A stretch of 64,000 nucleotides of DNA, taken from IMG/VR virus record IMGVR_UViG_3300021197_001654, positions 1 to 64,000 of that record; one strand, 5' to 3'. A program made the position numbers and the translations under genes. Below are positions 1 through 64,000 of the stretch, piece by piece. How positions within the stretch are numbered: position 1 is the first letter of the stretch; each line of letters starts with the position of its first letter. This DNA comes from a virus. Under the pieces are notes generated by a model that was given only the letters and a program-made list of their open reading frames with translations, ran no database searches and was not told the DNA's origin.

Positions 1-1168
1 GGTTCTCTTCTGCAGTGCTCTCATTGTCAGTGACCAGAACATGCGCTGAGTTCGTGGCGTTCGTGGCGTTGGTAGAGTTCGTAGCGTTTGTCGCGTTCGT
101 TACGGTCACGCCAGCAATGACAGTGTTCAGCGCAGTGCCCCCTACAGTGATCGCATCAGCTTCCAGGGTTCCGTGAAAGTAACCATCCTTAAACTGCTTA
201 GCCGATGCACCCAAATCAACATCGGCGTCGGTCACAGGCTCCAGCACGCCATCCTTAAGGACAACCTGGTCGGCACCCGCCGCACGGAAAATAATGTTGT
301 TATCCGTACCAAAGTCAATGTCGTTGTCCGCATCGCGACCAACCACCAAGCCAGTGTTCTTAACTGAAGTGATGCCTGTTTGGGCCGCTGTAATAGCAAG
401 AGTTCCGCTACTGGCAGTAATGCCTGTGCTTGCAATACCGCTAACAAGGTCGGCGATGCTCTCCTTCTTAGAAGCGTTGCTATCATTAGCGTCAACAATA
501 GCGACGGAGTCATTAGCTACGTCTACCGTAGCGGCAGATAGCTCATTGAGGTCAAGTGCAACAGTAACAGCCCCGCTATTACCGCCACCAGAAAGACCAT
601 TGCCTGCAGTAACACCAGTAATGTCACCCACAGTAGGCGCTTCCCCCACAAACTTTGCGCCATCCCACGTAAGAACGTCCCCGCTCGACATCGAATCTTG
701 GCCAATCTTTGTAACATTACCCGACCCATCAAATGTAACCGCTGCAGTACCGCCAGCCTCCTTGAGTGAGCCGCCGTCATCAAGGATGATGTCGCCCGTA
801 GTAGAAATATCGCCTGACGCAGTAATAGCTGCAGCTTTTAGGGCCGCGTCAGTAAGCGTGAGGTCGCCGCTGCTGGACCCTGTGGCGTCGGTGGTAGAGA
901 CTACCCAGGTGTCAGCGCTTTCGTCCCAGATCAGAGATGCGTTTGTAGCGCTTCCGCGCTCAAGAATAATTCCGCCGTCGCCAGAGGGGGTTCCGGCAGT
1001 GCCGTTACCAAGCTCAATCAGCTTGTCCTCGACCTTGAGGTTGACGGTCTCGATACTGGTGGTCGTACCCTCTACTGTGAGGTCTCCCTCGATTGTGACC
1101 TTACCATCAGCATCAGCCTGAACCGATGCGTCAAAAAGACTTCCCGTGGTGCTGGTACTGCTGCCCAT
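1..1168 (-). CDS. Tail fibre protein, 3'-truncated at window edge
   Basis: Not in ORF track (no stop in window). ATG at 1168 overlaps the upstream TAA. Reads MGSSTSTTGSLFDASVQADADGKVTIEGDLTVEGTTTSIETVNLKVEDKLIELGNG...GGIILERGSATNASLIWDESADTW, later TNATNATNSTNATNATNS, motifs typical of phage fibres. Confidence 0.8.
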   Translation of the reverse strand, partial: MGSSTSTTGSLFDASVQADADGKVTIEGDLTVEGTTTSIETVNLKVEDKLIELGNGTAGTPSGDGGIILERGSATNASLIWDESADTWVVSTTDATGSSSGDLTLTDAALKAAAITASGDISTTGDIILDDGGSLKEAGGTAAVTFDGSGNVTKIGQDSMSSGDVLTWDGAKFVGEAPTVGDITGVTAGNGLSGGGNSGAVTVALDLNELSAATVDVANDSVAIVDANDSNASKKESIADLVSGIASTGITASSGTLAITAAQTGITSVKNTGLVVGRDADNDIDFGTDNNIIFRAAGADQVVLKDGVLEPVTDADVDLGASAKQFKDGYFHGTLEADAITVGGTALNTVIAGVTVTNATNATNSTNATNATNSAHVLVTDNESTAEEN

Positions 1169-1602
1169 TATGCCCTCCAGTTAAGCCTGACGTTCACCGC
1201 CAGAGAACCTGTGGCTGACTTAGCGAACAAATAAATTGTCCCTTGAGTCGAGTTACTCACCGTCGAGTCGAGATGAAAATCTTTACCGATAGTGTATACA
1301 AATCCACCGACCGTACCCGTTCGGATGGTTGGCGCTTGTGTTGCGCCGGCCAGTTGATCCGTCGTAATAGGAACAGCCCCCGCAGAGTCTCGAGCTAAGT
1401 AGATTGTTACGTTCTCTCCTGCGGCGACACTGCTGGCCTCGAGTTCAATTGACTCGAGATAACAGTTAGCGGGAACCGCCAGAGCAGCCGGGGAGTTAGT
1501 CGCGTCTGAAGTTAGTGCGAACCCCGTACCATTGTACGAGGTACCAACGTTATTTGCGTGCGAGTAGGAGTACCCAAATCGAGTAAATTCTTGAATAGAC
1601 AT
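1168..1602 (-). CDS. Hypothetical virion/tail-associated protein (144 aa)
   Basis: Beta-rich, small-residue-rich ORF translationally coupled to the fibre gene. Confidence 0.7.
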   Translation of the reverse strand: MSIQEFTRFGYSYSHANNVGTSYNGTGFALTSDATNSPAALAVPANCYLESIELEASSVAAGENVTIYLARDSAGAVPITTDQLAGATQAPTIRTGTVGGFVYTIGKDFHLDSTVSNSTQGTIYLFAKSATGSLAVNVRLNWRA

Positions 1603-1631
1603 GCGCCAAACCTAGTTGAATTGCTGGTGAC

Positions 1632-1641
1632 AGTGTAACAC
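1632..1641 (-). promoter_or_regulatory. Extended -10 promoter candidate GTGTTACACT
   Basis: TGnTAnnnT about 30 nt upstream of the ATG at 1602, in the intergenic gap. Confidence 0.45.
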
Positions 1642-1645
1642 TTTT

Positions 1646-4600
1646 TTACTCCAGGTCGATTTTCCTGCTACCCGGATCACGCTTCTTTAATCTTTCTAAC
1701 CGCTCAAGGTCTCCCTTAAGGGGAGCGGGCTCCTTTTTCTCGACATCTACGTAGTCCGCGCCGATCGCTCTCTTGACCGCTGTAAAGTCTTGCCCACCAG
1801 TCTCCTCCTGCTGCTCGTAAACACCCATTGCGGCTGTCTTATCGGGATACACCTCGGTAATGTCCATCACACCAAACGTGCGTACCCACCTCTGAATCTG
1901 CCCACGTATCTCCGCTTGCTCTTCTGAGGGCGCCATCTCAAGTTTCTTCAGGTATCCGTTAAGCTCGTCAAGAGGAGAGTGCTTAAGCAGAAGAGTACCT
2001 AAGCCGCCGCTCATGTAGTAATTTTTAGTGGGCTTGAGTTGGGCTCCGAAAAGGTACGGATCCTCTTCTTCGAGCCTAATCTTTCCGTCCTCGACTTCTT
2101 GCATCGCTTGCGAGTACTCAAGCCGTCGACGGAACGGATCTTCTTTCGGATCTACAGGTAAAAACTCGTACCCAGATTTAGCCATCATCTTCGCCAGGCT
2201 TCCTGCGACCCGATAAGGTGGTCCGTTGTCTTTCATCTTCGCCATGGCAAAGAGGTCCGCCGCAAGCAACGCGCGGTCAGGCTGAAACAAATCCATTAGC
2301 GGCTTCGACACCGACATTAGTTCGTTCTCGTCGTCCGGCGAATACGCATCCGTCAAGTAGTCAGGAGCCGCCACCGACATCAAATTACTGCCTATCGCGA
2401 ACAATGCTGACCAGGTCAGAGCAAAGTGGTTGTACGCAGCTTTGTAGCTCTGCTCAGGAAACATAAATGCTGTAAACGATCGGTCGGGCTCTTGCCGTCC
2501 CTTTAGCGTATGAAACAATCTATTCTGCTCATTCGCAGCATGAGGCGACATGATTACATCGCGTCTTGAATAATACGGGGGTAGCGATGTTTTCGACGGC
2601 TTTTCAAGCGCGCCGCCTTCAAGAACCCCACCATAGTTAAACTTTCCGTCCTTAGATTTCTTGTACAGCCTTCGAATTTCTGCCCCGCTTGCGTTGAGCT
2701 TGTACCACTTACCGTGCTGGAACATCGAGTCGCGACCACTCATAGCCATCAGAATCTGACGTTTTAATTTGTCGTCAAGCTGAGATATCGAGTCAACGCC
2801 AAAGTCATCTACTAAGTCTTTCTTGAGCGCGTCATACGCGTCTCTCTGCTCGTCAGACAATGCCTGAACGTCGACGCCCAGAGGATCGACAATGTCTTCG
2901 AACAGCATCTCGCTTACAAACTGAGAACCCTTGTTGTACGAACGGTTGAGTACTCCCAGGCGGTAGGCCCCGCGAGGACTAAAGACGACATCGACAAGCT
3001 GTCGGTTAGCGTTTTTCTGGAATGCCCAGAACGGGAAGAAAATATTGATCAGCCAGTGCCGATCCATTTTCGACATCGATCCGGCATAATCGTACAGTGC
3101 ATCGATAGTTAGCCGCGCTGCTTTTCTCGGGTCAACACCCATCTCAACTAGTGTAAGCATTGCCCCGTACCGCTCACGCTCACTCCACCCCTCAGCAATG
3201 TCCTCGGCAACCTTGGTCATCTGACGGTAAGGATTAGCGCCCGTTGTCAGAAATCCGAGTTTACTAGTGTTTGCGCCTTTAGCCATCTCGTCACTCAAAA
3301 ACATTTCGCCCGCTAGGCGAATCTTTGTTCCTAGTGCCGCAGTATCGAATGATGCAGACAAGCCTTCTTCGACGCCAATGCGGCGCAAGTCTTTGTATGC
3401 AAGTGGGATGCCGTCGACCATCATGAACCCGTCGCGGGCTTCGAGCAAATCATTTAGATCGCCACGCCACTTAGACGATCGCAGAATCTTCGCGGACCAA
3501 TCAGCCGCCGCGTCACCCTTACTCTGAAGCCAACGTCGAGCCGCCTCACCAGCGTCATCGGGCCCAAACTTCTGGGCTACGGCAATTATTCCCTGGCCGA
3601 CGGGGTTAGCCGCAAATGTCTGCGGCAAGATTCTCGTAGTAGAGATAAGAGCGGGTCGGAACCCTACGATCTGACCCATCTGATTAAAGTGGTCCATCGT
3701 GTTCATCCAGAAATATCTAGACTTCAACAGAAAGTGACCCCGGACCATCCGTGTCTTGAGATAGCGATACGTCCAAGCCATCGCAAGCTGATCACCACCC
3801 GCAACTTCTTTGATTCCCTGACCTAAAGCCTCAAACAAATCACCGGTTAATTGTTTCTGCGTAGGGTCGGTTGCTTGCTCCAGCGCCATACTTAACTTTC
3901 TGCGTGCTGCTGCCGGGACATAGAAGTTTAAGCCCTCTAGCTCTGCGGCTTCCAAGAATTGAGGGTTGTAACCGTGTACCTTAAAAGCCTGTTCAACCTT
4001 AGCCATGTCCGCAGCATCGTCGATGCCCTCACCTTGAATCCACTTTTTAAAGTTATTCGCAGTGCGAGCATCTGTTGCGATGCCAAGATTAACCCACTCA
4101 AGACGAGCTTTCGCCGCCTGGCCGTAGCCCGCAATCAGCGCGGTGACCCGATTAGCTACAGGCCCGACGTCCGCATCGATCCCGTAAAGCCGATGAATAT
4201 CGTCATACAGCTTGCTAAACTGCGACACCGAATTGTCGGCGCCGTCAAATAGCTTACCCTTTCTCGTAGTAAGACCTAAAGAATACGTCACCGTCTCGAG
4301 AAGCTGGAACGCTTTCGGATCCAACGACCTTCCGTTTGCGTAGCCCCCAGCGGCGAAAATTTTCTGTAGCAAGTCGCTGCCGCCCTTGGCGAAGACTATC
4401 GAGTCGACTGCGTTTATTGCCGTTTGCTGGCCGTTCTCAAGCGTCTTCTCCCACCCCTTAGACATAAATCTCTGATCGTCTAATAAGCCCTTAAGTACTG
4501 AATAAGCCTTGCTTAATTCCGTCTGCTCCGACGTAGCCACGTTTGCAAAGTATTTATTCAACGACTGTGACGCAGACCCCATCATGTCATGCCCAGCACT

Positions 4601-7600
4601 CAACGCGTTCCGACCAGACTTAAATTTAATTTGAGGATCGCCGGTAATAAACCGAACCAGCTTTTGAGGTACGCCCTCATGGATAAGCGTCACGGCATCG
4701 CCGATACTTTGTTGCGTCATCCGAACGCCCGCCATGACGGCTTCTCTTACCTTCGGCGGCAGGCTCCTCATGTCAGCCACGGCATCACCGCCGATAAACG
4801 CAAATGCGGCACCCTTCTTCACCGGGCCTGACGTGACGACAAACTGCTCTATCATTTCCGTCGTCGAAAGCTCATTTACCGCGTCGGCCTGACTCGTAGT
4901 CGCAATTTTGCGTGTCGCCGGAGAGTCAACCGTGCTCTTTCTTGCAGCAAAAGACGCGTAACCACGACTAATTTCTTCCAGTGAGTACGATGACTTTGCT
5001 CCCGGAGACAAAAGTCCGCCGAGAGATACCGGTCCCGGCAGATCGATAGTTACATCTGCTTGACGGTCCTTTAGATATTTCTTGTGCGCCGCAAGCAGCT
5101 TTGACTTTAGCTCCTTTACCGATATCGGATGACCTAGCCTATCAGATTCTTGTGCAATTCTAAGGAGATACTCGTCGCTGACTTTTGCGGGTAGATCGTC
5201 CAGCAATGCCCGTCGAATAGACTTGAAGATATTTGGCGCCCCGGACTCTTCCGGCGGCATCCCGACTAAGATCCGGTCAAACACCGACTCAATCTGAGGT
5301 TGAGGGCTAAACTGCGCTCCGTCAACGCGAGCATTCTTGGCTGCTGCAAAACTCTCTGCAATCCGGTTTCGAACGCGCTCGAACGCTGAGGTAATCTCGG
5401 CGGTCGGCGGCGGAGCACCCTCGGCGTACGCGGTAAACGCTTTTGCAAATACATCCTCAGCGCGCGCAATCTCCGCCGGGTCGTCCGAAACAAACAACGC
5501 ACCGCGATGACCTACCTTGATTCCTTGAGTCGAGAGCCACTCCGTGACTTTACCCATCTGCTCGGCGTCCAGTTCTTTACGTGCAACCTTACTGATCTCA
5601 AGAATAAACGCTTCTACGGACGGCGCTTCTTCCATAGCTCGTACGACTTTCTGCGTATCGGCAGCAAACTCGGCGACCTCGGGTCCTGCCGCCGGTCGAA
5701 GTGCCGCTGCGCCAGGAGGAACATCAACCGAGGGGGCAAACTTCCGTATGTCTAAACCTGAATCAGCGAAATCCGCTAAGGTATTTTTATTCATCACGAA
5801 CCGCAGTAGAGGTTCGCCTGTAGCGGCATTCATAGTCTTGAGTTCAGAAAACGGAACGCCTGCCGCGATTAACCGCCGATACATCTTCGTCGCTTCCGCA
5901 TTGGGATTGACGTCACTCAAGAAACCCAGGCCCCGCGTCTTCGCAACCTTAAGTGCCTCTAGATACACCGAAGTCCCAATACCCTGACCACGAAGACTGG
6001 CAGGCAACTCGATCGACTTCACGGACAAGTTCTCGCCGTCAGCCTTAAACACCATCCCCGAAATAAAATCAGCGTCAGGGTCAACCGCTGCGTCGCGCAG
6101 TTCTTTTGTCGTCAGAAGCTCTAAGCCTTCCTTAAGAGGCTCGACCTTCGGATCAATCCCAATAGATCTCGCCGCATCATCCACCGCCGTCACCGCTGCC
6201 GCTGCCGCATCGTCTGATTGATCAACAATCGCCTCACGCTTCATACGGCCTATGATGTCGCTAAACTCTCGACGCTCAAAAATCTCTTCGACAGACTCGT
6301 TAGTAGTTCGTGCAATTGCTTTTAAGCGTTGGTCAAGGTTCCGCGCGACATGCATCGCCGAGTCACCCCGCATCGCAGGAAACGTTTCCTCTAGCTGGTT
6401 CCGGAAATTAAGGGCGGTAGACGAAATTTTACGCGTTCCGATCTCTTCGTATTTATTCGCGACGGATTGAATAATCGGACGAACCTTTATCTTCTCCTGC
6501 TCCGCCAACGCTTTTCGAGTTAGCGCGTGAGCGACACCTCTCGACTCGGCGATAGCGGCAATCGAATTAGTTACCTTGACAAGCTCGGCCGTTAAGTCAG
6601 CCTTTGACCGCTGCACTTCAGACTTAGCCGCAATCTTCGCCGCCTGGTCGTGCGCTTTGCCGATTTCCCGCGTCAGATCCCGAATATTAAATTGCTTCGA
6701 CCCCTTTTTTCCTGGTGGAAGTTCGGACAAATAGGTCACAAGACGACCCTCAAAAGCCTCTGGACTGCGGGCAATTAAGTCCGCGCCTTCTCGACTACGA
6801 ACAAACGACAACAAATCCATCACGGAACGACGCACCTGCTCCGACTGACCCGCCTTTTTCGCCTGCGTGAACCCCTGACGCACCAACTGGTTATTAAGTT
6901 TCGTCATAAGCGGAGCCAGCACTTCGCGCTGAATCTCAACGGCGTAGCCACCACTTGTCTGGTCCTTACCGATTCGCGTCGCCAAATTCTGAAGCCTCTC
7001 TAACTTACGAGAAAGACTAAGGAATTCGGGGAACGGTACAATCTGAGCCTCGGCTTCGCCGCGAGAAAGAACTCGCTCTGTTGCGGGGTGAACAAAGTCA
7101 CGCTTCAAGCCGGTGTCCGAGAAGCCCAGAACAGACGCAACTTCATCCGCGCCCTTACCCGTCAACAACGGAACATCGCGGGCTATCTCCATCGCAACGT
7201 TATGATCCGTACGATCAACTTCTCTCATCAGAGGCTTTAATTTTTTCCGTATCGTTTTTTCTGCGTCTTCCGCGACCTTAACGGTTTCCCGTGCTTGCGC
7301 TAAAAGCTTGTTACCTTCATCGATGTTTCCGGCGCTAAAAGAATCTCTCGCCCGAACAACCAACTTTTGAGTCTCAATCATTTCGCCGGCCGCATCACCC
7401 ATGCCGTCAAGTGCATCGGGAATAAACCTTTTGTTCAGCAGCGGCTGAAGCTTCTTGACTCCTGCGCCTACCGTGGACACAGCTTTAGCCAGTCCGACTG
7501 TAGGGTCCGGCGTTAGGACGTCAACTAAAAAGCCTAGCGAGCCGTAAGCAAATGCCTTTACGCCACCGTCTTCCGCCCCCTCACGAGAGAGCATCAGCTT

Positions 7601-9424
7601 TGTGAAGTCGTCCGCGTCCTTAATTCCCTGGACGGAGCCCTTCATCAAAGCCTCTCGAACAGACTCGCCCTCAGGTCCGTCTAAAAGTCGGCGCAGGCCA
7701 CCGGCAGTAAAGCTCAGGTGAAGGTTGAGCTTATTAAACACGCTATCGAGGGTATCCTCTGCCGTGAATACCGGTCGATTACTCTTGTCCAAACCGACGA
7801 TTCTTACTCGGTTTTTTCCTGCCGCGTCAGCCAATTGAGTGAGGTAGGGGTCTCCCTCGCCGACACGGTTCTCGAACATCGTGTTGTCGGGGTCCATAAA
7901 CTCGTACGACAACAGCGCCGGAACACCCAACTTATTTGTCGTAAGGTACAAGGCTACATGACGTTTGTTGGCTCTTACAAGCTCGTCCCGTAAAGCCTGC
8001 TCTCTAGACCCCTCCACCATAGCCGCCGCGTCAAAAGCGCCCACAGTGATCCCCATCTTTCGGGCGACAATCTCGCGGTCATACTGATAGCCTGCTTCGA
8101 AGAGCTTCTGGAAAGCACGATTCTCAAACGAACTTTTAATGTCCGTTTTCTCCAGCCCGGCTAAAATCGCAGAGATCATTCGCGCCCGATCAGGTTGATC
8201 CGATACTTCGGGGTCCGTCAGCATTCTGACTTCTTGCTCATAATGATTGTACGCCGCAGACCCCGGCTTTGCGATTTCGTTCTGGACGTCGCCGCCGATA
8301 GCTTCCTTGTCCAACAAGAATCGGTACGTCTCTTTTTTGTCGGCCTTGTTTATCCGGTCCAAAGCCGCTTGGCGCTTGCGCATATCAATCTCAGCAAGCG
8401 ACTCACCTTGAGGTGACGCCTTAGCCGCTTCACCTAAAAGTCGACTGGCTTGCTTTAGGTATGCTTGCCGCCGTTTCTGTTCCGTTGCATCTTGAATCGA
8501 TGGCTTCTCGAAATTAGTCATGAACTGATTTGTAAGCTCATTTGCGTCCGCGTCAGGGTTGCGGAACCCCGCCAACTCGTCACGGCTATGCACCGCGTCA
8601 AGAATCTTGGCCATCTGGAAGCGCGGATCCTGCAACTGCTCAACCGTGTACCCCACGCCTTCGCCAGCACCGCGATTAAACTGCCACACGCCGTGTGAGT
8701 CTTCCTTACCCGGAGACTTTATAAACGGATCCAACCGACTCTCAGAAAACCCATTAGCTAGAATAGCCGCCATCTGGTTCTGGTTAAGGCCCGCGCTAGA
8801 CCCCATATCATAGACAACCTGAGCAACTGCTTGTTGCCGCTTAGACGAATCTTTGATCGACTTAAAGTCAATTGGCTTAGACGCTTTAGCTGTGCGCCGC
8901 TCTTCGTCCGTAAAGGCATATTGCTTCTCGCCCGAAATCAGGCGCTGATTCGCGATGTCCTTGATTTCTTGCTTCCGCTTAAGAACATTAAGCTTCGAGC
9001 GAATAGATTTCATCGCTTCTTTACGCTGCTCAAGGGGCTTCAACGAAACCATGCCGCCAGCTTCAAGCTCTGAGAGGACATCCTTGACGTCCAGTCCCTT
9101 ACGTCCGACATCATCCAGCAGCGTGCCTACCTCAAGGCCCTGGCTACGCGCCGCACGCGCAAACTGGTCTTCGGTCAGGCCCAATCTGCGGCTGTGCTTA
9201 TCAACAATTACGGGCAAAGAAAAAAGCTCGGCCTCAATACCTTTGATACTACCCGGCCCAAACGCAAGTTCTCTCTGTCGGATTATCGTATTGGCCAGTT
9301 CCTCCACCTTCAGATCGAGGCTGTCAAACTCGATCTCTTCTTGAGCCGCCGAAGAATCCGAATCTACAATCGGCGTAAGGTCGGCCTCCGTCTTAGTACG
9401 ACTCGATTTTTTAGGCTCGGCCAC
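1646..9424 (-). CDS. Giant internal virion/ejection polyvalent protein (2592 aa) with phage-tail-lysozyme-like, GNAT-like and degenerate metallopeptidase-like segments
   Basis: AAILANGFSESRLDP...SHGVWQFN...FMTNFEKP (lysozyme2-like); IELPASLRGQGIGTSVY...NAEATKMYRRL (GNAT acetyl-CoA loop); C-terminal ALYDYAG...FFPFWAFQKN typical of large ejection proteins; sits after tail genes. Confidence 0.8.
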   Translation of the reverse strand: MAEPKKSSRTKTEADLTPIVDSDSSAAQEEIEFDSLDLKVEELANTIIRQRELAFGPGSIKGIEAELFSLPVIVDKHSRRLGLTEDQFARAARSQGLEVGTLLDDVGRKGLDVKDVLSELEAGGMVSLKPLEQRKEAMKSIRSKLNVLKRKQEIKDIANQRLISGEKQYAFTDEERRTAKASKPIDFKSIKDSSKRQQAVAQVVYDMGSSAGLNQNQMAAILANGFSESRLDPFIKSPGKEDSHGVWQFNRGAGEGVGYTVEQLQDPRFQMAKILDAVHSRDELAGFRNPDADANELTNQFMTNFEKPSIQDATEQKRRQAYLKQASRLLGEAAKASPQGESLAEIDMRKRQAALDRINKADKKETYRFLLDKEAIGGDVQNEIAKPGSAAYNHYEQEVRMLTDPEVSDQPDRARMISAILAGLEKTDIKSSFENRAFQKLFEAGYQYDREIVARKMGITVGAFDAAAMVEGSREQALRDELVRANKRHVALYLTTNKLGVPALLSYEFMDPDNTMFENRVGEGDPYLTQLADAAGKNRVRIVGLDKSNRPVFTAEDTLDSVFNKLNLHLSFTAGGLRRLLDGPEGESVREALMKGSVQGIKDADDFTKLMLSREGAEDGGVKAFAYGSLGFLVDVLTPDPTVGLAKAVSTVGAGVKKLQPLLNKRFIPDALDGMGDAAGEMIETQKLVVRARDSFSAGNIDEGNKLLAQARETVKVAEDAEKTIRKKLKPLMREVDRTDHNVAMEIARDVPLLTGKGADEVASVLGFSDTGLKRDFVHPATERVLSRGEAEAQIVPFPEFLSLSRKLERLQNLATRIGKDQTSGGYAVEIQREVLAPLMTKLNNQLVRQGFTQAKKAGQSEQVRRSVMDLLSFVRSREGADLIARSPEAFEGRLVTYLSELPPGKKGSKQFNIRDLTREIGKAHDQAAKIAAKSEVQRSKADLTAELVKVTNSIAAIAESRGVAHALTRKALAEQEKIKVRPIIQSVANKYEEIGTRKISSTALNFRNQLEETFPAMRGDSAMHVARNLDQRLKAIARTTNESVEEIFERREFSDIIGRMKREAIVDQSDDAAAAAVTAVDDAARSIGIDPKVEPLKEGLELLTTKELRDAAVDPDADFISGMVFKADGENLSVKSIELPASLRGQGIGTSVYLEALKVAKTRGLGFLSDVNPNAEATKMYRRLIAAGVPFSELKTMNAATGEPLLRFVMNKNTLADFADSGLDIRKFAPSVDVPPGAAALRPAAGPEVAEFAADTQKVVRAMEEAPSVEAFILEISKVARKELDAEQMGKVTEWLSTQGIKVGHRGALFVSDDPAEIARAEDVFAKAFTAYAEGAPPPTAEITSAFERVRNRIAESFAAAKNARVDGAQFSPQPQIESVFDRILVGMPPEESGAPNIFKSIRRALLDDLPAKVSDEYLLRIAQESDRLGHPISVKELKSKLLAAHKKYLKDRQADVTIDLPGPVSLGGLLSPGAKSSYSLEEISRGYASFAARKSTVDSPATRKIATTSQADAVNELSTTEMIEQFVVTSGPVKKGAAFAFIGGDAVADMRSLPPKVREAVMAGVRMTQQSIGDAVTLIHEGVPQKLVRFITGDPQIKFKSGRNALSAGHDMMGSASQSLNKYFANVATSEQTELSKAYSVLKGLLDDQRFMSKGWEKTLENGQQTAINAVDSIVFAKGGSDLLQKIFAAGGYANGRSLDPKAFQLLETVTYSLGLTTRKGKLFDGADNSVSQFSKLYDDIHRLYGIDADVGPVANRVTALIAGYGQAAKARLEWVNLGIATDARTANNFKKWIQGEGIDDAADMAKVEQAFKVHGYNPQFLEAAELEGLNFYVPAAARRKLSMALEQATDPTQKQLTGDLFEALGQGIKEVAGGDQLAMAWTYRYLKTRMVRGHFLLKSRYFWMNTMDHFNQMGQIVGFRPALISTTRILPQTFAANPVGQGIIAVAQKFGPDDAGEAARRWLQSKGDAAADWSAKILRSSKWRGDLNDLLEARDGFMMVDGIPLAYKDLRRIGVEEGLSASFDTAALGTKIRLAGEMFLSDEMAKGANTSKLGFLTTGANPYRQMTKVAEDIAEGWSERERYGAMLTLVEMGVDPRKAARLTIDALYDYAGSMSKMDRHWLINIFFPFWAFQKNANRQLVDVVFSPRGAYRLGVLNRSYNKGSQFVSEMLFEDIVDPLGVDVQALSDEQRDAYDALKKDLVDDFGVDSISQLDDKLKRQILMAMSGRDSMFQHGKWYKLNASGAEIRRLYKKSKDGKFNYGGVLEGGALEKPSKTSLPPYYSRRDVIMSPHAANEQNRLFHTLKGRQEPDRSFTAFMFPEQSYKAAYNHFALTWSALFAIGSNLMSVAAPDYLTDAYSPDDENELMSVSKPLMDLFQPDRALLAADLFAMAKMKDNGPPYRVAGSLAKMMAKSGYEFLPVDPKEDPFRRRLEYSQAMQEVEDGKIRLEEEDPYLFGAQLKPTKNYYMSGGLGTLLLKHSPLDELNGYLKKLEMAPSEEQAEIRGQIQRWVRTFGVMDITEVYPDKTAAMGVYEQQEETGGQDFTAVKRAIGADYVDVEKKEPAPLKGDLERLERLKKRDPGSRKIDLE

Positions 9425-9441
9425 GATAACACCCCACTCAG

Positions 9442-10662
9442 TTAATCTTCCTTAACCGTGCCGACGCCATCTGAAGCGTCTTTGAGCGCCTCAGACCTTA
9501 GAAATTTACGGTATAAGCCTTGTGACTTTTCAAGATCATCTCGCCGCCTACTTCGCAGCGATAATTCTTTCTCCGTGCGGCTGAGCATTTTACCAAGCTG
9601 ACTTAATTCCGTCGCGTACTTCGTCAGGTCGACATGAACGTATGCGTCCGTCGTCGGTCTTGTATCCACAGGGAAACCTTCGAGCACCTCAATCTGCGCG
9701 GCAGTTAGATCCTCTCGAGGGATACTCACCGTCTGACCTCTAGTGTTACCCTTGCTAAAGCCCTCCGCAGCCCCCAATCGATCGCTAAAGCCCTCCGCAG
9801 CCTCCAATCGATTACGTATCTGCGGGATATCCATATCTGCTAGCTTTTGCTTGAAAGAATCAACTGCTGGTTGCATATCGCCAATTGCGTAACGTTCATC
9901 CTCAGGGTCATCGAGTTTGCGCTCAATGTTTCGGAGCCCCGCCTCGATACCTATCGCCTTACGAGTATCTACATCATGCGGAAGAAGCGAATCCATCGGT
10001 GAGGTAGGAGCCTGCAGCGTCGAAGGCTTTACGCCCTCGATCTTCTCAGTGTAGTCAGGAGTCAAAGCCAAGTCCAACTCAAACGGATCGGATTTGCTGC
10101 GAGACGCGGCCTCGAATATTTTTCGCCTGTAGCCTCGATCAACGCTTTGCAGTTGAGGTGCGAAGCCTTCAGGGCCCCGGACCACTTTACCCGTAGCGTC
10201 GAGAGGAACCGCACCGTGTCGCAGCAGGTCGGACCCCCGCGCTCGACGTTTATCGTCTTCGGCAGCTTTTTTCTCCGTACGAGCATATTCCTCTTCTATC
10301 GAACGCCGCTCAGCTTCGGTCTTTGTCTGGGCAAGCTTGGCCTCATGTAATTCTCTGCGCTTACGTCTCCGAGCCTCCGCGCTGTTCGCTGCTTCGTTGC
10401 TCGCAACCTCTTCGGGAGTCGGCTCTGCCGGCCCGAGAAAAGCGCCATCGCTCTCATCCGAGCCGCCGCCACTACTGCTACCGCCACCGCCACCGCCACC
10501 GGAATTACCGCCGCCAGACGTTACGGGTTTAGGTGGGCTGATACTGTGATTTCTTTTAGAGCTACGTCGCACTAGAGCCTCGATTTTTTTGAGCGAACAA
10601 AAAAGCTTCCCCAAGCTCAACCAGATTAGAACTTGGTGCGGGGCTGATTTGCGTAGACTCAC
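9442..10662 (-). CDS. Hypothetical internal virion protein with Gly-rich linker; start uncertain, may be fused to upstream ORF by frameshift
   Basis: 406-aa ORF fills the gap; N-terminal ~30 codons overlap the upstream ORF by 101 nt; no other early Met. Confidence 0.6.
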   Translation of the reverse strand: MSLRKSAPHQVLIWLSLGKLFCSLKKIEALVRRSSKRNHSISPPKPVTSGGGNSGGGGGGGSSSGGGSDESDGAFLGPAEPTPEEVASNEAANSAEARRRKRRELHEAKLAQTKTEAERRSIEEEYARTEKKAAEDDKRRARGSDLLRHGAVPLDATGKVVRGPEGFAPQLQSVDRGYRRKIFEAASRSKSDPFELDLALTPDYTEKIEGVKPSTLQAPTSPMDSLLPHDVDTRKAIGIEAGLRNIERKLDDPEDERYAIGDMQPAVDSFKQKLADMDIPQIRNRLEAAEGFSDRLGAAEGFSKGNTRGQTVSIPREDLTAAQIEVLEGFPVDTRPTTDAYVHVDLTKYATELSQLGKMLSRTEKELSLRSRRRDDLEKSQGLYRKFLRSEALKDASDGVGTVKED

Positions 10663-10903
10663 TTAACGAATTTGCATAAGGGTTAGGCGTGCCCGTTATC
10701 GCGGCCATCGCCCCGCCCATTTGCTTTGTGTGCGCATCCCGGTCAAACCCCTCTCGCTGATAAAATCTGTTTCCCGCCGCGTCTTCCGGCTTAAATATCG
10801 AACTGCCGTCCTCCCTCTTAAAAAGAGACCTGCGTTTCTTCAAAGACTCGGCAGCCGCACCCTTATCAAGGCTTACAGCGAGTGGATTCTCTTCTACGTT
10901 CAT
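10562..10903 (-). CDS. Hypothetical protein (113 aa), possible N-terminal part of a frameshifted gene
   Basis: ATG overlaps stop of 947-aa gene (ATGA); ends shortly after T6 and A7 runs. Confidence 0.6.
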   Translation of the reverse strand: MNVEENPLAVSLDKGAAAESLKKRRSLFKREDGSSIFKPEDAAGNRFYQREGFDRDAHTKQMGGAMAAITGTPNPYANSLSESTQISPAPSSNLVELGEAFLFAQKNRGSSAT

Positions 10904-13743
10904 GGAGTCCCCTTAAATAGATCACGCCTAGCTTTTAGCGCTTCGAGCCCCTGAAGGTCGAAATTAATCGGGTTACCCACTGGAGGGGTCGAAGGGGGTG
11001 CCGTCGGAGGCGCTCCCCCTGCTCCAGGAGCGATAACCCCCGATGGTTTTTTCGCCTCATCTGCGGGAATATCCAACTCATTTGAGGTATCGGAAACTGG
11101 TGTAGGCGGGCTAACGCCGCCGCCCAGAGGGGCCTCGACTCCCCGAAGCATAATCGCAAGGTTCTTACGTCTCTGCTCTTGATCGGCGCCACTCAACGAT
11201 GTCGATAGCTTCCGCTGTGCCGCAGCCCGTTCTGCGTCCGTCATCGGAGTGACCGTTTTAGGCGTAACGCCGGCAGCCGCAGCCATCCTGTAGTACGCTG
11301 CCACGCGCTTCCCCGCGTCCTTGTTGTTTAGCGTCACTGCATTCTGTGCCGCCTTAAACGCTTGGTCTCCATCTTGCGCGAATACAGCCTTCGGGTCTTG
11401 GGGCACGGGGGTTACAGGAGGTTTATTTTCCTCCGCGTTAACGGCGGCCACTTCTTCAATACCCGCGATAACACTTTCCTCAGACGTCAGCTTGTCCGTC
11501 GAAGGTGCATCAGTTCTGGGGGGCGCAGTATTTTCCGCTGCGATTTCTTCCGTCGTCTTAGGTGGCGCGCTAATGCTCACAACCTTTAGGCCGCCAATAT
11601 TATATTCTTCGCCCCGAGACCTGCCCGCAGACGCGTCAAACTTCACGTCCGCGACTTCAAGACCCAAGGATTCGGGAGTGATCGCCTCGAGCCTTGAGGC
11701 GCGAACACCGTCGAATGTAGCGAGATACTTGGGATCATAATCGGGCTCACCCTCAAAGCTCTCCACGCCAAAGTCAAAATTGTCCCCTTTAAGGTCCTCG
11801 GCAGTGATAAATCTTGCCTTCCCATCCGCGTTCTCCGGATCGTCAGGATCGGCATCGTAAATAACAGCGCGACGTGACTCAGCAGCCATAACCTTCGAGT
11901 ACAGATCAAATCCTGGGAGGGAGCTTGAGTCAGGGTCGCTTTCAACCGGGGTCAGAACAGGTTTTCCCTCGTCCGTCAGGTCGCGCAAAAATACCTGGCC
12001 GTCAGATGTGACCAGGTATTCCTCGCCGTCTACAACCCGTGCCGTGATCTCACCGCCAGAAATTGCTTCCTCCCGCCGCGCATTGTACTCATCCTCACTG
12101 AGGAACCTTCCGTTATCGAGAATAAAACTGCCTTCGACCATCGCCGCCTCTTCTTCTGAGAGGGGAGAGGAGCCGCTGACCCGCGAGACCGCCGCAGCTA
12201 TGTCGGCCTCTGAGTTGCGGTGCAGCCTGTTCGCCCGACGCGTTAGCTTCGAAGCCCTATCGGGAATCTCACTAATCAACTCCACCTCACCGTTCTCGGC
12301 GATATCCTTTGTAATTAGTAGGGGCGGACCCTCAGCTTGAGTAATCTTCATCGTCCCCGGAGGATCAAACGCGTGATGCTTTAGACGCTCACCCTCGTAC
12401 ACCTTACCGTCGATCGTGACCCGAATAATCTCGCCGGTACCGATGCTCCGGAATCCGTAGTTACCCTCACCCCGCTTAAGCTCCCTCTCGAAAGCTCTCC
12501 GGGCAGGCATGTCATCGCGGCCTGGAATATAAGTGCTGAGGTCGACGTTACCATTAGCGTCCGTATCCACACGGCCGAGGCTTGTAAATCCATGGTCGGC
12601 CGCCCACGCCCGGTACGCCGTACTGGTTGTCGCCTGAGCTAGCTCCATCTGTGCTTCGTCGTATTGCGCGGGGCGCATCTGACGTAGCATCTCCAGATCT
12701 CGAAGACCTCGATCACGCGAAGCCTCTACGCTTTTGACGGTCGCCAGATCATCCAAAATCTGCTCTGCATCGTCAACGTCTATTCCCCCGTCGTTCGCCA
12801 ACTCTTCCATGGCAGTTGTCCGGTCACGAATAGCGCTCAGACTCTTCATATATTCGTCCGGCGTCAGGTCAGTCTTCATAAGATCGGCGGATCGAAGATT
12901 AATGTCATCCTGTGCATCTGATAGTTTAGCCATCGCCTCGTTGTGAGGCTGTCGGTACGTGTTGTATCGACTGAACAAGTCCATGCCCCTACCATCCGCA
13001 GTCCTGTCCGCAAATAGCTGCGCAACCTCATTCTCGTCGCGCAAGCCCAACCTCACAAGCGGGGAATCGGAGAGCGAGCGCTGGTTACCATTCTCGTCCA
13101 GGCCCTCACCCTTAAGCGCGGCCATGTTGGTTATTACCCCATTCTCCATCTCAAAAATAGCTCCGCCGCCGGGCAGAGCTTTCGCATCCTCATTCAGAGA
13201 CTTCAGAACTTGTTCGAAACCGTATACGTTCCTTGCCTCACTCAATTTGATGGGTTTAGTCGCGTTAAAAACATCTGGGTTAGAAAGCAGGTCCAGTTGG
13301 GCCTGGAGCTTCGAGACTCCCGACGCCCGTGAAGCTCCCGACTGACTCAACAACGTAGCTAGCATGTCGTCGTTCGGCTGCTTCTGGGCGTCAATAAGCT
13401 TCCCTAAGTCACGCGCAACTTTCTTCGCGTCCGCTGAAATACTCCTCGCCAAAGCCGTGTTTTTAGTATCCATCGCCTTTTTGATGGAGAGAGATAGTTT
13501 AGTCTGGCCGTTTCGATAGTCGAGTGCCATCTCAAGATCAGACCGACTCATCTTGTACAACTGCTGGTTCGCCATTCGAATTTCGATGGCTACGCCCTTC
13601 TCGAGCTTCATGATGTCGAGGAACCCTAGATCCGAAGCAGTTCGCTTAACCTGATTCGATGTCAGGTTGTTGACCGACTGCCCATGCTGATAGGCAGATG
13701 CCAGCTTTACCATATCGATTGTGGGTACGTTAGTAAAACTCAT
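10900..13743 (-). CDS. Putative internal virion (ejection) protein, 947 aa
   Basis: Helical N-terminal half, Pro-rich C-terminus, between the small ejection-like protein and the giant protein. Confidence 0.65.
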   Translation of the reverse strand: MSFTNVPTIDMVKLASAYQHGQSVNNLTSNQVKRTASDLGFLDIMKLEKGVAIEIRMANQQLYKMSRSDLEMALDYRNGQTKLSLSIKKAMDTKNTALARSISADAKKVARDLGKLIDAQKQPNDDMLATLLSQSGASRASGVSKLQAQLDLLSNPDVFNATKPIKLSEARNVYGFEQVLKSLNEDAKALPGGGAIFEMENGVITNMAALKGEGLDENGNQRSLSDSPLVRLGLRDENEVAQLFADRTADGRGMDLFSRYNTYRQPHNEAMAKLSDAQDDINLRSADLMKTDLTPDEYMKSLSAIRDRTTAMEELANDGGIDVDDAEQILDDLATVKSVEASRDRGLRDLEMLRQMRPAQYDEAQMELAQATTSTAYRAWAADHGFTSLGRVDTDANGNVDLSTYIPGRDDMPARRAFERELKRGEGNYGFRSIGTGEIIRVTIDGKVYEGERLKHHAFDPPGTMKITQAEGPPLLITKDIAENGEVELISEIPDRASKLTRRANRLHRNSEADIAAAVSRVSGSSPLSEEEAAMVEGSFILDNGRFLSEDEYNARREEAISGGEITARVVDGEEYLVTSDGQVFLRDLTDEGKPVLTPVESDPDSSSLPGFDLYSKVMAAESRRAVIYDADPDDPENADGKARFITAEDLKGDNFDFGVESFEGEPDYDPKYLATFDGVRASRLEAITPESLGLEVADVKFDASAGRSRGEEYNIGGLKVVSISAPPKTTEEIAAENTAPPRTDAPSTDKLTSEESVIAGIEEVAAVNAEENKPPVTPVPQDPKAVFAQDGDQAFKAAQNAVTLNNKDAGKRVAAYYRMAAAAGVTPKTVTPMTDAERAAAQRKLSTSLSGADQEQRRKNLAIMLRGVEAPLGGGVSPPTPVSDTSNELDIPADEAKKPSGVIAPGAGGAPPTAPPSTPPVGNPINFDLQGLEALKARRDLFKGTP

Positions 13744-13756
13744 CTTAAATCACCCC

Positions 13757-14533
13757 TTAGTTTGGTGTAGGTGAAACCGTTTCATCTTTCGACAACCACT
13801 TACTTAAAAAGCCCTTCTTGTTCGGATCTTCGGGCCCCGAAAAAGCCCCCATCATTGCGGCTGACGTAAGAGTATTTCCGGCGATACCGGCCATTCGCTC
13901 ACCCATGCTCGGGGTCTGCAGCATCATCGAAGGTACGCTAGACTGAAGCCCCCCCAACATGCCGGCGTAAGCTTGAGTCGTCCCTCGATCGGCCGCTTGC
14001 TGCTGGGCGCCAACTTGCTCACCCAAGCGCTCGGCATCAAGACGGCTCTTCCCCGTCTCGCCCATCAACTGCTGCGTCAACTCACGCTTTAAGCGCTCCC
14101 TGCGCCCAGAGTAACGAGGCATCTGAGCCGCTCGGTCAAGGTCGGCAAAGGCGCTCTTCATCGCTGCCTGCCGCTGCCGCATACCCTCTTCGCTAAACGC
14201 CCTTACTCGTGTATCACTAAAGCCGTAGTCCCCCTTCTCGAGTCGCTTCGTCGCTTTCCTCGCTTCGGGACCGAAATACCTTTCAATCGACGCTTTTCTC
14301 TCGGCCTCTTGCTTTTTCTGCAAGGCCATCGCCTCTTTCGCACGCTTATCAGCCTTATACGCCCCCCAGATGCCTACGGCAGCGCCCAGGCCCAGAGCTA
14401 TACCACCGAGAAGCGGAAGAACGGCAAAGGACACTTCAGGGTTAGGCGGACCTCCACACACAGCACTGAAGACGTAAAACGACAGTAGCCCCAACCAGCA
14501 GATGGGGTGTATGCGGGGGAAGAGAATGCTCAT
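13757..14533 (-). CDS. Putative small ejection protein (T7 gp14 / P22 gp7-like character)
   Basis: Hydrophobic Gly/Ala segment LLGGIALGLGAAVGIWGAY followed by Q/A/M-rich coiled coil; position after tail genes. Confidence 0.6.
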   Translation of the reverse strand: MSILFPRIHPICWLGLLSFYVFSAVCGGPPNPEVSFAVLPLLGGIALGLGAAVGIWGAYKADKRAKEAMALQKKQEAERKASIERYFGPEARKATKRLEKGDYGFSDTRVRAFSEEGMRQRQAAMKSAFADLDRAAQMPRYSGRRERLKRELTQQLMGETGKSRLDAERLGEQVGAQQQAADRGTTQAYAGMLGGLQSSVPSMMLQTPSMGERMAGIAGNTLTSAAMMGAFSGPEDPNKKGFLSKWLSKDETVSPTPN

Positions 14534-14555
14534 AACGAAACCTCAAGCCGATAAA

Positions 14556-15473
14556 TTATAACAAGTTTAGTACGCGCGCGTTCCGGACACCAAGGCTTAG
14601 TTTACCCACAAGGTTAAAATAACCCCTGCCCGATACCGCCCCCTGAAGAAAAGACCCCTTATTTTTAAGGAACACTGCGGCCCCCTCAGGTAGGGCGATT
14701 GAGCACTCTAGATAGATCTCATGATAACCCTTAGACAAGCTTGTCATATGGTGCAAATCAAACTGCGTCGCCGTATGCGCTTCAGACTGAACATATTGAG
14801 CCCGTGCAGGCACCGGGTCCTCATCCTCAAACACAAAGAATCCGTACTCTTCGGTATCTGTTCTTTCCTTCAAGGCCTCCTCGACTCCATGGCCCGGCCC
14901 GGTCTCACCTACAGGCTGCGGCGCCCCAGGGGACAGAGGATGAAACATGTTCTGACCTAAAATTCTATTGCTGCCCGAAACAACCGAGTCGTCTAACTTG
15001 CAGCGGAGACGTATCGGCGTGTTGATATTCGAATGACTCTCACCTTCAGCGTCCCGGTAGCTCCCCCGCCAAGCGTTGTAGCTTACAAAAAACGACCACT
15101 GCATCAGAGATACTGAAGTGTCATACGGCTGATACCAACGAACCGTGCAGCCGGGGACCACAAAATAATTCGTCTCCGACACAGTCTCAGCAACGCCCGT
15201 ACCGTAAATAGTCGACGTATCCAAGACCGAGCCTATCCGGGCAAGCGATGCTTGTTCCGGCTGAATGTGCTCAGCTTTGAGTTGAAAGTTGGCGTCTAGA
15301 TTCTCAACCGAGAGTCGGCCGTTCGCGCTCGACATTAGCCCGCTGTCTTTGTCCTCTGACTTTAACCGCGCATACGTTGACACCGGGTAAGCGTCATTAA
15401 AATTACTAAACGAACCCGTGTCTAAAAGATCTTCTCCTACAGTCGGTAGTGTCGGCAGGGTAATTTTAGGCAT
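14556..15473 (-). CDS. Putative tail/virion structural protein (305 aa)
   Basis: Beta-rich; shares SLxxGxHxIxL motif with the 875-aa neighbour. Confidence 0.6.
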   Translation of the reverse strand: MPKITLPTLPTVGEDLLDTGSFSNFNDAYPVSTYARLKSEDKDSGLMSSANGRLSVENLDANFQLKAEHIQPEQASLARIGSVLDTSTIYGTGVAETVSETNYFVVPGCTVRWYQPYDTSVSLMQWSFFVSYNAWRGSYRDAEGESHSNINTPIRLRCKLDDSVVSGSNRILGQNMFHPLSPGAPQPVGETGPGHGVEEALKERTDTEEYGFFVFEDEDPVPARAQYVQSEAHTATQFDLHHMTSLSKGYHEIYLECSIALPEGAAVFLKNKGSFLQGAVSGRGYFNLVGKLSLGVRNARVLNLL

Positions 15474-15480
15474 TAGATCC

Positions 15481-18108
15481 TCACTTCGTTACTTTGATCG
15501 CGCTTAATTTAGCTCCGCCCCATCGAACTGTTACACCATCTAGAATGTCGCGGCCTCCGACGGGAGACGCCCACTGAAATGGTAGATCTTTGTCTCCCGT
15601 AACAATATCTAAGCCTCCAGGAACTATTGATGACGGGACGGTAACAACTTCACCGTACTTCCGAACTTTGAGCGGCCCGTAACCCCGCATCCAAATATCC
15701 GGAACATACGAACTAACAAACCCACCAATCTCGGTAATGTCTAAGTCGACGGTAGTTGTGTTCTCAATAACCAGCATGACCGGTATATTAACACCCAAGT
15801 TACTCGGAAATAATCGGTCTCCCCGACCGTTAGACTTACCCTTAGGGCCGAGTGATTCGAAAAACCCAGGAAGGATACCCGCCGGCATCGCTGTAATTTC
15901 CCCGTTATGGTACAACTCGGTCAGATCACTGCGATCGTAACCGTCCCAGTCAGATGGTACCTCCCAGAAATTTTCTGTCGCGACACCGTGCGCCGTCATA
16001 GGAATCACGTCGCCGTTGTTATCGAACAACGGACTGCGGTTCGTCCAGTTGAACGAATTTGTCAGCGTAGGGACTGCCGCTTGACCGATCTTCCAAGAGC
16101 CGCCCTGCTTGTAACCAATCGCAAAAGACGCGAAAAGATCAAGATACCTCTCCGCCAATAAGTAGCTACCGTACTTACTGTAAAGCTCCCGCGTAAGAAT
16201 TCCGCCGCCCGCGAGACCGCTGTTCATAAAGACACTCGTCCGGACATAATTCGCGCCCGTAGAGTATATCGGATGGATGCCTAGCAACTCTACATCCATC
16301 ATGAGTATCAATTTTTCAGACGGCTTAACCGACAGACCAGACGCCGCGAAACCCAGTTTACTCGGACCATTATTTAACTGAAACCAACCTACGTTATTTT
16401 CGTCGAACTCCGCGTCCGACCCCGGATACCAGCCATCGCTAGAACTCGTCAGAATATTGTTAGTCAACGACAGATCATCGGGGTGGGGTAAAATTGCTTT
16501 GGACGTGTTTGCGTGCTCACCATGGGCTTCGTAACGACCTGTAAATTCGTTGATCTCAATATCAGGAGAAAGACTATCTGTCTCCGAGTACACGACCTTA
16601 GACGGTAGGTACTCACTCGAGAAAACGTTAGTCCCGATATTAGACCCCTGTACGCTATTAAGCGTGGAAGCTAAGATATCACGAGAGCCCGAAATATTAT
16701 CATTCGTCAACTTGTCTTCAGGCATAAATCCTGGAGTCTCGAAACGACTAAAATCAGTCAGTGGCGAGGCGTTGTCACCCGCAGAATCTTGCCTGATAGC
16801 ATTTATAGGCAAATCAAACGCAAGCATCCTTCGGGAAAAGACGCCGACCACGTCACCCTTGACGAACATATCGCTCTTAGGCTCAAGTCTGCGGGCGACT
16901 AACTCAATCGTATGATCTCCCGGCTCAAGGCTGACCACCGCCCCGAGGCGAACAGGCATTACTTCCGGACCATAAGCGACCGCACGAGTTGACTTTAGCT
17001 TCTGACCCGGAGCTTCCCCCGCTGTGTCGGGGTCATAGAAGCTCGTTCCCACGAAACTCTTCTGACCAAATATTGTCCCCAGCCAGGAGTCAGAAACACT
17101 CAATCCCAACCCGATGAGCACATCTCCCAAGTCACCATCTCCCTTTCTCGGAGTACTGTTCGTCACCTGGAGGCCGTGCGCAGACTCCTCAAAAGGTAGT
17201 CGCTTACCCGTAATGGTCTCCTCTAGAATCTTACCATCAACGCGAATCGCAAATTGAATTCGGCACGGCGTATGACCTTCGGATATATGGTGATACCCCT
17301 GACGGTTAGGTTTCGCATATTCCTCATCAGGGTAGATATCTTCGTTTAAAGGCCACGAGTAAGACTCGTCTTGTAGGTTAAGATTGTCTAAGCGGTTCTC
17401 GGTAGCCTCATTAGGTAGCGACTCCCATTTGGCCGACGGGTAGAAATTGTTGAGCGCCGTAGCCTCGTCTAACGCCAAGTTAGCTTGAGAATTACCGGCC
17501 CAAGTGCTCCTAAGTCCGTCACCCGGCTCAGGTGCGTCGAGGACCTCAACCCCAGTAAACTTCCGATCGCCGGGAACATAAGGCGACTTATACTCGAAAA
17601 AACCCTGCCATATATACTGCGCGTAAGCACAAACCCAAACTTGAGTCTGACCCGACACGAAGTTGATTTGCTGGGAGCCGCTTAAGTCTGCATTCTTAAC
17701 AGCCGTCCAGGCCCCGGAGTTCGGTATGATGGAGGGGTAGCCATCGGAGTCGGTGCCCGCATAAGTTCGCCGAAACGTCGCCTCGTCTAACTTCACAAAG
17801 TTCGGTGGCGGACGGAATGTGTAGTCGTCGACTAAGAATCCCGATTGCCCGTAAACCGGGTACGTACTCTCAATTTGAGTCGTATGGACATTAAAGTAGG
17901 CCCCCTCAGCCACGCACGGACCTGTTGTCTCCGGCGTTACACTAGTCGGGCCGGGCCTCAAGTCGTTCTTAAGACTATTCGCATTAAAATTTGTGCGGTC
18001 AAGGTTTGCCGCTAACAAATCATGCACCGGCTGAATGTCTTCGTTAAAATCTGAGGGGTCTAAAATATCGCGAGTCCGGAGGAATCGACGGGGAAAAATA
18101 TGAGGCAT
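15481..18108 (-). CDS. Putative tail spike/appendage protein (875 aa)
   Basis: Directly downstream of nozzle gene; N-terminal DILDPSDFNEDI...ANLDRTNF resembles fibre attachment segments. Confidence 0.6.
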   Translation of the reverse strand: MPHIFPRRFLRTRDILDPSDFNEDIQPVHDLLAANLDRTNFNANSLKNDLRPGPTSVTPETTGPCVAEGAYFNVHTTQIESTYPVYGQSGFLVDDYTFRPPPNFVKLDEATFRRTYAGTDSDGYPSIIPNSGAWTAVKNADLSGSQQINFVSGQTQVWVCAYAQYIWQGFFEYKSPYVPGDRKFTGVEVLDAPEPGDGLRSTWAGNSQANLALDEATALNNFYPSAKWESLPNEATENRLDNLNLQDESYSWPLNEDIYPDEEYAKPNRQGYHHISEGHTPCRIQFAIRVDGKILEETITGKRLPFEESAHGLQVTNSTPRKGDGDLGDVLIGLGLSVSDSWLGTIFGQKSFVGTSFYDPDTAGEAPGQKLKSTRAVAYGPEVMPVRLGAVVSLEPGDHTIELVARRLEPKSDMFVKGDVVGVFSRRMLAFDLPINAIRQDSAGDNASPLTDFSRFETPGFMPEDKLTNDNISGSRDILASTLNSVQGSNIGTNVFSSEYLPSKVVYSETDSLSPDIEINEFTGRYEAHGEHANTSKAILPHPDDLSLTNNILTSSSDGWYPGSDAEFDENNVGWFQLNNGPSKLGFAASGLSVKPSEKLILMMDVELLGIHPIYSTGANYVRTSVFMNSGLAGGGILTRELYSKYGSYLLAERYLDLFASFAIGYKQGGSWKIGQAAVPTLTNSFNWTNRSPLFDNNGDVIPMTAHGVATENFWEVPSDWDGYDRSDLTELYHNGEITAMPAGILPGFFESLGPKGKSNGRGDRLFPSNLGVNIPVMLVIENTTTVDLDITEIGGFVSSYVPDIWMRGYGPLKVRKYGEVVTVPSSIVPGGLDIVTGDKDLPFQWASPVGGRDILDGVTVRWGGAKLSAIKVTK

Positions 18109-20568
18109 TTATCTGTCCTGACGATACGGAACACGGCCGAGCGGTGTTCCCTGAGTAGCGATACTTACGTCGAACGCAAAGCCAAATAACTTCAGTCGAC
18201 CTAGCTCCCACGTACCGGGAATCTTAACCGCCTTATTAAACTCTTCCGCGCCAACATCATTGTCCCGATATAGCGACTCCCACACATGTTTCGACCGGTC
18301 AAAAAAGTTAATGTCGGGAGCTATTTTCGGTTCGTCCGGGTCAGGCGGCGTAGGCGAAACCCCACCTACAAACTCAATCTCAAAAGCCCACGAGTTTGCG
18401 TTCTCGATGCCTACCGGGATCTGACGCCAGAATACTCGCGACTCTCGAGTTCTTGCCTTGCCGACAACAGCTTCTCGCGCCTGGTCAGACACGATGCCCG
18501 AACCGTCGTCAGGACCGCAAAGGAGTAGGTCATTCATTTCCGTAAAAGGCTCCCAAGAGCCGTTCCGATAAAGACGAACGGTCGCCGTACCCACCCAGGA
18601 GTCCAGCATCCCGACATACAGATTGCGAACATTAGTTGGGACTAAACCAAAATCACCTGAACGAAGCCAGGATGACCGGTAGCGAACTCTACGCGACGGC
18701 CCAAAATAGTCTGTCGACTGGCGATCAAGTACAAATATTCGGGCCAGGTCGACCCGATTACGAAAGTTTACCGTGGTCCCCGATGAGTCGGTTCCTGGAC
18801 CAGCGACGACAATGTTTTGCTCGCGCGGGTCCGAGCCAACGGCAACGATATGGCGAGTGAAATCTTTCACGACACAAAGATCCGCGACGTGAATACCTAA
18901 AGTCTGCCGGCGCCAGAACTCACCATCAAAGCAAAGCATGATCCGATTCTCAACTGAACCCTTCAGCGCAAGACAACAACGATACTCCTTCGACTTCGGA
19001 TCGAGGACAGATACCGCATTCTTAAACTGGCTACGGTTAAGCTCCATCTTAAATGTCTTATCTATAGAAGTACTAATTTTCATCAGCGCGTTGTTCGCAC
19101 CTAAAGCATAGAACCCATCACGGCTGAGCCAGATAAGGCTACCATCAGGAGTTGCTTGAATTGAGCGTGGGCCGATGCAGCCTACGCCCGTCGAAATAGG
19201 CTTAGGAGACATAAAGTCGTCGTCGATTACGTACGTCGAGTTTTTCGTGAACGCGATAAGGTTGCCGTTGTGAGACGCCAGCCCTGTGATTGCGTCACCA
19301 TCGCCGTCAGGAAAGATAAAGTCTTCGAGGGGAAAGGTGCCCGGAAATCCAACCTCTGACCGACGAACGACACCTGAGGACCCCGGAATGTTGCCGATAA
19401 TCAATCGGCCTTGGTGCGCGCAGGCTACGCGGAACAAGGGTACCGAAATAGTCTCCGTCCACTCGAAGCCAAGCTCTACGTCGGCAGCGTTGTCGTCATA
19501 AAAGAATTGCCTCGACCCAGGAACACGAACGAGAAACCGAGGAATCGCGTCAGAGTGAAGCGTGTCCGGCGTCCGAAAGATTCTTGTGGCGACTGTGTGC
19601 TCAGGAAGATCACCTGGCGACCGGACCAGAAACCGCCGAGTAAGGTCATCAATTTCCGTCCCTTCGGGCAGCGTGTGCGGGCCGGTCGTTTTACCGCCGG
19701 AAATCAACTTTTGTAACGGCCTCTCGTCGTCATCGTCGTAAGCCACAGGCTCGAGAGATATCCCCCGAAAAGGCTCTGCTTGATTCGTGTGAACCGTCGC
19801 GGCCTCGCTAGGAACAGATATCTCGGACAAGTTCCCGTTGATGTCCTCATACTGGAAGTAATAAAACCACGAACCCTTAAGCAACGCAGCGGCCTGACCA
19901 GTAAGCTCATCGCCTGCGGTGCCGATTCTTCCCTGCCACGAATAACCCTTAGAATTAGGGTAATAATTCACCGCATCATCAGCGCTCGGCTGACTCGGCG
20001 AAGATACTCCAGGAGCGGCAGCTTTGCGACTGTATCCCAACGGCGTGGCCGAGTTATCCGAAGTAATTACTTGCGGTCGATCGACACCGTTGAAGTAAAC
20101 AATTTGATCGTTAATAACAACGAACTGATCCAACGTCTCCGGATTAACCTGGGTACTTAGATTGCTCAGCAAGACTTGATCGGGACTATCATGACCTCCG
20201 CTGAAAGAGTACAGCCTCGATCCGATGCGGTAGAGGAGCATCCGGGCTCCACCGTTTAATAGCTCCGCAGAAAACACGGCTTTCGGTACACCGGTTTTAA
20301 ACCCGTAGTCCGGAACTTTATCCATCCACGGAGTAGTTAAATCGTTAACGTCAATAGAGACGTCCTCGAAAGCTGAACCATCCGCAGTGACATAAATTTC
20401 AGGCTTGATTCTTAAAATAGAGGGCCCCACGACACTACTGAGTATGCCGTCGGGCCCAAGCTCTAAATTCTCTATGACCCACGCAAGTGGTGCGGGGGCA
20501 AAAACTTGCTTTCCCTCCCCTGGCGGGATGAAAACAGTATTTGTTTTTTGCTCCGTTGCACCAGCCAC
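18109..20568 (-). CDS. Tail nozzle / head-stabilisation protein (T7 gp12 / P22 gp10-like beta-propeller)
   Basis: 819 aa; ITGLASHNGNLIAFTK and GVGCIGPRSI...LIWLSRDGFY propeller-blade motifs. Confidence 0.75.
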   Translation of the reverse strand: MAGATEQKTNTVFIPPGEGKQVFAPAPLAWVIENLELGPDGILSSVVGPSILRIKPEIYVTADGSAFEDVSIDVNDLTTPWMDKVPDYGFKTGVPKAVFSAELLNGGARMLLYRIGSRLYSFSGGHDSPDQVLLSNLSTQVNPETLDQFVVINDQIVYFNGVDRPQVITSDNSATPLGYSRKAAAPGVSSPSQPSADDAVNYYPNSKGYSWQGRIGTAGDELTGQAAALLKGSWFYYFQYEDINGNLSEISVPSEAATVHTNQAEPFRGISLEPVAYDDDDERPLQKLISGGKTTGPHTLPEGTEIDDLTRRFLVRSPGDLPEHTVATRIFRTPDTLHSDAIPRFLVRVPGSRQFFYDDNAADVELGFEWTETISVPLFRVACAHQGRLIIGNIPGSSGVVRRSEVGFPGTFPLEDFIFPDGDGDAITGLASHNGNLIAFTKNSTYVIDDDFMSPKPISTGVGCIGPRSIQATPDGSLIWLSRDGFYALGANNALMKISTSIDKTFKMELNRSQFKNAVSVLDPKSKEYRCCLALKGSVENRIMLCFDGEFWRRQTLGIHVADLCVVKDFTRHIVAVGSDPREQNIVVAGPGTDSSGTTVNFRNRVDLARIFVLDRQSTDYFGPSRRVRYRSSWLRSGDFGLVPTNVRNLYVGMLDSWVGTATVRLYRNGSWEPFTEMNDLLLCGPDDGSGIVSDQAREAVVGKARTRESRVFWRQIPVGIENANSWAFEIEFVGGVSPTPPDPDEPKIAPDINFFDRSKHVWESLYRDNDVGAEEFNKAVKIPGTWELGRLKLFGFAFDVSIATQGTPLGRVPYRQDR

Positions 20569-20581
20569 AGAATCACCTCAT

Positions 20582-21082
20582 TTAGAGTGTAATCTCATAC
20601 TGCTTCTGCTTCCACGCAGAGGACAGTTTATCGTAAATGCCCTGAGTCCCCTTAAGGGTGGGCTGTGACTTCAGAACTCTCGACCGCCAAGACATGTACT
20701 TCTCGTCCGTCCACGGCGCGGGAATGTCGAAAATCTTAGCCTGGAAGTCGTTCTGAGCCTCTTCGGGGTCCTCGACGGCTGCCTCGACGCTGTCGTCACG
20801 CAAAGCGCTCACAGGCGGCACCCAGCCGACTCGAGCTTTATCGTAGACCCAACCCATCGGCATCCAATCATGGACCGACCGGTGCTCTACAGCACCACTG
20901 ACAAACTCAATCCCGTTCTTAGTCATCAACGTCGCCGTCCACTGCTCAGACGTGGGAGATGCGCCAAGAACACTTACCACCATGGCTTCTTCGTATTGAT
21001 TGACCAGGGTAAGCCGGTGCATGACCTGACCGACGCTAACACGGGGAATGGAGCTTAGAGTTGAGTAAAAAGTTTGAGCCAT
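20582..21082 (-). CDS. Hypothetical protein (166 aa)
   Basis: GAGG RBS upstream; in structural operon. Confidence 0.75.
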   Translation of the reverse strand: MAQTFYSTLSSIPRVSVGQVMHRLTLVNQYEEAMVVSVLGASPTSEQWTATLMTKNGIEFVSGAVEHRSVHDWMPMGWVYDKARVGWVPPVSALRDDSVEAAVEDPEEAQNDFQAKIFDIPAPWTDEKYMSWRSRVLKSQPTLKGTQGIYDKLSSAWKQKQYEITL

Positions 21083-21100
21083 AAATACCTCTTTTAATTT

Positions 21101-22858
21101 CTATGAAGAACTGAACGTACCGTAACGGTGCCTACTGGAATAACCCAAAATAGGTACCGGTTCGACAACTCTACCAGAATTAGCGTATCTATCCCTAAAC
21201 ACGCGAAGTAAATCTTGGTACCGGGACAAATGAGCTTGAGCACTCACTTGGTCGTTACCGTCTGACAAACTGACATAGTACAGAGCCAACTCAAGTAGCG
21301 TCGGAATAGACTCCGGATGAATCGGTGCTGTGTCCGCGTCCGTGAGAAACGGCTTCGGCAATCGAGACACACGAAAGTCTACCTCATACCTCGAGTCTTG
21401 ATGAGGGAAGACCTTCCATGCGTAGTAACCAGTACTGTGCTTCAATGTTCGATGATAGTCGTAAAGCTCTTTACCCGTCCAGACGATCCTCGCCGCCGTA
21501 CTGTCTGACGTTCCAAGCTTACCGATCTCTTCCGGCAACTCGACCCCAGTAGACGTGATCGTCGTGACCATATCAAACGTCGGCTCGACCTCACAAAGAA
21601 GGTGAAACCTAGAATTGGTCTCGACGTCGTTAAACTTACCGATACCTTTAGACTCGGCATCAAGGTGCGCCACGTAGTAGCGAATCCTGAGGCCCGTACG
21701 CCCGTACCGCTTGTACGCAGAGTCACCAAACCCCAGCATGGCATCAATATTCGCCGCCGAGATGACCATCGCTGCCGCGTCACCAGACTCATCAGACTGC
21801 TTAATTGTAGTTATCGGCGACGGAGCGCTCTCAAACTGCGGGTCGTGGATGCCTGAGTACTGGTTCTCACCAGAAAGGACTGTACCCTTCTTATAGGCCC
21901 ACGTTAGGCCGTACGAGCTATCTTGCTCAACGTCGCCACCAGGAGTAACCAACGGTGATTGCTGCCATTCCTCGTCGCGTCGACCTAAAACATAGGTGTA
22001 GCAAACTGCCCAAGTCCCTCGGCGAAGACTTAAATCGTTCACCCACTTAAACGCGTCGGGAATCGGCGCGGGCGATTTCTTCAGGATTCCGCTATCCCGA
22101 ACGGCATCCGCTGACTGGTGCCGCGGCTGGTTAGCTTCCATAACCTTCGGCGCCTCTGTCGGTGCGGGAAGCTGGAAATGGCGGCCTCGCCAACACCGGT
22201 AGGGCTTACCCGTTGAATTACCTTGATAGTCCAACATGTCTTGCCGGCTTGCGCCTGCCGTATCAAGCTTCCACATCTGCTGACGAGATCCGTCAAAGAG
22301 GGTCGCGGGCTCCATGACCTCAATTACATCGTCAGCGACGAAAAATTCAGGCTGGTGAATCCTAAACTTAAGTGCTCCCGCGCCTGAATTGTTCGCAATC
22401 AACTCATTATACGGACGATCCAAAGTAACACCATAAGTGACAGCCTCACCTGCCGTGTACTGGAACCACTCGAGACACTGCCTTCGGTGAATCCGGCCCG
22501 TGGCATCGGTGATCTCGATATGCATCAAGCCATCCCACTCACCCGTCACCGTCGGCTTCCAGGTCGTAAGCGTAGACGCATCAATTTTAGTGCCTGCAGT
22601 ATCTACGAACTCAAGCAGGCGCTTGTCGCTATCGAGAGACACCACCCGAGACACAACAGTCGCGTCGGTACTGACCACATCAGGGTACAGAACAATATGT
22701 TCCTCATCGGGAAGAAGCGCTTCCGGAACGTCATTCGACATTCGGTTGAGGGCGACATTTAAAGCTCGCCGAACACGTTTGTCTTGGGTCTCACCACTCG
22801 AATCCCAAGATCGCATGGCATACAATTGCTCTTTCAATTGAGCTAACGAAACGTCCAT
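21101..22858 (-). CDS. Head-tail adaptor (tail tubular protein A-like) with large insertion, 585 aa
   Basis: N-terminal SLAQLKEQL...VRRALNVALNRM and C-terminal DADTAPIHPESIPTLLELALYY...AQAHLSRYQDLL helices typical of adaptors; GGAGG RBS. Confidence 0.65.
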   Translation of the reverse strand: MDVSLAQLKEQLYAMRSWDSSGETQDKRVRRALNVALNRMSNDVPEALLPDEEHIVLYPDVVSTDATVVSRVVSLDSDKRLLEFVDTAGTKIDASTLTTWKPTVTGEWDGLMHIEITDATGRIHRRQCLEWFQYTAGEAVTYGVTLDRPYNELIANNSGAGALKFRIHQPEFFVADDVIEVMEPATLFDGSRQQMWKLDTAGASRQDMLDYQGNSTGKPYRCWRGRHFQLPAPTEAPKVMEANQPRHQSADAVRDSGILKKSPAPIPDAFKWVNDLSLRRGTWAVCYTYVLGRRDEEWQQSPLVTPGGDVEQDSSYGLTWAYKKGTVLSGENQYSGIHDPQFESAPSPITTIKQSDESGDAAAMVISAANIDAMLGFGDSAYKRYGRTGLRIRYYVAHLDAESKGIGKFNDVETNSRFHLLCEVEPTFDMVTTITSTGVELPEEIGKLGTSDSTAARIVWTGKELYDYHRTLKHSTGYYAWKVFPHQDSRYEVDFRVSRLPKPFLTDADTAPIHPESIPTLLELALYYVSLSDGNDQVSAQAHLSRYQDLLRVFRDRYANSGRVVEPVPILGYSSRHRYGTFSSS

Positions 22859-22867
22859 AGAGCCTCC

Positions 22868-22904
22868 AAAAGACGAAAGGGGCGCAGCCCGAAAGCCACG
22901 CCCC
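22868..22904 (-). terminator. Intrinsic terminator after capsid/decoration genes
   Basis: Minus strand GGGGCGTGGCT-TTCG-GGCTGCGCCCC followed by TTTCGTCTTTT. Confidence 0.7.
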
Positions 22905-22905
22905 C

Positions 22906-22920
22906 TAAGTGTATCACGTA
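22906..22920 (-). promoter_or_regulatory. Promoter candidate TACGTGATACACTTA (extended -10)
   Basis: 14/15 identical to the element upstream of terL. Confidence 0.55.
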
Positions 22921-22928
22921 GTCAGATG

Positions 22929-23546
22929 CTACGGGATGTTGATGTACGCCTGAACAAACGTGTCCAGCGTTATGCCCTCACCCTCAAGGGCGACACCGAT
23001 TGCAGTACCTGCAGCGCCGTCATCATCGACCATGCCGTCAGTACCTTGAGAAGCGAGAGGCTCCCCGGCGGCAGTAACGTCTGCGTTGCAGAGAACGACA
23101 CAGGTGCCCTTCTTGATGATCCAACCATAAGACCCAGCAGCGATGTCGTTATCAGCAACACCAGCAAGAGTCTGAAGGATTTGATCCGCAGTAGTTGCCC
23201 GATCAATAGCGTAGGCGATCCCGTGGTCGAAATCCCACTCACATAGATCACCCGCTGTGATTGCAGTCTTTGCGTAGACAAAGACCCACTCACGATCACC
23301 GCCGAGAAGGGCAAAGTTCTTAGTGCGATCAACACCAGAGTTGCCCATGCCAGCTTCATCACCAGTCAGGATGGTTGAAGTTGCTGCTGGTGTCGACTGC
23401 GACAAACCAGACTCAACTTCGTCCGCCAACTGCATCCGAGTCGCGCCCAAGGCATACTGCTCAGTAGTGTAGGTAGAAGAAAAACCTGATTGAGCGCCGA
23501 CGCTGTTAGCGACGTCACCACCAGTACTAAAAGAATTTCCAGCCAT
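22929..23546 (-). CDS. Capsid decoration/cement protein
   Basis: Follows MCP with TAAGGAGG RBS; FVYAKTAITAGD...AGVADNDIAAGSYGWII...GTAIGVALE pattern. Confidence 0.7.
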   Translation of the reverse strand: MAGNSFSTGGDVANSVGAQSGFSSTYTTEQYALGATRMQLADEVESGLSQSTPAATSTILTGDEAGMGNSGVDRTKNFALLGGDREWVFVYAKTAITAGDLCEWDFDHGIAYAIDRATTADQILQTLAGVADNDIAAGSYGWIIKKGTCVVLCNADVTAAGEPLASQGTDGMVDDDGAAGTAIGVALEGEGITLDTFVQAYINIP

Positions 23547-23557
23547 GATGTACCTCC

Positions 23558-24607
23558 TTAGACCGCGCCGCCAGACACACATCCCTGCGCCACTAGCTTG
23601 GTGCAGATCAGGTTGCCTTGCATTGCAAAGATTGCTGTCACCACGTCTTGATCGCCAACCCGTTCCTTGAACTCCGAGACACTCGGGGCTTCAAGCATTG
23701 GGAACTCGATGTAATCCGTGTTGAGCATATAAGTAACGCCGTCAGCAGCGACACCAGTGAAGTCTGCACGATCAAGGTCGATCGAAGATGTAACAGAAGC
23801 AATTCCGAGGCTGAGGCCCAGGGTGTTGCTCTTGTCGATCTTGTCATCAACGATGCTCACGCGAACGTTCTGGCTACGCTCCTCTTCGAAGTTGGTGTAG
23901 GTATCATCGTCCATGAAAATCATGTCCGGACCCTTACCAATTCCGCCCGCGTAGTGCGAGCACTGGCGGTAAGCCTTACGAAGCTTGTTCATACCTTCAC
24001 CTGACCAGGTGCCAATGTCTTGGAACTGGTTGTAGTGGAAGTAACTGCTGCTCTTCGCCACGTTCTGAACAGTGTCAGTCTGGGTAGCTGGAGTCGCAAA
24101 GTCAAGAAGGCCATTCGTAACGCCAGTTCCGATACCGGCACTAAAGTCACCGTTGAGAGTCAGCATTCCCTGAAGCTCAGACGTGTTGAAAGCAAGACCG
24201 CGACTCACACCAGTGAGAAGGAACTTGTTCAAGTCAGCCTTTGCAGCTTCCATGGAAGTCTGAGGATACTCTTCGATTAGACGAATGATTGCCAACTTAC
24301 CTGAGTTCTGAGCAAGCTCACGCTTAGGAATGTTGATTGCCATAACCAGACGATGAGGCTCGACCTCAAACTTCCGGATTTGTTGACGGCGGGTCATGTT
24401 CAGTAGTTCGTCACCAACGTAGACACCAACACCGCGAGCAGGAGCGCCGCCGGAGAAGGAACGTTCAATCTTTGTTCCGCCTTCCATGGGCATACGTGCT
24501 TTTGAGTTAAGTGCTTCGAAAAGCTCATTACTACGAACAAACGAGTTTACTAGTGGTCCGCGAAGGTCCGCGAACGTAGTGTTCAGCAGTTCAGTACTGA
24601 TAGACAT
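23558..24607 (-). CDS. Major capsid protein (podovirus-type HK97 fold)
   Basis: MSISTELLNTTFADLRGPLVNSFVRSNELFEAL...GGTKIE..., C-terminal YMLNTDYI...GNLICTKLVAQG; about 350 aa. Confidence 0.85.
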   Translation of the reverse strand: MSISTELLNTTFADLRGPLVNSFVRSNELFEALNSKARMPMEGGTKIERSFSGGAPARGVGVYVGDELLNMTRRQQIRKFEVEPHRLVMAINIPKRELAQNSGKLAIIRLIEEYPQTSMEAAKADLNKFLLTGVSRGLAFNTSELQGMLTLNGDFSAGIGTGVTNGLLDFATPATQTDTVQNVAKSSSYFHYNQFQDIGTWSGEGMNKLRKAYRQCSHYAGGIGKGPDMIFMDDDTYTNFEEERSQNVRVSIVDDKIDKSNTLGLSLGIASVTSSIDLDRADFTGVAADGVTYMLNTDYIEFPMLEAPSVSEFKERVGDQDVVTAIFAMQGNLICTKLVAQGCVSGGAV

Positions 24608-24823
24608 TTTGTTCTCACATAAAGTAGTTAGAAAATTTAAACGATTTCCCGCCTGCCCTGTACGTTCGCCGGACTCAATTGAGCTACCCGACCGCAAATT
24701 GGGTGCGTATATTTTGTTTACATTACATAGACTAATAGTGCAAGTAACTAATTCAGTAAGATTTCTACGCGGTTACCCGATTGAGCCTATTCAACCACCG
24801 AACCCCTTCGTCGAAAATAGATT

Positions 24824-24838
24824 TACGTGATAAACTTA
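24824..24838 (+). promoter_or_regulatory. Promoter candidate TACGTGATAAACTTA; terL probably leaderless
   Basis: TGnTAAACT ends 6 nt before the terL ATG at 24843; no Shine-Dalgarno. Confidence 0.55.
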
Positions 24839-24842
24839 CCGT

Positions 24843-26492
24843 ATGGCTAACACAAAGAAAAAAGAAGCTAAGCAGCATAGCGGCGCAAAGTTTGCCGAAG
24901 CCCCAGGACTACATCAAGGAAAAATTAGGGCGCTATTCGCAACACCCGATGCGTTCGTCTCAATGTGTCAAATTGTCCGAGAAGACGAGTCTACAGGCTA
25001 CATGGAGCCTACGCATACGCAAAAGAAACTCTTAAAAGCATACGACGAGAACCGCTGGCTTATGGTGAACAAGTTTCGCCAAGCGAAGATTACAACCGTA
25101 TCCGTCATGTTGCTGCTTCGAGACTGCATGTACCTCAGCGGAGTCAAGGGGCTGCTTATCGCTGAGCGCCAAGATACCGCAGAGGATATTTTTGAGCGCA
25201 TACTGTTCGCTTACAACAAGCTCCCAGATGATGTTCGAATGCCGCTGACACCGGGCAAGAAAGCTGGCGCCACACAGATGCAGTTTGTACACGGCGGCGG
25301 AATTAAAGTTCTGACTGCCGGTGGTAGGTCTCCCGCGATCGGACGCTCAATTGACCGCCTGGTCATCACTGAGTTCGGTGAAGCGCAATGGCAACGCAAG
25401 GCAGCCATCAACATCTTCCCGACGGTCAACAAGAGGCCCAACGCAAAGGTCATCCTTGAGTCGACGCCAGGCAGAGCCGGATCACACCACGAACAGATGT
25501 GGCGCTCGGCGCTCGAGGGATCCAGTCGATTCCACCCACTGTTCCTTGAGTGGTGGGAAGACGATAGCTGCCGAGAGATGGAAGAAGATTTTACGCCTAG
25601 CGTAACTGAACTTGAATATATGAAACGCCACGCGGGGATGAGTAAATATAATCTCGCATTCCGAAGGCGAGGTCTCAATACAGAGTTTGTCGGGGATACC
25701 CGGCTGTTCTCATGTAAGTACCCGTCAGACCCCTACGACGGGTGGCTAGGAACAACAAATCCCGTCATGCCGGCAGAAGTACTTAAGCCTTGGTTGGCTA
25801 AGGCAAAAGCTGACCCGCCAATGTCCATGCACGGGTGCCACGAGTTCGACGCACCGATCCCCGGAAGAAAATATCTAATCACCGCTGATCCTGCAGGCTT
25901 CGGTAGCACAGGCGATAAATCTGCGCTGACTGTGTGGGACGCCCAAGACTGGCGGGAAGTTGCTTTCTGGGAGGATCGAGAAACTCCCGACCGATTCGGG
26001 CAAAGGCTGGTACGAATACAAAAACGATACAACCAGGCATTGTTGGCCGTAGAGTCAAACGCAACTGCATGTATCGCTATCCTCAAGGACCAGGGCACTC
26101 GGAACCTTTTGTGGACGGACAGAAACCACCCAGGCTGGTACGCAACTCAAAAACGAGTGCAGGAATCTGAAGCCCGACTTGTGCAAATGCTCCGCGAAGG
26201 AGACATTTATATCCGCAGTCGCGGAACCTTACATCAACTACTAAACTATGACGGCTCAAAGAAGAAGCGCGTGCGTGGCGAAGACGGAATACTCCACCAC
26301 TTCGACCGCGCGAGGACCGCTGTCATGGCCGCTGATATACTGTCGAAACGAAAGTTTAGCGCACCGCCGAAAGAAACCGGACCCACACACACCGCCGGAC
26401 AAGTTACAATTAGGCAGCTTGACCAACACAAACACGCTAAGCAACAGCAAGCCACATCACCATTTAAACCCGCATCACTAAACTGGTCGTAG
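24843..26492 (+). CDS. terL: Terminase large subunit
   Basis: NKFRQAKITT (Walker A-like), LVITEFGE (Walker B-like), ILESTPG (motif C), YLITADPAG and VESN in the RNase H-like nuclease domain. Confidence 0.92.
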   Translation: MANTKKKEAKQHSGAKFAEAPGLHQGKIRALFATPDAFVSMCQIVREDESTGYMEPTHTQKKLLKAYDENRWLMVNKFRQAKITTVSVMLLLRDCMYLSGVKGLLIAERQDTAEDIFERILFAYNKLPDDVRMPLTPGKKAGATQMQFVHGGGIKVLTAGGRSPAIGRSIDRLVITEFGEAQWQRKAAINIFPTVNKRPNAKVILESTPGRAGSHHEQMWRSALEGSSRFHPLFLEWWEDDSCREMEEDFTPSVTELEYMKRHAGMSKYNLAFRRRGLNTEFVGDTRLFSCKYPSDPYDGWLGTTNPVMPAEVLKPWLAKAKADPPMSMHGCHEFDAPIPGRKYLITADPAGFGSTGDKSALTVWDAQDWREVAFWEDRETPDRFGQRLVRIQKRYNQALLAVESNATACIAILKDQGTRNLLWTDRNHPGWYATQKRVQESEARLVQMLREGDIYIRSRGTLHQLLNYDGSKKKRVRGEDGILHHFDRARTAVMAADILSKRKFSAPPKETGPTHTAGQVTIRQLDQHKHAKQQQATSPFKPASLNWS

Positions 26493-26500
26493 GAAATAAT

Positions 26501-26731
26501 ATGAAATTCGGTAACAAAATGTACGGTGCCAAAGAAGCACACGCCGCTAAAACCAGCGCGAAAACGCACGACAAGAAAATGCGCTCAGCCGCGCTGAATA
26601 AATCGGAAGACGAGCCTAAGGAGAAGAAGCCTAAGAAGAAGCCTATTGCAGGGCCCATCAAAACTCCGATCATCGCTACGGGTGATTCTCCGAGAGATCC
26701 GAAATCGCCTCCGGCGGCACCTAAGAAGTAA
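26501..26731 (+). CDS. Small Lys-rich protein (76 aa)
   Basis: AGGA RBS; fills terL-portal gap. Confidence 0.7.
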   Translation: MKFGNKMYGAKEAHAAKTSAKTHDKKMRSAALNKSEDEPKEKKPKKKPIAGPIKTPIIATGDSPRDPKSPPAAPKK

Positions 26732-26733
26732 TC

Positions 26734-28521
26734 ATGGCGTCCAAACTATCAAAGCTGATTGATCGTCACCTAGACTTCTACAAGAGGTCCGAGAAGACTT
26801 CGTTCGATAAGGCCCGAAGGTTCTATCGGGGTGACTTTTTCGCCAACACAGATAGTGACATGGGCGGCACGCGCATGGACTCGTATCTATGCTCGAAGAA
26901 CTTAATCTACGCTATCGCAGACACCGCCGTTAGCGCACTGCTCGGACCCAATCCGACAGTCGCGGCGGTAGCTAGGACACCAAAATCACAAGATTCGGCA
27001 ACGTCTGTGTCCGGTCTTCTTGAGTACATCTTCCGATCTAACAAATTCCGACGTAAGGCATCAACCGCTCTAATTGACGCTGTTTTATGTAAGCGCGGAA
27101 TCTTTAAGACCGGCTGGGATGCTGATCGAGACATGCCGATTGTCCGAGCCGTAAACCCATCATCGATATTCTTCGACCTCACCGTGAGAGACCCTGATGA
27201 CATCAGGTACTGGATCGAGGCGACCGTCATTTCGTTCGATGAATTTAAGGATCGAGTAAGATCAGGTCTATACAAAGCCGAGCTTGTTAAAGACGTAACG
27301 CCTGATCGGTACCCAAAATGGTTGATGGATCGCAATCAACAGAGCGACACACAGTCTGTGCGTGACGCGTTCCAGTGGGTCACGATTTACGAGTACTACG
27401 ACCGCGAAGGCGGCACAATCCAGCATTACGTTAAGCAAGCTGACGCCATCGTATTCGAAGACAAGATCGACTACATCCCGTACTCAATGTTTAGCTTGAA
27501 CCAGTCAGGTATCGACTGCTTGGGCTTAAGTGAAGTTCAACTTGTCCTTAAGCAACAAGAGACAATCAACGATCTGCTCACCCACATGAAGCAAATCACA
27601 TATCTTCAGATTCCGCGAATCCTGTACGATTCCGGTCGACTCTCAGAAGAAGATCTGAATAAGGCCGTCGAAGCTAGCGCGGGCTCATTTATCGGTATCA
27701 ACCCGTCTAATAGCGAGGCTCTACGCACACTTGCTACGCTGTTCTACGAAATGCCACAGCCTCAAAACCCTCAGGGTGTACAGGAGTTTGTTGCCCGCCA
27801 GGAAGACGACGCTGCGTTTATCTCTGCGCTTGCCGAGGCTGCTCGCGGCCAGGTTGTCGGCGCCCGCACAGCAACCGAGATGGCGATTATCGACGCTCAA
27901 ATGCGAACACGACTTGCGACGAGAGAGGGGCATCTCAACGACGCAATCGAAGATGTTGCGCGGAAGGCGTTCTACCTCAGCAAAAAGTACATGCGGGAAC
28001 CTCGCCTTATTCGTATCGCAGGTGACCGAGGCTGGGCTCAGCTAGCCCACAAAGACTTGATGGATGTACAGGTCGACTTCGAAATGGTCTCCTACAACCC
28101 GATTCGTAAGAACCCAAGCGTCATGCTCGAGAGCTTGCTTCAACTGATCCCATTCCTGGTAGACAACGAAAATGTCGACATCAGAAAGCTTACCGAAGAA
28201 GTTATCTCGGGTATGGGCTTGTCACGCAGAATCATTATCCCAGAGGCCGAGCTTCAAGAAATGCAGGCCGAGATGATGGAGCAACAAGGTGGGGCTGTAG
28301 AGGCTCAAGCCCAGGCGGCCCTTGGCGGTGCTGCGGGCGGCCAACCGTTCCTCGAAGCGCAACAGATGCAGCAGATCCAAGCGACTATGGCTCAGTTACC
28401 GCTCGAAGACCAGGTTAGGATGGCGAAGGAAATCGAGCAGAAAACGGGTATCTCGATACCGCTACCGCCTGGATTGGCTGAGCCCGGTCAGCCTGCGGTA
28501 CCCGCCGAAGGAAGTAACTAG
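26734..28521 (+). CDS. Portal protein
   Basis: 595 aa after terL; FYRGD, NLIYAI, GIFKTGWD, ARTATEMAI motifs and Q/M-rich tail. Confidence 0.88.
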   Translation: MASKLSKLIDRHLDFYKRSEKTSFDKARRFYRGDFFANTDSDMGGTRMDSYLCSKNLIYAIADTAVSALLGPNPTVAAVARTPKSQDSATSVSGLLEYIFRSNKFRRKASTALIDAVLCKRGIFKTGWDADRDMPIVRAVNPSSIFFDLTVRDPDDIRYWIEATVISFDEFKDRVRSGLYKAELVKDVTPDRYPKWLMDRNQQSDTQSVRDAFQWVTIYEYYDREGGTIQHYVKQADAIVFEDKIDYIPYSMFSLNQSGIDCLGLSEVQLVLKQQETINDLLTHMKQITYLQIPRILYDSGRLSEEDLNKAVEASAGSFIGINPSNSEALRTLATLFYEMPQPQNPQGVQEFVARQEDDAAFISALAEAARGQVVGARTATEMAIIDAQMRTRLATREGHLNDAIEDVARKAFYLSKKYMREPRLIRIAGDRGWAQLAHKDLMDVQVDFEMVSYNPIRKNPSVMLESLLQLIPFLVDNENVDIRKLTEEVISGMGLSRRIIIPEAELQEMQAEMMEQQGGAVEAQAQAALGGAAGGQPFLEAQQMQQIQATMAQLPLEDQVRMAKEIEQKTGISIPLPPGLAEPGQPAVPAEGSN

Positions 28522-28829
28522 TGGCACTGTCTAAACGCGATAAGATACGGAAGGCAAGCTTACTTAAGAAGCACCGACTAAAAGGTGTGAATAAGCCAAA
28601 GCGTACGCCAGATCACCCGACAAAGAGCCACATCGTACTGGCCCAAGAAGGGAGTCAGTTGAAGTTGATTCGCTTCGGGGAGCAGGGCGCGAGCACTGCG
28701 GGTAAGCCGAAGTCCGGTGAATCGGATCGCATGAAAAAGAAGCGCAAGAGCTTTAAGTCGCGTCATCAAAAGAACATCGCCAAGGGCAAGATGAGTGCTG
28801 CATACTGGGCTGACAAGGCGAAGTGGTAA
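28521..28829 (+). CDS. Basic small protein, DUF5754-like
   Basis: LIRFGEQG...RKSFKSRH...KMSAAYWADKAKW pattern. Confidence 0.65.
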   Translation: MALSKRDKIRKASLLKKHRLKGVNKPKRTPDHPTKSHIVLAQEGSQLKLIRFGEQGASTAGKPKSGESDRMKKKRKSFKSRHQKNIAKGKMSAAYWADKAKW

Positions 28830-29251
28830 TGGCTGAATACGATGACATGATGGATGAGATGCGGAGAGGGGCGCAGAAGGCCGACTCCTGCCCCGCAGCA
28901 ACTCAAAACGTAGAGCTAAACTTAGACAACCGCCAGAAGGCGTTAGACACCAAAGAATACGGCCCGGCTAACCCCGGACTTGACGCTGAGGGCGGGAACC
29001 AAGAGTTTTGGCAGCGCTACGCTGACCGCTTTAACGACACCATCGAAAACGTAATGACCATGCGGTGCGCTAATTGTAGCTTCTTCGACACGTCTGAAGA
29101 CATGCAAGAGTGTATCGCTACAGGCATCGGAAACGAAGGCGACCCCGAGTCCGCCGTAGACGCCGGAGAACTGGGGTACTGCTCAGCGCTTGACTTCAAG
29201 TGCGCGTCACAACGGGTCTGCATTATCTGGGCCGGGGCCGCAGATGGCTGA
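28829..29251 (+). CDS. Cys-rich conserved phage protein
   Basis: CPAATQ...YGPANP...CANCSFFD...GYC..LDFKCASQRVC; TAATG coupling. Confidence 0.75.
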   Translation: MAEYDDMMDEMRRGAQKADSCPAATQNVELNLDNRQKALDTKEYGPANPGLDAEGGNQEFWQRYADRFNDTIENVMTMRCANCSFFDTSEDMQECIATGIGNEGDPESAVDAGELGYCSALDFKCASQRVCIIWAGAADG

Positions 29252-29429
29252 TAAACCAAAAAGCAAAGTAAACGAGGCTGGGAACTATACAAAGCCCGGA
29301 ATGCGCAAGCGCATGTTCCAGAGCATTAAGTCTGGCAGTAAGGGCGGAGGGTCCGGTCAGTGGTCTGCGCGCAAAGCTCAAATGCTTGCCAAGAGGTACA
29401 AGGCTAAAGGCGGGGGTTACAAGAACTAA
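29244..29429 (+). CDS. Basic small protein, DUF5872-like N-terminal half
   Basis: NYTKPGMRKR...GQWSARKAQMLAKRYKAKGGGYK. Confidence 0.7.
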   Translation: MADKPKSKVNEAGNYTKPGMRKRMFQSIKSGSKGGGSGQWSARKAQMLAKRYKAKGGGYKN

Positions 29430-29680
29430 TGGCCCTCAAAAAACCTCAGCAGTCTCTAAAGACGTGGACAAAGCAGAAGTGGCGGACACCATCGGGTAAG
29501 CCGAGTGTGCAGGGTCCTAAAGCTACTGGTGAGGTTTACGCTCCGTCGGCAACCATCAAGAGCACTAAGAGATCGAAGCTGGCAGCCGCCACAAGAGCGA
29601 AGAGGAAGGCTACGGCAGAAGGTAAGCAGTTCGCGTCTCACGGCCTTCACAAAGGCAAAAACAGGTCAGGTACAGCATGA
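29429..29680 (+). CDS. Basic small protein, DUF5872-like C-terminal half
   Basis: QQSLKTWTKQKWRT...ATRAKRKA..EGKQF; TAATG coupling. Confidence 0.7.
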   Translation: MALKKPQQSLKTWTKQKWRTPSGKPSVQGPKATGEVYAPSATIKSTKRSKLAAATRAKRKATAEGKQFASHGLHKGKNRSGTA

Positions 29681-30138
29681 GTCTAATAATGAACAACGTC
29701 GAGTGTACTGGTTGCGACTTCTTCGAAGAAGAGGCGATCTACCGTAGAGCCGATGGACCAGACAATTGCCCCGAGTGCGGAAGCAAACGGAAGATGTCGT
29801 TTAAGGGACTACGCTACGCTATTCATGGTCAAGGACCAGGATCATTCGCCGCAGTCGACTTCGGTGTTCTCGGTAAAGCCGAGACTCGAGAAGACTACGA
29901 TCGATGTATTGCAACTATCGAAGAAAGATTCCCCGGAAAACGAGTTCACATCCAAGGCGAGAGTGACGCGCAAAAACAAACGCGCCTCGACACTAAGCGC
30001 CACGAAAGTTGGAAGCGTAAGAAAGCTAAGGGACTCAACAACAAGATCCTCAAAGAAGTATCGACACACACGAAAAGACTTCAGTCTGAGGGGCGTAAAG
30101 AAACTAAAACCGCCGCTCAACTTGTTGGAGGTAAGTGA
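29677..30138 (+). CDS. Zinc-ribbon protein (FmdB-like N-terminus)
   Basis: CTGC...CPECG. Confidence 0.7.
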   Translation: MSLIMNNVECTGCDFFEEEAIYRRADGPDNCPECGSKRKMSFKGLRYAIHGQGPGSFAAVDFGVLGKAETREDYDRCIATIEERFPGKRVHIQGESDAQKQTRLDTKRHESWKRKKAKGLNNKILKEVSTHTKRLQSEGRKETKTAAQLVGGK

Positions 30139-30392
30139 TGCCCGATCCAAGCACGCGGGGCCTACTGTCAGATATTGAACTCGTCGAATACGCTCAACAA
30201 GAAGCCAGCAGAAAAAATAGATCTCTCCGAAAAGTAAAAGACGATACACTCAGAGACGCAAAGGTAGTTCAAGACAGGGCTACCGGAGAACAAATCACTG
30301 TACCCAATAAATTTATTCTGTCCATCGGAATAAATTCTGCTTTCGAACTAATGAGGCCGGATCTTTTTACCGAGTACCGGCAACAAACTTAA
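30135..30392 (+). CDS. Hypothetical protein (85 aa)
   Basis: GGAGG RBS, coupled to upstream stop. Confidence 0.65.
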   Translation: MMPDPSTRGLLSDIELVEYAQQEASRKNRSLRKVKDDTLRDAKVVQDRATGEQITVPNKFILSIGINSAFELMRPDLFTEYRQQT

Positions 30393-30435
30393 TAACCAAA
30401 CTGGTAATATTACCACTACGCAATAGGACTTTACC

Positions 30436-30912
30436 ATGGCCCAAGAAACACCGATGTCTCCCGAAGAAGATGCCAAAGAAATGAGCGCCCTTAAGGCTCT
30501 ATTCGATGCCGCAGATGCCGAGGCCGAAGCTGAAGGCGCACCAGATGCTCCCAGCATGGAAGAAGGTCCTGACATGGCTAGCGTGGCGCCCGCAGTCGAG
30601 CCTACCGGCGAAGAGGACATGCCTGCTGCCGGCGACGGCGACCTGGCCCCTCTTATGGAGACCCTTGGAGCCACCGAAGAGCGCGCAAAAATGCTCTACG
30701 ACGCGGCGCAACAGATCGACAAGACCGCAGGCAAGACTCCTCAAGAGCTTGCCGATATGATCGCAGATGACTTTGATATCCTTATGCAGCTTGAGATGGT
30801 AGCGGCCCGTGGCGAAGGCGGAGCGATGGGAGCACCTGCTGCAGAAGGAATGATGCCTGCCGGACCCGAAGGGATGCCTGCGGGTGAAATGATGCCGCCA
30901 GAAGGTATGTAA
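30436..30912 (+). CDS. Acidic hypothetical protein (158 aa), head-module associated
   Basis: E/D/A/M/P-rich; preceded by TGGTAATAT element and AGGA RBS. Confidence 0.75.
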   Translation: MAQETPMSPEEDAKEMSALKALFDAADAEAEAEGAPDAPSMEEGPDMASVAPAVEPTGEEDMPAAGDGDLAPLMETLGATEERAKMLYDAAQQIDKTAGKTPQELADMIADDFDILMQLEMVAARGEGGAMGAPAAEGMMPAGPEGMPAGEMMPPEGM

Positions 30913-30914
30913 AT

Positions 30915-31871
30915 ATGTGGGAAGAGGACAACGAAGCAGTCACTGATGAGCAAGAGGCGCCTGCGGCAGAAGTTGCTGCAGAGCCCGCAGCGGAAGCGCC
31001 TGCCGAGACTCCGGTCGAAGCGGCACCCGTGGAAAGCTCAGAAGGAGTATCAAGCGCCGCGCCAGAAGTATTCGACTGGAACGGCGAACTTGAGAGTCTT
31101 CGACAAGAGCAATGGTTCAACGAACTAGACGAAAATATGCGCTCGTCGATGACTAAGGGATTCGAGACTAAGTACCAGAACTGGGCTCGCGGATACCAAA
31201 AGAAGTTCGACGAACTGTCAACTCAACGACGCGAAGCTGATCGTGTTCTCGAAGCCGCAAGAACGCAAGAGCGGAAGGTAATGCAGTGGCTCCACGGTGA
31301 CGTGGATCCGATGGTCGAAAAGCAGAAGGAAGTCGACAACCTCAAGGTCGCCCATCGCGCAGCACTGGAAACTCTCCGCGAACGCGCAGAGATAGAGCAC
31401 GAAAAAGTAAAGAAAGCTTTCGGTGCTGATCTGGAAACTGCTGCGGCGGCTCGCGATCAGGCAATACAACAGCACGTACAACTACAAAAAGAACTCGATA
31501 CGTACGAGGAAGCCGCGACAGAGCAACAAGTCGACTCGATCGAAAAGTACCTGATGGCTAACGGGTCAGATATCTATGAGAACGACGAAGCTTTCGAGGC
31601 CTTTCTAGGTGCCTGGAAGGGCGGCTTTGAGATCGACCAAGCAATTAAGATGGTCCGAGCGCTTATGCCCCCACCACCTGAGCCCGAGCCAGAGCCCGAG
31701 CCTGAACCAGTGCCAGAGCCCGACCCCATACCCGAAGGCATGAAGCTCATGAACATGAAGCCCGATGCGGCAGCAGCTACCGAGGGCGGGAGCCCCCAGT
31801 CGTTCGAAGAGATGATGATGTCGCTAAAGAAAGAAGGACAACGCGAAGCCGATATTGTTCGCAACGCGTAA
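30915..31871 (+). CDS. Capsid scaffolding protein
   Basis: Acidic disordered N-terminus, RGYQKKFDELSTQRRE coiled-coil motif, (PE)n linker. Confidence 0.7.
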   Translation: MWEEDNEAVTDEQEAPAAEVAAEPAAEAPAETPVEAAPVESSEGVSSAAPEVFDWNGELESLRQEQWFNELDENMRSSMTKGFETKYQNWARGYQKKFDELSTQRREADRVLEAARTQERKVMQWLHGDVDPMVEKQKEVDNLKVAHRAALETLRERAEIEHEKVKKAFGADLETAAAARDQAIQQHVQLQKELDTYEEAATEQQVDSIEKYLMANGSDIYENDEAFEAFLGAWKGGFEIDQAIKMVRALMPPPPEPEPEPEPEPVPEPDPIPEGMKLMNMKPDAAAATEGGSPQSFEEMMMSLKKEGQREADIVRNA

Positions 31872-31873
31872 AT

Positions 31874-31913
31874 AAAAAACCCCCGGCTGCCTAAGCGACC
31901 GGGGGTTTTTCTT
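31874..31913. terminator. Bidirectional intrinsic terminator
   Basis: AAAAAACCCCCGG-loop-CCGGGGGTTTTT between convergent genes. Confidence 0.85.
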
Positions 31914-31925
31914 TGTCTACGTTGT

Positions 31926-32585
31926 TTAGGCGTAGATAACGTAAGTAGCGTCGTCGGTGGACGAAGCATGGTGGATCGTCAGTGTACCCGATGCAATGAC
32001 CGCACCTGTTGTCGCGATGTTCGCGTCCATCGACACAACCACAGGAGCCCCGTCCAACTCAGCAGTAAACCCTGTGACGGTAGACGATGTACCGCTGCAG
32101 GTAACCTTACCAATCATCGGAGTGCTGTTAGCATCGCCCGGCGAAAGAACGTACGATCCCAGTGAGGCGTGAACCTTAGTGATTCGACCGACACGAACGT
32201 TGAGCGAAAACGCAGCACCGTCAGCCGTAGCCGCAGGAACGGCACCCAAAACTACACCGCCCTCAGAACCAGCAACTGTGCTGAGATAAACTGCATCGCC
32301 AACCTGAGCCGCAGCAGAAGTATCAACACCCGTCACAACCTTGTAAGGAAGCGCGAGAGCCGTGTACTCACCAGCAGCAGCAGCGTAGTCAGCTACAAAG
32401 AATGGGCCGCGACACTTGGAAATGCTTCCTGGATCAGCAGGCTCAACTGACATGAAGTCACCCTGCATACCAGTAGCTACGATAATATCGTTCGCTGCGA
32501 TAGCAGAGGCGCAGTACACCTTGAGAGCGTTTGTGCGTGTCTTAGTGACACCAGCGATAATCTGTTCTTGCTTAAACTTAGCCAT
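31926..32585 (-). CDS. Second capsid decoration / head-fibre-like protein
   Basis: ASAIAANDII...VTGVDTSAAAQVGDAVYLS...RVGRITKV beta-tulip-like pattern; GGAG RBS. Confidence 0.6.
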   Translation of the reverse strand: MAKFKQEQIIAGVTKTRTNALKVYCASAIAANDIIVATGMQGDFMSVEPADPGSISKCRGPFFVADYAAAAGEYTALALPYKVVTGVDTSAAAQVGDAVYLSTVAGSEGGVVLGAVPAATADGAAFSLNVRVGRITKVHASLGSYVLSPGDANSTPMIGKVTCSGTSSTVTGFTAELDGAPVVVSMDANIATTGAVIASGTLTIHHASSTDDATYVIYA

Positions 32586-32651
32586 GATTTCTCCAGCCCC
32601 TCAGAGGGGGTTTCAATACGCAGAAGTGCGTGAGGAGACTATATCACTTCC

Positions 32652-35600
32652 TCACGAACCCGTCTCGGACTTCTTAGCAGCCTTCTTCTCGGCTTTCTCA
32701 GCTTTTTTCGCCGCCTTGGCTTCGGCTTTTTCGGCCTTCTTCTGCTTTCTCTTAGCGAGACGCTCAGAAATGTTAGCCTTAAAGGCGTCAACCGTGTCGT
32801 CCTCAACAACTCGACCCCGAAGCGCATCAGAGTCAAGCCTGGCTACCGCCGCCGCTTGTTTCTGCTCGGCTGTCATCCGGGGACCGGCAACACGAGAACT
32901 CTCGGGAATTAGGCCCGATGAGACCCCGAGATCCAGGCGCTGCTCCGTCAATGGGCTTATCGACGATTCAGCCGCCGCGGCCAACTCCTCATCGGTTGGT
33001 GGCTTAGGCTTAGGCTTAGGCTTACGACGCGCCTCCTCAAATGTTAGCGTACCCGTATCGTCGCGCGTAACCTTAGCGTCAGTAGTCGACCCTCCACGAC
33101 GCACTGTAGCGCCAGCAGGTAACGGATAACGCTGCTCGTAAACCGACGTTTGAGTGGGGTCGGGACCAGTATCTACCGAACGAGGGCGTGGGTCCAGTGT
33201 AGGCGTCGCGGGACCAAATTCGTACTTACCGCCAGTGCTACCAGGAGGCAACTCGAACAGCGGGCCACGACTCTGGGCGGACATCAACGAAGCTGCGTCA
33301 GTTCCCGAGGGAGTCGACGCAAACTCGGCTAGCTTCATGGGATCCGTCGGAGCCGAAAGGATCATACCCTCTGCGTCTACCTCAGGCGCAGCCGCCCGCC
33401 GCGCGCGCAGACGCTCTTCGATCAACTGTTGTTTCAGCGAGTCCCAAGACTCTAAGCGATCGTCCTTAAACCGAAGCGGTCGCGTCGGAGGAGCAGCCGG
33501 CAAGCTCGACTCGATTTCAGCAATCTCTTCCAATACATCAGGATTGTCCTTGAATATGAGCTTCGCCTCTTCTACGTTATCCAGCAACTCAAGCTCAGAC
33601 ATGGTCGGGAAAGAGTCATCCCGAGCCTGATCGAGCAATTCTTTTTCGGCGAAGTCTTTATCTACTTTCGCCTGCTGCTTCACCCCGTAGACTTGATCGA
33701 GATAGTCGGACTCGTCGCCAACATAGCCACCTCGAGACGCGGCCTGCTCCGCCCTTACATCAGCCTCAAATGCCTCTTGCGCGTCCCGGTCGAAATTGGG
33801 AGATTCTTCTAAATCACTAACCCTCTGCGCCATAGGTCTTGCGTCTTTAACTCCTTTCGCTGGGGGCTTCGCCGCCTTCGGCTTGGCTGCCATCGGCGTG
33901 AGAGGTAAGTGTTGAAGAGGTAGGTCAGACTCCTCGACGACATCTGGGGCCCCTCTCAAGGCTTTACGCCTAGCCAAAGATTTAGCCTCGACCTTTGCGG
34001 CAATGTCGTCCACTGTAGCCGGGGCGGGCTCCGAAACCGTCGGCAATTTAGGCGGCTTGGCGGCGTCGGTAGCCTCCACCTTACTGCCCTTCCCGCTACC
34101 CACGATACGCTCAATCAAGTCAGCCTTGCGCATCTTGTAGTAGCCCTTAACGCCAAGCTTCTTTGCCTCCGCCTTGAGTTCCCTGACCGTTTTCTTGGAT
34201 AACTCACTTGCTTCGTCACGCTTAGGGCGACGCCGAAGAGTGTCGTCAGACACGCGCTCCGTAGTATGAGTCGTGCTCTCAGGCTTAGTAGGTAAGCTAG
34301 ACTCAACGACTGGGGCCCCCTGCGGCGGAACCTCAGAAACCTGGGCAGGAACACCCGCCGCCTCTCTTGAGCGAGCCCGGCGACGTTCACCCTGTTCGAT
34401 CTCTCGATTAACCCTCTTCGATGGAGTGCGTCCCGGCTGGCGGCGAAGAAAGTCGCGATTAACGCTCTCAAGATCTGCGGCACCAACAATCTCTTGACCC
34501 TCATCGAGGATATCGGTGCTACCGTCAATAGGGTTCTTAACGACGCGCTGGCCCTGCCTACGCAGGGTAAAAATTAGGTCTCGTGCCCGGTCACCCTCGT
34601 CCTGCGCAGTAGCCTCAGCCACCATCTCAAGCTCAGCATCATTGAACCTAGGGTTGCGATCAAAAGCTTTCCGCGCCGCAACTTCTTGAGCCTGAGCCCT
34701 CAGCGCCTGCAGTGCATCATAGGCCTCATCATCAGCAACTCTTCGCGCCGAAGGAGTCTCCGGAAACGCCTTGCTCTGAAGCTTCTTACGGGCTTCTTTA
34801 AGCTCCTCTTCGGTCTTAATCTTTCGCTGATGGGCAAACAGAGCCTCGTCATCCGAAGGAACGTAGTCAGCATCCGTAAGCTTAGGCTCGGGAGTAGGCT
34901 TACCATCAGGACCCTTACGACCAGCCTCACGCCACTCACGGCGACGCTGCTCAAGAGCTAGACGAGCGCCACCATCTTGGCGCGGTTTACCTTCAGCATC
35001 TGTCGTACGCAGCTTACGCGCGGCTGTTTTCCCCGTTTCGGGGTCGATGTTAAAGTAAGTCTTCTCGTAATCTATTGGTTGGCGGCCCGGAGCAACGCGA
35101 TCCTTAAACTCGTTCTCCTCCTGGGATGCGTTGCGCAGAGCACGATCCTCCGACTCACGTAGGTCCCTCTCTCTGTCGGGCGTTCTCTGGCCTGACTTCT
35201 TCCCCGCCGTGGCCGCCGCTGCGCTCGCACGCCGCCTCTCCATGACGTCGACGGCCTCCCCTCTGTTACCCGCAATATTAGGATCCTTGTACCACTCGTC
35301 ACCAGACCATATACCTTCGCCCGCCTCACGCTCGGCGTTACGTCCAAGAACAGGCATCTCGCGCTTAATTCGCTCAGCAGCTTGTGACCGAGTCAGATAG
35401 TCAGGATTCTTCGGACCAAGTGTCGTCTTCGCTATGATCTCACGCAGAACCGATCGGGCCGTCTTAGTCGAGGGCGAGTCCGGGTAGGCGAGAAGATTAT
35501 CCAGCGCGTCACGAGGAATCTGATCCTCAAAGAAGCTAGTCTTCCGCCCACTACTCGCCAGATTAAAGTCATGATCCGCCTTGTCGAAAGCATCACGTTT

Positions 35601-36278
35601 CTGCTGTTCCCGAAGTGCCCCCGCAAAGTACTCCTCCTCAGCCTTCTCTATCTGACCACCCTTCAATATCTCTAGCTGATTACGCTTGGCCGCGGCCTGA
35701 GCAGGCGTCAAATTACCTGCAACGAGGTCAGCATCAATCGCCTCCGTCCGACGAGCAACCTCACGGTTGATCCGAGCTGTTTGCGCCCTCAGTTGAATAC
35801 CCGAAGGCCCCGGTAGCCGCGCCAACTGCTTCGCACTATAAAAAGGGAAATAGGCTGCTGCCATACCCAAGCCGACGTTCAACCCTATTTCTTCTTTCGA
35901 CTCATCGTCCACGACGCCGCGAGCCACTCGACCGACCGTACCGACAATGTCAGAGGCCGGCGTAGGGTCTACAAGAGAGGCGCGGTCAGTCGCTATGATA
36001 AACGCATCGATAGGGCGCTGACCGTAAAGTTCAGCCTTTACTCGACGCTCTTCCCGAACCCGCTCTTGCTGCTCCGGAGTCAACGCGTTGAAGGCAGCCA
36101 ATGCCTTGCGCTGAGCCTCGGTTAGCTGAGTACCCTGTAATATCGAACCGGTAGCAGGAGCTACAGTCTCAGTGTCGAACCCTATGCCCTTGAGAGGATC
36201 GACAGCATCCGGGTTCGGTTGAAGCTCTAGCGGAAGCGTAGAGCGAGCGCGAAATTCTTTCGGTAAACGATCGCTCAT
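32652..36278 (-). CDS. Large low-complexity protein (1208 aa) with Rho N-terminal-like domain and Lys/Ala-rich tail
   Basis: ELSKKTVRELKAEAKKLGVKGYYKMRKADLIERI; C-terminal KKAEKAEAKAAKKAEKAEKKAAKK. Confidence 0.75.
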   Translation of the reverse strand: MSDRLPKEFRARSTLPLELQPNPDAVDPLKGIGFDTETVAPATGSILQGTQLTEAQRKALAAFNALTPEQQERVREERRVKAELYGQRPIDAFIIATDRASLVDPTPASDIVGTVGRVARGVVDDESKEEIGLNVGLGMAAAYFPFYSAKQLARLPGPSGIQLRAQTARINREVARRTEAIDADLVAGNLTPAQAAAKRNQLEILKGGQIEKAEEEYFAGALREQQKRDAFDKADHDFNLASSGRKTSFFEDQIPRDALDNLLAYPDSPSTKTARSVLREIIAKTTLGPKNPDYLTRSQAAERIKREMPVLGRNAEREAGEGIWSGDEWYKDPNIAGNRGEAVDVMERRRASAAAATAGKKSGQRTPDRERDLRESEDRALRNASQEENEFKDRVAPGRQPIDYEKTYFNIDPETGKTAARKLRTTDAEGKPRQDGGARLALEQRRREWREAGRKGPDGKPTPEPKLTDADYVPSDDEALFAHQRKIKTEEELKEARKKLQSKAFPETPSARRVADDEAYDALQALRAQAQEVAARKAFDRNPRFNDAELEMVAEATAQDEGDRARDLIFTLRRQGQRVVKNPIDGSTDILDEGQEIVGAADLESVNRDFLRRQPGRTPSKRVNREIEQGERRRARSREAAGVPAQVSEVPPQGAPVVESSLPTKPESTTHTTERVSDDTLRRRPKRDEASELSKKTVRELKAEAKKLGVKGYYKMRKADLIERIVGSGKGSKVEATDAAKPPKLPTVSEPAPATVDDIAAKVEAKSLARRKALRGAPDVVEESDLPLQHLPLTPMAAKPKAAKPPAKGVKDARPMAQRVSDLEESPNFDRDAQEAFEADVRAEQAASRGGYVGDESDYLDQVYGVKQQAKVDKDFAEKELLDQARDDSFPTMSELELLDNVEEAKLIFKDNPDVLEEIAEIESSLPAAPPTRPLRFKDDRLESWDSLKQQLIEERLRARRAAAPEVDAEGMILSAPTDPMKLAEFASTPSGTDAASLMSAQSRGPLFELPPGSTGGKYEFGPATPTLDPRPRSVDTGPDPTQTSVYEQRYPLPAGATVRRGGSTTDAKVTRDDTGTLTFEEARRKPKPKPKPPTDEELAAAAESSISPLTEQRLDLGVSSGLIPESSRVAGPRMTAEQKQAAAVARLDSDALRGRVVEDDTVDAFKANISERLAKRKQKKAEKAEAKAAKKAEKAEKKAAKKSETGS

Positions 36279-36580
36279 TTGAACAACGACCTACCCATCT
36301 GACCGACCAGCGTACTACCCGGACCATGAAGCACAGCCCCGCCAGCAAGCGAACCTATAGGGCCCGCGACTTTAGATGTGATCGTACGGCCCTCGTTCAG
36401 GCCCTCGGCAAGCTCGGCATCGGCACCAGATAGCCGGCTGTAACGACGCTTCTTGAGTTTGCCCGCAATATCAGACGGCGAGGACGTTCTAAGAAGCTGG
36501 CTGAGCCTCGGCTTGTCTGCCTGACCAGTTTTACGAGCCAATTCTTCGGCAAAAGGTATCCCAGCTATTGGCATGATCAT
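36275..36580 (-). CDS. Hypothetical protein (101 aa)
   Basis: GGAG RBS, extended -10 upstream, ATGA coupling to next gene. Confidence 0.65.
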   Translation of the reverse strand: MIMPIAGIPFAEELARKTGQADKPRLSQLLRTSSPSDIAGKLKKRRYSRLSGADAELAEGLNEGRTITSKVAGPIGSLAGGAVLHGPGSTLVGQMGRSLFK

Positions 36581-36651
36581 AACTATATCTCCGTACGGTA
36601 CCAGGATAACACGAAAAATACGGCCGTGTTACCGCACCCAAGCCGGATAAA

Positions 36652-36840
36652 TCAGTCGCTGCCTTTGAGCCCGTAGTTATCCTTGGCCCAGCCGCCACCT
36701 TTGAGCGTAAAACTTGTGCGTGCGGGCTTCTTACTCATCTGACGCGTACATTCGGTGCAATCAGGCCACGGATCGGCAAATTTCTGCAGAATTTCCGTGG
36801 ATTTACCGCATATGTCGCAGGCAAATACGTATAAGGGCAC
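36652..36840 (-). CDS. FmdB-family zinc-ribbon protein
   Basis: MPLYVFACDICG...CTEC...FTLKGGGWAKDNY. Confidence 0.85.
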   Translation of the reverse strand: MPLYVFACDICGKSTEILQKFADPWPDCTECTRQMSKKPARTSFTLKGGGWAKDNYGLKGSD

Positions 36841-36842
36841 GA

Positions 36843-37235
36843 TTACTCCTCTGATGGCGCGGGCTCGCGCACATATCGGTCGATAAACGCGTCAGTGGCG
36901 TCTTCTCGGCTCTGTATAGGGTTTAGTTCGCCGGGAGGTAGACTAACACCCACCGGATCAAGGTTAAATGACGCTATAAAGGGGGTATGGGGCCCCGCCC
37001 AGCACCCCTCTACGTTGTAACAGAAGTAATCAAGCGCTTCTTCGTACGATGCGCCCCGATCTACAAGTATCTGTAGGCACTTTTCGCGGTCATACAGGGC
37101 CAGAGCCTCCGTTGCGCACCGAGCAACGATGCCTACAAGGGCCTCGTCGAAGCCGTCGTACATGATCGCCTCCGGATTTAGCTCCTCTAAAGTCGAAACA
37201 ATGTCCGCTGGCGTCGAAACTTCGATACTCATCAT
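36843..37235 (-). CDS. Conserved hypothetical phage protein
   Basis: DGFDEALVG...YDREKC...EEALDYFCYNVEGCWAGPHTP motif. Confidence 0.8.
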   Translation of the reverse strand: MMSIEVSTPADIVSTLEELNPEAIMYDGFDEALVGIVARCATEALALYDREKCLQILVDRGASYEEALDYFCYNVEGCWAGPHTPFIASFNLDPVGVSLPPGELNPIQSREDATDAFIDRYVREPAPSEE

Positions 37236-37819
37236 CCACCCCACCCATGCGGCACAAGATGACCCGGTCCATACGGGGTATCCTGCACCTTAACTACCTT
37301 ACCCGCCGGGTCAGACCCGTCATAAGCCGCGATATCTTGGAGCGATGGGTCCGGAGACCAGTAAAACACCATGGTCTCCTCCCCTACTCGACCCCAGTAA
37401 CGACGCCAACCCTGACGATCATAGTAAGAATGCACATCACCATGTGCCTCAGGCACCCGCTCGCTCGCACGCCACGCGTTCCAGCCGTCCGGTATACGGA
37501 TCATACCTGCATTATCGCGCGGAGCGTCAACGACAGACCTGGATTCGGCGACTACGTCGTCATCAACCGCAGCTTTTGGGGGTTCGGTACCAGCAGACAT
37601 GGTGGTCGTGGGGCCCCCAGAGGGGGTGGCACTCGAGCCAGGCGGTGGCGGCGCAAGATTCGCGTCCTTTAAACCCCGAACAAGCGCCAGGCGGGCGACA
37701 GTCTCGCGTGTAACCACTATGCCAAGCTCCCGAACGGCCTCCGAGTCGCTCACAATAGGCACTAACTCGTCTAGCTGAGCCAATATCTTGTCGTCGATCG
37801 GTACTTCGATTGTCTTCAC
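37232..37819 (-). CDS. Hypothetical protein, possible ribbon-helix-helix-like N-terminus
   Basis: GTG start with AGGAGG RBS; MKTIEVPIDDKILAQLDEL...TRETVARLALVRGL. Confidence 0.65.
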   Translation of the reverse strand: MKTIEVPIDDKILAQLDELVPIVSDSEAVRELGIVVTRETVARLALVRGLKDANLAPPPPGSSATPSGGPTTTMSAGTEPPKAAVDDDVVAESRSVVDAPRDNAGMIRIPDGWNAWRASERVPEAHGDVHSYYDRQGWRRYWGRVGEETMVFYWSPDPSLQDIAAYDGSDPAGKVVKVQDTPYGPGHLVPHGWGG

Positions 37820-38363
37820 AGAACCCTCCTGGCCGGAAACCTACCACGAGTAGCGCTTCGTAGCAAGGTGGTAATACCATTGTGGTAAGGTGTTTTGAGA
37901 AATATGTCCGGTCGGGGAAACGCTCCCCCAAAAAAGGTACCATGGAGGATCACAGGGGGGTGTACCCCCCTCTCGCACCACGGCGAAGAGAGACACACTC
38001 CGGCGAGCACCTATTAACCTCATCCTTACTACTAACTGGGGGCGAAGACTAACTCCATCACGGCGGGCCCAAACTTTTTTCCACGGCGGGGGGGAAGGCA
38101 AGGTCAATGGCGGGCCGGGTGAGGAGACAAGAACTGTGGGGGGGATTGGCGTTGAGTAAAGTCTGGTGCCCTGTGCCCAGTCCGCCCGCGATCAAGCCCT
38201 TCAGTCATACCATGCGTTCAGAACCCTGGGTGAAACAAAGGTATATTTTTTAACCCCAGAAAATATCTTCCTTTCTTTCACCCACGAACCTGCCCACCTG
38301 GTCGGACTGGGTCGTGATCGGGACGGCCCGGTCACAGTTCCCCAGCCTTTACAGGAGATAGAA

Positions 38364-38540
38364 ATGAGTACTATGAAATCGTTGTTCGAACGTCAACTGG
38401 TTCCCATGGACGGTCAACTCGCTTACGGCGACAAGACCAGGCCATCGAGAGAGAAGCAGCCGGCGCAACAGACCTTGTTCCCCACCATCTACCACAACCT
38501 CGCAGCGAAGACAGCGACACCGGAAGGAGGTGCCAAATGA
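38364..38540 (+). CDS. First early-region small protein (58 aa)
   Basis: AGGAG RBS before ATG 38364. Confidence 0.6.
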   Translation: MSTMKSLFERQLVPMDGQLAYGDKTRPSREKQPAQQTLFPTIYHNLAAKTATPEGGAK

Positions 38541-38668
38541 ACGGGTTCATACTTTGGCTCGAAGCGAACGAGATCCCATACGCCTTGTGGGACGTTTGGC
38601 ACGAACACGGTTGCCTCCACCCGAAGCACCAGCCGTACTGGCTTGGACCACAAGGAGGCGGCAAATGA
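38537..38668 (+). CDS. Small protein (43 aa) MNGFILWLEANEIPYALWDVW...
   Basis: AAGGAGG RBS and ATGA coupling; not in ORF track. Confidence 0.55.
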   Translation: MNGFILWLEANEIPYALWDVWHEHGCLHPKHQPYWLGPQGGGK

Positions 38669-38726
38669 GCCTTGACGATCTCCTCCCTCTAGAAACCTCA
38701 ATCATTCCAACCACTTAGGAGGCCAC

Positions 38727-38960
38727 ATGGCTCTTTCCAAAGACAACTTCGACTTCGGTCCCGCATTGATCGGTCCAAACACAACACGCACTTGTGTGTG
38801 CTGTGGAGAAACCATCTACGAAGGGCACTGCGCAATCTGGGTTACTACCACCAAAGGCACTAAGTTCTTCTGCGAACCGTGCGTGCCCGACTTGGCCGGT
38901 AATCAAGAAACGTACGAAGACGATCACCGGATCGACGATAACGCCGAGATCCCGTTCTAG
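38727..38960 (+). CDS. Small Cys-containing hypothetical protein
   Basis: AGGAGG RBS; CVCC...CEPC; acidic tail ending EIPF. Confidence 0.7.
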   Translation: MALSKDNFDFGPALIGPNTTRTCVCCGETIYEGHCAIWVTTTKGTKFFCEPCVPDLAGNQETYEDDHRIDDNAEIPF

Positions 38961-39042
38961 CATTTGATTCCTTTCCGCGCTCATCCGGCTTCGGTCGGAT
39001 GGACGTTGTGAGTAATTAAACTCTAACCAACCTGGAGGCTAC

Positions 39043-39315
39043 ATGCTTCGCTTCTTTTTCATTCGTCTACTCCACCAACTCATCGACTCCGTCGATGACG
39101 TTACCTTTAGCACATACAGGGCAGAAGCCGAAGAAACCCTGCGGACTTTCCGAGACGTCACCGTCAAGCAACTCGCGGACTACGACAAAGGGATGCCCGA
39201 CGATTCGACTTTTCTCCGTCATCCAAAAGATCGCAGGGTACACAACGCCAAGCGCGGCGTGTACCTCGCGACCATCGAACTCATCGATGCCAAGATCGAT
39301 TCTCTCACCGACTAA
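39043..39315 (+). CDS. Hypothetical protein
   Basis: GGAGG RBS. Confidence 0.7.
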   Translation: MLRFFFIRLLHQLIDSVDDVTFSTYRAEAEETLRTFRDVTVKQLADYDKGMPDDSTFLRHPKDRRVHNAKRGVYLATIELIDAKIDSLTD

Positions 39316-39338
39316 ACCCTAAACGACCTGGAGGTCAC

Positions 39339-39641
39339 ATGACTTATTCCGAATACACACCCCGTCAATGCTTCACCACCCACGAAGCTATCACCGAGCA
39401 GATTATCTTGCTTGCCACCAACTCGGCTAACTTCGAGAACTACGCAAAGCACGATGATCACAACGGCAACATCTGCTACGATATCCGCGAGCATCACGGC
39501 GAAAGTCAAACCAAAGCGCTCATGGATCTCATCGAGGACTACACGACTTTCGTTGTGCGGAGTCCATTCAGCCCAGACGTCGAAGATATCAAAGTAGTCT
39601 ACGACAAGTACCGCACTATCCGGTCAATGCTTCTTCGCTAA
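39339..39641 (+). CDS. Hypothetical protein
   Basis: GGAGG RBS. Confidence 0.7.
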   Translation: MTYSEYTPRQCFTTHEAITEQIILLATNSANFENYAKHDDHNGNICYDIREHHGESQTKALMDLIEDYTTFVVRSPFSPDVEDIKVVYDKYRTIRSMLLR

Positions 39642-39650
39642 ACCCTAACC

Positions 39651-39986
39651 CGTTACACAGCGTAACACTCTGTAACACACTCAGTGTTACGGCAAACCAT
39701 AGGTTCTATCTACCTTATTAGTAAGTGTAACACTGTAACACTAATTCCTTAGATAGTACTCCTCGTAGCGTGAGGCTCAGTGGGTTTAACGTAAGCCTAT
39801 TACCCACTACCCACTGTCTCCTTACGTATACACACCCTAAAACACAAACCCGTGTTACAGTGTTACACCTCGGCATATGTCAGGTTCAACGCCGAGTCTC
39901 CCGTAACACGCACCATGTTACGCCGTGTAACGCACATCAGAGCATCCGGCCATAAGCCAGGTTCTAACGTGGGTCCGGCGTAACAC
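39651..39986. repeat. Iteron-like GTAAC/GTTAC repeat cluster; putative replication origin
   Basis: About 12 copies, e.g. TGTAACAC at 39671, 39726, 39734; GTGTTACA at 39852, 39860; CGTAACAC at 39661, 39902, 39979; non-coding gap. Confidence 0.7.
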
Positions 39987-40051
39987 TACCTCAATCATCA
40001 GGCTTTTGCTGGTGATCATAGAAACTTCAACACGACCAGGAGGTCAACATC

Positions 40052-40381
40052 ATGGAAATCGAGATCATCAACTCACAGACCGGCGCGCTGCTGCTGTGCT
40101 CAACAAGAGAACAAGCAAACCTGCACCTCGCGGAACACGAAAACGCAATCGTCGAAGAGGTCGGCATCACCGAAGACGGCATGTACTACATGGTCGACTA
40201 CGACGAAGAGCAAATGTTCACCTTGTGTGACGCGTGCAACAACCCCATCGATCCTTCCGGAGATCCAATCTTTCTCGGAGATCCACTGCACGAACAAACT
40301 CTTCCAGCACCTGACAACGACTGCTCGTACAGCGGGACGTTCTGCTCAGACAACTGCTTCTCCTACCACTACCAACACTAA
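40052..40381 (+). CDS. Hypothetical protein with C-terminal Cys motif
   Basis: AGGAGG RBS; CDAC...FCSDNC. Confidence 0.7.
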   Translation: MEIEIINSQTGALLLCSTREQANLHLAEHENAIVEEVGITEDGMYYMVDYDEEQMFTLCDACNNPIDPSGDPIFLGDPLHEQTLPAPDNDCSYSGTFCSDNCFSYHYQH

Positions 40382-40405
40382 ACACTCACCGACCAGGAGG
40401 TCAAC

Positions 40406-40567
40406 ATGCCAGACGAAATCATGATCGTACTCAACACCACAGGCGAAATCATCTTCGAGCCATTCTCCATCGAACATGCTTTGGTATGGATCGACGATCA
40501 TTTTCTCAAGATCGTATCCATCGAAGACGACGCCACTGACCTGTCCTACATGGTCATCCCTGTCTAA
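40406..40567 (+). CDS. Small hypothetical protein (53 aa)
   Basis: GACCAGGAGGTCAACATG start; not in ORF track. Confidence 0.6.
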   Translation: MPDEIMIVLNTTGEIIFEPFSIEHALVWIDDHFLKIVSIEDDATDLSYMVIPV

Positions 40568-40592
40568 AACCAAACCGACCAAGGAGGTCAAC

Positions 40593-40868
40593 ATGACATA
40601 CTTCATCGAAATCAATTCCTCAAACAACCGTCCCGGAACAACATTGGTAGGTCGCTCGGGTAACCGGGTCGCATCCCGCCTACTACACGAGGTCAAAGAC
40701 AATCCAGACTTTGCGTTTCGCAACGAACATACTGCAAACCGGGCTCTCATCGAAGCGATCAACGACCTACGGCTCAAACGAGTCGAAGAAAACCGTGGCT
40801 TCACAACCGAGTACAAACTCAACTTGCTCAAGCGCCTCAACAACGCTCAATTCATTTCATGTAAATGA
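40593..40868 (+). CDS. Hypothetical protein
   Basis: AAGGAGGTCAACATG start. Confidence 0.7.
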   Translation: MTYFIEINSSNNRPGTTLVGRSGNRVASRLLHEVKDNPDFAFRNEHTANRALIEAINDLRLKRVEENRGFTTEYKLNLLKRLNNAQFISCK

Positions 40869-40984
40869 TTCCACTGCAGGTAAAACATCTCATCCAGTAG
40901 GTGCCAGATGTTTTCCCTTCTGTGTAATTACGCACACCGCAGTCGGTCGGTCACCGTCACCCTAAAACAAAATCAGGAGTCATC

Positions 40985-41614
40985 ATGACACCAAGTAAAG
41001 AAGCCGCCCTTCGTCGTCGCATCCTCAAGCCTTACTTCCTCACGGTTGACCAGGTTGCGCACTTCTACAAATCCGACTCTGTGACCTACGGGTTCCGTCG
41101 GGTCGAGAAGATTGTCGACGGCAAGAAGGTCATCACGGATTACCCCATTGAGGTTGCCCGTAAGTTGATTAACCCTCAGGACCCAAGCTGCCCTAACTGG
41201 CACTTCCTGACCAACAACCCCGAGACAGCCAGGGAACTCGCTCGTCTACTCCCACGTAGTCAGCGTCCCTGGATGAACGACCAACGTTCTACCTGGTCAT
41301 ACGGCCTGGAGAAAGATTGGTACGCTGAGCCTGCCTTCTCCATGTCCTACAAGGTACGCGTCAAGGAGTGGACAGGTCGCCCAGGCCCGAGACACGTAGG
41401 TCCCTTCTGGGTCCGAACTGCCAAGGCCAAGGCACCCACAACCTTCTGGCTCCAGGGTCGCAAGGTTGAGGCCGGAGACGTCAGCGACCTCCAGGTAGAT
41501 ACGACCCTCAACGGAGATGAACTCTCATACGTTGAGAAGGTTGCAATGCTCCGCGACAGAAAAGCTTGGTCCGCCGCGGTCCGAGCAGGCGAACTTCCCA
41601 GCTTCACAGAGTAG
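40985..41614 (+). CDS. Hypothetical protein (209 aa)
   Basis: AGGAG RBS; followed by hairpin CACCAG...CTGGTG. Confidence 0.75.
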   Translation: MTPSKEAALRRRILKPYFLTVDQVAHFYKSDSVTYGFRRVEKIVDGKKVITDYPIEVARKLINPQDPSCPNWHFLTNNPETARELARLLPRSQRPWMNDQRSTWSYGLEKDWYAEPAFSMSYKVRVKEWTGRPGPRHVGPFWVRTAKAKAPTTFWLQGRKVEAGDVSDLQVDTTLNGDELSYVEKVAMLRDRKAWSAAVRAGELPSFTE

Positions 41615-41698
41615 AAACCCATTGCATTCTCACCAGGCTCTCGGGTCTGGTGGGTTTGTTGTGCGCTTCAACTTCCCTAAACCAACCAGGAGGACAAC

Positions 41699-42085
41699 AT
41701 GTCCCGTCGTCAATACAAAGTAATCGTAGCCGGTTCGCGAACAGCAACAGGCCCATCCATCTACTCCCTACTCGAACGCAAGCTCGACTCCATACTCAAA
41801 AACAAATCCGTGACTCACGACATCGTGATTGTTTCCGGGACTGCACGTGGCGCGGATCTACTCGGCGAACAATACGCAAAGTCCCGTTCCTTCCAGGTCG
41901 AACGATACCCAGCTGACTGGACCACCTTCGGTAAACGGGCTGGGTACCTTCGCAACGAAGAGATGGCTATGAACGCCGACGCACTCGTAGCTCTGTGGGA
42001 TGGTGACTCGCGAGGCACCCAACACATGATCAATCTTGCAGGTAGACATCACTTGCCAACTCGAATCGTTTCCTTAGATCAATAA
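41699..42085 (+). CDS. SLOG-superfamily protein (DUF2493/YspA-like)
   Basis: VIVAGSR, IVSGTARGAD, PADW, AGYLRN, WDGDSRGTQHMI. Confidence 0.85.
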   Translation: MSRRQYKVIVAGSRTATGPSIYSLLERKLDSILKNKSVTHDIVIVSGTARGADLLGEQYAKSRSFQVERYPADWTTFGKRAGYLRNEEMAMNADALVALWDGDSRGTQHMINLAGRHHLPTRIVSLDQ

Positions 42086-42097
42086 CAGGAGTTCCGC

Positions 42098-42367
42098 ATG
42101 GATCCATTCATCTACCTACTTGTCTTCATCCTCACCACAACAACGGCAGTGCTTGCCAACCTGCACTTCGCCGACCAACGTGCCTTGCGCCGTAAAATAG
42201 CTGACCTCACCGAACGACTCGGGACACTACAGTATTACGCGACCGACGCCTGGTTCGACGACGACTACATCGCAGCAAACGACCGCGAGTCCGCCCGAGT
42301 ACAACGCCAAATCGATACGCTCACGGAACAGCTTCGCCCCATCCCCACAAACCCTAAACCTTTCTAG
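42098..42367 (+). CDS. Hypothetical protein with N-terminal hydrophobic helix
   Basis: AGGAG RBS; FIYLLVFILTTTTAVLA then coiled coil. Confidence 0.65.
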   Translation: MDPFIYLLVFILTTTTAVLANLHFADQRALRRKIADLTERLGTLQYYATDAWFDDDYIAANDRESARVQRQIDTLTEQLRPIPTNPKPF

Positions 42368-42375
42368 GATCACAC

Positions 42376-42612
42376 ATGTCTATCTCCCTCACCAAACCGA
42401 CCGACACCACCAATCGTTTGACCGCCGACGAACTCGAGAAGATGCAAGACGCCTTAGTCAAACTCAACCACATCACAAGTCGACTCGATGAGATTGAACG
42501 TGACCTCGCACCGATGCTCAAGCTTCGCGACCACCTCCAAGAACAACGTCGCGTACACACTATCGCTTTCTACCGCGCAATCGGACAACCCGACCCCAAC
42601 CCAAACAGGTAA
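42376..42612 (+). CDS. Hypothetical coiled-coil protein
   Basis: AGGA RBS. Confidence 0.65.
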   Translation: MSISLTKPTDTTNRLTADELEKMQDALVKLNHITSRLDEIERDLAPMLKLRDHLQEQRRVHTIAFYRAIGQPDPNPNR

Positions 42613-42618
42613 TCACCT

Positions 42619-42711
42619 ATGATACTACTCTTCCAAGCGTCACTCCTTCTCATCCTCAGCACACTGTTCAGCTTCGCTTACTTCACAGCACTGGACCCAC
42701 GGAGAAACTAA
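42619..42711 (+). CDS. Very small hydrophobic peptide (30 aa)
   Basis: MILLFQASLLLILSTLFSFAYFTALDPRRN; stop overlaps next ATG. Confidence 0.4.
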   Translation: MILLFQASLLLILSTLFSFAYFTALDPRRN

Positions 42712-42941
42712 TGCCCGACCTCAACCCACTCTTCTCGATATACTGGCACGACCCTACCGGACAACAAATCCGAGAGAAGTACCTCGAGCCGATCGAGCAA
42801 TGCAAAGAAGCATTCGACCGCCTAACGCAAGGACCAGCAGCACAGATGGGCCTAGTCAAGTCCATAATAATGACAGACTCATTAGACTGCTTAGTAGTAA
42901 AACTTACCCGCGAACGTGACTCTTGGGTTCGCACCGTCTAA
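42711..42941 (+). CDS. Hypothetical protein
   Basis: GGAG RBS. Confidence 0.65.
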   Translation: MPDLNPLFSIYWHDPTGQQIREKYLEPIEQCKEAFDRLTQGPAAQMGLVKSIIMTDSLDCLVVKLTRERDSWVRTV

Positions 42942-42970
42942 CAACAACCCAGTATTGCAAAGGAGCAATC

Positions 42971-43372
42971 ATGAACATCGTAATCATCCACGGAAACCTT
43001 GGCGCCGACCCAAAGCCAGGACAAACCAAGTCAGGTCTCGCTGTGTGCAACATGAGCGTCGCCACTAACGAACGCAAGCAAACCGACGGCGAGTGGGTCG
43101 ACCACACCGAGTGGCACCAAGTCACCGTCTTCGGCAAGCAAGGCGAAAACTGCAGCAAGCACCTGGCCAAGGGCTCGAAGGTTGTCATCAACGGCAAGCT
43201 CCGTACCCGCAAGTACACCGACAAGAACGGCGTAGAAAAGTACAGCACCGAGATCGTAGCCGACCGGGTTGAGTTCTCAGGCAAGAGCAACAACGCTCCA
43301 GCCACAACGACAGGCAGCATCCCGTCGTTCAACGGAACCTCATCATACGGCAACGACGAAATACCTTTTTAG
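42971..43372 (+). CDS. ssb: Single-stranded DNA-binding protein (bacterial type)
   Basis: GNLGADP, ATNE, TEWH, GKLRTRKY, C-terminal DEIPF. Confidence 0.93.
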   Translation: MNIVIIHGNLGADPKPGQTKSGLAVCNMSVATNERKQTDGEWVDHTEWHQVTVFGKQGENCSKHLAKGSKVVINGKLRTRKYTDKNGVEKYSTEIVADRVEFSGKSNNAPATTTGSIPSFNGTSSYGNDEIPF

Positions 43373-43383
43373 GGACAAGTAGT

Positions 43384-43660
43384 TTGCGGTCTGCTTTACT
43401 AAAACCGCACCCTTTATACGAGCCACGCCCAATCGCCATGGGATAGTCGGGGACCGTCCCCCGATGACATGAAGTGAGGTAGCCCCTCACAACAAAAAGG
43501 TCGGACCCCGAGTGCGCGTTCATTGCGTGCAGGCATACCGCTGGGGTCGGTGCGAGCGGCACCGTAAGAAGTGCGTCTGAACAGGTGCTGGCATTATCTG
43601 CCAGGAGTAGTCAGGCCGAGGATACTCGGAAGACTCGCCGTCGACGAGGCGACACTTCAC
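43384..43660 (+). ncRNA. Candidate structured non-coding RNA (unknown family; strand inferred from operon)
   Basis: About 300-nt gap with at least 8 short perfect stems and a possible closing helix TGAAGTG/CACTTCA. Confidence 0.45.
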
Positions 43661-43684
43661 CGCTCACCTTACCCAGGAGCAATC

Positions 43685-43867
43685 ATGCTTGAACCAAAAG
43701 GCCTCCCATTTAAACCAATCAGCGAATGGACAGACAAAGAACTCCAGCACGCGGTCGATACCGCTCCACACTTCCGCAAGGAAGACACCATCAACATGGC
43801 GGTGTGGATTGGGTGTCATGCCAGAGACGAACTTGAGAAACGAGCCAATACCAAGGAGCAGTCATGA
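43685..43867 (+). CDS. Hypothetical protein
   Basis: AGGAG RBS. Confidence 0.65.
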   Translation: MLEPKGLPFKPISEWTDKELQHAVDTAPHFRKEDTINMAVWIGCHARDELEKRANTKEQS

Positions 43868-44085
43868 CTAACGACGACCGCATCGCCTTGATCAACGACA
43901 CAACAACCATCGACTCTCTGAGCTTCGCGCTGGAACGATCGAACGAAACCACGCACGGCGATGGCAACTACGACAACTACTCGCTCGGTGACACTCAGAT
44001 CACCGCGAGCGATTGGCAGCAACATTGGACCAAATCAGACCGCATGTTCGACGAGATGTGGAACGGCACAACAACACAGGAGTGA
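43864..44085 (+). CDS. Hypothetical protein
   Basis: AAGGAG RBS, ATGA coupling. Confidence 0.65.
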   Translation: MTNDDRIALINDTTTIDSLSFALERSNETTHGDGNYDNYSLGDTQITASDWQQHWTKSDRMFDEMWNGTTTQE

Positions 44086-44087
44086 TC

Positions 44088-44378
44088 ATGAAAGTAGTTA
44101 TCAATGACTGTTACGGCGGATTCAGCCTAAGCCCCGCAGCCGAGGCCGCATGGGAATCACGCACACAACGCGAGTTCGAATCATGGGATATCCCACGTCA
44201 CGACCCAGACCTCGTTGCGATCGTAGAGCTATTCGGCAGAGACGCTGACGGCCCCTACGCTGAACTCACAGTCGAAACAATACCCGGCAACAAATACCGG
44301 ATCCACGAGTACGACGGCGCCGAAACACTTTACACGCCAGAGACCACCAAGTGGATCACCGTTGACAACCCCAAGTAA
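44088..44378 (+). CDS. Conserved hypothetical phage protein
   Basis: KVVINDCYGGFSLS...RHDPDLV...YRIHEYDGAE motif. Confidence 0.8.
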   Translation: MKVVINDCYGGFSLSPAAEAAWESRTQREFESWDIPRHDPDLVAIVELFGRDADGPYAELTVETIPGNKYRIHEYDGAETLYTPETTKWITVDNPK

Positions 44379-44440
44379 AACCATTTTCTGGTTTGCGTTT
44401 TATTTTAATCTATAGTATACCGTATTGGTAAGGAAAGAAC

Positions 44441-44695
44441 ATGAAAGACGACATAACAATCCACGGCGGACCTCACGCATTCGCACCGGGACTCATCGAC
44501 TGGTGTATGGGCTGCACCCGTACGACCTTCGACGAGGAAACTCGGGACGTAGGGGCGCGCATGTTCGCCCTGGCCGGGTTCCTACCTGAACTATCCGCGC
44601 AACACCTACGACAAATCGCACAAAAAACCGTCACCTACTCAATCAATGAAGAGGCAAACACCGTCACCCTACACACCACAGGAACCAACGCATGA
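44441..44695 (+). CDS. Hypothetical protein
   Basis: AAGGA RBS after AT-rich gap. Confidence 0.65.
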   Translation: MKDDITIHGGPHAFAPGLIDWCMGCTRTTFDEETRDVGARMFALAGFLPELSAQHLRQIAQKTVTYSINEEANTVTLHTTGTNA

Positions 44696-45141
44696 GAATC
44701 ACCGACATCGAACTCGAAGCCCTACGCAAATTCAACGGCGGCAAGAACGCCAAGATACTTGCCAACGACCTGGAGCCAGGAACCTACCCAGTCCAAGTGA
44801 CATTTACTTTAGCAGGCACACTAACAAAGGACGAACCCGGCACAACGACACGACGCACAACAGCCGGCAGCAACCACATCACTCGGTTCCTCCTGGACCA
44901 CGCCAGCCCTAAAATCGTGGACTACCTGATCGCGAACCTACCACGCATCCGCAAGGGCGAGTTCTCAGAATACGACCCACCACGCCTCGAACAACTCATG
45001 AACATCGTCATGCCATACCAAGAGATTGCAAGACAGGGTTCAACTACGTTCGCCGGCACAGCCATCATCGAGGACAACTACCTCGAAACCGGCCTGCCCG
45101 AAACAGACCACCCTGGCCTACGCCTGATGGCCCGAAGATAA
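44692..45141 (+). CDS. Hypothetical protein
   Basis: ATGA coupling. Confidence 0.7.
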   Translation: MRITDIELEALRKFNGGKNAKILANDLEPGTYPVQVTFTLAGTLTKDEPGTTTRRTTAGSNHITRFLLDHASPKIVDYLIANLPRIRKGEFSEYDPPRLEQLMNIVMPYQEIARQGSTTFAGTAIIEDNYLETGLPETDHPGLRLMARR

Positions 45142-45152
45142 GGAAACCTACT

Positions 45153-45449
45153 ATGAAACTCTACCAAGTATATCGATGGGAAAACGACGAAGGACCAACG
45201 GTTAGCTTCTACGCCAACAAAGCAGAGGCTACACGAGCAGCCAAAACCTTCGTAAAAGAAACCGACAATGACGCGGCGATAGAAGTATCCGTACTCAAAC
45301 TGCCCACAAAGAAGTCAGAACTAATCGACACATTAAACTGTATAGCCGCAACACGTGCGCACTACAGCGCCACACTGGTTGCATCGTATGACCCAGAGGA
45401 AGTACCTGACTACAACTCCGACAGCTTCTATAACGATGGAAGTGAGTGA
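45153..45449 (+). CDS. Hypothetical protein
   Basis: AAGGA RBS. Confidence 0.7.
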   Translation: MKLYQVYRWENDEGPTVSFYANKAEATRAAKTFVKETDNDAAIEVSVLKLPTKKSELIDTLNCIAATRAHYSATLVASYDPEEVPDYNSDSFYNDGSE

Positions 45450-45787
45450 TGCCACTTGCATACGTACCACCAGAAGAAGCCTTCGAGGTTTGCATTCAGT
45501 GTACCGAGGAGCAAATCCAACGGCACTGGCATCAAGTCCCGGTGTACCACGTCTACAAGGGAACCAACTTCCCTGACCCACTTGTCTACTGGTACACGTT
45601 CGACAAGTGCGAAAGTGAGGACAACGAGTTCGACATCCGAAGCCTGCCCACATGGAGCACCAGGGCTGAGGCGATGGGCTCCCTTAGTGAGCGCACAAGG
45701 TTTCACGAGAGCTTCCTGCAAGAGGCCCTGGACCGTGGACTGGTCCGCATCAACAACAACCAACTGACCACCGAAGGAGGTGAGTGA
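45446..45787 (+). CDS. Hypothetical protein
   Basis: Coupled to upstream stop. Confidence 0.65.
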   Translation: MMPLAYVPPEEAFEVCIQCTEEQIQRHWHQVPVYHVYKGTNFPDPLVYWYTFDKCESEDNEFDIRSLPTWSTRAEAMGSLSERTRFHESFLQEALDRGLVRINNNQLTTEGGE

Positions 45788-46011
45788 TGACACATGGCAT
45801 AGCAGTGATGGCCAAGTATCCACCGACTCACCCACGCTACCACGTTTGCCCTGAGTGGCACGCATGGGGCGGCCAGGTCTTCCAAACTAACGACCCAAAC
45901 CTCGAACGCCTCATAGAACAAACCAGTGAGGTCGCTCGACGAACCGGATGCTCAATACGAGTGCAACGACAACCCCTACCCAAAACCACAGAGGAGACAA
46001 CATGTCCTTAA
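45784..46011 (+). CDS. Hypothetical protein
   Basis: AAGGAGG RBS. Confidence 0.6.
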   Translation: MMTHGIAVMAKYPPTHPRYHVCPEWHAWGGQVFQTNDPNLERLIEQTSEVARRTGCSIRVQRQPLPKTTEETTCP

Positions 46012-46229
46012 ATTTTGACTGGCACATGAATGTACACATCGACAGCGCTGTTGTAGACATCGAAGTCAACTACGCCTGCGTAGAAATAGAGGTAAACGAC
46101 TTCAACGCAGACACAGTAGTCACGTTCGACAAAGACATGCTTGACGAATGTCTTGACATCGACAGCCTATTGATACTCCAGGAGCTATGCCGCGCAGAGT
46201 TAGCCCGCCGAAACAAGGACGAAGAATAA
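46002..46229 (+). CDS. Acidic hypothetical protein
   Basis: GAGGAG RBS. Confidence 0.6.
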   Translation: MSLNFDWHMNVHIDSAVVDIEVNYACVEIEVNDFNADTVVTFDKDMLDECLDIDSLLILQELCRAELARRNKDEE

Positions 46230-46507
46230 TGTTTCACATGATCACGGACAACATCCAGGCTTACAGACGTGCAGTCGCAGCTACCGCAACAGCGAAGTCA
46301 ATCACCCGACTCAATCCACACAGTACAAACATCGACGAACTCGTCAACTGCCAAGTAGACGAACAACTCAAGCTTGACGGACTGATGAGTATCATCGGAG
46401 CAGTAATCAAAAAAGCGGCCGCTGAACCACCCCACAACCCGTTCAGTATCAACGGCGATGTCAATCAACCCGACACATCACCACCCCCACCCACGAGAAA
46501 CTCATGA
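46229..46507 (+). CDS. Hypothetical protein
   Basis: TAATG coupling. Confidence 0.6.
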   Translation: MFHMITDNIQAYRRAVAATATAKSITRLNPHSTNIDELVNCQVDEQLKLDGLMSIIGAVIKKAAAEPPHNPFSINGDVNQPDTSPPPPTRNS

Positions 46508-46707
46508 ACCCACAACTGCACACGACCCAAACATTCGACTTTCGAATCAGCCAGTCAGATGCGGCCCTGCTATTCCAAGCCATCGGTTATGCGGACAGCG
46601 AAAACAACATCAAGAACTGTGTGTCAGACCAGGCTTACCAACGACTGCAGCGGATGTCCCGTCGCTTCGAAGACATTGCCTACACACTCGTCACCTACAC
46701 GGAATAA
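46504..46707 (+). CDS. Hypothetical protein
   Basis: ATGA coupling. Confidence 0.6.
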   Translation: MNPQLHTTQTFDFRISQSDAALLFQAIGYADSENNIKNCVSDQAYQRLQRMSRRFEDIAYTLVTYTE

Positions 46708-46710
46708 CAA

Positions 46711-47118
46711 ATGACCGGCGAACATGACGACAGCCAACAGTATTACTGCCCACACTGCCTCAAAGACTTCGGTCGAGGCCATCACTGCTGCGACTGTGAC
46801 ATAGAAGCAGACCGGCTACCAACTCTACCCAACCAGGTATTAGCTAGATGTACAAACCTCAAGTGTCGTACCCATACCTGGGACCATAATGACATCTCCG
46901 ACTGGGTCGACCAACATGGACGCATGAGGTTCTACATACCTGAAGAAGATGCAAACACATACAGCGGTGTGATCGACGTCCATCCTTTGATCGATCTCGG
47001 CACGTACGAATACGCCCACAAAGAAAAGATCTGCTGCTCTCTCTGTAACGAAGGCGCATCCTTTAATTCACTCACGGACCTCATAGTCACAACCCAAACC
47101 CAACAACAGGCACAGTAA
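46711..47118 (+). CDS. Cys-rich (zinc-binding) hypothetical protein
   Basis: CPHC...CCDC, CTNLKC, CCSLC. Confidence 0.65.
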   Translation: MTGEHDDSQQYYCPHCLKDFGRGHHCCDCDIEADRLPTLPNQVLARCTNLKCRTHTWDHNDISDWVDQHGRMRFYIPEEDANTYSGVIDVHPLIDLGTYEYAHKEKICCSLCNEGASFNSLTDLIVTTQTQQQAQ

Positions 47119-48047
47119 TGCAAATTCACAACACAACACCAGTAGCAGCCCCACGTCTCAACACATCAATCCCTCGAGCACGGGTCGCACCACTACCGCA
47201 ACTCAAGTCGCAACAAATCATGACCGTCGGCGCACCTGAAGCGTACCGCGCACCATACGAAGCAGTGTGTGCAGTACCCGTACCCGACAACACGTACCAT
47301 CCGACAACCGGTAACACCCAGTACCAAGCCGTTCCGTACGCATCGTTAATCAACGGCGCACGAGACGAGATGTCGAACATACTGAACGCTCCACCACTGT
47401 TCGAGACATACGCTCTCAACAAGTCCGGCAATCAGATGTTCGGTATGATCGGCTTCGGGTCAGGACACACCGGCCAGGCCATCACGGTCGCCATGCGTTC
47501 GAGCTACGACAAGACCATCGCCAACCAGGTAGCCATCGGCAGCGCACCATTCATCTGCGCAAACGGTTGTTTCTCCGGCGAGCATATGATCAGCGCCAAG
47601 CACACCACCAACGTCTTCGAGACACTGGGTAACATGCTGGGTGACATCACCGAGACTGCAATCACACCAGTACTCGAGCGTATCCAGATGATGGAAGACT
47701 GGAAGGATATACCTGTCCAGGACGACTTGTTCGGTGCATACATGGGTGTGTTGTTCTCTCGAGGACTCATCAAGCCCAACTCATTCACCGCAGCCTTCAG
47801 GTACTGGCGCGACTGCCACGACGGCAAGCTCCACAACGAGCACGGAACTAACGACCTGTTCTCCGCGTACCAAGCAGTCACGGCAGCAGGTCAGCGTAGC
47901 TCACCAGGTCAAGCCTTCCGTCACTTCGCAGGTATCGACCACGCGACCAAGGCAATCGCTCAAGCAGGTGGGTCAGTCACAGACGCGTACATCCCAGCGT
48001 TCGACTTGCAGATCCGTGAGTACGTCGACGTAGCAGAGGCCAAGTAA
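47118..48047 (+). CDS. DUF932-like protein
   Basis: QMFG...MRSSYDKT...GSAPFICANGCFSG...KHT pattern. Confidence 0.7.
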   Translation: MQIHNTTPVAAPRLNTSIPRARVAPLPQLKSQQIMTVGAPEAYRAPYEAVCAVPVPDNTYHPTTGNTQYQAVPYASLINGARDEMSNILNAPPLFETYALNKSGNQMFGMIGFGSGHTGQAITVAMRSSYDKTIANQVAIGSAPFICANGCFSGEHMISAKHTTNVFETLGNMLGDITETAITPVLERIQMMEDWKDIPVQDDLFGAYMGVLFSRGLIKPNSFTAAFRYWRDCHDGKLHNEHGTNDLFSAYQAVTAAGQRSSPGQAFRHFAGIDHATKAIAQAGGSVTDAYIPAFDLQIREYVDVAEAK

Positions 48048-48115
48048 TCCTTGTGGTTCGCCGGGTCATCCAGAAGCTCCAAAACCCGGCACTCCTCCAA
48101 CCTACAGGACCCAAC

Positions 48116-48433
48116 ATGCACTACACCACACACAACAACACCGACATCGACATCTTCGGCACCCACCTGCAGGGCTACATCGACTGCTCCTATCAGCGAC
48201 TGACAACCCTCTTCGGCAAACCAGACCCTACAACATCCTGGAAAGTAAACTGGGAATGGATCATAAAGTTCGACGACGGCACAGTAGCCACAGTGTACGA
48301 CTGGAAGTCCGGTTCCCGACTACGCGACATCGACGGCGACCGAGACACAGCAATCGTCCAGTGGAACATCGGCGGACACAACCGCAAGGCTCTCGACTAT
48401 CTGTACGACACCATCAACACAGACACCGCGTAA
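48116..48433 (+). CDS. Conserved hypothetical phage protein
   Basis: GTHLQGYI...LFGKP...KVNWEW...ATVYDWK...WNIGG. Confidence 0.75.
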   Translation: MHYTTHNNTDIDIFGTHLQGYIDCSYQRLTTLFGKPDPTTSWKVNWEWIIKFDDGTVATVYDWKSGSRLRDIDGDRDTAIVQWNIGGHNRKALDYLYDTINTDTA

Positions 48434-48498
48434 CGCTTTCGCGCAGTTGGGGATCTGCGGTGAACGGAACCAAAATCCCCCCTATCAACGGAGCAACC

Positions 48499-48675
48499 AT
48501 GTCCTACCCAGACGATTGGGGCAACGGCTACACACTGTGCCCTACATGTAAACACTACTTCCACAAAAGCGGCACCATGGAATGCATCTGCATCCAGTGC
48601 GCATCACCAGACTGCGACGAACTCGTAGACCCACAGGAGAAAACATGCAACGACTGCACGACGGACTCAGAGTAG
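48499..48675 (+). CDS. Small Cys-rich protein
   Basis: GGAG RBS; multiple CxxC. Confidence 0.5.
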   Translation: MSYPDDWGNGYTLCPTCKHYFHKSGTMECICIQCASPDCDELVDPQEKTCNDCTTDSE

Positions 48676-49055
48676 AAGCCTACTGGAACCTGCGCCGAAA
48701 AACCTGGAGCATCCGGTACAAAGGCCGAGTCATCGCGCACAAAACAGCACTGACCTTACGTGATGTAACCTGGGTAGTGCAGCCAGCAGGACGTGACCGC
48801 GTACGCAGAGAGCGGCGAAAAAACGTCCACGCCATGGCACGCGGCACAGTGCATATGCCGAAACACCCAGACCCAGTACAGTGGAACCGCTACTGCGCAT
48901 CCATCACGTACAACCCATACAAGCACGACCAGTTCGTCTACTGCGAAGACGACCACCCGATCCGCAAAAGCCAGATGGGTTTCCTATCTACCACCTTCAT
49001 CGTAACCCGGGACACTCGAATCCCATCCGTACAAATCCTCGGCCACATCGCCTAA
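48645..49055 (+). CDS. Conserved hypothetical phage protein
   Basis: YWNLRRKTWS...GRVIAH...RKNVHA...TYNPYK; AGGAG RBS. Confidence 0.75.
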   Translation: MQRLHDGLRVEAYWNLRRKTWSIRYKGRVIAHKTALTLRDVTWVVQPAGRDRVRRERRKNVHAMARGTVHMPKHPDPVQWNRYCASITYNPYKHDQFVYCEDDHPIRKSQMGFLSTTFIVTRDTRIPSVQILGHIA

Positions 49056-49079
49056 CCCCCCCGCAAAACAGGAACAACC

Positions 49080-49580
49080 ATGCCCACAAACATCTACAAA
49101 GTCACCATCGAAGCAATCATGTTCGCCGACACAGACCCAACCAACGGCGACGCCGACGCACTGCTCACGGACCTGCTGACCAGCCCCAGCCGTATCATGA
49201 ACGTCTCAAGCAAACGATACGTCGAAGCGACCAGCACCAACGAAGACGACTGGACCAAACACTCAGTTGAACCAGCACCGACACCTATCGAAGGTCCCCC
49301 ACCCGGAACACTCAAGACGACCGGATCGCCGAGACCACATAGCACCCGACCACACCAACTCGAAGCACGCAAAGCTGCAAACGGCAAATGGAGCAACGTA
49401 CATACATACGCCTACTTCAGCAACGACTACATCGCAAAGGGCCTACTAATGGGACGCGAAGCAAGAGTCTGCCACGGACGACGCTGCGTATGGCTCACGA
49501 TCGACGAGTCCAAAAAGGTCAGCGCCCAAATCAAAGCGTACACCCGTGAACGCGCAGTTGCGCGGAAGGCACAACTATGA
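49080..49580 (+). CDS. Hypothetical protein
   Basis: AGGA RBS. Confidence 0.65.
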   Translation: MPTNIYKVTIEAIMFADTDPTNGDADALLTDLLTSPSRIMNVSSKRYVEATSTNEDDWTKHSVEPAPTPIEGPPPGTLKTTGSPRPHSTRPHQLEARKAANGKWSNVHTYAYFSNDYIAKGLLMGREARVCHGRRCVWLTIDESKKVSAQIKAYTRERAVARKAQL

Positions 49581-50257
49581 AACCAACTATCCTATGGGTC
49601 GGACAATCTAAAAACAGCAAAACCGGCAACATCCCCCAAGGTTACGTCGGCGCGACACGAGAGGAAACACGCAAGTCATGCGAAGGCTGCCCAATGTTAG
49701 GCAACGGCTGTTACCACTGGCAAGGGCTGCCCCGCGCAGCCCAGGCCGGAATGCAACGCGCATACAAAAACAAACCCGAACGTTACAGTCTTGCCCATGC
49801 ACTCGACAACTCCAGCCGTATGGCACGCTACGGCCGCGGCGCAGTCGGCGGTGACCCATGGGTATTCGACCGTGACACAGTCATCGGATGGACAGACCAA
49901 GCGAAGGCCAAGGGCCTCAAAGGCATACTACTCTACACCCACTTTGCCGCCGACAAAGGAGCACACCTCAAAGGATTAGCGCTGGCATCAGTCCACACAC
50001 CCGCCGAAGCCGACGACCGCATTCGAGAGGGCTGGCGTGCAGCAATGGTCGCACCGTACAAAACAAAGGACAGCAAACGACAAAGACTAAAGGACGTACC
50101 CGTATGGAACGGCGAAACAATAACCACACCTGACGGTCACAAAGGCATCGTGTGCCCCGCTCAGCATAAACAAGTAGACTGTAACTCATGCGGTCTATGC
50201 GACGCACAACGCACAGGCGGCAAAGACGCACCACTAATCATCTTCCTTCAGCACTAA
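49577..50257 (+). CDS. Cys-rich conserved phage protein (possible Fe-S/Zn binding)
   Basis: SKNSKTG...SCEGCP...GCY; C-terminal CPAQ...CNSCGLC...IIFLQH. Confidence 0.7.
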   Translation: MKPTILWVGQSKNSKTGNIPQGYVGATREETRKSCEGCPMLGNGCYHWQGLPRAAQAGMQRAYKNKPERYSLAHALDNSSRMARYGRGAVGGDPWVFDRDTVIGWTDQAKAKGLKGILLYTHFAADKGAHLKGLALASVHTPAEADDRIREGWRAAMVAPYKTKDSKRQRLKDVPVWNGETITTPDGHKGIVCPAQHKQVDCNSCGLCDAQRTGGKDAPLIIFLQH

Positions 50258-50263
50258 GGACCA

Positions 50264-50437
50264 ATGGACACACCGACCAACGACGCCGTCGTACCGATCA
50301 CACCCACCGACCTGGAGACAATTATCGCAATCATCCCACACCTACTCAAATCCGACGAAGCCGGCCCCGCATTCTTCATCGCCACAGAAGAATGGCAGAC
50401 CAAACACAACTACTCCGAGACCGTATCCGATGTATGA
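50264..50437 (+). CDS. Small hypothetical protein (57 aa)
   Basis: AAGGA RBS; not in ORF track. Confidence 0.55.
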   Translation: MDTPTNDAVVPITPTDLETIIAIIPHLLKSDEAGPAFFIATEEWQTKHNYSETVSDV

Positions 50438-50532
50438 CGTCTACGACATCATCTTCACCTTCTTCTGGCTCTTCGCATTCTGGCACGGCTTAGCCGCTTG
50501 TGCCCAGCTAGCCTCATAAACACAGGACAACC

Positions 50533-50760
50533 ATGGACACCGACCGCAAAACCCTTCTCGAAGCAGCACACGAAACGTATCACATCACAACGAAACTGCA
50601 CCGCGTAGTCGCTGAAGACATCACAGAAAAAATAAACCGTGGACACGAAAATCCACAACTGCTCGCACAATTGATCGCGGCACACACCCACCAGACAACG
50701 GAACTAAACAAAATGTTGTACACAATCACAAACATCGAAGACAACTGGAGCAACGTATGA
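50533..50760 (+). CDS. Hypothetical protein
   Basis: AGGA RBS; last plus-strand early gene. Confidence 0.65.
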   Translation: MDTDRKTLLEAAHETYHITTKLHRVVAEDITEKINRGHENPQLLAQLIAAHTHQTTELNKMLYTITNIEDNWSNV

Positions 50761-50963
50761 CAAACACCGGCCCTCCTGGCCATTGTTGAACCCCTAAGCG
50801 AACCATAATCAACATCGGGGCCACAAGTGTGTCGTAATTTACGGCATCGAAGGACGTACGCATCGGAGTCGCTCTAAATCCAGCGCGCGCCACCAGTTTG
50901 ACACACTACATGTAGTAGGGTTAACCTTGACGGGACCACCCAGGTCAGTCCGAACAAAAGCTC

Positions 50964-50998
50964 GCGCCCGGTCAGGACCTCTCCTCTGATCGGGCGCA
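50964..50998. terminator. Hairpin terminator at convergence of early and replication operons
   Basis: GCGCCCGGTCAG...CTGATCGGGCGC, with AAAA a few nt upstream and TTT downstream. Confidence 0.55.
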
Positions 50999-51000
50999 CT

Positions 51001-51315
51001 TTATTCGAGTTCGTGGGGGTCGCCGTAAGAACCGTCGTCGGACTCGTCCTCTGAATGGCCTTCGTCACCGTCCATCTCACCGTCACCGATGAGACCCATG
51101 ATGTGATCAGCCTGCGCCTTGTGCATCTTCGAAGCCTTCTGCAACTCCTCAGCGATCTTACGCAGCGCCTTGTCCGGATCTGACCCATACTCTGAGTCTT
51201 CGCGCACCATCTTCTTCTTAGCGTCCAAGAACGAATCACCGCCAAAGTCAGCGCAGTCAGGTCCCATCGCTTCTTTCTTGGCGACGATCAATAGTTTAGG
51301 TCCGCTTCCGTGCAT
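51001..51315 (-). CDS. Acidic hypothetical protein (104 aa)
   Basis: AAGGA RBS; LRKIAEELQKASKMHKAQA helix. Confidence 0.7.
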   Translation of the reverse strand: MHGSGPKLLIVAKKEAMGPDCADFGGDSFLDAKKKMVREDSEYGSDPDKALRKIAEELQKASKMHKAQADHIMGLIGDGEMDGDEGHSEDESDDGSYGDPHELE

Positions 51316-51332
51316 GATATTTTCCGTCCTTC

Positions 51333-51878
51333 TTAAGATCCGACAACCGCGCCGCCGGCAACGATACGAGCGAGACGCTCATCAAAGTCTACATCAACCG
51401 TAACGCCTACTCGAGTGTCTGACGATTCGGACTGCGGTGTAATTCCGCATCTATCCAGTATCGCTTCCGATGCCTTGACACGATCTCTCGGCTGAGCGCC
51501 TACGTCTGTTGCAACCTCCAGGAGCGCACTGAGCGCTGCGGTAGCAGCCTCCTGCAAACCCTGACCTAATGCATCTTTCCGGCGTTCGGCCCCGCTCTCG
51601 ATAGCCTCAACGAACTCGGGCTCTTTAGACCAGCCCCACACTGTGGTCGGCCGTATACCAAGTCGTCGGGCTGCCGTAGAAACTGTGTATCCGGCTACCA
51701 ACAACTGCTTTGCCACATCCCGCATCTCATCGTTGTCACTAAACCGAGCTTGCTCGGCGAGCATAGCCACGATCTCTGCTTCTCCGACTGGAACCACAGT
51801 GCGTGGTACGACTTGTAGCCCCTCGACCGAAGGCAGAGTTGGTTGCGGTGCGTCTACTTCATCTTCCATAGACAACAT
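51333..51878 (-). CDS. Putative terminase small subunit (HTH)
   Basis: GYTVSTAARRLGIRPTTVWGWSKEPEF HTH followed by ALSALLEV...RVKASEAILDRCG. Confidence 0.6.
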   Translation of the reverse strand: MLSMEDEVDAPQPTLPSVEGLQVVPRTVVPVGEAEIVAMLAEQARFSDNDEMRDVAKQLLVAGYTVSTAARRLGIRPTTVWGWSKEPEFVEAIESGAERRKDALGQGLQEAATAALSALLEVATDVGAQPRDRVKASEAILDRCGITPQSESSDTRVGVTVDVDFDERLARIVAGGAVVGS

Positions 51879-51929
51879 CTTACCCCACCAAATAAAACCT
51901 CACAACAAACGAGGCGCAGGACGAAGGCA

Positions 51930-54071
51930 TCACGCCTCCGATTCTATCGCCATATCTGCTGCGTGCCTGTCGATGCAGTAACATCGTGTCGGCTGACCAT
52001 CGACGCGCACAACGCGGCTTCGAGCCTTCTGTATTCCACCGCTACGCTTCAGCCACTCCCGGTCTTTCCAGCGCGTGATAATCTCATCGGGCTCGTGTCC
52101 AAGCTCACGCATTAGATTATTAAAAGCAGTAGTCGTTACTGCAATCTGATCCCAATCGTTCTTCTGGTCCCATGAGCCGACCCATCCCTGCGAAGGCGAT
52201 TTAGTATTGCCCTCGCGGTCACGCTCTGCACGACCCCAAAACCTTTTCTGGTTCGACGCACACCAAGTCAAGAAATCTTGCAGTGCTGACAACGGTCGGT
52301 CAGCGTCTACGCCAGCCTGCTCCTGCGACTCAAGTAAGCAGGTGAATGGGTCAACCGTAGGGTGAGGCACACCCAAACTATGTACGATGCTAGCAGATAC
52401 TTCGAGTACAGCCAGATGCCCCGCATGTCTCCGAGCCACCGCAGACTTGGCCAGGTCGGAGTATTTCTGACGCGCCACCTGAAAGACTCCTCGGATGTCG
52501 TCATGTCTTTCCCGGTTGGCCACCAGGTACTGAACTACGCGTCGGCCGAGATGTCCGTAAGTCTTCGCCAGCAGCGCCTGTGAGTCTTCGCTCGCCGCTG
52601 AACCCACTACAATGTCGTCTCCCAGCGGCTTACCCTTGAGCGACAGAACACGCGCACGAGTACCAGCATCCTGCGAGAATGATGTAGCCGCACCTTCTCC
52701 ACTACTTACAAGAATCGAACGCCAGGACTCAGTATGGCGCGTACCTTCGACGGAGCCGCGACCCCTACCTTGACCCTGACAGAAGTCATAGATGACGTCA
52801 CGGACGATCCTCGTGTGCCTAGCGCGCTTGGTTTCGTCTAGGATCAAAGGCAGGTTCTTAAGGAATCCACTTGTACGCTCAATCCAAACCTTAGTGGCGT
52901 CCCAAGAATACATGGCTGTCGGGTATGACTCTGCGGGACGACCCCAGACGGCAGCCGCAAAGCGAAGAGCCGTAGTCTTACCACCGCTAGTCTCCCCGCT
53001 GAAGTCTAAAACAAAGCCCGGAACACGGAGCACTTCGAGTAACGGAGCCGCAGCGCTCGCGTATGTCGCGACGAACATGTAAGGAAAGTCCTCGACTAAA
53101 CGCATAGCGTCAAGCCATTCGTTCCAAGTTCCCTTAGCAACCCATCCACCCGACAAAGTCTCAAGACCTGACGGAGGCGTAAGCGCAAAGTCTGTGTCGG
53201 AATCATCCCCAGACGAATAGTACATGTCTGGTAGGAGAAACCCACCATCGGGCTGCCATCCCATCGAGGAAGCTGACTGCACTACAGGAAACCTGTGCGC
53301 ATTCTCAGCGTCGAACTCAGATAAATACGACACCATGTGCAATGTATTGTTCGTACTGACCGGCGCGTCTAAGTTTGAAAGCGTAATGATCTTTGATGTG
53401 TCGACGATAGTTCGTCTGTTGACGACTCGTGACCGCCACCCACTGGCTCCACGCCAGACAAGCAGTCGCTTAGCGTCGCCACTGACCACATCTATTGTTC
53501 GACCCGCGATAAAGATCGGCGCAAGAGCGATACGTGTCCGCGATATAGTTCCGTCGGGCTGAGCCGCAAGCCTGTATACGCCGTTAAAGTCAATCTCAAA
53601 CCCGCGAGGAGTCCTAAGACTTCCAAGCACTTGCCGGGTAACAATTGATGGCGGCGGCGAACCTTCACCCAACATAGTCTCGAGGCTAGGTAATTCGCCA
53701 AGCTGCTCTTCAATCTCGGCCAAGATAGCGTCGGAACGACGACGTCGCATATCGTTTGCGAGGTTCTGTATCGTCCTACGCAACTGACGTGCGCGCTGAA
53801 CCTGTCGCGGAATCATCTCGATAAGCGCAAGGTTTGTGTTTAGTCGGACCTCGTCTTGCAACCAAGCTTCCGCCAAGTCGCTAATGGTCTCGGGGTCATG
53901 CATGGAATCCCACGCAGCCCTATGTTCTGGGCGTCCCCCCTCTCGTAGCCGACCAACGAGTCGGTTAATTACTTCTACTGCGCGATCAACGACAGAGACT
54001 TCATCCGCGTCTCTGCTTTGGCCACCGGGGCTCTCCATCCCCACCGTGCCATCTGCTTCCATCTGAACCAC
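51930..54071 (-). CDS. DUF927 / Cch-like replicative helicase
   Basis: MGWQ, GETSGGKTT Walker A, LPLILDE Walker B, GRGR, WRSILVSSGE; C-terminal winged-helix-like region. Confidence 0.85.
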   Translation of the reverse strand: MVQMEADGTVGMESPGGQSRDADEVSVVDRAVEVINRLVGRLREGGRPEHRAAWDSMHDPETISDLAEAWLQDEVRLNTNLALIEMIPRQVQRARQLRRTIQNLANDMRRRRSDAILAEIEEQLGELPSLETMLGEGSPPPSIVTRQVLGSLRTPRGFEIDFNGVYRLAAQPDGTISRTRIALAPIFIAGRTIDVVSGDAKRLLVWRGASGWRSRVVNRRTIVDTSKIITLSNLDAPVSTNNTLHMVSYLSEFDAENAHRFPVVQSASSMGWQPDGGFLLPDMYYSSGDDSDTDFALTPPSGLETLSGGWVAKGTWNEWLDAMRLVEDFPYMFVATYASAAAPLLEVLRVPGFVLDFSGETSGGKTTALRFAAAVWGRPAESYPTAMYSWDATKVWIERTSGFLKNLPLILDETKRARHTRIVRDVIYDFCQGQGRGRGSVEGTRHTESWRSILVSSGEGAATSFSQDAGTRARVLSLKGKPLGDDIVVGSAASEDSQALLAKTYGHLGRRVVQYLVANRERHDDIRGVFQVARQKYSDLAKSAVARRHAGHLAVLEVSASIVHSLGVPHPTVDPFTCLLESQEQAGVDADRPLSALQDFLTWCASNQKRFWGRAERDREGNTKSPSQGWVGSWDQKNDWDQIAVTTTAFNNLMRELGHEPDEIITRWKDREWLKRSGGIQKARSRVVRVDGQPTRCYCIDRHAADMAIESEA

Positions 54072-54239
54072 CTAGTTACTTACAATTTCAACCCAAACAA
54101 AAACCGACCACCCGAAGACGGGTAATCTCAGACGAGCGTACTCGACCGGTCCAACCAGACTATCGAGTTGACGCACCCCGTGTCAAACCACGATTCGCTA
54201 CATCCTGTTATACTTACCTGAACGGCAATAGGAGGACTC

Positions 54240-54593
54240 ATGCCAACACCGAAAAAGACTGCGTCATCTAAACCTGCCGCAAAAAAGAAAGCCCCTGCAA
54301 AGAAGAAGGCCCCCGCAAAGAAGGCAGCACCAAAGAAGGTCGCTGCTGCTAAGCCTACACCTAAGCCGGCACCGAAACCTGCACCCCCACCACCAAAGCA
54401 TCGCTCGGTATGGATACGGACAAACGCAGGCGAAAAGACGTTTAACTTCGTAGGCGATAATGATTTTAACGCTGCGATGAAGATCATCAATTTTGCTCCG
54501 AGTAAGTCGCAAGGGTTCCGCCGACCACCAATTTACAGTGTCGACGGATACCAGTTTCAGTTTGTGTATCAATGTGTTGTGACTGAGCACTAA
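54240..54593 (+). CDS. Histone H1-like Lys/Ala/Pro-rich protein with small C-terminal domain
   Basis: AKKKAPAKKKAPAKKAAPKK repeats; AGGAGG RBS; TGTTATACT extended -10 at 54206-54214. Confidence 0.8.
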   Translation: MPTPKKTASSKPAAKKKAPAKKKAPAKKAAPKKVAAAKPTPKPAPKPAPPPPKHRSVWIRTNAGEKTFNFVGDNDFNAAMKIINFAPSKSQGFRRPPIYSVDGYQFQFVYQCVVTEH

Positions 54594-54614
54594 GCGCACC
54601 CAGCCACATCACTG

Positions 54615-56621
54615 CTACGGAGCCGGCGGAAGATTAATCGGGACAACGTTGTCTGCCTTCACGACCTTAAAGCTACCATCAGGTAGTATCTCGGTGAGTG
54701 AGGGGTCAAGGTTGTTCTCGATTAGATGCGCCGCTGTCTCTTTAGTCATCGTAAGAATATCGACCATGAGAAACCCGCGCTCCTCCAACTTCTTAGCTGA
54801 CCGGCTGATAACACTGAGCCCACCATCGTTACGTACCTTCTTGCGGGCAGGCTTCTTTTCCTGTGGCTCGGGTACTGCAACGTCCTCGACGACCTTCTCG
54901 CCTTCGACCCAGGTCTTGCTGACCTCGTCCATGTCAATGATAGTCCACCCCTTTGGCGGACGACCCATCGGACGAACGGTGCTCGCGATAACAACTTGAC
55001 CCTCAAAGCTGAGAAACCCACGCATGACGGCAGACAGAGTGCGTGTGTCCCACGCCCGGTCATACGGAATCAGAATCGCAGGGTCAGACTTACTCATCTT
55101 AGCGGTGACGGCCATACTTACAGCAACGATTACTGTGGCCCACTCGGCACCAGACAAGGCGCAGTGTAGCCTACCGTTACGCTCGAACCCCATGCGGAAT
55201 ACCTCTCGGTCGCCATCCATGAGTTCAATCTTAAAGGTCCACTGCTCCGGCAAAAACTTCTGTACTTGCGAGGTAAACTTGAGAGCTTGGACTGAGAGTA
55301 GGTGACCCACAGCTTTCTCACACGCAATCCTCAAGTCCTTGTAAGTACTCTGGTCTTCCCGAAAGTTCTGGATTCTTGATTGGGCATTAGTCAAATCGGA
55401 CCAGCGGTCACGAACGACTTCCATCTTACCTAAGGCGTCCATAGCAACACCCAGTCTCGCTTGTGCGTCGTCGACGGGAATCGCTCGACCATCTTTGGCC
55501 CTCACCTCGGTCGCCTCAACAGAAGCGATCTCTACCTCAACAGCACTCAAGTTCTTCTGAGCACTATCAATACGCCCCTGCATGTCGTTGATGCGGCCAC
55601 GGAGTTCGAATGATTGCTGCTCCCACGTAGAGTTGATGTCCTCGTAGTAGGTCTGGCAACTCTTGAGGTGGTCAAGTCCCACAGCGCTGCTGCATACAGG
55701 GCATTGCTCAAGGCTGTGCTCAACAGCAACGTTCACGATTGCGATTGCCTGGTCAACATTAGCGCCCTTCTGAGGCAGATTTAATTCAAGTTCGCGCTTA
55801 GCCGAAGTCGAAGTCACCTTCATGTCTTCCCACGCGTGTCGCTGCTCAGCTAATCGACGTAGCTTGTCTGACTTCTCGGCTTCCGTCATGCCTGAGTTCG
55901 CCGCTCGAATTGACGCGTCTAGTATCTCTCTCGCTTCGGCGACAGCAAATCGAACCTTCTCGATGTCTTCGTCCGACGGCTGGGCCTCAACGGAGTCACC
56001 GATTGTCCCGATAACAATTTCTGCGCCCTTGATCTCTTTTGCTATCTCCCGGCCACGAGTGTTCGCGTAGTTGAGAATCTCAATGAGAGTTTCAGTCTCG
56101 CTCAAGTTCCGGCCTCGATGCTGTGCAATGTCTTTATACTTGCTGTGCAACTGCGTAGGTAAGCAGGCTAAAACGTCCTCGCGATGGACGTCTTCACTTG
56201 ACCACTGCAAGAATGCTTTTCTTGCTGTCGACGCCGACCCCGAAAGAGCAGCCGCGACTGAACGGTGGACCAAGCTAAGTGCGCCCGGCCCATCATGCTG
56301 AGGCCTCTTGACCTTGCCGTCTTCTCGACGAGCGTTGTAGCTCGCTGTATTGCCATCGCTAAACCGTGCGGTAACTCCAAGCTCGTCTCCTGGTGCAAGG
56401 GTAAGAAGTAAAGCCGCGTCAGATACAATGCTTCGGCCGATAATATCATCGGCAGAGCCCGCAATCGCAAGCTCGATAGCTTGCACGACGGTGCTTTTGT
56501 GGCTTGTGTTTGACCCCACAAGCAAAGTTTTCGGTCCAATGTCGATGCTCCAGGCATCTCCATTAGGTCGAGGTGACTTCAAATTACTATAGACATTCTC
56601 GACGTAAGGTCGCGTGGACAT
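54615..56621 (-). CDS. Rad50/SbcC-like ATPase with zinc hook, divergent ATPase motifs
   Basis: LLVGSNTSHKST, coiled coils around CPVC, LSGAE signature, ILIPYDRAWD; AGGAGG RBS. Confidence 0.75.
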   Translation of the reverse strand: MSTRPYVENVYSNLKSPRPNGDAWSIDIGPKTLLVGSNTSHKSTVVQAIELAIAGSADDIIGRSIVSDAALLLTLAPGDELGVTARFSDGNTASYNARREDGKVKRPQHDGPGALSLVHRSVAAALSGSASTARKAFLQWSSEDVHREDVLACLPTQLHSKYKDIAQHRGRNLSETETLIEILNYANTRGREIAKEIKGAEIVIGTIGDSVEAQPSDEDIEKVRFAVAEAREILDASIRAANSGMTEAEKSDKLRRLAEQRHAWEDMKVTSTSAKRELELNLPQKGANVDQAIAIVNVAVEHSLEQCPVCSSAVGLDHLKSCQTYYEDINSTWEQQSFELRGRINDMQGRIDSAQKNLSAVEVEIASVEATEVRAKDGRAIPVDDAQARLGVAMDALGKMEVVRDRWSDLTNAQSRIQNFREDQSTYKDLRIACEKAVGHLLSVQALKFTSQVQKFLPEQWTFKIELMDGDREVFRMGFERNGRLHCALSGAEWATVIVAVSMAVTAKMSKSDPAILIPYDRAWDTRTLSAVMRGFLSFEGQVVIASTVRPMGRPPKGWTIIDMDEVSKTWVEGEKVVEDVAVPEPQEKKPARKKVRNDGGLSVISRSAKKLEERGFLMVDILTMTKETAAHLIENNLDPSLTEILPDGSFKVVKADNVVPINLPPAP

Positions 56622-56654
56622 AAGTCCTCCTGTTGTGATGTTACTCTTGGTCAG

Positions 56655-56681
56655 ACTATAGCAGCCTTACCGGTGTGTCAA
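56655..56681 (-). promoter_or_regulatory. Sigma70-like promoter candidate for the Rad50-like gene
   Basis: TTGACA, 15-nt spacer, TATAGT with TG extension (spacer short). Confidence 0.45.
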
Positions 56682-57109
56682 GCGCTAAACTCTAACCGTG
56701 CCCATGAAGCCCAGTTATCTTCAGGCAGCACATGTATCGCCTGTACTTGTTGGAATCTATCTTCGTCAGGGCACCACGAATAAACATGCTTACCCTCAGA
56801 CAAGAAGCCATCTACGATCTGCGCAGTAGCTTTCCCTACAATTATGTCCCCGCACTCTGAGTACGCAGGCACGATAACGCCATGGAACATAGGTGCTCCA
56901 CGATAGTCTTTCCCATGCGGTACGTCTCGGCACCAAGCCTTCCATCCGCCGAGGGCTGCCGACCTGGTGTCGTAGTCATCTCTTCCCGAGACTACTTTAG
57001 TTTCCCAGCCGTCTTGCACTAGAGATCTACCGATCTTGGCGCACCACTGCTCTATCTCCCCTGGATCATCCGCTTTCGAATGCGCCAGGAACCACTTTGA
57101 TTGATTCAT
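56678..57109 (-). CDS. Hypothetical protein (143 aa)
   Basis: AGGAGAGG RBS directly after pol. Confidence 0.75.
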   Translation of the reverse strand: MNQSKWFLAHSKADDPGEIEQWCAKIGRSLVQDGWETKVVSGRDDYDTRSAALGGWKAWCRDVPHGKDYRGAPMFHGVIVPAYSECGDIIVGKATAQIVDGFLSEGKHVYSWCPDEDRFQQVQAIHVLPEDNWASWARLEFSA

Positions 57110-57117
57110 ATCCTCTC

Positions 57118-59859
57118 CTATATGTCCTTTAGGCTGCGTCCGACTTCAGCCTCTGCAGTCATCGTAACTTCCCACCCAGGAATCGTCACGGTCATGCATT
57201 CTTCAACTCGTTTGCGTGCAGCTTCCAACTCCGGCGGCAAAGGCTCACCCTCCACCGGCTTCCAGTCTGGTGGTAGATGGTCGGGTAACGGAACCTCTAC
57301 GGCAATTGAGTCATGGCACTGATGAATCATGCCCGTCCCCTTACCCGCGAAGTCAAACGCAAACTCATCAATGATAGCCTGCTCTGCAAGCCTCATGATC
57401 GATGACTCGGCCGCGAGTATCGGAAAGTTTACGACCTCGTTCTTCTTTCCATCTGACAGCGGGCCTGAGCGACGTCCGAAGACCGGCTCCTCCATAAAGC
57501 CTTGCTGGCTGTACTTACTGAGCATCTGCGCCCAGGCGTCCTGCCACTGAGGCTCGGCTTTCAACCACTTATTGTGGAAGTGCCTCACCTCACGAGGCTC
57601 GAATTTAAGGTAAGGCATTCGCCCGTCGTCAGTCTCGGTGCTTGTCAGTACCTGCCAGACTGTCATCGGGTCGGCCCAGTAAATCGACGCATACCGGAAC
57701 GTCTTCATGACGTCGCGCATGGCCTTAGCTTCGCCGCCCGTTGGCTTTCGGTCAAGGCTGAACCCATCTGGGCCCCAGCCACTGGCGTTCTTAAAATCAT
57801 TACCAAAAACATCATAGGCTAATAGATTGTGGGGATCCTTACCTGTGTCGAAGCACTCAAGTAGTCGCGGTATCTGCCAATAGCACGCCGTGATTCTGAG
57901 GTGCGCCTGGTCGAGGTCCGCGCCCACAAGTATGCGGCCCGGAGGAGCCGTAAAGATTGACTTAAGTCGGCCCTGACCCTTTCTGTTCCCAATGTTCTGG
58001 AGGTTTGGCCCTGAACTGGATAGCCTTCCTACGCTGGTAACGTGAGCGTTCCATGTAGACCTCACACGACCATCGTCATGCACTAGTCCCTTCTTCGGGT
58101 CTTGGCTCCTACGCCTAAGCGGAACGAGCACGGTCCCGAGAATCTTATTTTTCTCTCTACGATAAAGTCGAAGCTCCTTTAAAAATGACTCTTGATTACT
58201 GCTCAATTGACCCGATGCGAGGTGCCCACGGATTACTGCATCACCTGTACCTGGAGCGCCTGTCTCCGTATAAAACTCATTCGTGCTCATCGAAGCCGGA
58301 ATCCCGAGATTCCAAGACTCGTAAAGAAGCTTCCGAATCTGATCGACACTCCCAGGATTAAAGTTGCTGTCGACATACTTCTGCAACTCCTTGTAGCGCT
58401 TCTTGACCGAGATCTCGTACTCACACTCAAGCGAGCTTCGAAGCTCCTGGTCAATCCACACGCCGGATTTGTGCATTCCCACGCACATGTCTTGCGTTGC
58501 GTGATCAATTTCGTTTAGGTCCCAAGCCCTGCCGCTCGCCCAGAAACCAGGTTTAATTCCGTCATTGATTGGACGGAAGGCACCCATCTCAGTTGCCGCG
58601 TCGATCAGGGGTACCGTGATCCGTGCGTTTACAACCGTGTCGATAATGTTGTACCGAAGAAGTTCGGTGTCATCTTGGCTGCCCGTAGATATCTTCGTAC
58701 CTTTCTCGGTAGTCTCCCAGCGCTCGACGTCAGTCAGTACTGAGCCGATAGTCTTCAGCCCTTTCGGAAGGTCAGGAGCCCGGAACCGAGCATGAAAGAG
58801 AGTGTCGACCAACGGCGCAGGCGTAACGCCAAGCTGCGTCTCAACGACCATGCGGTCATAGTACCCAGCGTTGTGCCCCACCCACACGCGACCATCTGTG
58901 AACGCGGCGCAAATAATCTCGCGTATTCGGCGTTCTTGCTCTCGCGGGTAGATTCGAGTGACCCCATCCGTTGAGAGAATGCCGACGCCGACAGCCCGGC
59001 AAACTTGCGCTGGCGGTTCCCGAGCAGCCTTGCCTTCGTCGTCAAGGTCAGGAATAGCGATAGCAATAGTGCGTAGGTTGCACTCTAAGGGCTCGATGCC
59101 GTCAGTCTCAACGTCATACACCCAGAACGGTGCTGGTTGCGCTAGGAACTCTTCGAGTTGCTCAGGGGTGGGGTTGAGTAGGGAGTCAGGTTCAAGCCAG
59201 CGCAGCGTATCGTTGAACCAACGTGTCGCTTTAGAAATGTCGGCCTCAATAACGGGTCGCCAGTTCGGCGCTCGCGTAACGTAATGAGGCGAAAACGTGG
59301 CCAGCATCTTCTTATTAGTGGGCTCTAAACTCCAGAGCCAGTCGTCGTCAATGTACATCGGGCCACCACGTATGCCGTGAATGCTACCCGACTGACCGGA
59401 AAGTGTTCGCACCGCAGTCTTACCGAACGCGATGAACTTGTCGTACTTACTGAGCACGTTGAGCAATCGAGGCCTGCAGCAGTCGGCCGGGTGAGGTAGC
59501 GGGTCTTCGCCCTTACTGACACGCTTCTTGTTTAGGCGATCTAATGACTTCTCCATCCGACCCCACGCGCCACCTACCTTTCCTGGAGGCTTACACGCGA
59601 TGACGTTGTCGAGGTCTACGTGCGACCGGTTCATTCCGGCAGTCGCCAGGAACCGCGACCACTCACCAGCGGCGGTCCCCATAACGGGTCGACCGTGATT
59701 GATATCCTCTGCTCTAGGAGCTTCCCCGAGCGCTAAAATCTTAGCTCCAGGATGAAACTCGCCCATGACAGGACGCCACTCATCTTTCTGTAGCGCCCCG
59801 TTCGGGCCAAGAGGGCACTCATCGCAACGAGCACCGCATTGTTTTGGATTAGTATTCAT
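57118..59859 (-). CDS. polA: Family A DNA polymerase with N-terminal family-4 UDG-like domain and 3'-5' exonuclease
   Basis: CDECPL...GEAP...DNVIAC (UDG-like); YDVETDG, GHNAGYYD, YNIID (exo); GRLSSSGPNLQN, ADLDQAHLR, RDVMKTFRYASIY, CHDS (pol). Confidence 0.92.
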   Translation of the reverse strand: MNTNPKQCGARCDECPLGPNGALQKDEWRPVMGEFHPGAKILALGEAPRAEDINHGRPVMGTAAGEWSRFLATAGMNRSHVDLDNVIACKPPGKVGGAWGRMEKSLDRLNKKRVSKGEDPLPHPADCCRPRLLNVLSKYDKFIAFGKTAVRTLSGQSGSIHGIRGGPMYIDDDWLWSLEPTNKKMLATFSPHYVTRAPNWRPVIEADISKATRWFNDTLRWLEPDSLLNPTPEQLEEFLAQPAPFWVYDVETDGIEPLECNLRTIAIAIPDLDDEGKAAREPPAQVCRAVGVGILSTDGVTRIYPREQERRIREIICAAFTDGRVWVGHNAGYYDRMVVETQLGVTPAPLVDTLFHARFRAPDLPKGLKTIGSVLTDVERWETTEKGTKISTGSQDDTELLRYNIIDTVVNARITVPLIDAATEMGAFRPINDGIKPGFWASGRAWDLNEIDHATQDMCVGMHKSGVWIDQELRSSLECEYEISVKKRYKELQKYVDSNFNPGSVDQIRKLLYESWNLGIPASMSTNEFYTETGAPGTGDAVIRGHLASGQLSSNQESFLKELRLYRREKNKILGTVLVPLRRRSQDPKKGLVHDDGRVRSTWNAHVTSVGRLSSSGPNLQNIGNRKGQGRLKSIFTAPPGRILVGADLDQAHLRITACYWQIPRLLECFDTGKDPHNLLAYDVFGNDFKNASGWGPDGFSLDRKPTGGEAKAMRDVMKTFRYASIYWADPMTVWQVLTSTETDDGRMPYLKFEPREVRHFHNKWLKAEPQWQDAWAQMLSKYSQQGFMEEPVFGRRSGPLSDGKKNEVVNFPILAAESSIMRLAEQAIIDEFAFDFAGKGTGMIHQCHDSIAVEVPLPDHLPPDWKPVEGEPLPPELEAARKRVEECMTVTIPGWEVTMTAEAEVGRSLKDI

Positions 59860-59948
59860 AAGAAATAAGGCATCTATCTCGACCACCCACATGCCTACCT
59901 GCTGGGCCCTTGGGGGTACAGGTAACCCCCTGGTCTATCTACTCAGCT

Positions 59949-60545
59949 TCAGCTAACGATACCCTGCGCGGCACTTGCGGGAGGTGGTAGCGAGACTCCA
60001 GCGGAGGGCACAGGAGCGCCGTTAGACACAGCAGGCTTAGCCTCTGGTGATGGTGCAGGCTTCGCAGGTGTCGCAGGTGTCGCTACCTTCTGGAGAGCCT
60101 CGAACTGCTTCCGGTTCAGCCACTTACCGATCTCATTGTACGATCCCTGTACGCCCTTCTGGCCGGGGATGAACTCGATATGAGCTTTGCGTCCACCATT
60201 CTGGGCCGTCAGGAACCAGTTAGTGTTGATTTCCGCAGCGCCTTCGATGTCCGACGCTGAGTACCCGAGAGACTCAAGTATTGAGCGGAGTACCGCGAGT
60301 CGACCACGCAACTGCTTATCTGTGAGGTCCGTGAACAGCGCGCCTGTGTCATCGAATGGAAGACTCAGAAACGAGAACATCTTAAACCCGTTCTCAAATT
60401 GAATGTGAACTCGACGAGTCGTTGCCTTGTCTGTTGAGGCCCTTTCGATATTTACGACGCTGACCTCGTAGTAGCCCGCCTCCGGCGCCGAAGCCCCGAG
60501 AGCACTGATTCCTTGAAATGCGTTTCCTGATACTTTGATAGCCAT
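59949..60545 (-). CDS. Putative phage SSB / OB-fold protein (DUF669-like)
   Basis: PEAGYYEVSVVNIE N-terminus, YNEI, Pro/Ala tail; next to Sak4-like gene. Confidence 0.55.
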   Translation of the reverse strand: MAIKVSGNAFQGISALGASAPEAGYYEVSVVNIERASTDKATTRRVHIQFENGFKMFSFLSLPFDDTGALFTDLTDKQLRGRLAVLRSILESLGYSASDIEGAAEINTNWFLTAQNGGRKAHIEFIPGQKGVQGSYNEIGKWLNRKQFEALQKVATPATPAKPAPSPEAKPAVSNGAPVPSAGVSLPPPASAAQGIVS

Positions 60546-60562
60546 GATGGCTCCTTTTGTTG

Positions 60563-61543
60563 TTAGTTAATTGGTGGTGGAGGTGGAAGATTCGGAGACG
60601 AATTACTCTGAGCTTCCTCGTTAGAAAAATCAAACATTGATTGAGTTGCCTGCTGACCCAATACGCCACGCGCAATGCCATCCTGGCAAGCCCAGCGAAG
60701 ATGCAACCGATTGTCAGTCCGACCCGACACGGCTGACTTAATCGCTTCGGATACATCAGCCCCGCTAATGATATCATCTGCGACCGACTGAGCAACGTCA
60801 TCTTGCCATTCGAGGCCTTCGATGCGGCTCAACTGGTAGTTGCTCTTGCTCGCGCGTAAGATCTCGCGAAGATTACCCGGAGTCTTCGCCGAACAAGTTC
60901 CCGTGCGGTCACCGGTTACCCACTCAGGATTCGTCGGGTCGCAATAGTAGATGCTTGGGAACCACGGGTCCGGGTACGTAGGGTCCACCATCGCGCGAAC
61001 GTTGATGTCGCACCAAGATGGTAGCGTCTCAATTTGATTCCTCGAAGGCACATCGGGGCCGCCAGGGCAGAATCTCCCCTCCGCGTTTGTGCCGGGCATC
61101 CGCTCGTGGAAATTCATGAGTAAGTGAACCCCCAGGTACCGAGACGTATGGGCCACCTCCAGTAAGTGCTGGTTTAGCTGCTGGTAGGGGTAGAACCTAT
61201 CTTTCTTTCCGCTGCGGCCGGCGGGCGCATTCTCCGTCCACTCGAACATTGAGCGCTGGCACAAGTGACTAATGTCATCCACGACGAGGGCGTCATGCGA
61301 TGCTTTGTCGCTAATCTCTGCAAAGCTCTTCAGCATACTGACGAGGTCAGTAAGATTCTTCGGTGAATCGGGGTGTACTGACGGACTAAACCCCAACTCA
61401 TTCTGAGCCACAAGCGTAATCGCTGACGGCACCCCAAGGAACAATGCCCTGGGAAACGCAGCTAGCGCGTCACTCGTTTTCTTTTGTTTGGGTTTACCGT
61501 AGACTGTAATCATTACAGTCGGCAGCGGATCTGACTTACTCAT
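60563..61543 (-). CDS. AAA_24 / Sak4-like recombination ATPase
   Basis: ITVYGKPKQKKTS, LVVDDIS, MNFHE, GDRTG. Confidence 0.75.
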   Translation of the reverse strand: MSKSDPLPTVMITVYGKPKQKKTSDALAAFPRALFLGVPSAITLVAQNELGFSPSVHPDSPKNLTDLVSMLKSFAEISDKASHDALVVDDISHLCQRSMFEWTENAPAGRSGKKDRFYPYQQLNQHLLEVAHTSRYLGVHLLMNFHERMPGTNAEGRFCPGGPDVPSRNQIETLPSWCDINVRAMVDPTYPDPWFPSIYYCDPTNPEWVTGDRTGTCSAKTPGNLREILRASKSNYQLSRIEGLEWQDDVAQSVADDIISGADVSEAIKSAVSGRTDNRLHLRWACQDGIARGVLGQQATQSMFDFSNEEAQSNSSPNLPPPPPIN

Positions 61544-61552
61544 TGCTCTCTC

Positions 61553-62542
61553 CTAAATAGTCTTTGCGGCTTCGCCGTAGAAACAAAACTTAATACCGGG
61601 GCACGCGCCGTATCTTCCGATGCACGAGGTCTCATGCTGAACCTTAGGCCAGTCCCAGAAACTGGGTGAATCTACCTCAAGCCGAGCCAGCCTGTGCTCA
61701 TCGCGCCAAATCATCTCGGCAAAATGATTATCTCGGTGAGGTGTCGCAGGAACCATCGGACGCGCGACGCGCCAGGGAGCCTGAGTCTGAATCAAGTTAA
61801 GCCCCAGGCCGCCGAAGTCGCTGCCGTACATCTGCTTGCCCATGATTCGGAACGCCGCGAACCCACCATCGATTGCGTAGCCGTCGACATTCTTGTTCGC
61901 CTGCACGCGAGCCTGGTGCTTGTGGTCCCAGATAAATGTGCGTCCTCCGCGCTCTTTAGTAACCATGTCGAGACGTCTGGTCAGCGTCAGGGCAGCCCCT
62001 GAATCTGGGTGGCCGGGGCAATTTAGCGGTGACGGAATAATCACGCCTCCGTCCCAAGCCTTAACCTTTGCGGCTCGACGATTGAAACCTGTATCCTCAG
62101 CGTGTACAACCCATAGACCCCACTGGTTGTCTTTAGTTCCGAGAACTGCAGTCACGGGGTACTCGACTTTAATCACGTTACCCGGAGGTTCGGGGTGTTT
62201 CGACATGTACCGCCTAAAGGTCTCAAGCATACGTTCAAGATGCTCATGCCCACCATTGGTATCGCACCACATCTCTACGGCTTCTTCAGGGTCGAGAAAC
62301 ACGGCGGGATCATCGTGCCATGTCTCATCGACCCAGACACCTTCGTCGGAGGGAGCCCCCCAGATTGCGTGCTGATGCGCCTGGAGGATGTGGCCCATGC
62401 TTCCACGAGTCAAAGCGTGAGCCGGAATCATCGTAAGGTCAAGCCGTTGCCCATAGGCGAACAACTGCGGACATCGGGAGAAGGTTCCGATACGTGACCA
62501 CCCACGGTCAGACCTTCCTGCGTCGATAAGAATCTTTCTCAT
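61553..62542 (-). CDS. PD-(D/E)XK Cas4-like exonuclease
   Basis: WSRIGTFSRCP, GSMGH, TRRLDMV, IWDHKH, C-terminal C...CP...C. Confidence 0.75.
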   Translation of the reverse strand: MRKILIDAGRSDRGWSRIGTFSRCPQLFAYGQRLDLTMIPAHALTRGSMGHILQAHQHAIWGAPSDEGVWVDETWHDDPAVFLDPEEAVEMWCDTNGGHEHLERMLETFRRYMSKHPEPPGNVIKVEYPVTAVLGTKDNQWGLWVVHAEDTGFNRRAAKVKAWDGGVIIPSPLNCPGHPDSGAALTLTRRLDMVTKERGGRTFIWDHKHQARVQANKNVDGYAIDGGFAAFRIMGKQMYGSDFGGLGLNLIQTQAPWRVARPMVPATPHRDNHFAEMIWRDEHRLARLEVDSPSFWDWPKVQHETSCIGRYGACPGIKFCFYGEAAKTI

Positions 62543-62712
62543 CCCGCAGCCTTCCGGCGTTGGTTTTCCATGCGGCTTTTTGCGCTTAGTGCAAGCTTCC
62601 ACAGGCGTCGCTTCTGGGCCGCAATCAACACCTCTTGAGGATCAACTCCCTCTTTCTCCAGGAGCCTCCAGGGCACTCGCCTACGGTGAAGTCGTTCATC
62701 ATCTAAATCCAT
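62539..62712 (-). CDS. Small basic protein (57 aa)
   Basis: MDLDDERLHRRRVPWRLL...; coupled at both ends; not in ORF track. Confidence 0.5.
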   Translation of the reverse strand: MDLDDERLHRRRVPWRLLEKEGVDPQEVLIAAQKRRLWKLALSAKSRMENQRRKAAG

Positions 62713-64000
62713 CACGCTACCTCCAACTTGCTGATAATGCTGCTTACAAGAGCGTCCTCGTCTTCCATACCAAGAAGCTTGTCGCCCAAGCCATCAAGCT
62801 CATCGGCCTTAAGGAAGGACTCGATAGGGCCAAACTTGTCTACGAGAATCTGAACGACACGCTCGTCGTACGTTCCTTGAGCAACAACAACTTTAAGAAG
62901 CGTCGGGCTGCCTCCTAGACGGTCAAACCTGCCCTTCCATTGAAGGAAATCACCAGGCTTCCAAGGAAGCATCGCAAAGATAGCGAGGTTCGCCGTCTGC
63001 ATACCATCAACTCCGGTGCCCACACTCTGCCCCGTAGCCACCAGGCAGCACGCCTCATCGCTGTTCCTGAAGGCATCAATCATCTGGTCTCGCTCAGTCT
63101 CAGACACACCGCCATGGGCCATCCACACGGGCACACCCTTCTGGGCCTCGTCCCCCTTGCTTAATTGTTGACGCAATTGATGGGCCCACAACTCAGTCTC
63201 ACGCCTGCGCGCAGTAAAGATTACGACTTTACCGCCACCCTTTAGGCCCTCAATAGCCTCTTCGATGACGTACCGACGTTTACGCCCGCAGGCCTCGGCA
63301 AGTCTCGCCTCGACGACACGCTCTCGGCCCTCTGGCCGGGTCGCCGCCTCACGAGTCATCTGACGTACCGCTTGATTAAACGTTTGCTCGTCGCTAAACC
63401 GATCGGCACGATTAAGTTCAGTGTTACCCAGGTAATCTACCTGAACTCGCGTACTCGGAAGGCTCGAGTGCGACTCACTGTACGGAACTTCGTGTACAAA
63501 GAACGAGCACCTTGCTTTCAGTTCTTTGATGTTGGAATACCCGCTATCGTTCATGCCCCCGTAGGCGCCAGGCCGAGCATCGCAGTAGCGACTAGCAAAA
63601 TTAGAGTAGCTGTGGGAGAACCCGCCAGGAGCCAGCAAATCAAGCTGTGACCACAGCCTTCGAGGGCGTCCATCATCCAAGGGTGTAGCTGTCAGTCCGA
63701 TACGGAGGTCGATGCTCGAAATCCTCGACACTTCCATCATCGCAACTGCGCGAGCGTGGCGATTTACCTGTGAGTTAGGGTTCTTGCTCGCCGATGTCTT
63801 CCGCTTCTCGAAACGCACACTACCATCGACGTTATGAATCGCCGTCCAGCGTTTACTGTTTCCATGCGTGTGAATCTCGTCCAATATGAGTATTTCAGGG
63901 GCGATACCCCGGATAATCCCTATGTTATCGGCGATTGACTCCGCGCCGACCACGACAAACTTGCGTTGACCGGTTTCTGCGCACTCATCTACGTACTGAC
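62712..64000 (-). CDS. SF2/SNF2-like helicase, 5'-truncated
   Basis: LILDEIH, GLTATP, LWSQL, GTGVDG, QWKGRFDR; frame stays open to window edge. Confidence 0.85.
   Translation of the reverse strand, partial: QYVDECAETGQRKFVVVGAESIADNIGIIRGIAPEILILDEIHTHGNSKRWTAIHNVDGSVRFEKRKTSASKNPNSQVNRHARAVAMMEVSRISSIDLRIGLTATPLDDGRPRRLWSQLDLLAPGGFSHSYSNFASRYCDARPGAYGGMNDSGYSNIKELKARCSFFVHEVPYSESHSSLPSTRVQVDYLGNTELNRADRFSDEQTFNQAVRQMTREAATRPEGRERVVEARLAEACGRKRRYVIEEAIEGLKGGGKVVIFTARRRETELWAHQLRQQLSKGDEAQKGVPVWMAHGGVSETERDQMIDAFRNSDEACCLVATGQSVGTGVDGMQTANLAIFAMLPWKPGDFLQWKGRFDRLGGSPTLLKVVVAQGTYDERVVQILVDKFGPIESFLKADELDGLGDKLLGMEDEDALVSSIISKLEVA

Follow-up and report, generated by a model that had tools for sequence, protein, structure and literature searches.

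By textbook accounts, family A DNA polymerases are nearly invariant at two active-site residues, the steric-gate glutamate that excludes ribonucleotides (E710 in E. coli Pol I) and the glutamine that contacts the minor groove (Q849). A recent study that sorted the family into 19 clusters counted the gate position among the highly conserved residues (PMC10201439). In published structures and simulations, E710, Q849, N845 and Y766 belong to a single network (PMC7155079, PMC12756729): in KlenTaq, N750, Q754 and E615 make water-mediated contacts to O2 of the incoming base (PMC7155079), and in the Bst fragment, Y714 hydrogen-bonds both E658 and Q797, forming the back of the pocket (PMC12756729). 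In the UDG-fused polymerases of SPO1-like and SP15-like phages, the UDG domain has been proposed to work ahead of the fork (PMC13697223). The phage polymerase described here replaces both the glutamate and the glutamine, and the alternative it represents is widespread in nature and strongly conserved.

The polymerase gene and its domains

We analyzed a window of 64,000 nucleotides, positions 1 to 64,000 of IMG/VR record IMGVR_UViG_3300021197_001654. The polymerase it encodes is the sole one found in the corresponding genome, which is 100% complete by CheckV (74 kb, uncultured marine phage). An earlier note, made from the letters of this DNA, had described the gene as starting at 59859. Its reading frame and quoted motifs lie where it placed them, but 59859 marks an internal Met, and the longest ORF reaches 59892. 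The features of the gene are as follows.

57118..59892, minus strand: UDG-exonuclease-PolA gene, 924 aa, stop codon included; longest ORF, Pfam PF03167 and PF00476
59197..59853, minus strand: family-4 UDG-like N-terminal domain, about residues 14-232; Pfam UDG, NCBIfam UDG_fam4 (1.8e-13)
58543..59145, minus strand: 3'-5' exonuclease domain, about residues 250-450, with D260, E262, D346, Y414 and D418
57121..58527, minus strand: polymerase domain, about residues 456-924; Pfam DNA_pol_A, phmmer to Taq and Klenow, Foldseek
58030..58032, minus strand: V621 (GTA), at T666 of the Klenow TGR motif; switch residue 1
57895..57918, minus strand: motif A, D659-R666 (DLDQAHLR), with catalytic D659 and with H664 (CAC, 57901-57903) at steric-gate E710; switch residue 2
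57676..57717, minus strand: motif B / O-helix, R726-W739; R726, K730 and Y738 kept, R733, Y734, A735 and W739 lineage background
57406..57429, minus strand: motif 6 / start of helix Q, N822-E829 (NFPILAAE); N822 kept, switch residues 3 and 4
57307..57315, minus strand: motif C, H860-D861-S862, HDS replacing HDE

The 924-aa protein matched DNA_pol_A over residues 488-868 (7.7e-30; 104.5 bits, cut-off 34.3), UDG over residues 44-210 (4e-09) and PHROG 17, 'DNA polymerase' (2.8e-69). Its AF2 model (pLDDT 92.9, pTM 0.91) has a Klenow-like fold, and the top Foldseek match was Klenow itself (1kfs, E 7.7e-28, TM 0.79 on target). The exonuclease residues align with Klenow D355, E357, D424 and D501 and are invariant in 121/121 close homologues; their columns are also invariant in alignment A3. 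In the UDG-like domain the four Fe-S cysteines (C23, C26, C100 and C139) are kept and conserved across the superfamily. The catalytic motifs of this domain are degenerate in the query lineage, with motif A reading GEAPR and SPH replacing HP; the motif-B His is absent only from the query and its near kin.

Minus-strand translation shows DLDQAHLR, RDVMKTFRYASIYW, NFPILAAESS and HQCHDS, and HMMER against Klenow chains pairs ADLDQAHLRI with ADYSQIELRI. To assign residue equivalences, the protein was aligned to E. coli PolA (L002:3967-6753) with MAFFT, and this bore out the earlier claim that the catalytic Asp residues, R668, R754, K758, Y766 and the exonuclease residues are kept. The retained polymerase residues are D705 (D659), D882 (D861), R668 (R623), R754 (R726), K758 (K730), Y766 (Y738), N845 (N822) and H881 (H860), and D659, D861, R726, K730, Y738 and R623 are invariant in relatives. 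The changed positions are E710 (H664), N761 (R733), F762 (Y734), G763 (A735), G767 (W739) and Q849 (L826; CTC, 57415-57417). Three further changes had escaped the earlier note: T666 (V621) and A852 (E829; GAG, 57406-57408), both part of the switch described below, and E883, which is Ser. Position 883 is S or A throughout the superfamily, and N4 gp39 reads HDA. E710 and Q849 are conserved in the family, but membership does not hinge on them, so the protein is still a family A polymerase, of a variant type.

Four residues that change together

Four columns switch jointly between this polymerase and its canonical relatives: T666V, E710H, Q849L and A/G852E. A scan of every alignment column returned precisely these four as perfect discriminators, with an overlap between states of 0.00 at both 849 and 852 and of 0.01 at 666 (V/P/I versus T/S/G). 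HMMER gave roughly 13,000 hits in all. Some 520 relatives carry either [T/S/G]-E-Q-[A/G] or [V/P/M]-H-[L/I]-E, with zero intermediates. Intermediates were likewise absent from sets of 121, 151, 122 and 131 sequences, the states in the last being called by profile-anchored alignment. When 150 sequences, each representing a 50%-identity cluster, were scored at 710 and 849, the pairs were E/Q (76), H/L (64) and H/I (5), and neither E/L nor H/Q occurred.

The earlier note had proposed a rewired pocket comprising six substitutions. Two of these, E710H and Q849L, belong to the switch; N761R, F762Y, G763A and G767W do not track it, and the partners V621 and E829 had been overlooked. Tyr of the Y734 type and Ala of the A735 type are seen in both states, an independent His-state clade carries Q or S at 761, and W739 varies among W, A and G even among close kin. 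Of the three residues that the earlier note proposed to check for co-occurrence as a clade, H710 and L849 do co-occur, and W767 is variable. What stands of the proposal is the remodeling itself; the four residues switch together and are fixed in a very large group of uncultured phages.

These substitutions are neither read errors nor chance; from the codon, the earlier note had argued that Glu to His is not a single read error. Among homologues of at least 55% identity, the H, R, Y, L and S residues are kept in 121/121 and A735 in 119/121. Synonymous codons preserve the four switch residues in 84 IMG/VR loci, as tallied by peptide anchoring: the His is CAC in 72 and CAT in 12, the Glu is GAG in 57 and GAA in 20, and the Val uses all four GTN codons. 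The earlier note also took commonness of the substitutions in ordinary phage PolA as a point against its reading, and the substitutions are common. About half of the polymerase superfamily, which comprises hundreds of 50%-identity clusters, is in the His state; the state was not found in any cultured phage, and the searchable literature held no description of it (E710H, Q849L and equivalents).

The switch arose at least twice, and probably three times, judging from sequence phylogeny. Close sister sequences can differ in state, for example P0305 or P0308 against the canonical P0306. The trees require 2-3 joint switches, and one His-state clade is nested among E/Q sequences with 666, 710, 849 and 852 all flipped and the lineage markers 723, 737, 798 and 823 unflipped. 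In AU tests, whose groups were named after the trees had been inspected, a single His-state clade was rejected on a 39-sequence set (p 0.00016), as was a single nested clade (p 0.015); on the first tree set, of 50 representatives, a single His-state clade was not rejected (p 0.078). Recombination as the origin of the nested His state is disfavored by the flanking lineage markers and by local identities; the segment around 710 is ambiguous in P0317.

Proposed pocket wiring and competing readings

On our reading, the Glu/Gln pair gives way to a pair of His and a relocated Glu. In ordinary family A enzymes E710, Q849 and the O-helix Y766 line the back of the pocket for the new base pair, with T666 near and a small residue at 852. 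In the His state the carboxylate has moved to E829, a single turn further along helix Q; L826 and E829 are three residues apart within a helix predicted at 817-843 in the AF2 model. H664 occupies the gate position, and the hydrophobic L826 and V621 fill the vacated Gln and Thr sites. E829 may then orient H664, which would hydrogen-bond the conserved Y738 and could continue to exclude the 2'-OH and to read the minor groove. If so, the enzyme would stay DNA-dependent and dNTP-selective. The two wirings may represent alternative stable solutions with unfit intermediates between them. On balance, we think it probable that this is the active replicase of an uncultured tailed phage, selective for dNTPs, whose pocket uses an alternative four-residue hydrogen-bond network. 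The tight coupling of the four residues is equally compatible with a switch that changes selectivity.

The description of the enzyme as an active polymerase agrees with its retained catalytic and exonuclease residues, its Klenow-like model (pLDDT 92.9) and its standing as the sole polymerase found in a complete genome. The converse reading, that the polymerase is decaying or inactive and its changes reflect relaxed constraint, might be drawn from the replacement of all three of E710, Q849 and E883, which are usually near-invariant. We regard it as extremely improbable, and the pattern of conservation already speaks against it: hundreds of diverged sequences all have the replacements, which are preserved via synonymous codons. 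Retention of every catalytic residue, the high-confidence AF2 model and the finding of no other polymerase in a complete genome argue against decay as well.

Two other readings concern what the enzyme accepts. Gene neighborhoods were drawn from IMG/VR loci; those flanking this polymerase are listed below.

51930..54071, minus strand: DUF927 self-loading replicative helicase/initiator with Cch C-terminal HTH; Pfam DUF927 (2.7e-38) and HTH_56
54615..56621, minus strand: 668-aa SbcC/Rad50-like ATPase, conserved downstream of the polymerase; PHROG 77 (weak)
56678..57109, minus strand: 143-aa protein directly downstream of the polymerase, adjoining it in both states by clustering
59949..64000, minus strand: upstream part of the replication module, including a 198-aa protein
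60563-61543, minus strand: Sak4-like annealing protein
61553-62602, minus strand: PD-(D/E)XK exonuclease
62712 to 64637 of the genome, minus strand: SF2 helicase, running past the window end

The replication gene order around the polymerase is common to His-state and canonical E/Q loci, and therefore no accessory gene travels with the switch. The family of the 668-aa ATPase (cluster 0) was present in 64 His-state and 38 canonical loci, and its Atlas neighbors were AAA_23/SMC_N (score 0.98). The DUF927 protein matched the PDB entries 8tch (SaPI Rep, 1.9e-29) and 5dgk (Cch, 2.5e-15) as well as NCBIfam Cch1. The 143-aa protein is modeled as alpha/beta and not as an OB fold (AF2 pLDDT 90.4), with weak fold matches to nucleoside 2'-deoxyribosyltransferase and TIR (Z 6-7.6; Foldseek E at least 0.008). 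A single-protein contig scan gave one phage-sized match, binned in a Myxococcaceae MAG, which is unreliable as a host assignment.

The earlier note had raised ribonucleotide tolerance or priming, with no primase visible in the window. None is recognizable even in the complete genome: Toprim, AEP/Prim-Pol and other primase families were not found there, and the PHROGs 'primase/helicase' is the DUF927 protein, which has no primase domain and resembles the self-loading helicases SaPI Rep and Cch (PMC10061031). Both downstream neighbors were considered as a primase or SSB-like partner; the larger looks like an SbcC/Rad50-type ATPase instead, and the 143-aa protein is predicted alpha/beta with middling fold matches only. 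That a recognizable primase is missing does not show that the polymerase primes. A His gate might nevertheless relax or reverse sugar selection, so that the enzyme would use rNTPs or start its own chains in compensation, and there is precedent in SCCmec family A polymerases that prime with a partner protein and lie beside DUF927 or COG3378 helicases (PMC7581432, PMC10061031). We consider this very unlikely for the present phage. PolA enzymes known to prime retain both E710 and F762, are without an exonuclease and require an OB-fold protein next to them; the phage enzyme has an intact proofreading domain, and the adjoining 143-aa protein is not a predicted OB fold.

Changes that open the gate are to small residues, as in E710A of Klenow or the Gly at the same position in T7 RNA polymerase; His, being bulkier than Glu, would not open it. 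Y738 and Y734 are kept, and canonical relatives carry the same module, leaving the ribonucleotide and priming proposal without support. A host primase, transcripts or recombination-dependent initiation can account for the missing primase, and the phage has candidate recombination genes (the Sak4-like protein, the exonuclease and the SbcC-like ATPase).

The alternative proposal, a modified nucleotide, is also without support in the form first given: no modification genes were found in the complete genome, and canonical E/Q relatives have the same replication genes. In its broader form, the His network would alter base or minor-groove acceptance, for a non-canonical phage nucleotide or for resistance to a host-made analogue, and the state would follow that selective pressure. 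The switch residues are the ones that sense the incoming nucleotide, at its sugar and at the minor groove, and the at least 2-3 recurrences among related phages suggest selection over drift; repeated switching could reflect selection by a host-variable factor rather than neutrality. Other UDG-fused PolA groups (SPO1-like and SP15-like) occur in phages with modified thymidine (PMC13697223), the small protein adjoining the polymerase weakly resembles a nucleoside 2'-deoxyribosyltransferase / DNPH1 fold, and much of the phage genome has no assigned function. Even so, we judge altered acceptance unlikely. Thymidylate synthase/hydroxymethylase, dUTPase and adenylosuccinate-synthetase (PurZ-like) families had no match in the complete genome, PF00709 (PurZ) included, and the Pfam inventory of its ORFs held no recognized nucleotide-modification enzyme. 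The base modifications known from phages are on the major-groove side, out of contact with the switch residues (PMC13697223), and the adjoining small protein is present in both states. As a weaker point, the clade routinely assembles as 65-74 kb contigs from many metagenomes, unlike hypermodified phage DNA.

The joint change of four residues, seen more than once and with no intermediates, offers a clean natural case of epistasis within an enzyme active site. It also offers a new scaffold for polymerase engineering, in which the gate and minor-groove sensors are the usual targets for modified-sugar acceptance. The position-762 marker of virioplankton PolA surveys overlooks this larger active-site split. 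It is quite unlikely that the His gate and relocated Glu instead confer a different sugar or minor-groove specificity, such as positive recognition of a 2' or 3' substituent, rNTP chain starts or immunity to chain terminators made by the host. If they did, an abundant primase-less marine phage branch would replicate with a family A selectivity unlike that of every characterized enzyme, and lineages would flip between two states under host pressure.

Comparison with described polymerases

Identity to cultured phages, N4-like phages included, is at most 24-27% over most of the protein, and cultured N4-like phages gave only weak tblastn matches to the polymerase, below 30% identity. As a DpoZ, it scored 36 bits with the NCBIfam model phage_DpoZ_1 against a cut-off of 500.

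The CcPol-MP family A polymerase/SSB primases of SCCmec and other mobile elements likewise lie near a DUF927/Cch-type self-loading helicase with no classical primase (PMC7581432, PMC10061031). CcPol keeps E710 and F762, has no exonuclease and needs its neighboring OB-fold protein, whereas the exonuclease of the phage enzyme is intact.

The SPO1-like and SP15-like enzymes are phage replicases built, like this one, from UDG, exonuclease and polymerase domains (Missoury et al. 2026, PMC13697223). Their UDG motifs are catalytically intact, in contrast to the degenerate motifs here, and their phages have T-modified genomes with matching biosynthetic genes, of which the present phage has none. SP15-like polymerases reach 1,200-1,400 aa with two large inserts and a C-terminal domain; the present enzyme has 924 aa and no large inserts relative to Klenow.

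The N4-like UDG-PolA enzymes (cluster 17, Czernecki et al. 2023, PMC10201439) also have a motif C without Glu, and N4 has a similar replication gene set (SF2 helicase, exonuclease and Sak4-like protein). The phage enzyme resembles this group in its PF03167 match (4e-09), with degenerate UDG motifs (GEAPR, SPH). N4 gp39 retains the steric-gate Glu at 710, where the phage enzyme has His, and the family has Phe at 762 (motif-B B3), where the phage enzyme has Tyr (Y734). By BLASTP, a 2592-aa protein of the phage showed no similarity to N4 vRNAP, and the DUF927 protein showed none to N4 gp43.

Bacterial Pol I large fragments (Klenow, Bst BF and KlenTaq) have the same exonuclease and polymerase fold, and the catalytic Asp pair, R668, R754, K758, Y766, N845, H881 and the exonuclease carboxylates are common to both, at about 19% identity. 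In the phage enzyme a UDG-like domain takes the place of the 5' nuclease domain, Ser that of E883, Tyr that of F762, and V/H/L/E that of the back-wall network T666/E710/Q849/A852.

Polymerase gene and its relatives

The window covers positions 1-64,000 of an IMG/VR virus record that is 73,693 bp long and has a CheckV completeness of 100%. The polymerase it encodes carries, by Pfam, an N-terminal UDG-superfamily domain followed by a family A polymerase domain, and is assigned to PHROGs family 17, 'DNA polymerase'.

57118-59892, (-), UDG-PolA polymerase ORF, 924 aa
59197-59853, UDG-like domain of the polymerase, four Fe-S cysteines kept

AlphaFold2, using 42 relatives, gave a confident model (pLDDT 92.9, pTM 0.91), and its closest structures were the Klenow, Bst and Taq large fragments (E ~1e-27, TM ~0.8 on the target). 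With polA of E. coli MG1655 as the numbering reference, six residues are replaced (H664=E710, R733=N761, Y734=F762, A735=G763, W739=G767 and L826=Q849), and both catalytic Asp, R668, R754, K758, Y766, N845, H881 and the exonuclease carboxylates are retained. The residue equivalences proposed in an earlier sequence-based note all hold against this reference, and its codon coordinates are exact.

Close relatives number in the hundreds, from marine and other metagenomes, many on contigs of 63-74 kb; an exhaustive HMMER search gave 485 clusters (50% identity) at E<1e-30. The closest polymerases among cultured phages (INPHARED) are only ~24-27% identical over most of the protein. H, R, Y, L and S are unchanged in each of the 121 homologues that share 55% identity or more, and A735 is present in 119 of these. 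The only match in a species-genome collection, DNA record L166 (JBBAQZ010000044.1, 70,027 bp; polymerase 58% identical), is a phage-genome-sized contig binned in a Myxococcaceae MAG, and is better explained as a phage contig swept up by binning than as a sign of the host. Superfamily polymerases are often 1,200-2,034 aa long, with in-gene intein/homing-endonuclease domains (PF14528, PF14890, PF03161, PF13392) in carriers including relatives P0102, P0194, P0286, P0367 and P0372.

A coupled four-residue switch

We assessed coupling in the best 150 cluster representatives (33-64% identity). Position 710 was only E or H and position 849 only Q or L/I, and the two were perfectly coupled: E/Q in 76, H/L in 64, H/I in 5, and neither E/L nor H/Q in any. 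A scan of every well-occupied alignment column, comparing His with canonical groups, found complete separation of the states at exactly four columns.

Klenow 666: canonical T/S/G, His state V/P/I
Klenow 710: canonical E, His state H
Klenow 849: canonical Q, His state L/I
Klenow 852: canonical G/A, His state E

Nested among canonical sequences was a small His-state clade in which all four columns are flipped, yet canonical-lineage residues are retained at 723, 737, 798, 823 and other group-distinguishing columns. Denser sampling around this clade in a second database search yielded 13 V/M-H-L-E sequences versus 109 that read [T/S/G]-[E/D]-Q-[A/G/C/V], with no intermediates among them. The 131 complete IMG/VR loci likewise divided 77 versus 54 between the states, with no intermediates. 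Each of the four switch residues is encoded by several synonymous codons across His-state loci, and this codon variation shows purifying selection on all four. The polymerase feature is real, conserved and broader than the earlier note saw. Of the residues listed there as rewired, E710H and Q849L track the switch; R733, Y734, A735 and W739 do not, as Y and A at the 734/735 sites are common in both states, R733 is missing from the nested clade, and W739 varies within close kin.

In trees built with the four switch columns removed, two joint state changes were needed among the representatives and three in the denser set: the main His-state group, a clade of eight, and the relative P0317, whose sister clade is canonical. 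AU tests rejected a single clade of all His-state sequences (p 0.00016) and of the nested His-state sequences (p 0.015), following p 0.078 on an earlier, sparser set; these p values are optimistic, since inspection of the trees preceded the choice of groups. Local identities around the switch sites suggested no recombination, the segment near 710 in P0317 being ambiguous.

Two further features do not follow the switch. Motif C of the query is HDS (57307-57315), a loss of E883 that the earlier note overlooked. Position 883 is Ser or Ala throughout the UDG-PolA superfamily in either state, and N4 gp39 reads HDA; this branch of family A can therefore dispense with the second motif-C carboxylate. 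The four family-4 Fe-S cluster cysteines are conserved throughout the superfamily. The query and its closest relatives have degenerate UDG catalytic motifs (motif A GEAPR; motif-B His lost, SPH for HP), but much of the superfamily, in either state, has the canonical ones, and more distant relatives retain GEAPG / GRPFVG / HP[AS]FVL; judged from these motifs, whether the UDG is intact therefore bears no relation to the polymerase switch.

Replication module and genome content

The module runs in the order SF2 helicase, PD-(D/E)XK exonuclease, Sak4-like annealing protein, 198-aa protein, polymerase, 143-aa protein, SbcC/Rad50-like ATPase and DUF927 helicase.

56678-57109, 143-aa protein, always directly downstream of the polymerase in either state
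54615-56621, 668-aa protein of the AAA_23 / SMC_N (SbcC/Rad50-like) ATPase group (protein-language-model atlas)
51930-54071, DUF927 + Cch-HTH helicase, named 'primase/helicase' by PHROGs

The order from SF2 helicase to SbcC-like ATPase is common to His-state and canonical phages, including the single nested His-state locus available, and none of the genes adjoining the polymerase changes along with the switch. The DUF927 helicase was seen in His-state loci only, some canonical phages having a DUF5906/VapE-type protein instead. The 668-aa protein has no Pfam match; of the 140 loci whose state was called, 102 have it conserved downstream of the polymerase. The 143-aa protein had no match in Pfam, PHROG or NCBIfam; its confident model (pLDDT 90.4) is alpha/beta, with only weak likeness to nucleoside 2'-deoxyribosyltransferase / DNPH1 and TIR folds (Z 6-7.6).

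Elsewhere, a 2592-aa ORF in the structural region (1646-9424, (-)) probably encodes an internal virion protein that is ejected; its sole match was a lysozyme-like PHROG family (residues 197-320), and it showed no similarity to the virion RNA polymerase of N4. ORFs on the (-) strand run off both record ends (window 2-1168; genome 72517-73683, or 10517-11683 of DNA record L005), and they are probably two parts of a single gene cut by the record boundary, in which case the record would be a complete genome that is circularly permuted or was opened at an arbitrary point. In the early/accessory regions (window 28500-51300; genome 64700-73700), the only Pfam families found were SSB, Phage_L5_gp82, a YAcAr SLOG-family protein, DUF7227, Rho_N, two DUF2589 paralogues and an HTH_3 regulator.

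Proposed pocket mechanism and comparison with known systems

In KlenTaq ternary complexes, N750, Q754 and E615 (Klenow N845, Q849, E710) jointly contact the incoming nucleotide's minor-groove O2 through water, the 3'-OH is bonded to the E615 backbone, and R573 (R668) to the ring oxygen (PMC7155079). The back of the pocket in the Bst fragment is a surface made by Y714 (Y766), hydrogen-bonded to E658 (E710) in closed structures and to Q797 (Q849) in simulations (PMC12756729). T666 lies two residues ahead of R668, and 852 lies one helical turn past 849 in a common predicted helix (817-843 of the AlphaFold2 model). By these contacts, the four switch positions belong to or flank one network. The simplest reading would be a partner swap, in which the Glu/Gln pair gives way to a gate His and a Glu relocated to helix Q; Leu and Val would occupy the vacated space, with Y738 and N822 unchanged, and the His ring may still block the 2'-OH and read the minor groove.

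Altered nucleotide selectivity or priming by the polymerase, as the earlier note envisaged, is the less probable interpretation. Across the genome, Pfam annotation of the ORFs and six-frame family searches found no thymidylate synthase / hydroxymethylase, dUTPase or PurZ-like enzyme, and no Toprim or Prim-Pol primase or second polymerase. The DUF927 protein, in which residues 1-150 lie outside any assigned domain, matches the self-loading helicases SaPI Rep (8tch) and Cch (5dgk), a type mis-named 'primase' that is without a primase domain (PMC10061031); the phage thus has no recognisable primase, extending to the 73.7-kb genome the absence already noted. Family A polymerases known to prime retain E710 and F762, have no proofreading and require an OB-fold partner, whereas an alpha/beta fold is predicted for the 143-aa protein adjoining this polymerase.

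UDG-fused family A polymerases are already known. The UDG is inactive in the N4-like group (PMC10201439) and active in SPO1-like and SP15-like UDG-PolA, whose genomes are T-modified (PMC13697223). Our polymerase resembles the N4-like group in architecture but is far off in sequence, with Tyr rather than Phe at 762, and is without the SP15-like inserts. The searchable literature, outside which most subscription journals lie, yielded no mention of histidine at the gate or of Q849 loss. What is new is the His-state variant (V/P/I/M-H-L/I-E at 666/710/849/852), previously undescribed as far as can be told.
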